Shown: in pieces, positions 1-11,496 of the stretch
Position numbering within the stretch: position 1 is the stretch's first letter
Layout of the letters: each line of letters opens with the position of its first letter
Assembly: GCA_046485165.1 (NCBI GenBank)
Contig: JAWOHM010000029.1
Location: 1-11,496, forward strand
Length of the DNA stretch: 11,496 nt
Direction: 5' to 3'
Source of the DNA: Thermoplasmata archaeon
Lineage (GTDB): Archaea; Thermoplasmatota; Thermoplasmata; SG8-5
The notes under the pieces: model-generated
Database searches by the model: none
What the model saw: only the letters and a program-made list of their open reading frames with translations
What the model was told of the DNA's origin: nothing
Position numbers and translations under genes: made by a program

Positions 1-356
1 GTAGTAGGTTGCTCATTGGGTCTGATGCAGACTGTCTCATAATCAATTGGCGCGAATAAACCTATCAGAATTACATCATATCCAGATAGACTAATCCAAT
101 TTGGAGATACTGTTCCCGCAAACAATAAGCGGTAACCATCTACCTTGAATTCATCAGGAAGATGCATTGGTGCATATGTCTCGCCATTATCTGTGATTAA
201 TAAGTAACCCCTAAAATCTAAAATTTGACGCCAAACGATTGTACCTGTGCCGGATATCTGTTTGTCAGCTGTCTGAGATTGTTGAGCATAAACACCAATA
301 ACCAATGCTGTGGTGATTAGAATTGCGACCAGCCAGATACTTATTAATCGTTTCAT
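1..356 (-). CDS. Partial hypothetical secreted protein. The N-terminal 118 codons read MKRLISIWLVAILITTALVIGVYAQQ..., a signal-peptide-like start. The 3' end lies beyond the window edge.
   Basis: An ATG sits on the minus strand at 356-354. I translated the frame by hand down to position 3 and found no stop. It is absent from the ORF track only because it is truncated by the window edge. The hydrophobic N-terminus looks like a signal peptide. The region is AT-rich, unlike the rest of the window. A TATA-like cattatataga lies about 35 nt upstream on the minus strand. Confidence 0.5.
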   Translation of the reverse strand, partial: MKRLISIWLVAILITTALVIGVYAQQSQTADKQISGTGTIVWRQILDFRGYLLITDNGETYAPMHLPDEFKVDGYRLLFAGTVSPNWISLSGYDVILIGLFAPIDYETVCIRPNEQPT

Positions 357-372
357 CTTCTACCTATAACAA

Positions 373-402
373 TAATGATTTCGTATCTATATAATGATTT
401 CG
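373..402. promoter_or_regulatory. Two copies of a 12-bp direct repeat ATAATGATTTCG (373-384 and 391-402) in the upstream region of the minus-strand secreted-protein gene. They overlap a TATA-like element.
   Basis: Exact 12-mer direct repeat read in the sequence. Its position matches the expected promoter of the ORF that starts at 356. Confidence 0.3.
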
Positions 403-440
403 GCAACCTACTATGCTATAGCCAGCACCCTCCGCTACGC

Positions 441-719
441 CAAGTGAATGCACAGGTGTGTATATAAATCCTGCGCCGCGGTCGCCTGATTTATTTCACC
501 TGTGTTTTTGCTCCCCGCCCCTTCGTTGTACTCGTGGTTCCTTCGCCGTAACGTTGGGAGAATGGTGGCTCGGAACCGTGCGCTTTGCTGGAATTACGGC
601 AGTACAGGTCGCAAAGCTCCGGCGAGGCATCACCAGTCGCTCACGTCAATTCTAAAGAAAGATCGTTTTCGCTCCAACTCTCTCCTTATACTGAAAAACA
701 AGTATGGCCAGTCGTTCGT
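441..719 (+). repeat. Copy 1 of a ~280-bp structured tandem repeat. It starts CAAGTGAATGCACA and carries the hairpin cacaggtg...cacctgtg followed by TTTTT.
   Basis: These blocks are shared with copy 2: caagtgaatgcaca, ctccccgNccc..cgttgtactNgtg, aaccgtgcgctttgctg and caggtcgcaaagctccggcgaggcatca. There is an internal stem gcgctttgc/gcaaagc. The small ORFs in the track here overlap each other in different frames and are probably not coding. Confidence 0.55.
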
Positions 720-934
720 CAAGTGAATGCACAAGGTCAGATAAATACCTTGTGGCATGACTCCCCGTCCCTGCGTTGTACTTGTGATTGCTCGGGTTAT
801 GCTTACACATCGACCCCTCGCAACCGTGCGCTTTGCTGTCTTAACGTCGTTGGCAGGTCGCAAAGCTCCGGCGAGGCATCAACGGGCCCTCTCGTCGAAC
901 ATATCAAAAGATAGTTCTCGGGCCAGCTTCGGTC
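720..934 (+). repeat. Copy 2 of the ~280-bp structured tandem repeat. The equivalent hairpin is cacaaggt...accttgtg, with compensatory changes relative to copy 1.
   Basis: Same conserved blocks as copy 1. The 5' hairpin arms differ between copies yet remain complementary within each copy (caggtg/cacctg versus caaggt/accttg). Confidence 0.55.
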
Positions 935-1000
935 GTCATGAGATTAACAAGGAGACATAATAATTCGTTCAACACGCAAAAAAATCAGTTGATAAGGGAA

Positions 1001-1201
1001 TTATCCCATAAATCGCATAATTTCTCGATCAACAGCGTAATAAATGCAATAGAGTATAAAGAGGATAATCAAAGTAACAATTATTGCCAGTATTGCCCTT
1101 GAAATAATTGATTTGAACTTGTATTTTTTTGCTTCAATAGGTACGGTATGCTCCTCGTTTTGAAATCTCATAACTTCCCTCGCCAAGTCACGTACTCCCA
1201 T
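1001..1201 (-). CDS. Hypothetical small protein (66 aa) with a C-terminal hydrophobic helix, in the AT-rich block.
   Basis: Complete ORF. On the minus strand a TATA-like ctatatata lies about 20-25 nt upstream of the ATG. There is no recognisable family, so coding is uncertain. Confidence 0.3.
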   Translation of the reverse strand: MGVRDLAREVMRFQNEEHTVPIEAKKYKFKSIISRAILAIIVTLIILFILYCIYYAVDREIMRFMG

Positions 1202-1243
1202 AATATCGTATTAGGTATATATAGCTTATATCTGCTTATATCA

Positions 1244-1326
1244 GCTAACATACCCCGCCCTTACAGACGAGGCTTGTAGCATATTATTGCCACGAGTCTG
1301 TAGGGAGTATGTTAGCTAACGCCGCG
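1244..1326. repeat. Long imperfect palindrome. The outer 11-bp arms are agctaacatac / gtatgttagct. The inner arms are acagac / gtctgt.
   Basis: Inverted repeats read directly in the sequence. They lie at the AT-rich/GC-rich composition boundary. Confidence 0.4.
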
Positions 1327-1483
1327 CGTGTCTCATTGTTATTATGGGGTACGTGACCGATGCCTCGTTTGAATTGCCTGGTATGTCTGCCAGGCAATAA
1401 AAATTCCCCGCCGGGAACGAGGTTCTACGCCGAGTTCAAAACTCGGCTAGCTCGCAACGAGGTTTCGTTGCTCGTGAACCCGT

Positions 1484-1680
1484 GAAGACTGGGGTCTTGG
1501 CGGTCTTCAGCCGCTCGCCATACCTGGCTTGGCTATCCCGGCATTTTTGGGTGCGTTAATTATATAAACCCTCGACAACATATATGTCCCTAGAGACTGG
1601 GGGTCTAACGGTATTCAGCCGACAATCGGCTACCAGGGTCCACCGCATACCCCAAATGCGGCCTTTCCTTTTAAACCTCT
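1484..1680 (+). ncRNA. Two related hairpin-rich segments. Each begins ga(a)gactgggg(g)tct and ends in an oligo-T run (ggcatttttgg at ~1541-1551; cctttcctttt at ~1665-1675). They are candidate small RNAs or transcription attenuators.
   Basis: Direct reading shows the stems gaagac/gtcttc, agccga/tcggct and ccgcat/atgcgg. A TATA-like ttaattatataaaccc at ~1557-1572 lies about 25 nt upstream of the second segment. There is no credible ORF on the + strand. Confidence 0.25.
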
Positions 1681-1749
1681 ATCCCAGGTCGCCGAAACTA
1701 CTTCCCCGCCGCAAGTATTATATGTAAGCCCCGTCATAACAGTACTTAC

Positions 1750-1953
1750 ATGCCTGACATCAAGTACAGCGCCCACGCCAGGAAGCGGATGGTGGAGCGC
1801 GGCATCTCGCCCGGGGAGGTGCGGGAGGCCATCAGCAAGGGCAGCAAGTCCCTGGACGGCAGCCTGATAACCTCCGTTCACCGGCACCTGAAGGTAGTGT
1901 TCCGGAGAATCAACGACGACTGGTATGTGATAACAGTGATGCTGAGGTGGTAG
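1750..1953 (+). CDS. DUF4258-family protein, a putative type II toxin (67 aa).
   Basis: The N-terminus MPDIKYSAHARKRMVERGISPGEVREAI matches the DUF4258 signature (I.YS.HA..RM.ERGIS..EV.E.). It is small and overlaps or abuts the downstream antitoxin-like gene. A TATA-like tattatat lies about 27-34 nt upstream, consistent with a leaderless transcript. Confidence 0.7.
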   Translation: MPDIKYSAHARKRMVERGISPGEVREAISKGSKSLDGSLITSVHRHLKVVFRRINDDWYVITVMLRW

Positions 1954-1955
1954 TG

Positions 1956-2288
1956 ATGAAGAAATGCCCGATATGCGGAAGAAGTGCCCTGAAAGAGGCA
2001 AAGGTCGAGGAGGAGATGTTCGGAGTGGGCCTGGGCCAGTACGATGCCGAGGTCTGCCAGAAGTGCGGAGAATCGTTCCTTGACCAGAGTGAGATGGAGA
2101 GGATGGAGGCCAGAGCCAAGGAGCTGGGGGTCTGGGGACTCGGAAAGCGCATCAAGGTGGTGAAATCAGGAAATTCCTTAAGCGTCCGAATTCCTGCACA
2201 GATAGCGGAATACCTGGACTTGACAGAGGGCAAGAGCGTATTCCTGTACCCGGACGGGAAGGACCGCATCGTCGTGGAAGTCAGTTGA
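1956..2288 (+). CDS. Putative antitoxin with an N-terminal YgiT/MqsA-type zinc ribbon (CPICG...CQKCGE) and a C-terminal AbrB/MazE/SpoVT swapped-hairpin domain (KVVKSGNSLSVRIPAQIAEYLDLTEGKSVFLYPDGKDRIVVEV).
   Basis: Motifs recognised by eye. GAGGTG at 1944-1949 is a ribosome-binding site 6 nt before ATG 1956. The alternative GTG start at 1947 given in the track overlaps the toxin stop. The final codon and stop (AGT TGA) are supplied by the first IS-type unit. Confidence 0.7.
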   Translation: MKKCPICGRSALKEAKVEEEMFGVGLGQYDAEVCQKCGESFLDQSEMERMEARAKELGVWGLGKRIKVVKSGNSLSVRIPAQIAEYLDLTEGKSVFLYPDGKDRIVVEVS

Positions 2289-2512
2289 ATGCAACATCCA
2301 GCAATTGAAAACAGCGCATTCGACGATGGCCCGTTAAAATATCCAAACTGAATCCAGGGCCATGTGACTCGAAACATTCTGCCAGCAATCGGTGCATTCG
2401 ATTCTAAATGCAAGCGATGTAGAGAATGCGCCATGGGTAGTCACTTTCCAAGCAAACACTCCCACTGCGAAAGGCCGGTAATCTGCAATCACCAAACAAT
2501 GAGATTACCGGG
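2283..2512 (+). mobile_element. IS200/IS605-type end unit A. It starts AGTTGAATGC and contains four hairpins: gaatgc/gcattc, atggccc/gggccat, gcattc/gaatgc and ccggtaatc/gattaccgg.
   Basis: Units B and C are homologous to it. The hairpin stems are conserved through compensatory substitutions. It lies next to tnpA. Confidence 0.6.
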
Positions 2513-2570
2513 GAAGAGCGTCTTCCTGTACCCGGACGGAAAGGATCGCATCGTTGTGGAAGTCGATTAG
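2510..2570 (+). pseudogene. Displaced 3' fragment of an AbrB-type antitoxin gene (…GKSVFLYPDGKDRIVVEVD*). It is a diverged duplicate of 2224-2285.
   Basis: About 90% nucleotide identity to the 3' end of the intact antitoxin gene. There is no start or N-terminal coding part. The N-terminal portion of track ORF 2364..2570 lies inside the repeat unit. Confidence 0.6.
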
Positions 2571-2626
2571 TACTTTCGCCCACCCCCTGTTCCGACTTAT
2601 ATACCCGCCTCTTCATAGCCCCACCC

Positions 2627-3040
2627 ATGAAAGCAGAACAGTGGGGAAGGAGGCACACGTCCAGCATGTTGACGGATCACATGGTCTTTACCACGAAATT
2701 CAGAGCGAAGGTGCTGGTCGGGAAGATCGCGGAGGACTGCGATGCCACAATCCGAAAAACATGCAAAAACCTGGACATCGAAATACTGCAAATGGCCGTG
2801 GCCGAGGACCATGTGCACCTGTTCGTGCAGCATCCCCCCGAATTAAGTCCCAGCAAGATGGCTGAGAAGGTGAAGAGCAATTCCAGCCGGGAACTCAGGG
2901 CGGCGCACCCAGAGCTGGTGAAATGGTGCAAAACAGGGCTGTGGGCGCCTGGGTGTTTCCATGGCAGTGTGGGGCACGGGTTCGATGTCGTCGAACAGTA
3001 TATCAAAGGCCAGCAAAAATACAGAAGAAACGATAGTTGA
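2627..3040 (+). CDS. tnpA: IS200/IS605-family Y1 (HuH) transposase TnpA (137 aa).
   Basis: Carries the HuH motif HVHLFV, the conserved DHMVFTTKFR block, and the catalytic-Tyr region VVEQYIKGQ near the C-terminus. Length is typical. A TATA-like cttatatacc lies about 25 nt upstream. The stop codon is supplied by AGTTGA of unit B. Confidence 0.9.
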   Translation: MKAEQWGRRHTSSMLTDHMVFTTKFRAKVLVGKIAEDCDATIRKTCKNLDIEILQMAVAEDHVHLFVQHPPELSPSKMAEKVKSNSSRELRAAHPELVKWCKTGLWAPGCFHGSVGHGFDVVEQYIKGQQKYRRNDS

Positions 3041-3261
3041 ATGCGAATGGTTACAAATAATTCCTTAGCATTCGACGATGGCGCGGCAACATTTAATAAC
3101 TAAATCAGCGCCATAAATTCACTTCATTTAGCAAACAAATGGTGAATGCGAATCTAAATCCAAAAAGAAAAGAGCATTCGCCCTGGGTAGTCATTTTAAA
3201 AACAAACATTCCCACTGCGAATGGCCGGTAATCGGCAATTTGCATGCAATGAGATTACCGG
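3035..3261 (+). mobile_element. IS200/IS605-type end unit B. It starts AGTTGAATGC and contains four hairpins: gaatgc/gcattc, atggcgc/gcgccat, gaatgc/gcattc and ccggtaatc/gattaccgg.
   Basis: Collinear with units A and C. It overlaps the last codon and stop of tnpA. Confidence 0.6.
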
Positions 3262-3461
3262 AATTAAGTCCCAGCAAGATGGCTGAGAAGGTGAAGAGCA
3301 ATTCCAGCCGGGAACTCAGGGCGGCGCACCCAGAGCTGGTGAAATGGTGCAAAACAGGGCTGTGGGCGCCTGGGTGTTTCCATGGCAGCGTGGGGCACGG
3401 ATTCGATGTGGTGGAGCAATACATCAAAGGCCAGCAATCATATAAACGATACGGTAGTTGA
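3262..3461 (+). pseudogene. Truncated tnpA covering only the C-terminal ~67 codons. It is fused directly to the terminal hairpin of unit B.
   Basis: The first ~135 nt are identical to tnpA 2838-2972, after which the sequence diverges. The HuH motif and N-terminal half are missing. The start codon of track ORF 3240..3461 lies inside the hairpin. Confidence 0.7.
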
Positions 3462-3681
3462 ATGCGTCTGTAATCTTTTGCCGGTAGAGCATTCAACCAT
3501 GGCGCGATAACAATCTGCAAACTAAATAAGCGCCATAAAACAACCATCAACTAAACAATTGGTGAATGCGAAAACTAAATCCAAACAGGAAAAAGCATTC
3601 GCCCTGAATCAACATTCTATAAATAAACAGATTCAAGAAATTTCGCCGTAATCGCCAATCTGGAATCGATGAGATTACGGC
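3456..3681 (+). mobile_element. IS200/IS605-type end unit C. It is the most diverged copy and its last hairpin is gccgtaatc/gattacggc.
   Basis: Same AGTTGAATGC start and the same four-hairpin layout with compensatory changes. It overlaps the stop of the tnpA fragment. Confidence 0.55.
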
Positions 3682-3776
3682 GAGAAACACTTTCGGTGAC
3701 CCCCCGTCAACCCTTTTATACCATTTCGAAGATAGGGGATGCAACCGATCACCGGTAAGAAAAAGGAAGTGATCCA

Positions 3777-5087
3777 ATGGCACAGAAATATGAGAAGGAC
3801 GTAAAGGATATTTTGAGCATCCTGGGCGAGGACGCGGACAGGAAAGAGATAGAGAAGGAATTGAAGAGCTACATCGAGGAATTCAGGCTTTCTGCCGTCG
3901 AGGCGAAGAAACTCGTGCTCAGAAAGCATGGGGCGGGAAGCGCCGCAGGGCCCGAGGCCATGGATAAGACCATCAAGGAACTCACGCCGATGGACAAGAA
4001 CGTCAATGTTCTTGGCCGGGTGCTGTTCGCGGCCGAGAAGGTAATCAAAGCCGACGGCAAGGAGAAGGCGATAATATCGGGCATACTGGGCGACGAGTCC
4101 GGAACCGTTCCGTTCACCCACTGGGAGAAGGGCGCGCTCAGCCTGGCCAAGGGCGACGTCATCCGGCTGGAGCATGCCTATGTGACCGAGTACAAGGACG
4201 AGCCGCAGCTGAACATCGGCAATCGTGGGAGAATCACGAAGCTGGACAAGTCAGAGATGCCCGAATACAAGGGCGCGGCATCCAGGCCTGCAAGGGCTTG
4301 CAAGGTGTCCGAGCTTGGCGAGGCTACAGGCAACATCTCGCTTGTCGCCCGCATCCTGGAGATGGAATCCAGGGAGGTGACGGTCAGCGGGGAGAAGAAG
4401 GACGTGCTGAGCGGCATAATGGCCGACGAAACCGGAAAGGTATCCTTCACCTGCTGGGGGAAGTGCAAGGTCAAGGAGGGGGACGTGGTTACGGTGCATA
4501 CCGGATACCTGAGAAGGTGGAGGGGCATGCCCCAGTTCAATTTTGACGCGGCCAATGCTGAAAAATCCGATGAGAAGATGCCGAAGAGCACGGAACTCCA
4601 GAAACCCTCGCTGGTGACAATCGAGCATCTGGCCAGGGTGGGGGGAATGGTCGACGCCTCCATTAACGGCGTGGTCCTGGACGTTCGCGAGGGCAGCGGC
4701 CTGGTGGAGAGATGCCCGGAGTGCAACCGGGTTCTCCAGAAAAGCGAGTGCCGGCTGCATGGCAAGGTCGAGGGAAAGGACGACCTCCGGGTCAAGGCGA
4801 TAGTGGATGACGGCACAGGCGCGATAAGCGCCATCATGGGCCGGGACATCACCGAGAAGCTGCTCGGGAAATCCATGGAAAAGTGCCTGAAGGAGGCGCA
4901 GAAGGCCATGAGCCGCGAGATTATCTGGGACCAGCTTTTCCAGAAACTTGTCGCAATGCCGGTCTGCGTATCCGGGAATGTCACATCCGACGACTTCGGG
5001 CTCATGCTCATTGCCACGTCCACCGAGTTCCTGAACGAGGACCCGCAGGACAGGGCCAGGAAGATGCTGGAAGAGGTGATGGAATGA
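3777..5087 (+). CDS. rpa: Replication protein A (RPA1-like) single-strand DNA-binding protein with three OB folds and a C4 zinc ribbon (CPECN...CRLHG).
   Basis: OB-fold repeats and a zinc ribbon typical of euryarchaeal RPA41/RPA70-like DBD-C. The ribosome-binding site is ggaagtgat. The stop overlaps the next start (ATGA), indicating translational coupling. Confidence 0.8.
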   Translation: MAQKYEKDVKDILSILGEDADRKEIEKELKSYIEEFRLSAVEAKKLVLRKHGAGSAAGPEAMDKTIKELTPMDKNVNVLGRVLFAAEKVIKADGKEKAIISGILGDESGTVPFTHWEKGALSLAKGDVIRLEHAYVTEYKDEPQLNIGNRGRITKLDKSEMPEYKGAASRPARACKVSELGEATGNISLVARILEMESREVTVSGEKKDVLSGIMADETGKVSFTCWGKCKVKEGDVVTVHTGYLRRWRGMPQFNFDAANAEKSDEKMPKSTELQKPSLVTIEHLARVGGMVDASINGVVLDVREGSGLVERCPECNRVLQKSECRLHGKVEGKDDLRVKAIVDDGTGAISAIMGRDITEKLLGKSMEKCLKEAQKAMSREIIWDQLFQKLVAMPVCVSGNVTSDDFGLMLIATSTEFLNEDPQDRARKMLEEVME

Positions 5088-6052
5088 AATCCAGGGAGAT
5101 AGCATGGAGGATGCTTGCGGGGGAACTGAACGATTCCTCGCTGGTTGTCACAAGCGATGAGGAGAGGGCGCCAACCTATGTCATAACGCCGCTGGGCGCC
5201 AAGGTGAACCGCGTGTACATCGTGGGCGTGGTCACAGACCTGGAGAACGTTGGCACCCCTGACGAGGCAAGGTGGAAGGCAAAAATAATAGACCCGACCG
5301 GCACCACATACGTTTCGGCCGGCCAGTTCCAGCCCGAAGCTGCAGCCGCGATGTCGAAACTATCCGTCCCGGGTTTCGCGGCGGTCATCGGCAAGGTCCG
5401 GGTCTATAGCCCAGAGGAGGGGGTCATGTACATCTCCATCCGCCCGGAGGTCGTGAGGGCCGTGGACAAGAACATACGGAACTCATGGGTGATGGACGCC
5501 TGCGCCTCCCTGAAGCAGAGGCTGGAGGCGAACTCGGAAGCCAGCAAGATGGATGGAATAAGCGCAGAAGGGCTCGCAAGCCTGGGCTTCAGCCAGAACC
5601 TTGCGGAAGGCATTGTCTCCGCAAGGGAGCATTATGGCGAGGACATCCCCCTGGAAAAATATCAATCGATGCTCATCGATTCCCTGAGGTCCCTCATTCC
5701 CGAGGAGGGGGGCGCGCCTGACCTCCCGGAACCGGAAGAGGCAAAAGAGCCGGAGCCGGACGATTACGATGAGTTCGAGGAGAGCGTGGACATCCCGCCA
5801 ACCCCACCAGTGGCGCAAGATGAGCCGGCCGGGAAGGTGGAGTCCGACGAAGAACTGACCGACGATGAGGAAAAACTGCTCAAGGTCATAACCGCCGAGG
5901 ACCCGAAAACCGCAGGCCTGGACTGGGACATGCTTGCTAAAGCGGCCAAGAAGGCCGGGCTTAAAAAGGAAGCTTTCGAGGAAGCCATAGAAGGATTGCT
6001 GGACAAGGGCCTGATATACGAGCCGATGCTGGGGAAGATCCGCAAGATATGA
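5084..6052 (+). CDS. RPA2/RPA32-like subunit with an N-terminal OB fold, an acidic linker and a C-terminal winged-helix domain.
   Basis: An OB-fold-like block VNRVYIVGVVTDLENVG..., a long Asp/Glu/Pro linker and a C-terminal wH-like helix. Coupled to rpa by the ATGA overlap, with AGGTGA 5 nt upstream. The track's longer ORF from 4883 is an in-frame upstream extension overlapping rpa and is rejected. Confidence 0.65.
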   Translation: MKSREIAWRMLAGELNDSSLVVTSDEERAPTYVITPLGAKVNRVYIVGVVTDLENVGTPDEARWKAKIIDPTGTTYVSAGQFQPEAAAAMSKLSVPGFAAVIGKVRVYSPEEGVMYISIRPEVVRAVDKNIRNSWVMDACASLKQRLEANSEASKMDGISAEGLASLGFSQNLAEGIVSAREHYGEDIPLEKYQSMLIDSLRSLIPEEGGAPDLPEPEEAKEPEPDDYDEFEESVDIPPTPPVAQDEPAGKVESDEELTDDEEKLLKVITAEDPKTAGLDWDMLAKAAKKAGLKKEAFEEAIEGLLDKGLIYEPMLGKIRKI

Positions 6053-6155
6053 TGGTTGAACCATAAATATCGGGATGGATGGCATTTCCGGGCATTCCCG
6101 CCCAACCTTAATATACTTGATTATTGATATTCATAAAAAAAAATGAGGCGAGGAT

Positions 6156-6503
6156 ATGAGAAAGAACGACATCATGTACTACGTGGGATGGTTCACCCTG
6201 CTGATATTGCTGGGCGTGTGGATGCTGGTTTGGGCCCTTGGAGCGGCGAGGATGGGTGAGGCGTTCCTGCTCTGGCTCATGAGCGCCGGAATATTGCTGA
6301 TAATCATCAGTTTCGTTTCCGGGCCCAGGGGAATCTCGAGCTTCCTGCTCGGCGCCGGGCTGGCGCTGACAGTCTTCACGCTGATATTGCTGGGCATAGC
6401 CAGCAACATCCTGGGCGGGCTCGTGGGCACGGCCGTCGGAATAATTTTAATAGGCATCATTGGATTGGCATTGCTGTTCAGAAACATCAGAGTGGAGGCA
6501 TGA
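6156..6503 (+). CDS. Small integral membrane protein of 115 aa with 3-4 predicted transmembrane helices.
   Basis: Strongly hydrophobic segments. It is the first gene of a tightly packed operon whose stop is followed by the next start after 2 nt. Confidence 0.55.
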   Translation: MRKNDIMYYVGWFTLLILLGVWMLVWALGAARMGEAFLLWLMSAGILLIIISFVSGPRGISSFLLGAGLALTVFTLILLGIASNILGGLVGTAVGIILIGIIGLALLFRNIRVEA

Positions 6504-6505
6504 AA

Positions 6506-7039
6506 ATGACTGACTTGAGGGACAAGGTGGAATCTGACCGCGGCATCATCAAGATGATACAGCTGGTCATACCGGGCTACAGGGGATACAGGATAAAGGA
6601 GGACCTGAGGATAGCGGACAGGCTGCTCAGGGAGGAGCTGGCGAACAGGCTGGGCGTTGCCGAGAAGGGCTTCGAGGGCGCGAGGAAGGCCATTGCGAAG
6701 CGCAATGCCATCGACCTGATAGAGGACATCGGCGAATTGGTCATCAGGACCCACACGGCAATCGACAGGCTGAGGCATGCTGAGCAGGGATACACGGGCA
6801 TATCCCCGGACTACCGCATCAAGGAAGCGGAACTGAACAACATGTACGAGTGGGACCTCAGGCTGCTGAACCTCATCGAAGGGCTGATGAAGATAGCCAA
6901 CAACCTGAAGGACACTGCCAGGACCATGCCGGAACCGGACATCGCCCTGGAGTTGACGAACGCCATCCAGGCCATCGAGGATTACGAGACTATATTCGAC
7001 CAGAGAAGGGAGGCCTTCGCCGGCCTCACGATAGGGTGA
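6506..7039 (+). CDS. Hypothetical alpha-helical / coiled-coil protein of about 177 aa.
   Basis: The start at 6506 is preferred because GGAGG at 6494-6498 gives ideal ribosome-binding-site spacing. The ATG at 6500 in the track is an in-frame alternative. The sequence is rich in Arg/Glu/Leu heptad-like segments. I recognise no family with confidence. Confidence 0.6.
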   Translation: MTDLRDKVESDRGIIKMIQLVIPGYRGYRIKEDLRIADRLLREELANRLGVAEKGFEGARKAIAKRNAIDLIEDIGELVIRTHTAIDRLRHAEQGYTGISPDYRIKEAELNNMYEWDLRLLNLIEGLMKIANNLKDTARTMPEPDIALELTNAIQAIEDYETIFDQRREAFAGLTIG

Positions 7040-7043
7040 TAAC

Positions 7044-8183
7044 ATGGTATTCAGCAGAGGAAGGAGCAAGGACGGGGACGTTGCCAGGAACACATACACC
7101 TGGCCCAATGAGTACAAGGGCGAGAACATAATGTACAGGCTGCCCACGAACATCTATTACAACGACAACATCATCGTCATGGAGGACGAGTTCGCGGTGT
7201 TCCTGAGGGACGGGAAGGCCATGCATGTGTTCGACCAGGCCGGGCGCTACGCGCTCACAACCCAGAACGTGCCGATACTCAGGGAGATATTGCCAAAGCT
7301 CACCGGCGTCAAACAGCTGGGAGAGGTTTACTATATCCAGAGGCGCGAGCTGAGGGGAAAGTTCGGCACACCGGAGCCGCTGACATTCAGGGACGCGGAT
7401 TTCGGCCTAGTCCGATTGAGGGTGTTCGGCCAGTTCTCCTACAAGGTGGTGGAGCCGATGCTGTTCATCACGCAGTTCGTGGGCACCAGGGGCTGGTCCG
7501 GCTCGGACGAGGTCATAGAATGGCTGAGGAGCGAGCTCATCCAGAGCGTCAACGATGTCCTGGGCGAGCTGAAGAGGGACAAGAACATGGCAGTCGTGGA
7601 CATGCCGGCCTATGTCAATGAGATTGAGCAGCTCATCCTGGGCAAGATAGACAACGAGGCGAAGAGGTACGGCCTTGACATAACCAATCTGGCTGGCATC
7701 ACAATCACACCGCCTCCGGAAGTGCAGGCTGCAATCGATCGCAGGGGAGCGATGGGCGCCCTTGGCGTCAATTACATGGAATACCAGACCGGAAAGGCCA
7801 TCGAGGGCGTGGGCGAGGGCGCGGCCAAGGGCGGCGGGAATGCGACCGCCGCAATGGCTGGCCTGGGAGCCGGCGCCGGCATTGGCATCGGCATGGGCGG
7901 AGCCATGGGCCAGGGCATGCAGCAGGGCAGTTCCCAGAAGCAGGTCATGGTGAAATGCCAGGAGTGCGGCGCGCTTGTCGCGGAGGACGCAAAATTCTGC
8001 AAGGAATGCGGCAAATCCATGGTGAAAGCCGGCACCGTTAAATGCCCGAAGTGCGGCGATGCCAATACTCCAGATGCAAAATTCTGCGATGAGTGCGGCG
8101 CGCCAATGAAGGTCAAGTGCCCGAAGTGTGGTAAGGAACAGGCCGGGGCGAAGTTCTGCAATGAGTGCGGAACGCAGTTGTAA
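7044..8183 (+). CDS. SPFH/Band-7-like protein (Band_7_1, YdjI-like). It has a Gly/Met/Ala-rich linker and three C-terminal zinc-ribbon repeats (KCPKCG...AKFCxECG).
   Basis: The N-terminal region resembles B. subtilis YdjI. A low-complexity G/M/A/Q linker is followed by zinc ribbons, as in YdjI. The ribosome-binding site is GGTGA. Confidence 0.65.
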   Translation: MVFSRGRSKDGDVARNTYTWPNEYKGENIMYRLPTNIYYNDNIIVMEDEFAVFLRDGKAMHVFDQAGRYALTTQNVPILREILPKLTGVKQLGEVYYIQRRELRGKFGTPEPLTFRDADFGLVRLRVFGQFSYKVVEPMLFITQFVGTRGWSGSDEVIEWLRSELIQSVNDVLGELKRDKNMAVVDMPAYVNEIEQLILGKIDNEAKRYGLDITNLAGITITPPPEVQAAIDRRGAMGALGVNYMEYQTGKAIEGVGEGAAKGGGNATAAMAGLGAGAGIGIGMGGAMGQGMQQGSSQKQVMVKCQECGALVAEDAKFCKECGKSMVKAGTVKCPKCGDANTPDAKFCDECGAPMKVKCPKCGKEQAGAKFCNECGTQL

Positions 8184-8281
8184 GAGCCCCGGTCCAACTG
8201 CCTGCAAGGGCATTGAATCCTGGCTACCGTCCAACCAAAGGACCGCACCCCGGCACCGGCCATACCGTCAAATCTACAATA

Positions 8282-9241
8282 TCACAGCTTCAGCTCGTAG
8301 TGGACGTTCTCCTGCTCCACCCTGTAGCCCATGGAAAGGTATAGTGAAAGGGCTTTGCTGTTCTGGGCCTCCATGCCCAGGTACAATATGTCCATGCCCT
8401 GCCCGCGGAGCCATGTCATAGAGTCAGTCAGCAACGCGCGGCCCAGCCCCAGCCGCCTGTGGGGTTTCTTCACGCCGAGGATGTTGGTCCATCCCGCCTT
8501 CTTGTTGTTCTGCTCGTTGTATCTCAATTCGATCGCGTAAAAACAGACGCCCGCAATCTCCCCGCCCTTGGTGGTTGTGGTGAGCCAGTATATGCCATCC
8601 TTCGCTTTGATGGTCTCGTCCCTGACCTTGATGAACCTGTCCTCGGGGATGGCTGAGAAATTCCAATGGTCCTGAAAGGAATCATTGAATGCCCTGATGA
8701 ACTCCTTCAATTCATCGTCAGAGCATTCCAGCATGTTCTTTCTGGATAGGGAGTATCCATCAGGCAACGCCGGGGTTGGGCTGGAAAGGGGCTTGTCGCA
8801 TATCATCAGGTAGCCATGCCTTATGTCCTTCATTCCCTGCCTGATTGCGAAATCGTTTCTCCAGCCGGATGGCTCGGGTGCCCAATACCTGAGGGATTCG
8901 ATGCCTCTGGCTCTGAGATATTCTGCGGTTAGATTGAAAATGTGCTCCTCGATGCCCTTGCCCCTCAATTCCGGAACAATGAACAAACTCACCTGCGCAT
9001 CCTTGATGCCGCTCTCGAATCTGGATTTTGATATCATGGAACCACCGAAGGCCACCGGGGTGTCACCGTCAAACCCAATCAGGTAGCCGGCAGGGTCGAA
9101 GTCCTTCTCCCCGAACAGCCAGGTGCGCATGTTCTCCACTGTATCCTCAACGTGGTGCCTCAGTTCTCTTGTGCTGCGATTGATGACATCTATCATGGCC
9201 TCCGCATCGGCCTCGGTCGGATGGCGGTACTCAATGTCCAT
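8282..9241 (-). CDS. GNAT-family N-acetyltransferase with two tandem acetyltransferase domains.
   Basis: Duplicated acetyl-CoA-binding-like motifs (e.g. RGKGIEEHIF... and RRLGLGRALL). The start at 9241 (MDIEYRHPTEADAEAM) is preferred, because the in-frame upstream extension to 9340 runs through the repeat-rich intergenic region. Confidence 0.8.
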   Translation of the reverse strand: MDIEYRHPTEADAEAMIDVINRSTRELRHHVEDTVENMRTWLFGEKDFDPAGYLIGFDGDTPVAFGGSMISKSRFESGIKDAQVSLFIVPELRGKGIEEHIFNLTAEYLRARGIESLRYWAPEPSGWRNDFAIRQGMKDIRHGYLMICDKPLSSPTPALPDGYSLSRKNMLECSDDELKEFIRAFNDSFQDHWNFSAIPEDRFIKVRDETIKAKDGIYWLTTTTKGGEIAGVCFYAIELRYNEQNNKKAGWTNILGVKKPHRRLGLGRALLTDSMTWLRGQGMDILYLGMEAQNSKALSLYLSMGYRVEQENVHYELKL

Positions 9242-9281
9242 GAGACCGGGGTATTCTCTCCGGAATAAAATAATTGCCGGA

Positions 9282-9420
9282 GGATTGGCGATTTTAGATT
9301 TAGGGATTTTAGATTTTAGATATAACGAGCTGGCCGTCAATTACGGCCAGCTAATCTAACCACTTGGCAGGCGATTTCCTGGCACAAATCTACAATCTAA
9401 AATCGAAAATCTACAATAGC
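9282..9420. promoter_or_regulatory. Repeat-rich intergenic region containing arrays of GATTTTAGAT, a perfect hairpin agctggccg-tcaatta-cggccagct, and inverse copies ATCTAAAATC / AAATCTACAAT.
   Basis: Read directly in the sequence. It lies between the htpX stop and the GNAT start on the minus strand. On the minus strand the T-rich tagattt tracts could act as an archaeal terminator, and the stretch could also hold GNAT promoter elements. Confidence 0.4.
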
Positions 9421-9443
9421 AGAAGCAAACATATTCCAGCAAG

Positions 9444-10481
9444 CTAAATCCGCTTGTAAATATCCCCGCCAATCCCGCCGTGCTTCAGGTCCTTCTCCAT
9501 CTCCTTGAGGTTCTGGATGCGCTTGAATGTGGACGGGTGGGTGGACGCGACCTCGCTGTGGCGCCGGCGCTTTGCCTCCTCCTCCATGGCCAGCATCAGC
9601 TCCTTCTCGTCCAGGACGCCGTCGCCGTCCAGGTCGTACCTGTTCTTGTTCTGCATGATGGACCCTATCTCCTTCTTGGCGGACAGGGGATCGCCTATGT
9701 AGAACGAACGCGCTGCGCCGGGCTGGTCCTTGGATATTGAAAGGCCATAAGTAATCTTGGCCAGGGCGGAGCTGAGGCTGTGCGGGTCGTTGGTCGCCAC
9801 TGCGGAGAAAGCGTCGGCGTAAAACTCCCTCTGCCTGGAGAGTCTGAGTATCATGAGCTGGGAGATGACATAAACGGCAAAGCCGATGAGGGCTGCGACG
9901 ATTATCGCCCCGCCTGAGTTCCGGCTGCGGCCCCCGCCGCTCCACAGCACCGAGCGGGCCAGCATGTACGCCAGAATGGGGACGACGCTGACCACGGTCA
10001 TGATGGCCATGTCGTTGTGCTTTATGTGGCCTATCTCATGCGCCAGAACGCCCTTTATCTCGTCCTTGTTGAGCTGCTCCAGCAGGCCGACGTGCACTGC
10101 CAGTGTCGCCGAGTTCTTGGAACGGCCGAACACGAATGCGTTGGGGCTTCTGTCCGGGGAGACGGCCAGCGCAGGCATCGGGACCCCGGACTTCTGGCAC
10201 AGCTCCCTCACGGCGTTCTCGAGAAACGGATTTTCTCCGGGCTTCAGGTATCTGAGCCGGGAGGACCAGCGGATTATGCCGGGGGAGATGGCCCACTGGA
10301 ACAGGACGAAGAGGGTGGTGATGAATATTATCACGATTATCTGGAACCAGAAAGGGATGAAGGCTCCGGCCATGTACCACTGGATGAGCGTGCTTATGAC
10401 AATCAGAAGGGCGAAAAGCATGCCGAATATGAGAATCAGTGTCAGAGCCATGCTCCGCTTCAGCGCCCCAAGCGATGCCAT
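9444..10481 (-). CDS. htpX: HtpX-family M48 zinc metalloprotease (HEIGH motif, multi-transmembrane) with a C-terminal EF-hand-like calcium-binding loop (DLDGDGVLDEKE).
   Basis: The motif AHEIGHIKHND, N-terminal transmembrane helices, and a canonical 12-residue EF-hand loop near the C-terminus. Confidence 0.85.
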   Translation of the reverse strand: MASLGALKRSMALTLILIFGMLFALLIVISTLIQWYMAGAFIPFWFQIIVIIFITTLFVLFQWAISPGIIRWSSRLRYLKPGENPFLENAVRELCQKSGVPMPALAVSPDRSPNAFVFGRSKNSATLAVHVGLLEQLNKDEIKGVLAHEIGHIKHNDMAIMTVVSVVPILAYMLARSVLWSGGGRSRNSGGAIIVAALIGFAVYVISQLMILRLSRQREFYADAFSAVATNDPHSLSSALAKITYGLSISKDQPGAARSFYIGDPLSAKKEIGSIMQNKNRYDLDGDGVLDEKELMLAMEEEAKRRRHSEVASTHPSTFKRIQNLKEMEKDLKHGGIGGDIYKRI

Positions 10482-10524
10482 GAAAAAGGTTTATACCCAT
10501 CGGACTTATATTCTTATCGGTAAA
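10482..10524. promoter_or_regulatory. Compact divergent promoter region. tttataccc is a TATA-like box for the + gene, and aatataag on the opposite strand is a candidate for htpX.
   Basis: The TATA-like motifs resemble those upstream of tnpA (cttatatacc) and rpa (cttttatacc). They sit roughly -25/-30 from the respective start codons. Confidence 0.35.
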
Positions 10525-11235
10525 ATGCCTGAAATAGTCCAGAAACTGAGCTGCCCTGATTGCGGGGGACCGCTGAAGGTCCAGGCAGGCGACGCCATAG
10601 TGACCTGTGGTTACTGCGGTTCGGATGTCAACCTCGCGGTCGGCTCGAAATATTTTCTCAAGCACAGCATCATCCCGCCGAAGATAGGCCTCGATTCCAT
10701 TGACGCTGTGATTAAGGCTTGGATGGGCAGCGGCTTCCTCAAGCCGGATGACCTGGCCAGGAAGCACAGGGTGGTGAGCAAGGAACTGCAGATCCTGCCG
10801 CTGTTCATAGTCAATGCGATTGCCAAATCCGAGTACCAGGGAGAGCTGACCAGGACTGGATACCCGACGCCAAAAAGCGGGACCCTGGAAAAAGAGTATT
10901 ACTGGAAGGTGCTGGGCAGGCGGGCTTCCGCATTCCCCACCAGGGCATACGAGGTGCCGCTGGCCGCCAAGGCGGATTTCGAGATATCCAGGCTGGTCCC
11001 GGGGGCGAATTTCCTCAATTCCGAGATGGACGAGGCCGAGGCCATAAACATCGCCAAGCAGGAGATGGAAGCACATCACAGGTTCCTGCTGGAGAAGGAG
11101 CTGGATGTCATCTCCAGCCTGAGCACTTCATATGATGTCAGGAACACGGAGTTCCTTCACGTTCCGGCATGGTTCATCACCTACCAGTACAACGGGAAGA
11201 TGTACAATCTGATTCTGGACGGCGCGACTGGCTAG
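10525..11235 (+). CDS. Hypothetical protein of 236 aa with an N-terminal zinc ribbon (CPDCGG...CGYCGS). No family recognised.
   Basis: Long ORF with a CxxC...CxxC N-terminus. The start at 10525 is chosen because the upstream in-frame ATG at 10480 overlaps the htpX start codon on the other strand. The track's start at 9886 is antisense to htpX and is rejected. Confidence 0.55.
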   Translation: MPEIVQKLSCPDCGGPLKVQAGDAIVTCGYCGSDVNLAVGSKYFLKHSIIPPKIGLDSIDAVIKAWMGSGFLKPDDLARKHRVVSKELQILPLFIVNAIAKSEYQGELTRTGYPTPKSGTLEKEYYWKVLGRRASAFPTRAYEVPLAAKADFEISRLVPGANFLNSEMDEAEAINIAKQEMEAHHRFLLEKELDVISSLSTSYDVRNTEFLHVPAWFITYQYNGKMYNLILDGATG

Positions 11236-11300
11236 GATGTGAAGGCCGACATTCCCCAGAAGGGCAAGGGCCTGCTGGGCGGGCTTTTCGGAGGCTGAAG

Positions 11301-11489
11301 ATGTCAGAGAAACTGTTGCAGCACAAGCATTGCAGGAACTGCGAGAGGGCCATCAACCTGAAGGACGATTACTGCGGCCCGGAATGCCAGGCCCAGCACC
11401 AGACGATGCTGAGAAGGAAGCGCAACCAGTTGTACATACTCATGGCCATAGCCATGGGCCTGATGCTGGTGACGCTGATGATAGGTTGA
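11301..11489 (+). CDS. Small zinc-ribbon membrane protein of 62 aa with the HKHC..C...CGPEC motif, a basic stretch and a C-terminal transmembrane helix. It looks DUF2116-like.
   Basis: GGAGG lies 8 nt upstream of the ATG. The CxxC/CxxxC pair is followed by a hydrophobic helix. The track's start at 11169 overlaps the previous gene out of frame and is rejected. Confidence 0.5.
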   Translation: MSEKLLQHKHCRNCERAINLKDDYCGPECQAQHQTMLRRKRNQLYILMAIAMGLMLVTLMIG

Positions 11490-11496
11490 ACATGAC

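Follow-up and report, generated by a model that had tools for sequence, protein, structure and literature searches.

Platforms that accumulate and reshuffle cassettes of single genes are, to our knowledge, well understood only in the case of integrons, which rely on a tyrosine recombinase. We likewise know of no domesticated Y1 transposases with repeats of their own other than those of the REP/RAYT systems. The archaeal integrons described to date have the canonical IntI and attC (PMC9668308), and RAYTs, which are class 2 of the Y1 transposases, have been reported only from bacteria (PMC6006769).

Here we describe a locus of a Thermoplasmata archaeon (GCA_046485165.1, contig JAWOHM010000029.1, positions 1 to 11,496; this whole stretch of 11,496 nt is referred to as the window), for which a preliminary description had noted two tandem structured repeats. 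Both repeats are non-coding members of a large family of hairpin-rich elements of ~230 nt, termed E elements in the following, which stand between the gene cassettes of arrays next to a Y1 transposase gene.

Results

Anatomy of the two repeats and their surroundings

The two copies open identically with CAAGTGAATGCACA (441-454 and 720-733) and show a pairwise column identity of 78% in the alignment, with a 29-nt insertion in copy 1 that lies within the loop of the 5' hairpin (H1). A repeat search found conserved blocks common to both copies at 605-679/854-928 and 511-542/761-792. The arms of H1 are cacaggtg (452-459) and cacctgtg (497-504) in copy 1 and cacaaggt (731-738) and accttgtg (747-754) in copy 2, while the stem gcgctttgc/gcaaagc is located at 580-588/611-617 and 828-836/860-866, respectively. 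The H1 loop of copy 1 contains tatataaat (461-469), which reads as the TATA-box-like ATTTATATA on the minus strand. All these elements, i.e. the shared start, the hairpin arms, the loop and the stem, were found as first described. The repeats had been taken for tandem units of ~280 bp, and they are indeed real and tandem, but the 279-nt period consists of element plus linker, since 678-719 is a separate conserved linker; the cores measure 237 and 207 nt and lie 42 nt apart. The TTTTT run noted earlier is present directly after the copy 1 hairpin (505-509) but is not conserved in the family. The same 42-nt linker was found between tandem E copies in four other loci (L016, L025, L027, L021; related loci are numbered with the prefix L), and it may represent an 'empty' junction.

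Table 1. Features of the window around the E elements (strand given as + or -; a dot marks features without strand)
Feature	Position	Strand	Remarks and evidence
Cassette gene, cut at its 5' end by the contig end	1..356	-	ATG 356; ORF; GC about 0.40 versus 0.55-0.60 in housekeeping genes
Right end of the left-hand cassette, adjoining E copy 1 on its 5' side	357..440	.	ends in type-A motif CCCTCCGCTACGCC
E element copy 1 (core)	441..677, ~237 nt	+	runs from CAAGTGAATGC to GCTCCAA; nhmmer 438-695, E=8e-50; alignments
Hairpin H1 of copy 1, long type	450..505	+	covariation in 6/7 pairs
Hairpin H3 of copy 1	576..622	+	CCGTGCGCTTTGC ... GCAAAGCTCCGG, then invariant GGCGAGGCATCA; 8/9 pairs changed on both sides
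Conserved linker joining the tandem E copies, 42 nt	678..719	.	carries a small ATACT/AGTAT hairpin
E element copy 2 (core)	720..926, 207 nt	+	nhmmer 718-942, E=3e-50; alignments
Hairpins of copy 2	729-755 (short H1), 824-871 (H3)	+	H1 loop cagataaat
Last array cassette, small membrane-protein gene	927..1184	-	ORF; stop 1001
N1, conserved non-coding terminal site, E-like	1185..1330	+	identity in relatives; alignment
N2, second conserved non-coding block, between array and Y1 module	1475..1700	+	74-78% identity in L039, L022, L036, L038
DUF4258 gene, toxin-like, first of the module	1750..1953	+	Pfam PF14076, E=1.3e-10
Zinc-ribbon and MazE/AbrB-type DNA-binding protein, antitoxin-like, second of the module	1947..2288	+	Pfam PF04014; conserved synteny
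U1, copy of a ~215-nt multi-hairpin 'U' unit	2283..2509	+	repeats; sequence
IS200-type Y1 (HUH) transposase gene	2627..3040	+	Pfam Y1_Tnp, E=1.8e-28
U2, U unit straight after the Y1 stop codon	3034..3257	+	conservation in relatives
Tandem duplicate: last 209 nt of Y1 (3258-3466, 93% identical) and third U unit (3460-3680)	3258..3680	+	repeat spacing 421; tblastn

The features around the repeats are listed in Table 1. The truncated gene at the left end encodes a secreted or membrane protein of at least 118 aa without a Pfam match, and the flank between this gene and E copy 1 has a TATA-like box of its own (cattatatag on the minus strand) and belongs to a class, GGGCACTCCTCCGCTACGCC, that recurs in many other cassettes. 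The membrane-protein gene of the last cassette likely starts with the ATG at 1171, 13 nt inside the boundary, and this cassette carries an 8-bp inverted repeat, ATGAGATT (938-945) and AATCTCAT (1164-1171), at 11 and 13 nt from its boundaries. Further to the right, the DUF4258 gene occupies the same position in L036, L037, L039 and L040. U1 starts with AGTTGAATGC, which supplies the stop codon, and ends with the hairpin CCGGTAATC..GATTACCGG; it is followed by a 55-bp duplicate (2510-2564) of the 3' end of the gene that precedes it. U2 is conserved after the Y1 gene, with covarying hairpins, in L033, L037, L039 and L040, and L037 has a partial duplication analogous to that of the window. Exact look-ups of the window proteins returned no record.

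The E family and its secondary structure

E elements are 207-260 nt long, fold into at least four helices and are represented by over 100 copies in the related loci collected. The search for further copies, named as a check in the preliminary description, was massively successful: a metagenome scan returned 22 stretches, 17 of them with true E copies, and nhmmer identified 83 copies in the loci first collected, further ones in L036-L039 and diverged ones in L041 and L042. A 20-mer scan of a genome collection gave nine loci, of which L005 alone holds a true copy; the other eight were rejected as an unrelated in-frame insert in genes of CPR and other bacteria. The viral contigs searched gave no match. 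The boundaries of the element (marked by a slash) are ..CC/AAGTGAATGC at the 5' end, where AAGTGAATGC is a conserved tag, and ..GCTCCAG/ at the 3' end. About 10 nt separate the 5' end from H1, and about 5 nt lie between H4 and the 3' end; E has subterminal hairpins at both ends on one strand, without terminal inverted repeats or target site duplication. The flank 5' of E nearly always ends in (C)GCC or CCCC.

In an alignment of 65 distinct family members the predicted pairs were formed in 93.4% of cells, compared to 35-45% with partners slid by 1-3 columns. The covariation score was 0.253 versus about 0.055, and none of 500 shuffles reached the observed value. Both sides had changed in six of the seven pairs of H1 and in eight of the nine pairs of the gcgctttgc hairpin (H3). 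A selected secondary structure with a covarying 5' hairpin, first suggested by the two copies, is therefore supported by family covariation far above chance. Folding alone was uninformative, since single-sequence z-scores were weak on both strands (-0.8 to -2.1).

The same alignment bears on the coding capacity of the region. Mechanical ORFs span the repeats, and the ORF lists of other loci repeatedly show one translated motif, ..PARHH.., as would fit remnants of a protein-coding gene or pseudogene family. These ORFs had already been judged not credible, and rightly so, because the family alignment contains many frame-breaking indels of 1, 2 and 29 nt. With these indels, which refute a protein-coding reading, and with stem substitutions that are compensatory rather than synonymous, the probability of this explanation is practically nil.

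The preliminary description had regarded the repeats as possible paired ncRNAs. E would then be a structured RNA of the plus strand, a multi-copy regulatory or guide RNA that perhaps acts with Y1 in the manner of bridge, omega or seek RNAs. Consistent with this are the strong covariation in four helices, a predicted long-range pair (GUGAAUGC/GCAUCAC) that would fit a plus-strand RNA, and one pair that alternates between U-G and C-G (39 vs 26 sequences) and fits only the plus strand. The variable arms beside the core are, moreover, complementary to distal cassette ends, which a guide-like RNA could exploit. G-U outnumbers A-C by 93 to 38, but no strand is favoured once the dominant alternating pair is removed, because the ratio then falls to 54:38 and the pairs split 16:14. 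The well-supported helices are all local palindromes, which fold equally in DNA of either strand, and the weak folding z-scores do not speak for an RNA either. A conserved plus-strand promoter is absent upstream, since the coding sequence of the neighbour begins 11-25 nt away, and a conserved plus-strand T-run terminator is absent downstream. No Rfam family matched: Rfam 15 gave no match at gathering thresholds for the window or for nine loci (one of them, L005, with E copies), and only chance-level matches for 380-1000 at E<=10. A search for tRNA and tmRNA found none. Taken together, we regard an RNA function as quite unlikely.

Within the metagenome genome Ga0180732 the core sequences of E are near-identical. 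The stem sequences of H1 and H4 vary within one genome. The comparison shows that E copies are apparently homogenised within a genome, although this homogeneity could also stem from a recent transposition burst of E itself and not from gene conversion.

Organization and apparent exchange of cassettes

The loci share a common layout, in which housekeeping genes are followed by an array of E-cassette units, then by N1, by N2 with the DUF4258 and zinc-ribbon/MazE genes, by the Y1 transposase gene and by a U unit. All E copies of an array lie on one strand and the cassette genes almost always on the opposite one. The GC content of the arrays is about 0.40 compared to 0.55-0.65 in the flanks. The cassettes encode toxin-antitoxin pairs and small membrane or secreted proteins, with ParE, MazE, PIN, HicAB, PKD and fn3 as cargo families. 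Array content varies at the same locus among close relatives (window, L033, L022), and all the differences seen were at cassette level.

Each cassette is closed by an inverted repeat of its own, and the dyad axis coincides with the cassette junction. The tail after E(n) and the flank before E(n+1) had a median complementarity score of 21 versus 12 for non-adjacent ones (Mann-Whitney p=1e-23, n=59), the duplexes begin at the boundaries, and the offsets of the arms from the two boundaries correlate (r=0.84). Two related candidates were rejected. The flanks of one E do not act as terminal inverted repeats, as no complementarity signal was obtained (p=0.45), and the duplexes at cassette ends lack the consistent 3-4-3 geometry of a bulge-helix-bulge splicing motif.

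A RelE-type toxin-antitoxin cassette shared by L018 and L020 has about 93% identity, whereas the identity of the E copies on either side is only about 70%; the breakpoints lie at CCAG/G and within CCAAGTGAATGCGAAAGG. This pattern shows an apparent exchange of cassettes without their flanking E copies, and gene conversion of E is another possible route to it.

These observations have to be weighed against the possibility that E is a selfish, non-autonomous element of the IS200/IS605 type (PATE- or REP-like), which is copied by Y1 and piles up at a preferred target. The 'cassettes' would then be merely the DNA between insertions, and the promoter discussed below would be incidental. Such an element would explain the one-strand hairpins near both ends without terminal inverted repeats or target duplication, the resemblance of the 5' flank end, (C)GCC or CCCC, to a fixed target, the strict strand orientation, the near-identical cores in Ga0180732 as left by a burst, and the occurrence of tandem E-E pairs with a Y1 gene nearby. 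However, insertion predicts unrelated segment ends, and the ends observed are inverted repeats centred on the junction. In two genomes one and the same cassette has different E copies as neighbours, and the breakpoints coincide exactly with the boundaries of E. The copies are also clustered, the array ends with Y1 in view abut N1, and no dispersed solo copies were found in the long housekeeping stretches (L018 1-7300, L020, L033 10-21 kb). A purely selfish E is for these reasons unlikely, though it deserves to be kept in mind.

A putative promoter in the H1 loop

H1 loops are A/T-rich in every type of H1 and, on the strand of the cassette genes, read ATTTATATA, CCTTATATCC or TATTTAYC. These readings resemble the organism's own promoters at 2597, 3712 and 1716. 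In 20 of 59 elements an opposite-strand ORF has its ATG 11-50 nt past the 5' end of E (11-25 nt in 11 of them), too close for a further promoter to fit in between. We infer that the H1 loop is an archaeal BRE/TATA promoter on the cassette-gene strand, with the conserved GCATTCACTTGG(GGG) presumably placed between TATA box and transcription start. Since the promoter would lie on this strand, each E would drive the next cassette, and the T-run in the loop of H4, present in many subfamilies, may terminate transcription of the previous one. About two thirds of the cassettes have longer 5' flanks, and some of these flanks contain a TATA-like box themselves; the promoter of E would thus not be needed in every case. 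A cis-regulatory role had been among the first suggestions, and it appears to be partly right: the tatataaat loop, read on the opposite strand, matches a TATA box placed for the neighbouring cassette gene.

N1 and the Y1 transposase

N1 shows the junction CGCC/AAGTCACG as in E; next come a stretch rich in TATA, ACCCCGCCC and a palindrome that is long but imperfect. It is 84-88% identical in L033, L039, L022 and L037, 77% in L036 and 75% in L028. Ordinary cassette flanks abut the AAGT of N1 in the alignment, and N1-like sequence adjoins the Y1 gene in L041 and L042. We propose that N1 is an attI-like partner of the E elements; the relation is one of common junction and layout only, as a sensitive nhmmer search of region 1150-1760 detected no diverged E copy.

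In the Y1 protein both catalytic motifs are intact, DHVH as the HuH motif and QYIKGQ with the catalytic Tyr. The protein aligns best with the structures of TnpA of IS608 and of a Sulfolobus IS200-type TnpA. Its orthologue in L033 is 82% identical and located at the same position. Y1 is a low-copy gene: among the top matches, most clusters comprise 1-5 contigs. The order of array, N1 and Y1 module was found in the window and in L022, L033, L036, L037, L039, L041 and L042. The chromosomal contexts include RPA (window, L033), AAA_16/Msr (L036, L037) and Lactamase_B/Thi4 (L039, L040). In loci of the window type the Y1 gene is divergent from the cassettes; in L041 and L042 it is flipped and the toxin-antitoxin module is absent, and the order is still kept. 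Wherever a Y1 gene is in view at an array end, that end abuts N1, which holds for five chromosomal contexts and both orientations of Y1. Of the arrays of L018, L023, L029, L020 and L005, only the end remote from any Y1 gene is in view. No E copies were found at the locus of an ANME-2c Y1 homologue (L043).

The repeats had also been considered as ends of a mobile element related to the insertion sequences nearby. Of the first suggestions this one comes nearest: the elements show conserved synteny with Y1, and their first ~30 nt have a weak similarity to the hairpin behind the Y1 stop codon (nhmmer E=0.049, 1.3-kb search). However, the two repeats do not form the ends of a single IS. Beyond these ~30 nt the U unit is unrelated to E, and U units were rejected as diverged E copies since sensitive nhmmer gave only the weak ~30-nt match at the start of U2. 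The Y1 gene has no recognisable IS left end. Each E is a self-contained unit that punctuates the cassette array and not an IS end.

The promoter raises the alternative that E is a mere transcriptional insulator, composed of terminator and promoter and spread from one intergenic region to another by gene conversion, with Y1 as an unrelated resident IS. The TATA-like loop is correctly placed for the next gene, the H4 loop of many subfamilies has a T-run on the gene strand, and IS200 copies are common in archaea. An insulator would nevertheless have no need for the conserved, covarying core of about 150 nt between putative terminator and promoter. An unrelated Y1 would not account for the order of Y1, N1 and array, kept in all five contexts and both orientations, or for the E junction in N1 and the missing IS left end. 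We consider this explanation improbable. Because the arrays adjoin a single-copy IS200-type Y1 gene, an integron-like or REP-like capture system is suggested instead.

Discussion

Read as cautiously as possible, E is a large and well-delimited family with covariation support, which is new to Rfam and, within the searches made, to the literature. Sequence strings of the family gave no literature match, and no description was found under the topics archaeal integrons, Thermoplasmata repeats, cassettes and MITEs, HUH/IS200 domestication, RAYT/REPIN in archaea, and integron-like HUH systems.

Beyond this, we see about an even chance that the E elements mark the boundaries of cassettes, bring a promoter with them and act as ssDNA substrates of Y1, together forming an integron- or REPtron-like platform for capture and expression. 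All functional steps were deduced by comparing the sequences of MAGs and metagenome contigs. The multi-hairpin core with the junctions ..CC/AAGT.. (5' end of E, and N1) and ..CCAG/ (3' end of E) would be the ssDNA substrate of the HUH/Y1 enzyme. By IS200/IS605 chemistry, cuts at the 3' end of E(n) and at the 5' end of E(n+1) would set the cassette free as a circle of single-stranded DNA, in which the inverted repeat may fold back on itself so that the joint forms the apex of a hairpin. Excision would leave a tandem E-E junction like the one in the window, and the reverse reaction would capture cassettes. IS200/IS605 transposases normally read the sequence of a hairpin as well as its shape, and the variable stem sequences of H1 and H4 within one genome argue against E as a Y1 substrate. 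The full version of this model, an archaeal 'HUH integron' as a new class of gene-capture platform, in which a domesticated Y1 cuts and joins single strands at E ends and at the attI-like N1 to excise and insert hairpin-closed single-stranded cassettes, with E as promoter of the next cassette, is offered only tentatively and may well prove wrong.

If true, cassette capture would have been invented independently in archaea by merging the logics of integrons and REP/RAYT systems, which would account for the hypervariable low-GC islands of Thermoplasmata genomes. HUH enzymes are already in use for DNA-protein coupling and genome writing, and the E ends, N1 and the cassette palindromes would offer tractable ssDNA substrates for biochemistry.

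The omega-RNAs of TnpB and IscB come from the 3' end of tnpB/iscB and take their guide from the adjoining flank, a setting in which E is not found; no OrfB_IS605-type protein occurred in the locus gene lists or in the best 25 of 68 matched families (124 array-locus ORFs). IS200/IS605 elements and the derived PATEs and MITEs share the transposase family, with catalytic residues intact here, the one-strand hairpins near both ends without terminal inverted repeats or target duplication, and, 5' of the left end, a short conserved sequence. E and the unit after the Y1 gene have the motif (G/T)TGAATGC plus hairpin in common. Unlike IS200/IS605, however, Y1 is here single-copy and syntenic and lacks a recognisable IS left end. 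Unlike in PATEs or MITEs, the hairpins of E do not appear to be copies of those beside the Y1 gene, and the exchangeable units are the segments between E copies and not E.

REPtrons (REP/BIME/REPIN-RAYT) resemble the E system in that the Y1 gene is inherited vertically, occurs in one or a few copies and has clusters of hairpin repeats on its flanks; these repeats are intergenic and specific to a genome or lineage. In contrast, REPs are palindromes of 20-40 nt with a GTAG or CGTC tag, whereas E is ten times longer, has the tag AAGTGAATGC, keeps one orientation, delimits cassettes and carries a predicted promoter. The Y1 of the window is class-1-like (DHVH, YIKGQ) and differs from the RAYT motifs DHLH/YIHYNP (class definitions in PMC6006769).

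The comparison with integrons (intI/attI/attC), such as the sedentary chromosomal ones and the Vibrio superintegron with its VCR repeats, reveals both differences and likenesses. Integrons use the tyrosine recombinase IntI, while E arrays are associated with a HUH/Y1 transposase: no IntI or Phage_integrase was found among the window proteins or in the Pfam lists of L032-L043, Phage_integrase was also absent from the best 25 matched families mentioned above, and Y1_Tnp was the only recombinase-like gene in all of these. An attC site is a single hairpin of 55-140 nt with R''(RYYYAAC)/L''...L'/R'(GTTRRRY) boxes, in contrast to the ~230 nt and several helices of E, whose boundary motifs are those given above. 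Integron cassettes move with their own site and are mostly promoterless, whereas those of E arrays appear to move without the repeat, have a terminal inverted repeat of their own, and follow E copies that each seem to carry a promoter. On the other hand, both systems comprise co-oriented, compositionally foreign cassettes that are rich in toxin-antitoxin pairs and small unknown genes, and structured repeats between the cassettes that are homogeneous within a genome. Both also have a terminal site, N1 in the present case, that shows the short core junction of the repeats and lies beside a recombinase-like gene; as in integrons, the co-oriented array starts at this primary site.

The structured element and its family

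Two copies of a non-coding unit stand head to tail in the window, at 441 and 720; both open CAAGTGAATGCACA and they align at 78% identity, with a 29-nt insertion in the first-hairpin loop of copy 1 relative to copy 2. The hairpin arms of the preliminary description (cacaggtg/cacctgtg and cacaaggt/accttgtg), its stem gcgctttgc/gcaaagc, its loop tatataaat and its TTTTT (505-509) are all present. Its tandem repeats of ~280 bp are a real duplication, but the element proper is shorter and the linker between the copies is a separate piece. The observation of the repeats holds, and what it points to is larger than first proposed. No tRNA was found in the window and no Rfam family matched it at gathering thresholds, and positions 380-1000 gave only chance-level matches at E<=10; single-sequence folding energies lay near those of shuffles (z-scores -0.8 to -2.1).

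A search for further copies had been suggested, and genome and metagenome scans revealed a large family, here called E. The exact-word scan of representative genomes gave one true relative, an 8-kb contig labelled Anaerolineales with three E copies (DHFN01000049.1, binned as 'Anaerolineales bacterium UBA4823'). Its cassettes are low-GC and archaeal-type, and it is probably a mis-binned Thermoplasmata fragment; its N-runs sit inside the repeats, as expected of assembly gaps at repeats. The metagenome scan returned 22 stretches, 17 of them with true copies, among them an 11.8-kb contig (L022) with seven exact-word matches and at least 10 copies by nhmmer. With a profile built from 39 copies we found 83 copies in the first set of loci, 14 more matches adjoining homologous transposase genes and 11 diverged matches in two more distant genomes. 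In an NCBI "Thermoplasmata archaeon" MAG the window makes up one whole contig of 11,496 bp. A literature search of incomplete coverage found no description of the family, and an earlier one may exist. Loci with a 32-nt GACCCGCCTTCGCAAAGCTCCGGCGAGGCAAG inserted in seemingly unrelated, unannotated coding sequences of Saccharibacteria, Paceibacterota and one Chthoniobacterales MAG were rejected as relatives, the 20-mer common to them and E being due to chance; the insert may be a small mobile one of CPR bacteria.

In alignments of 39 and 65 distinct E copies, indels of 1, 2 and 29 nt are frequent, and they leave no reading frame intact. This agrees with the initial view that the ORFs across the repeats are not credible, and refutes a protein-coding function, whose probability we put next to nil. 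The helices, supported by RNAalifold and separate pair counts, comprise a 5' hairpin H1 (at least four sequence types, all with an A/T-rich loop), a smaller helix located between H1 and H3, a central hairpin H3 (variants GCGCTTTGC/GCAAAGC, ..TTTTC/GAAAA.., ..TTTGT/ACAAA.., GCGAAAACC/GGTTTTC, GCGGATTGC/GCAATCC and others) and a 3' hairpin H4. In the 65-sequence alignment 93.4% of the cells are paired, versus 35-45% once the partners are shifted by 1-3 columns; the score for covariation is 0.253 versus ~0.055, and both sides have changed in 22 pairs. The selected secondary structure first read from one covarying hairpin is thereby borne out far above the controls. None of 500 shuffles reached the observed score, the percentage of paired cells or the numbers of pairs and of cells with two-sided changes. 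The one measure that shuffles did match, 98 of them, was the count of further pair types. A predicted long-range pair, GUGAAUGC/GCAUCAC, is invariant across copies. G-U cells outnumber A-C cells 93:38, but 39 of the former stem from one pair; without it the ratio is 54:38 and the pairs lean 16 versus 14, so that these counts do not pick the folding strand. That E encodes an ncRNA on the + strand, which might guide the Y1 protein (an IS200-type HUH transposase), is quite unlikely; no promoter, terminator or strand signal supports such a structured transcript. In the Ga0180732 metagenome genome the E cores are nearly identical while every combination of H1, H3 and H4 types is found, which indicates recombination or gene conversion among copies.

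Cassette arrays and exchange

At all multi-copy loci E lies on one strand and the intervening genes almost always on the other. These cassettes encode toxin-antitoxin (TA) pairs (ParE/RelE, MazE/AbrB, PIN, HicAB), small membrane proteins and secreted repeat proteins (PKD, fn3, beta-helix). The arrays have ~40% GC versus 55-65% in neighbouring housekeeping genes, which array starts directly adjoin, and at the same locus in close relatives (window, L033, L022) their content differs.

The first 60 nt after one copy, E(n), are complementary to the last 60 nt before the next, E(n+1), with a median local score of 21 versus 12 for non-adjacent pairs (Mann-Whitney p=1e-23, n=59); the two flanks of a single E copy gave no such signal (p=0.45). 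The duplexes begin at the E boundaries, with 9-14 perfect bp within 25-45-bp imperfect stems. Since the arm-to-boundary distances of the two arms correlate (r=0.84) and their constant shift is explained by an anchor ~9 nt 3' of CCAG, the dyad axis coincides with the junction formed if the cassette ends were joined. The last cassette of the window fits this pattern. A RelE-type TA cassette is ~93% identical between L018 and L020, versus ~70% for the flanking E copies, which belong to genome-specific subtypes; the high-identity stretch runs from just after the CCAG-G boundary to within CCAAGTGAATGCGAAAGG. As judged from these alignments, cassettes are exchanged without E. That E itself is the mobile element, a unit like REP or the PATEs (non-autonomous IS200/IS605 derivatives), would hardly explain the palindromes or this exchange, and we regard it as unlikely.

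At cassette ends beside diverged E copies the L042 array has a further repeat, ..CCGAGCAGGTGGGTGAGCGTAGCGAGGGGGCCAGCG.. (related families D8, D9); similar ..CCGCTCCTCCGCTGGCCCTTGGCT..CCAACCCCCTGCTCGGAGCGG.. tails occur in L021, L023 and L018. This further repeat may be another module that recurs at the ends of cassettes.

Putative promoter and terminator signals

Read on the gene strand, the H1 loops are ATTTATATA, CCTTATATCC, TATTTATC or TATTTACA, preceded by a purine-rich arm (e.g. CGAAAGG) and followed by a conserved GCATTCACTTGG(GGG). These motifs resemble the evident promoters of the organism upstream of the Y1, RPA and DUF4258 genes, and their spacing would put the start site near the junction of CACTT and GG. 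For 20 of 59 elements the next ORF has its ATG 11-50 nt past the element end (11-25 nt in 11 of these), leaving no room for another promoter. We infer that H1 would act as the promoter of the adjacent cassette gene. Many subfamilies have a gene-strand T-run in the H4 loop, which would be plausible as an archaeal terminator of the cassette before it.

Linkage to a Y1 transposase

The Y1 gene retains intact HuH and Tyr motifs. Homologues of its clade mostly represent 1-5 contigs each, so that they are not multi-copy genes. On a 355-kb contig (L033) an orthologue of 82% identity stands at the corresponding place, ahead of the RPA gene, and the contexts of six further homologues were examined. In all three chromosomal settings the order is E array, N1, N2, DUF4258, ZnR-MazE, Y1 and U, N1 and N2 being conserved non-coding blocks, DUF4258 and ZnR-MazE toxin-/antitoxin-like genes and U a unit 3' of Y1; as the module lies on the E strand, it is divergent from the cassette genes. 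In more distant genomes (L041, L042; Y1 62-64% identical) the Y1 gene is reversed and the TA-like pair absent, but an N1-like sequence and then cassettes among diverged E copies still follow it directly. An ANME-2c homologue (L043, 59% identical), our negative control, had no E copies.

N1 is 84-88% conserved in most Y1-linked loci and 75-77% in L036 and L028. It opens with a junction that E also has (CGCC followed by AAGTCACG in N1, GCCCC followed by AAGTGAATGC in E) and ordinary cassette flanks abut it, so that N1 stands in place of a terminal E and resembles an attI-like site. A mere insulator beside a coincidental IS, which we hold to be very unlikely, would explain neither the conserved E core nor why E is linked to N1 and Y1. 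N2 is 74-78% identical in four other loci and holds two similar GACTGGGG(G)TCT..GCGGT.TTCAGCCG segments.

The ~215-nt non-coding U opens with (A)GTTGAATGC exactly at the Y1 stop codon and, in the window, also at that of the MazE-like gene. Its four or five hairpins covary between loci, its 3' end reads CCGGTAATC..GATTACCGG, and Rfam gave no match to it; U may be an ancestral IS right end or serve the Y1 protein as a second structured partner. Time and again, inserted pieces lie between long direct duplications of the sequence that precedes them, which suggests a copy-and-join or template-switch process at the Y1 locus.

Positions and contexts of features in the window and related loci
Feature	Locus	Position	Remark
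E copy 1, element proper	window	441-677	
E copy 2, element proper	window	720-926	
Linker between copies	window	678-719	42 nt; recurs at other tandem junctions
Last cassette	window	927-1184	ATGAGATT 938-945, AATCTCAT 1164-1171
N1	window	1185-1330	
TTGAATTGCCTGG..GCCAGGCA..TTCCCCGCC	window	1366-1415	resembles E 5' part by eye; no profile match
N2, before DUF4258 gene	window	1475-1700	
MazE gene end, duplicated around U1	window	2228-2282/2510-2564	55 bp
U units	window	2283-2509, 3034-3257, 3460-3680	
U unit	L033	9686-9910	
U unit	L037	3715-3940	
U unit	L039	2388-2590	
Promoter-like ACTTTC..TTTATA(T)ACC	window	~2570-2606, ~3685-3720	~35 nt; before Y1, again after Y1 or before RPA
Y1 gene	window	2627-3040	
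Y1 gene end, duplicated around U2	window	2837-3045/3258-3466	209 bp
Likewise	L037	3991-4164	
N2 part, duplicated around PIN TA pair	L033	8346-8446/9167-9217	~50-100 nt
Direct duplication	L042	9943-9975/10431-10463	
Three tandem 72-87-nt repeats	window	7950-8171	zinc-ribbon modules, C-terminus of SPFH/Band-7 protein (7044-8183)
Nested inverted repeats of GATTTTAGAT units	window	9283-9421	A/T-rich; between - strand GNAT acetyltransferase and M48 peptidase genes
..CCGAGCAGGTGGGTGAGCGTAGCGAGGGGGCCAGCG.. repeat	L042	11899-11942, 15936-15979, 17544-17587, 19027-19070	
GACCCGCCTTCGCAAAGCTCCGGCGAGGCAAG insert	L001	1490-1530	
GACCCGCCTTCGCAAAGCTCCGGCGAGGCAAG insert	L002	590-630	
GACCCGCCTTCGCAAAGCTCCGGCGAGGCAAG insert	L004, L006, L009		
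Array-start neighbour	L018		aspartate/ornithine carbamoyltransferase-family gene
Array-start neighbour	L023		PolD DP2
Array-start neighbour	L033		TP_methylase
Chromosomal setting	window, L033		RPA
Chromosomal setting	L036, L037		AAA_16/Msr genes
Chromosomal setting	L039, L040		Lactamase_B/Thi4

Proposed mechanism and comparison with known systems

The comparisons show how the arrays are built and how E is structured, that cassette ends form palindromes, that cassettes are exchanged without E, and that the link to N1 and Y1 is conserved. We propose that E would serve as promoter of the adjacent cassette, often also as terminator of the preceding one, and that E ends and N1 would be single-stranded-DNA substrates of the Y1 enzyme. 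Standard IS200/IS605 chemistry, acting on E(n) at its 3' end and on E(n+1) at its 5' end, would free the cassette as a single-stranded circle, whose palindrome would place the joint at a hairpin apex. Release would leave a tandem E-E junction, as at 441-926 in the window, and capture would be the reverse reaction. Drawn from sequence comparison, this mechanism as a whole has in our judgement an even chance of being correct; that it represents a categorically new HUH-based cassette platform is a more tentative proposal, which we think somewhat doubtful.

IS200/IS605 derivatives fit E in end architecture but not in behaviour. REP/RAYT systems embody the same idea, a Y1 gene that has been domesticated and has repeats of its own; E differs from REP in size and tag, and Y1 falls outside the RAYT class. 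Such systems have been reported from bacteria only, and from archaea only typical IS200 transposases were reported (PMC6006769). Integrons are alike in array topology, cargo and the homogeneity of their repeats, and they too have a terminal site; E lacks attC features, and no IntI appears among the window proteins or the Pfam families listed for the array loci. Archaeal integrons so far described have canonical IntI and attC (PMC9668308). We rate the E system as integron- or REPtron-like.

Follow-up and report, generated by a model that had tools for sequence, protein, structure and literature searches.

An IS200-type transposase gene lying between copies of a hairpin-rich repeat raises the question of what that repeat is: the end of an insertion sequence, a structured RNA, or a dispersed partner of the transposase. 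The locus belongs to a stretch of 11,496 nt from a Thermoplasmata archaeon, the whole of which we call the window. The original prediction placed three collinear units of four stem-loops each in it, and three such units are present on the + strand, with coordinates agreeing to 1-2 nt. With the unit core taken from GTTGAATGC up to the 3' foot of helix P5, unit A lies at 2284-2511 (covariance-model match 2282-2515, 205.5 bits, E = 1e-55), unit B at 3036-3261 (match 3034-3265, 198.1 bits) and unit C at 3457-3681 (match 3455-3685, 193 bits). The P1+P2 pattern has three matches in the window, where 200 shuffles gave an expectation of 0.00, and the units are 71% (A-B), 62% (A-C) and 72% (B-C) identical to each other.

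The number of hairpins had to be revised, as five are conserved; the one overlooked is P4, which reads TGGGTA..CCCA or TGAATC..GATTCA. In unit A (alignment A4) the paired strands are 2284-2292/2316-2324 (P1), 2326-2332/2357-2363 (P2), 2391-2399/2424-2432 (P3), 2434-2439/2459-2464 (P4) and 2475-2482/2504-2511 (P5). The corresponding helices of unit B are P1 3036-3044/3068-3076, P2 3078-3084/3108-3114, P3 3141-3149/3174-3182, P4 3184-3189/3209-3214 and P5 3225-3232/3254-3261, and those of unit C are P1 3457-3465/3489-3497, P2 3499-3505/3530-3536, P3 3561-3569/3595-3603, P4 3605-3610/3630-3635 and P5 3645-3652/3674-3681. The stems are 6-10 bp long and the loops are large, 17-25 nt. We confirmed the compensatory changes quoted for P2 (ATGGCCC/GGGCCAT versus ATGGCGC/GCGCCAT) and P5 (CCGGTAAT/ATTACCGG versus GCCGTAAT/ATTACGGC), and the stem described as flipped is P3, with GGTGCATTC/GAATGCGCC in unit A and GGTGAATGC/GCATTCGCC in units B and C, a flip that amounts to two double substitutions.

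Selection on the secondary structure, as claimed from the window, is borne out by covariation over 52 homologous units. Paired cells make up 95.8% of the total, against 86.1% in shuffles and 31-40% with the partners slid, the conservation of P1 being in part imposed by the search pattern. Both sides change in 21 of the 39 pairs, and 192 compensatory cells were observed versus 63 in shuffles, a value reached by none of 500 shuffles. Folding of the single sequences as RNA on the + strand gave z = -2.1 (A), -3.3 (B) and -4.7 (C) relative to shuffles, and unit B folded as DNA had z = -3.8 (+ strand) and -2.9 (- strand). U·G wobbles are conserved in P1 (49/52 units) and P3 (50/52), which assigns the fold to the tnpA-sense strand; outside these sites G·U outnumbers A·C by 44 to 18. 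Unpaired motifs are conserved as well, namely CTAAAT in two loops, GCAATC and CGATGA in loops or linkers. We regard the five covarying helices, the unit borders and the strand of the fold as established. A search of the whole window on both strands against Rfam 15, which includes omega-RNA/IS605-orfB motifs and ribozymes, gave no match at E <= 1. On inspection the units fit neither the consensus of a kink-turn or C/D-like motif in the P5 loop nor that of a hammerhead core (CUGAUGA..GAAA), Rfam being silent on both. Pairing of the 3' strand of P1 with the 5' strand of P3, considered as an alternative, is lost where P3 covaries.

The genes around the units are all on the + strand. A DUF4258-family toxin gene of 67 aa (1750-1953; Pfam DUF4258, E = 1.3e-10) is followed by an antitoxin gene of 113 aa (1947-2288; Pfam MazE_antitoxin, 1.4e-07, and NCBIfam YgiT_finger) that combines a YgiT/MqsA-type zinc ribbon with a MazE/AbrB domain. 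Its TGA stop (2286-2288) falls inside the first bases of unit A, reading GAAGTC A GTTGA. Next comes tnpA itself (2627-3040, 137 aa), encoding an IS200-type Y1 HUH transposase, with its TGA stop inside unit B. The protein scores 99.5 bits (1.8e-28) with Pfam Y1_Tnp and 118 bits with NCBIfam transpos_IS200 (cut-off 55), which is the best model, and 27.1 bits with REP_Tyr_transpos, below the cut-off of 80. The HUH motif DHVHLF and the catalytic tyrosine motif QYIKGQ are both present, and HUH and Y motifs align to the PDB relatives 2ec2 (2e-17) and 2a6m (9e-16); judged by these motifs, tnpA is a catalytically intact IS200-type Y1 gene. The original prediction of a TnpA-only transposase, with no tnpB, as the sole protein inside the array is thus correct. 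Downstream, and outside the element, lies a gene for an RPA/single-stranded DNA-binding protein of 436 aa (3777-5087; NCBIfam PRK07218.1, 390 bits, below the cut-off of 447; Pfam OB folds). Searches for proteins identical to TnpA and the antitoxin of the window returned no record, and a metagenome scan with TnpA found a single locus (L055), without a unit.

The physical association of unit and tnpA extends to many genomes. Among about 11 genomes with close TnpA homologues (at least 67% identity), the unit begins at the tnpA stop codon in at least eight (the window, L025, L048/L066, L056-58, L059/60, L061-64, L067 and L069/70); L065 keeps a 12-nt unit remnant, and L074 a shortened unit beside the toxin-antitoxin pair. 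Homologues at 56-63% identity have no adjoining unit, and one MAG carries a second paralogue, 56% identical, that is also without one. The toxin-antitoxin pair accompanies tnpA in most related genomes: the order DUF4258-MazE-tnpA recurs in L048/L066, L061-64, L065, L068 and L069/70, and toxin-antitoxin-tnpA is conserved in at least eight genomes, with an RPA, RadA or MBL gene downstream. Units cluster near tnpA, with three in the window, four in a 4-kb span of L048 and, in L061, units to either side of the gene; these units are complete and collinear on one or both sides of the gene (window, L048, L059, L061), and in the loci examined tnpA was never found to split a unit. Homologues of tnpA occur in only three of the 54 loci selected by unit, always in the same synteny, and each TnpA protein cluster represents 1-7 contigs of one and the same locus. 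The gene thus appears to be low-copy.

Away from tnpA the unit forms a family of its own. Of 54 loci recovered by a pattern scan, 52 belong to nine Methanomassiliicoccales/Thermoplasmata MAGs, and the covariance model then gave at least 55 full units, some of which the pattern scan had missed. Each MAG holds at least 1-13 units (about 4-13 in the eight better sampled); as all genomes are MAGs, these copy numbers are lower bounds and the low copy number of tnpA is provisional. Homology between copies begins and ends at the unit borders, so the ends of the element coincide with the units, and the hairpins are kept in the further copies, both in keeping with what had been predicted. Identity within a genome is 70-84%, apart from one pair at 95%, which gives few signs of present mobility. 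The recent pair L010/L018 has 44 additional nt in common on the 5' side. Some sites are orthologous between genera (L004/L016, L003/L020 and the units downstream of tnpA). At least 45 solo units lie elsewhere, at gene ends. In about 20 of 27 cases a convergent gene has its stop codon at -1 to +3 nt relative to the P5 foot, and in 5-6 cases the TGA of GTTGA is the stop of the upstream gene. Unit and upstream gene share a strand in 33 cases and lie on opposite strands in 22, hence the unit is not a 3'-UTR element of one fixed partner.

In 57 copies no consensus tetranucleotide was seen in the 4 nt before GTTGAATGC, and units that lack a downstream duplication (see below) showed no short target duplication of 3-10 nt. 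A fixed promoter upstream of the units was rejected, as only AT-rich boxes occur there, at variable places from -10 to -45. Clustering of the ORFs at all 54 loci returned host genes and tnpA only, with no reverse transcriptase and no other recurrent large ORF. Nor did tnpB, iscB, an integron integrase or another tyrosine recombinase recur near the units at these loci, and an omega-RNA of TnpB/IscB is ruled out since neither gene is near any unit.

The original prediction overlooked an imperfect copy (D') of the upstream DNA (D), 21-211 nt in length, which comes after about 30% of units. This D-unit-D' arrangement was found for 16-17 units, with 72-98% identity between D and D'. The 3' junction is fixed, D' starting from 5 nt before to 4 nt after the P5 foot, and the upstream copy stops 0-82 nt before the unit. 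The first 1-5 nt of D equal the last 1-5 nt of the unit, a microhomology at the junction, and the duplicated segment always derives from the 5' side of the unit. The "tandem array" of the original prediction is therefore collinear without being a simple tandem, as gene-end duplications flank units A, B and C.

Directly 5' of unit A, the antitoxin 3' end that is still joined to the gene body, D(A), occupies 2228-2282 on the + strand, and an orphan antitoxin 3' end, D'(A), follows the unit at 2510-2570 (+), overlapping its last GG and translating as KSVFLYPDGKDRIVVEVD followed by a stop. As a direct repeat (D5) the two share 55 nt, 2228-2282 versus 2510-2564, at 91% identity. D'(A) retains the native TAG stop and the native run into the tnpA promoter, and the antitoxin of the window now ends in VVEVS rather than VVEVD. 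L059 and L048 are empty sites, where the antitoxin end passes directly into the ACTTTC promoter with no unit; compared with these, both unit A and the extra copy are derived. Similarly the last ~200 nt of tnpA, D(B) at 2837-3035 (+), are repeated after unit B as D'(B) at 3258-3461 (+), an orphan fragment without start codon (ELSPSK...GQQSYKRYGS, then stop) which begins in the last bases of unit B and has its stop codon inside unit C, giving two differing tnpA tails. The corresponding direct repeat (D1) precedes units B and C and covers 209 nt, 2837-3045 versus 3258-3466, at 93% identity, with an alignment score of 323 versus a shuffle maximum of 25. D'(B) is 99% identical to D(B) over the first 120 nt and 78-88% thereafter, and the junction of this copy differs from that in L048/L059, which together point to a recent repetition of the duplication event. 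A diversity-generating retroelement with D' as template and D as variable region was rejected, as the differences are not adenine-specific and there is no reverse transcriptase. We also rejected the idea that D' was retained because it keeps the gene intact: the encoded protein would be identical had there merely been an insertion at that position, so D' is a by-product.

Between D'(A) and tnpA lies a promoter-like region on the + strand (2571-2626, TACTTTCGCCCACCCCC..CTTATATACC). Its motif ACTTTC-N4-ACC..TTTATATACC is found upstream of tnpA in all related loci and also before unrelated genes, which marks it as a promoter type of general use rather than a target duplication. For the same reason, its presence before many unrelated genes, the motif does not make a third target duplication before tnpA and after unit C. 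The region upstream of RPA (3688-3776, +), of the ACTTTC..TTTATACC type, begins 7 nt past unit C, and the layout unit-promoter-RPA is also seen in L056-58. Beside tnpA no recurrent distinct left end was found, only the general promoter directly upstream. Further upstream, at 1193-1352, is a long hairpin (z = -5.85) that we call the Y1 element; it precedes tnpA in the same orientation in the window, L025, L048, L056, L061, L065 and L069, and in L025 it abuts the tnpA promoter to form a compact block of ~900 nt. A dispersed left end, Y, was rejected, since the common 14-mer that defined it joins the tnpA-linked Y1 hairpin with a small dispersed GC hairpin. The same genomes also contain an 'h' repeat of ~42 nt, with a 9-bp stem, a bulged T and a 4-nt loop, near tnpA too, and this resembles a classic TnpA substrate more than the unit does.

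The original prediction left three options for the unit: a left end (LE), a junction of right and left ends (RE-LE) of head-to-tail copies, or a MITE-like derivative. The last comes closest. Units as LE or RE ends or as RE-LE junctions are not supported: tnpA is never in a split unit, no distinct left end recurs, and tnpA appears to be low-copy in fixed synteny while units are scattered alone. The 70-84% identity within a genome and the 5' border without a conserved tetranucleotide speak against them too, as do the long duplications, which do not arise by classic IS200/IS605 transposition. In its strongest form the idea takes the unit as the RE of a fossil IS200-like insertion sequence whose LE is the Y1 element, in the layout Y1-promoter-tnpA-unit, with toxin-antitoxin genes lodged inside later and the scattered units as solo or MITE-like RE derivatives mobilised in trans by peel-and-paste. 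TnpA is of IS200 type, the Y1 element is conserved upstream of its gene and compact with it in L025, and its long hairpin can be likened to the left end of Salmonella IS200, which holds a terminator hairpin; further, what follows the block is RPA in some genomes and RadA in others, suggesting past movement of the block. We nevertheless judge a fossil of this kind improbable. The Y1 element is found only beside tnpA and never with scattered units, which are thus without a left end, whole units stand on both sides of tnpA, which is itself never inside one, no genome has several near-identical copies of the block, and the borders show no conserved target tetranucleotide. Peel-and-paste transposition does not yield long flanking duplications, and to our knowledge the ends of IS200/IS605 elements are far smaller than a 230-nt end of five hairpins. 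The fixed 3' end, variable 5' leader and variable-length target duplications would instead be accounted for by a SINE-like retroelement copied from RNA by target-primed reverse transcription, and the upstream copy ending 0-82 nt before the unit, the further 44 nt shared by L010/L018, and duplications of 21-211 nt with microhomology at the 3' junction agree with this. Such an element is nonetheless very improbable, as the ORF clustering of the 54 loci showed no reverse transcriptase near units, units have no simple 3' tail, A-rich or other, the duplicated segment is always from the 5' side, and the sole gene specifically associated with units encodes a DNA transposase.

A structured RNA module has more in its favour, and still we consider it rather doubtful. 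It would be a cis element at gene ends or a paralogous family of small-RNA genes, acting in 3'-end protection, in termination or insulation between convergent genes, or in regulating the gene whose stop codon it touches; tnpA would carry one copy as its 3' UTR, and the duplications would be side effects of hairpin-induced replication slippage. The strong covariation with U·G wobbles on one strand (G·U 44 versus A·C 18), the conserved unpaired loop and linker motifs, the old diverged copies that keep their structure, some at orthologous sites in different genera, and the location at gene ends with stop codons of convergent or upstream genes at the unit edges all argue for it, as does the known behaviour of bacterial REPs, which act as RNA at gene ends (PMC3479197). 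Yet no Rfam family matches at E <= 1, no promoter is conserved at a fixed distance, orientation to neighbours is mixed (33 same strand, 22 opposite), and it would leave unexplained the presence of a unit at this transposase gene's stop codon in at least eight genomes, and the cluster of 2-4 units there. A role as RNA is compatible with the REP/RAYT-like reading that follows, the two not being exclusive.

The explanation that we tentatively prefer, and hold to be nearly as probable as not, is an immobilised IS200-type transposase together with a dispersed cognate structured repeat, in the manner of REP/RAYT systems. REP/RAYT is the textbook case of a transposase that ceased to copy itself and was retained by the host with its short repeats. 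The units, an old dispersed family in a Methanomassiliicoccales/Thermoplasmata clade, would be the partner of one resident IS200-type Y1 gene, a putative partnership that we infer from position and co-occurrence. The gene, inherited in the fixed neighbourhood toxin, antitoxin, tnpA, unit, would no longer be mobile as an insertion sequence, its structured 3'-side sequence existing as free-standing copies, and the REP/BIME-RAYT ('REPtron') arrangement would have been arrived at independently from an IS200-subclass transposase.

We speculate that TnpA binds the + strand hairpins when these are single-stranded, at the replication fork or in transcription, and introduces a nick at the 3' foot of P5 or close to it. 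The nicked end, or a polymerase stalled at the hairpins, might then switch template back to a GG/CGG microhomology 20-210 nt upstream, which would yield gene-end copies of the form D-unit-D'; copying on through the unit would yield (D-unit)n arrays, such as the tnpA-end/B/tnpA-end/C of the window. The same enzyme may rarely make new unit copies. Being co-transcribed with neighbouring genes, the units probably also serve as RNA hairpins at gene ends, like REPs. Tens of copies at most, not hundreds, count against the REP/RAYT-like reading, and with the unpaired conserved motifs and the tolerance of G·U a functional RNA would fit as well. IS608/ISDra2 TnpA and RAYTs bind tight hairpins, unlike the units with their loops of 17-25 nt. 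The fuller statement, that this is the first REPIN/RAYT-like system in archaea, in which a toxin-antitoxin-linked Y1 transposase maintains 230-nt units and activity at the P5 foot copies gene ends, seems to us possible and somewhat doubtful.

If true, it would mean either an independent domestication of a transposase in archaea or a stage between insertion sequence and REPtron. The units would be a substrate set for Y1 recognition where loops are large, and the host would have a built-in source of gene-end duplications and new C-termini. Separately from this, the gene-end duplications joined at microhomology show a recurrent, localised route to partial gene copies and altered C-termini. If instead the RNA reading is true, the units make a new family of structured RNA, well supported, about 230 nt long and without a counterpart in Rfam.

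Among known systems, the TnpB/IscB omega-RNAs resemble the units in being a structured region of ~150-250 nt that overlaps a transposon gene at its 3' end and stops at the border of the element, but the units are found alone, far from nuclease genes and with no tnpB/iscB nearby, and match no Rfam family (including the IS605-orfB families). Integron attC sites are likewise recombination-type sites conserved in single-strand fold rather than in sequence, and form comparable (gene fragment - site)n arrays; attC is a single imperfect hairpin, however, no integrase recurs near units, and the 'cassettes' of the unit arrays duplicate the neighbouring gene end rather than carry foreign ORFs. With IS200/IS605 (IS200, IS608, ISDra2 and their PATEs/MITEs) the locus shares a TnpA of the same family with HUH and Y motifs, strand-specific structured DNA adjoining tnpA on the tnpA-sense ('top') strand and, for the IS200 group, the absence of tnpB. 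It differs in that the units are not distinct LE and RE and tnpA lies outside the element, in having five hairpins with 17-25-nt loops rather than a short subterminal imperfect palindrome, and in that the MAG data provisionally show no multiple identical whole-element copies. IS200/IS605 elements insert on the 3' side of a fixed tetra- or pentanucleotide and do not duplicate the target, whereas the units have no fixed target tetranucleotide and about 30% have flanking duplications of 21-211 nt.

REP/BIME-RAYT systems (REPtron, REPIN-RAYT) share with the locus an apparently low-copy Y1 HUH gene that is inherited vertically and has structured repeats of its own on its flanks, the dispersal of these repeats through extragenic DNA, chiefly to gene ends and the gaps between convergent genes, a conserved hairpin structure and long persistence in the lineage. 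REPs are palindromes of 20-40 nt or doublets of ~100 nt (REPIN), often GTAG-tagged and in hundreds of copies, whereas the unit is ~230 nt with five different hairpins and large loops, occurs in tens, carries no GTAG/CGTC tag, flanks tnpA in direct and not inverted orientation, and has long imperfect duplications at one border. TnpA is here of the IS200 subclass and not a RAYT (REP_Tyr_transpos 27 bits, cut-off 80), and the host is an archaeon. A 2018 survey found archaeal TnpA to be solely of IS200 subclass 1.1 (PMC6006769). In the literature that we covered, REP/RAYT systems are described from bacteria only, none being reported in archaea. The present locus would thus follow the same REP/RAYT logic with another protein subclass and a much larger multi-hairpin repeat, in an archaeal lineage.

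Three units, A, B and C (cores at 2284-2511, 3036-3261 and 3457-3681), can be aligned end to end with pairwise identities of 62-72%, in agreement with the original prediction of three collinear units. All the compensatory changes quoted in it are present in the window sequence, but each unit holds five hairpins (P1 to P5, stems of 6-10 bp, loops of 17-25 nt) and not four. A pattern spanning hairpin 1 and the first part of hairpin 2 occurs exactly three times in the window, where none is expected. RNA folding of the plus strand gave z-scores against shuffles of -2.1 (A), -3.3 (B) and -4.7 (C), and DNA folding of unit B gave z = -3.8 on the plus and -2.9 on the minus strand. Across 52 units standard pairs fill 95.8% of the pair cells compared with 86.1% when shuffled, sliding the partners lowers the paired cells to 31-40%, and 21 of the 39 pairs show changes on both sides. 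Compensatory cells amount to 192 against 63 in shuffled data, and none of 500 shuffles reached the observed values. The covariation is carried by P2 to P5; P1 is nearly unvarying, partly because the search pattern fixed it, so its conservation is inflated. U·G wobbles are near-invariant in P1 (49/52 units) and P3 (50/52), and outside these G·U exceeds A·C (44 vs 18), hence we place the fold on the tnpA sense strand. The P1 and P3 stems are almost alike (GKTGAATGC/GCATTCGMC) and both P2 and P4 start with ATG, so the unit resembles a two-hairpin module that has been duplicated, followed by P5, whose foot (..GATTACCGG, plus strand) is the 3' terminus of the core. No Rfam family matches the unit.

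A pattern scan of a one-genome-per-species collection returned at least 54 loci, 52 of them in nine Methanomassiliicoccales/Thermoplasmata MAGs with at least 1-13 per MAG; the two bacterial hits were dismissed as chance matches. Judging by these relatives, the window itself comes from an archaeon of the Methanomassiliicoccales/Thermoplasmata group. A covariance model built from 41 copies and run on the fetched loci detected at least 55 full units in the pattern loci, including some missed by the pattern. The related genomes are MAGs throughout and the unit copy numbers are lower bounds. Units of the same genome are 70-84% identical, and homology between copies ends at the unit borders; the single exception is the pair L010/L018, which is 95% identical and shares a further 44 nt on the 5' side. 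The unit family is old, dispersed and conserved in structure. The 44-nt extension (L010 3855-3901, L018 3119-3165) forms two tight hairpins, ATGCCCCGC..GCGGGGCAT and GCATT[T]CAAC-CTC-GTTGAATGC, the latter with the P1 5' strand pairing upstream across a bulged T, and this extended form may be a version of the unit still able to be copied.

The tnpA gene (2627-3040, plus strand) encodes a protein of 137 aa. Its scores are 99.5 bits for Y1_Tnp and 118 bits for NCBIfam transpos_IS200 (cut-off 55); with the RAYT model it reaches only 27 bits (cut-off 80). An alignment with solved IS200/IS608 transposases shows that it has kept the HUH motif and the catalytic tyrosine. We collected TnpA homologues, fetched their contigs and measured identity to the window TnpA. 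Among genomes with a TnpA at least 67% identical, the tnpA stop codon marks or overlaps the start of a unit in the window, L025, L048/L066, L056-58, L059/60, L061-64, L067 and L069/70. Just the first 12 nt of a unit are left at the stop codon in L065, L074 has a truncated unit adjoining the antitoxin gene next to tnpA, the tnpA locus L055 has no unit, and none lies beside the homologues at 56-63% identity. Units also cluster around the gene: the window has three, L048 has four in a span of 4 kb, and in L061 the gene has one on either side. tnpA is present in just 3 of the 54 unit-selected loci. It behaves like a resident gene, and no unit is split by it in any locus examined.

An ORF scan with Pfam/NCBIfam placed a DUF4258 toxin (1750-1953) and a zinc-ribbon/MazE antitoxin (1947-2288) ahead of unit A. 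After unit A the 3' end of the antitoxin gene recurs as a 55-60 nt copy, and a promoter-like stretch (2571-2605) then leads into tnpA. Beyond tnpA, units B and C enclose a copy of about 200 nt of its 3' end; they are followed by another promoter-like stretch (3688-3722) and the gene for replication protein A (RPA, 3777-5087), all on the plus strand. The motif upstream of tnpA, ACTTTC-N4-ACC..TTTATATACC, is found before unrelated genes too. Its fuller form, (A)TACTTTC-N4-ACCC-N10-12-TTTATATACC, is present in both stretches, precedes tnpA, RPA, RadA and unrelated genes in related loci, and often begins 3-7 nt past the 3' end of a unit. Downstream of tnpA we find RPA, RadA or a convergent MBL-fold gene. 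The DUF4258-MazE pair (1750-2288 in the window) adjoins tnpA in most genomes and is kept across genera, in reversed order in L074, and L056 and L065 have PIN-type pairs at this site; the tnpA locus has the look of a toxin-antitoxin module hot spot. The approximately 800 nt at 960-1750 hold no convincing ORF and many local hairpins (e.g. 1375-1400, 1408-1450, 1448-1480 and 1483-1512), and parts match the L057 sequence upstream of tnpA. An SPFH/Band-7 protein (7044-8183), whose C-terminus bears three zinc-ribbon repeats, and, on the opposite strand, a GNAT acetyltransferase (8282-9340) are ordinary neighbours.

At 16-17 of about 55 units the upstream DNA is repeated directly after the unit, as a gene-end segment (D) on the 5' side and an imperfect copy (D') on the 3' side, a feature absent from the original prediction. 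The copies span 21-211 nt at 72-98% identity, and their alignments score 27-323 where shuffles reach at most about 25. The first base of D' falls anywhere from 5 nt ahead of the P5 foot to 4 nt past it. D stops 0-82 nt short of the unit and opens with the same 1-5 nt that close the unit (GG, CGG, ACGG, CCGG), giving microhomology at the junction. The source is always the gene on the 5' side of the unit: its 3' end is repeated if it lies on the same strand, its 5' end if it lies on the opposite one. In the empty sites of L059 and L048 the antitoxin gene continues directly into the tnpA promoter and matches the window D', which indicates that both unit A and the extra antitoxin-end copy are derived. 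The window antitoxin ends in ..VVEVS* by way of a TGA inside unit A, and the orphan copy retains ..VVEVD*. For an orthologous unit in L004 and L016, the extra copy is present in one genome and absent in the other. The order tnpA, unit, tnpA fragment, unit is common to the window, L048/L066 and L059, with units 60-78% identical in this comparison. L048/L066 and L059 have an identical junction (CCGG followed by ACCA[CT]GTCCA), and that of the window lies 30 nt further in. The window tnpA-end copy is 99% identical over its first 120 nt and 78-88% over the next 80 nt, a profile that fits a recent recurrence of the copying, or gene conversion, over an older arrangement.

In about 20 of the 27 cases with a downstream gene on the opposite strand, the stop codon of that gene is placed at -1 to +3 nt relative to the P5 foot, and some subfamilies have an extended P5 (CTGTAAW..WTTACAG), so that the stop codon falls within the stem. 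Same-strand upstream genes terminate at a distance of -5 to about 50 nt ahead of the unit, and those at -5 nt (n = 5-6) use the TGA of GTTGA. Orientation is otherwise mixed: unit and upstream gene share a strand in 33 cases and lie on opposite strands in 22. As both the spacing and the stop codon used vary, the abutment is no evidence of a target motif; we take it to reflect a long stay in compact genomes, perhaps combined with a function of the terminal hairpins as RNA at gene ends.

Other repeats occur near the units and tnpA. Two tandem units of a separate repeat of about 250-285 nt, X, lie at 436-965, each opening with CCAAGTGAATGCAC, and are 79% identical to each other. A covarying hairpin in X reads GCGCTTTGC..GCAAAGC in the window vs GCGGTTTCC..GGAAACC in L065. 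X copies were seen in the tnpA-selected loci only (L056/57 with two, L061/62, L065 with four, L069 and L071); the 54 unit-selected loci contained none, and X has no match in Rfam. Another repeat of about 42 nt, h (TTCCRAATGTCC-N4-GGACTTYGG-ATGGAGATAAAA), folds into a stem of 9 bp, in which one T is bulged, closed by a loop of 4 nt; classic IS608-type TnpA hairpins are built in this way. The h repeat is absent from the window and is located in L061 (597, 1796, 1937), L069 (1003, 1296) and L048 (around 3040-3070); units of L016, L023, L035, L037 and L051 carry it within their P3 loop. Its orientation always equals that of units and tnpA, and h may be an additional, or the true, TnpA substrate. 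The long hairpin Y1 (1193-1352, -69.7 kcal/mol, z = -5.85) contains a TATATATA stretch in its interior; its position ahead of tnpA and its orientation are conserved in L025, L048, L056, L061, L065 and L069, the gap between the two holding toxin-antitoxin genes in genomes other than L025. A small dispersed GC-rich hairpin, CCCCGCCCTNACAGGCGGGG, has a 14-mer in common with Y1 yet is a different element; it is often a few hundred nt or less from a unit (L002, L023, L027, L032, L040, L042, L049, L050, e.g. 5509-5522, and L055).

The simplest account covering the family, its link to tnpA, the duplications and the gene positions is a REP/RAYT-like arrangement, where the transposase gene has ceased to move as an IS and the adjacent structured DNA persists as free-standing copies; we put this forward tentatively, giving it slightly less than an even chance. 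Copying would begin with a nick or stall at the P5 3' foot, followed by a template switch backward onto short G-rich microhomology, and copying on through the unit would then yield a (gene end - unit)n array. Such arrays are found at window units B and C, L006, L048 and L059. TnpA would be the agent of the P5-foot events, going only by where it lies and what it occurs with.

A structured RNA module also fits the covariation, the wobbles and the motifs conserved in the loops, a reading compatible with the REP/RAYT-like one; it leaves the tie to tnpA without explanation, and we regard it as rather unlikely. We find it improbable that Y1, promoter, tnpA and unit are a fossil IS200-like element with the unit as right end. 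In its favour, Y1 is conserved ahead of tnpA in seven genomes and adjoins the tnpA promoter in L025, but the scattered units lack Y1. A retroelement model seems very improbable, as no reverse transcriptase was found among the ORFs of the 54 loci.

REPINs have been stated to be undetected in archaea (bioRxiv 10.1101/2021.07.10.451892). A 2018 survey assigned archaeal TnpA only to IS200 subclass 1.1 and treated them as ordinary insertion sequences (PMC6006769), and a 2025 tool paper describes archaeal 'REPs', loosely defined as any intergenic palindrome, with no mention of RAYT (PMC12306157). By the protein test the window TnpA is not a RAYT, by size and shape the unit is not a REP, and by most tests it is not the IS200/IS605 end that had been predicted. 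On our analysis the unit-tnpA system appears to work like a REPtron, yet it belongs to neither family, REP/RAYT or IS200/IS605, as these are defined.

What the first reader, a model, noticed from the sequence alone, without database searches (positions are those of the whole stretch)
6156..8183. Membrane-protein / helical-protein / SPFH(YdjI-like)-zinc-ribbon operon, a PspA-less envelope-stress-like module
Three tightly coupled genes (gaps of 2 and 4 nt) encode a small polytopic membrane protein, an uncharacterised coiled-coil protein, and a Band_7_1/YdjI-like SPFH protein with a Gly/Met-rich linker and three zinc-ribbon repeats. In Bacillus, YdjI is encoded in the pspA-ydjGHI membrane-stress operon. 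Here the SPFH protein is paired instead with an unassigned helical protein that could stand in for PspA/ESCRT-III. This unit directly follows the RPA genes on the same strand.
Basis: partly seen in the sequence, partly recalled or inferred. Interest (0 to 1): 0.55.

Follow-up and report, generated by a model that had tools for sequence, protein, structure and literature searches.

The report
Archaeal SPFH operon with unnamed partner
Three tightly packed archaeal genes encode a small membrane protein, a helical protein from a large unnamed family, and a soluble SPFH "scaffold" protein; the helical protein almost always sits beside this type of SPFH protein in archaea and bacteria, and it is not a stand-in for the membrane-repair protein PspA.

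Summary
Three same-strand genes lie at 6156-8183: A (4-TM, 115 aa), B (all-helical, 177/179 aa) and C (Band_7_1 SPFH, Gly/Ala/Met linker, three zinc ribbons).

The unit is conserved:
- B is followed by C in 78 of 80 archaeal loci. The two exceptions are contig ends.
- All 8 informative distant or bacterial loci also link B with a Band_7_1 gene.
- A-like 4-TM genes precede B in 56 of 80 loci.
- A fourth family, Zn-ribbon proteins (window copy at 10525-11235), recurs in 50 of 87 loci.
- A conserved BRE/TATA-like box at 6095-6116 gives the trio its own promoter. The RPA adjacency is not conserved.

The idea that B replaces PspA/ESCRT-III is not supported:
- None of 117 B-family members hit PspA or Snf7 models.
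- Profile-profile probability against PspA is 0.35%.
- The predicted fold is a compact, generic helical bundle.
- In two bacterial loci, B sits beside a genuine PspA and the SPFH gene.

B belongs to a large family (1,419 clusters at 50% identity) with no Pfam model.

Best reading: a YdjI/SamI-like membrane-surveillance module without PspA nearby, in which B is a dedicated SPFH partner. That role is inferred, not shown. I rate this a new variant of a known kind, of moderate interest.

The parts
6095..6116 (+). Putative archaeal promoter: a BRE-like element plus TATA box (TTCCCGCCCAACC TTAATATA C; TATA at 6108-6115), about 44 nt upstream of the gene A start codon.
   Evidence: The motif is conserved in 6 relatives whose sequence further upstream is unrelated (alignment A6). 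It lies in an AT-rich 103-nt intergenic region after the RPA-associated gene. Promoter function is inferred, not shown.
6156..6503 (+). Gene A: a 115-aa membrane protein with four TM helices, probably N-in/C-in, with almost no soluble loops. Its short conserved N-terminal cytoplasmic peptide is charged and aromatic.
   Evidence: ORF. (four hydrophobic segments; maximum 19-aa Kyte-Doolittle (KD) hydropathy mean 2.69). A comparable 4-TM ORF of about 103-126 aa ends within -26 to +27 nt of B in 56 of 80 loci. No Pfam or NCBIfam hit. Across 25 family members there are only weak NfeD_membrane (3 members, best E=0.008) and LiaF-TM hits.
6500..7039 (+). Gene B: a soluble all-helical protein of 179 aa (177 aa from the ATG at 6506). 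It belongs to a large family with no Pfam model. Conserved motifs are IPG[FY]xGYxxxE(D)xRxADxLLR (aa 24-44; nt 6563-6631 span aa 22-44) and HAEQGY[TSA]G...L..xY..D (aa 92-120, nt 6773-6859).
   Evidence: family size and invariant residues P25, Y30, D40, D119, R169. (AF2 pLDDT 84.3, pTM 0.80; helices 6-23, 36-67, 71-92, 109-139, 145-173). (NCBIfam NF047596 LIMLP_15305_fam, E=3e-10, full length, but 40 bits against a cutoff of 210). (no TM segment).
7044..8183 (+). Gene C: a soluble 379-aa YdjI-like SPFH protein. SPFH/Band_7_1 domain at aa 35-238 (nt 7146-7757). Gly/Ala/Met-rich low-complexity linker at aa 239-300 (nt 7758-7943). Three C4 zinc ribbons at nt 7956-8009, 8043-8096 and 8118-8168.
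   Evidence: PF13421 E=7.7e-38; Zn_Ribbon_1, Zn_ribbon_3 and DZR hits. (Cys motifs and linker composition). (no TM segment; maximum KD mean 1.28). C lies immediately downstream of B in 78 of 80 archaeal loci.
10525..11235 (+). A more distant member of the conserved neighbourhood: a 236-aa protein with an N-terminal Zn ribbon (CPDCG...CGYCG) and an alpha+beta domain. It is divergently paired with the HtpX gene. The ORF ends at an in-frame TAG. The orthologue-like tail continues in the same frame and ends at the next stop, about nt 11296-11298.
9444..10481 (-). HtpX-like M48 membrane metalloprotease, convergent with the trio and divergent from the Zn-ribbon protein gene. It is a lineage-restricted neighbour.
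   Evidence: Peptidase_M48 E=2e-38; HtpX PRK02391 E=6e-60. It clusters in 14 of 87 loci, all Thermoplasmatota. Any functional link is only a thematic inference.

Best explanation
The region is a self-contained archaeal operon with its own BRE/TATA-like promoter. It encodes a membrane-associated SPFH scaffold complex of the YdjI/SamI type.

Proposed mechanism (inferred):
- The 4-TM protein A, probably helped by the Zn-ribbon/alpha+beta proteins encoded nearby, sits in the membrane. It serves as the anchor or sensor.
- C is a soluble SPFH protein. It has no membrane segment of its own and must be recruited, as B. subtilis YdjI is by YdjG/YdjH.
- B is a compact helical-bundle protein whose two most conserved loops carry the invariant residues. 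It acts as a dedicated adaptor or assembly partner that binds the SPFH protein and couples it to the membrane component.
- The assembled complex would organise or monitor the membrane under stress. It may cooperate with the neighbouring HtpX quality-control protease.

PspA is not part of the local archaeal module. In some bacteria a PspA gene is inserted between B and the SPFH gene. This suggests that the B-SPFH pair is the core and PspA an optional client.

Shown: gene content, domain identities, conservation of gene order across phyla, and absence of PspA-like features in B.
Inferred: the physical B-C and A-B/C interactions, the membrane-stress function, and any role for HtpX.
For: C is Band_7_1 with a low-complexity linker and Zn ribbons. 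This matches the published YdjI description: soluble, low-complexity region, C-terminal zinc finger, recruited by the membrane proteins YdjG/YdjH (PMC8581546; bioRxiv 10.64898/2026.02.06.704340).

B is followed by C in 78 of 80 archaeal loci (Thermoplasmatota, DHVE2, Methanomicrobiales, Methanoperedens, Halobacteriota). The two exceptions are contig ends.

All 8 informative distant loci link B with Band_7_1: L081, L082, L083, L088, L090 and L091 directly, and L084 and L085 with PspA in between.

Unbiased ORF clustering finds B in 87 of 87 loci, SPFH in 83, Zn-ribbon proteins in 50, the 4-TM protein in 53 and HtpX in 14.

A 4-TM ORF abuts B in 56 of 80 loci.

Fusions seen: Zn-ribbon + B (P0143, P0148, P0154) and B + DUF4178 (P0223). 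DUF4178 is a domain of PspA-linked membrane operons (PMC11237479).

The promoter motif is conserved. B and C lack TM segments, whereas A is almost entirely TM.
Against: There is no experimental or structural evidence for any interaction. Complex prediction could not be run.

B gives no informative fold or family match, so its adaptor role rests on gene order alone.

A is missing or not detected in about 30% of loci (for example Methanoperedens and some Thermoplasmatota). It is therefore not obligatory, or it is replaced by other membrane proteins.

The module lacks the TPM-domain YdjH equivalent and PspA, so extrapolation from B. subtilis is indirect.

The HtpX linkage is confined to one lineage and may be plain synteny.

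The rest of the genome is unknown, because the contig is 11.5 kb. A PspA encoded elsewhere cannot be excluded.
Confidence: 0.6

Rival explanations
1. One reading: B is a functional or structural substitute for PspA/ESCRT-III. On this view it polymerises on the membrane, is recruited by the SPFH protein, and makes this a PspA-less repair system.
Against: - None of 30+87 family members hit PspA_IM30 or Snf7.
- hhalign of B against PspA gives 0.35% probability.
- The model is a compact bundle (pTM 0.80) with 18-32-residue helices, not a long hairpin.
- Foldseek gives no hit at E<=0.001, and its top hits are FAT-like bundles, talin and chemoreceptor four-helix bundles.
- B co-occurs with a bona fide PspA in the same gene string in L084 and L085. 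A substitute would not be expected to do so.
Confidence: 0.05
2. B is a regulator of the membrane proteins or of a protease, such as an inhibitor or specificity factor for HtpX, or an anti-sigma-like signalling protein. The SPFH protein would modulate it, by analogy with HflK/C-FtsH and with SamI restraining SamG/SamH signalling.
For: HtpX lies next to the module in several Thermoplasmatota loci. SPFH-protease partnerships are well established (general knowledge). The 2026 preprint reports that loss of SamI gives constitutive SamG/SamH stress signalling. PspA-associated 'metallopeptidase + PspAB' dyads have been described (PMC11237479).
Against: HtpX clusters in only 14 of 87 loci and lies on the opposite strand. 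B-SPFH pairs in Methanomicrobiales, DHVE2 and bacteria have no adjacent protease. B has no recognisable DNA-binding or protease-interaction domain.
Confidence: 0.2
3. The module is an anti-phage or mobile-element defence or abortive-infection system built around a membrane protein and Zn-ribbon proteins.
For: An IS200-type transposase and a partial copy lie 3 kb upstream. The module consists of small, tightly linked genes of unknown function.
Against: There are no PADLOC hits for A, B or C. The module is in a stable, vertically conserved position across whole orders, which is not the patchy distribution of defence islands. Its neighbours are housekeeping genes.
Confidence: 0.05

Closest known systems
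B. subtilis pspA-ydjGHI (samGHI) operon; YdjI/SamI SPFH protein
   Same: C has the same Pfam family (Band_7_1) and the same layout: a soluble SPFH domain, a low-complexity linker and C-terminal zinc ribbon(s). It is encoded together with small membrane proteins. A family of Zn-ribbon proteins, as in YdjG, sits in the conserved neighbourhood.
   Different: There is no pspA in the operon or within 6 kb. There is no TPM-domain YdjH equivalent. The membrane partner is a minimal 4-TM protein. C has three ribbons instead of one. The module contains B, a helical-bundle family absent from the four-gene B. subtilis operon as published. The window's Zn-ribbon protein has one ribbon and no TM segment, whereas YdjG has two ribbons, an NTF2/YpeB-like domain and a TM segment (PMC11237479).
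PspA / Vipp1 / ESCRT-III (PF04012, PF03357)
   Same: Both are all-alpha proteins, and both are encoded next to YdjI-type SPFH genes in some genomes.
   Different: There is no sequence or profile similarity. The predicted fold is a compact bundle rather than a long hairpin. B co-occurs with genuine PspA in the same bacterial loci.
NCBIfam NF047596 'LIMLP_15305 family protein' (Leptospira hypothetical protein)
   Same: It is the only curated model that aligns with B end to end (aa 9-173 against model positions 10-173 of 175, E=3e-10). It is probably a sister branch of the same superfamily.
   Different: The score of 40 bits is far below the family cutoff of 210 bits. The family has no known function. 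The only paper found merely lists the locus tag (PMC7567364).
Stomatin-NfeD and HflK/C-FtsH type SPFH operons
   Same: An SPFH gene is coupled to a small multi-TM partner gene, with a membrane protease (HtpX) nearby in some genomes. A few A-family members weakly hit the NfeD membrane domain.
   Different: C has no TM anchor and no long coiled-coil region. The NfeD hits are weak (3 of 25 members, E>=0.008) and may reflect hydrophobic composition. There is no NfeD OB-fold or ClpP-like protease domain.

Membership tests
Band_7_1 / YdjI-like soluble SPFH proteins (protein C) | Match to Pfam PF13421 above the gathering threshold | tested here: met
   130.7 bits against a cutoff of 24, E=7.7e-38, aa 35-238 matching profile positions 9-210 of 211.
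Band_7_1 / YdjI-like soluble SPFH proteins (protein C) | No transmembrane anchor (soluble; requires a membrane partner) | tested here: met
   The maximum 19-aa Kyte-Doolittle mean is 1.28, in the Gly/Ala/Met linker, below the 1.6 threshold used. This is a simple hydropathy scan, not a dedicated TM predictor.
Band_7_1 / YdjI-like soluble SPFH proteins (protein C) | Low-complexity region followed by C-terminal zinc finger/ribbon (PMC8581546) | tested here: met
   Linker at aa 239-300 (19 G, 11 A, 5 M). Three CxxC...CxxC ribbons at aa 305-375. There are three ribbons rather than one.
pspA-ydjGHI (samGHI) operon | pspA in the same operon | tested here: not met
   No protein in the window gives a PspA_IM30 hit. 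No PspA homologue lies within +-6 kb in 80 related archaeal loci (phmmer with two PspA queries).
pspA-ydjGHI (samGHI) operon | YdjH-type TPM-domain membrane protein | tested here: not met
   None of the window proteins scanned gives a TPM_phosphatase hit. A is a bare 4-TM protein.
pspA-ydjGHI (samGHI) operon | YdjG-type protein: Zn ribbon(s), YpeB/NTF2-like domain and a TM segment | tested here: inconclusive
pspA-ydjGHI (samGHI) operon | The SPFH protein recruits PspA to the membrane | not testable with these tools
   This needs localisation or interaction experiments.
PspA/Vipp1/ESCRT-III (protein B) | Match to PspA_IM30 or Snf7 profiles | tested here: not met
   B gives no Pfam hit at E<=0.1. 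PspA_IM30 and Snf7 are absent from the listed Pfam matches of the 30 (A1) and 87 (A4) family members (top 25 families shown per scan).
PspA/Vipp1/ESCRT-III (protein B) | Profile-profile similarity to PspA | tested here: not met
   hhalign of A4 (87 sequences) against A3 (2 PspA sequences) gives probability 0.35% with 1 aligned column. The PspA profile is shallow, built from only two sequences.
PspA/Vipp1/ESCRT-III (protein B) | ESCRT-III fold: a long alpha1-alpha2 hairpin with further helices packed or extended | tested here: not met
PspA/Vipp1/ESCRT-III (protein B) | If B were a substitute, it should be mutually exclusive with PspA in the module | tested here: not met
   L084 reads B-DUF4178, then PspA, then SPFH. 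L085 reads B, then PspA, then SPFH.
PspAA (PspA-associated domain A) | Three helices plus a four-stranded beta-sheet (PMC11237479) | tested here: not met
   The B model has five helices and no strands. No PspAA sequence was available for direct comparison.
PspAB (PspA-associated domain B) | Homology to Tfu_1009 (AAZ55047.1), encoded after a membrane metallopeptidase | not tested
   The reference sequence could not be obtained and the paper does not describe the fold. Neither B nor the Zn-ribbon protein follows the metallopeptidase on the same strand here.
NCBIfam NF047596 LIMLP_15305 family (protein B) | Score above the curated cutoff of 210 bits | tested here: not met
   40.2 bits, E=3.1e-10, although the alignment is full length. 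B is related to this family but is not a member.
NfeD membrane domain / LiaF-TM (protein A) | Significant Pfam match | tested here: inconclusive
   The window protein has no hit. Among 25 family members, 3 hit NfeD_membrane (best E=0.0083) and 2 hit LiaF-TM (E=0.12).

The most novel reading that the evidence does not exclude
The B family would be a previously unrecognised, near-obligate core subunit of soluble YdjI-type SPFH complexes throughout bacteria and archaea. On this reading the ancestral unit is B + SPFH, with variable membrane anchors (a 4-TM protein, or Zn-ribbon/PepSY-like proteins). This unit works as a PspA-independent membrane-surveillance machine. PspA is a later, optional client inserted between the two genes in some bacteria. 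That would change how the B. subtilis Sam/Ydj system and the SPFH-ESCRT-III connection are interpreted.
Probability: 0.4. Interest if true: 0.65.

Novelty: new variant of a known kind. Interest (0 to 1): 0.5.

Why it matters
SPFH proteins are universal membrane organisers. Their soluble Band_7_1 branch has been studied in only one organism, where it links membrane sensors to the ESCRT-III homologue PspA.

This window, and about 90 related loci, show that this branch travels with a large helical-protein family. The family has 1,419 clusters at 50% identity and no Pfam model. The papers I searched and read on Psp and ESCRT gene neighbourhoods do not describe it.

Defining this partner gives a concrete handle on how anchor-less SPFH proteins are assembled at membranes. 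The conserved motifs are IPGFxGY...RxAD..LR and HAEQGYxG. It also shows that the module exists in many archaea with no PspA gene within 6 kb.

The function remains an inference from gene order.

Tried and rejected
- PADLOC scan of A, B and C: no hits, so the defence reading was dropped.
- Pfam scans of 30 and then 87 B-family members: only scattered coiled-coil noise. An early hint of LemA, TelA and TorS-sensor similarity did not recur in the broader set and was dropped.
- PDB sequence-profile searches with A1 and A4: only designed bundles and noise.
- The afdb50 fold library was unavailable.
- Literature on LIMLP_15305: only a locus-tag listing.
- The PspAB identity of B or of the Zn-ribbon protein could not be tested, because no reference sequence was available.
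- RPA linkage: no RPA match in any of the 80 related loci, so it was rejected as part of the unit.
- P0240 (N-terminal B joined to C-terminal Band_7_1) looks like a deletion or assembly join, not a clean domain fusion. It was not used as Rosetta-stone evidence.
Full report
**Observation.** The window is an 11,496-bp contig of a Thermoplasmata MAG. Protein P0001, identical to gene B, is recorded on an 11,496-bp NCBI contig. Three + strand ORFs occupy 6156-6503 (A, 115 aa), 6500-7039 (B, 179 aa) and 7044-8183 (C, 379 aa). A and B overlap by ATGA. If B starts at the second ATG (6506), as in the NCBI annotation (177 aa), there is a 2-nt gap. B and C are 4 nt apart.

- A is almost entirely four hydrophobic helices.
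- C hits Band_7_1 (PF13421) at E=7.7e-38 over aa 35-238. It continues with a Gly/Ala/Met-rich linker and three CxxC-x9-10-CxxC ribbons.
- B has no Pfam hit and no TM segment.
- The upstream genes are RPA (PRK07218-like) and an RPA-associated protein.

**Conservation.** B has more than 200 close homologues, all without Pfam domains. A pattern scan of one genome per GTDB species found 179 loci, of which 80 were fetched. They come from Methanomassiliicoccales and other Thermoplasmatota, the DHVE2 group, Methanocorpusculum, Methanomicrobium and other Methanomicrobiales, Methanoperedens and Halobacteriota.

- tblastn shows the SPFH gene directly downstream of B in 78 of 80 loci. The two exceptions are contigs that end just after B.
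- A 4-TM ORF of about 103-126 aa abuts B upstream in 56 of 80 loci.
- No locus has RPA genes upstream.
- A motif, TTCCCGCCCAACCTTAATATAC (6095-6116), is conserved upstream of gene A in relatives whose further upstream sequence is unrelated. It looks like an archaeal BRE/TATA promoter.

The trio is therefore its own unit, and the RPA adjacency is incidental.

**A larger neighbourhood.** Unbiased clustering of all ORFs in 87 loci recovers these families:

| Family | Loci (of 87) |
|---|---|
| B | 87 |
| SPFH (C) | 83 |
| Zn-ribbon proteins (120 ORFs) | 50 |
| 4-TM protein (two clusters) | 53 |
| HtpX | 14 |

The window's member of the Zn-ribbon family is at 10525-11235, separated from the trio by a GNAT gene and HtpX. 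In Methanocorpusculum and DHVE2, two or three paralogues sit directly upstream of A. In Methanoperedens and others they follow C.

**The B family.** A profile search of 1.84 billion representatives found 1,419 clusters at E<=1e-3 and 812 at E<=1e-10. A word-indexed profile search found 1,956 proteins, including an Armatimonadetes protein. Across 87 diverse members the invariant residues are P25, Y30, D40, D119 and R169. They lie within two motifs, IPGFxGY..E.RR.AD..LR and A..GYxG.F...L..LY..D.

I looked up eight informative distant loci, and every one links B with a Band_7_1 gene:

| Locus | Gene order |
|---|---|
| L081 | DUF2207-like, 3TM+Zn ribbon, B, SPFH-SHOCT |
| L082 | B, SPFH |
| L083 | B, SPFH, then two Zn-ribbon proteins, one with 2 TM |
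| L088 | B, SPFH |
| L090 | B, SPFH (7.6-Mb bacterial chromosome) |
| L091 | B, SPFH (Armatimonadetes) |
| L084 | B-DUF4178 fusion, PspA, SPFH |
| L085 | 2TM+Zn ribbon, DUF2207, B, PspA, SPFH |

Fusions of a Zn ribbon to B also occur (P0143, P0148, P0154).

**Is B a PspA substitute?** No.

- There are no PspA_IM30 or Snf7 hits in B or in 116 relatives.
- hhalign of the family against PspA gives 0.35% probability.
- The AF2 model (pLDDT 84, pTM 0.80) is a compact five-helix bundle.
- Foldseek finds nothing at E<=0.001.
- B co-occurs with genuine PspA in L084 and L085.
- PspAA is described as an alpha/beta domain, so B is not PspAA.
- PspAB could not be tested.
- The only curated relative is NCBIfam NF047596 (LIMLP_15305 family). 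It aligns full length but scores far below its cutoff, and it has no functional literature.

**Mechanism.** Published work shows that B. subtilis YdjI/SamI is a soluble SPFH protein. It is recruited by the membrane proteins YdjG/YdjH and in turn stabilises PspA foci. Its loss deregulates SamG/SamH signalling (PMC8581546; 2026 preprint).

By analogy, I propose that A, with or without the Zn-ribbon proteins, is the membrane anchor or sensor. C is the recruited SPFH scaffold. B is a dedicated adaptor or assembly partner of C. No PspA is encoded locally in the archaeal loci. These steps are inferred from gene order and domain logic. None is shown.

The HtpX neighbour fits the theme of membrane quality control, but it is restricted to one lineage. 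Defence-system and pure-chance explanations are disfavoured.

**Comparison and novelty.** C is a new member of a known family. The module is a variant of the YdjI/Sam type. It lacks pspA and the TPM protein, and it contains a conserved, uncharacterised partner family. The Psp and ESCRT neighbourhood papers I searched and read (PMC11237479, 10.1101/2021.02.15.431232, PMC10936438) do not describe such a family in the passages retrieved, but I did not read them exhaustively. I rate the finding a new variant of a known kind, with interest 0.5.

Noticed in passing
window 11233-11298: The Zn-ribbon protein gene (10525-11235) ends at an in-frame TAG. The same frame continues as DVKADIPQKGKGLLGGLFGG up to a TGA, which matches the C-terminal tail of all orthologues (about 257 aa against 236 here). 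The TAG sits where orthologues have D or E. This could be a nonsense mutation, a sequencing error, or amber read-through. Relatives of Methanomassiliicoccales use pyrrolysine (own knowledge). TAG also ends HtpX and a small ORF in the window, so it is not generally reassigned.
   Followed up: partly
window 2627-3040 and 3240-3461: An IS200-type Y1 transposase gene (Y1_Tnp, E=1.8e-28) is followed about 200 nt later by a partial duplicate of its C-terminal half with a near-identical peptide (PELSPSKMAEKVKSNSSRELRAAHPELVKWCKTGLWAPGCFHGSVGHGFDVVEQYIKGQQ). This suggests a tandem or rearranged IS copy just upstream of the RPA genes. It may explain why the RPA-trio adjacency is unique to this contig.
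   Followed up: no
window 9444-10481 (-) and 10525-11235 (+); loci L001-L009, L016, L029, L054, L060, L071, L073: The HtpX (M48) gene and the Zn-ribbon protein gene form a divergent pair. The pair stays together in many Thermoplasmatota loci even when its orientation relative to the SPFH gene flips (L060, L071, L073).
   Followed up: partly
window 11301-11489: A small DUF2116 (treble-clef zinc) protein with a C-terminal TM helix follows the Zn-ribbon protein gene. It is co-conserved with that gene in close relatives (L001-L003, L006, L007, L009, L016).
   Followed up: no
window 8282-9340 (-): A 352-aa protein with two GNAT acetyltransferase domains lies between the SPFH gene and HtpX. It shows weak MshD-like similarity (TIGR03448, E=1.7e-14, below cutoff). 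It is present in only some relatives (L001-L003, L007), so it looks like an insertion into the conserved neighbourhood.
   Followed up: no
L081 4449-4973; L085 2220-2819: In bacterial B-SPFH loci, small proteins with 2-3 N-terminal TM helices and a C-terminal Zn ribbon (C..CG...G.G.(L/I).C..CGTE(Y/F)FL) sit beside DUF2207-type membrane proteins, just upstream of B. They may be bacterial counterparts of the archaeal 4-TM plus Zn-ribbon anchor set.
   Followed up: no
L032 6573-6895: In one Methanocorpusculum genome (OY781078.1) the SPFH gene downstream of B matches only in three short, shifted pieces. It may be a degraded or frameshifted copy.
   Followed up: no
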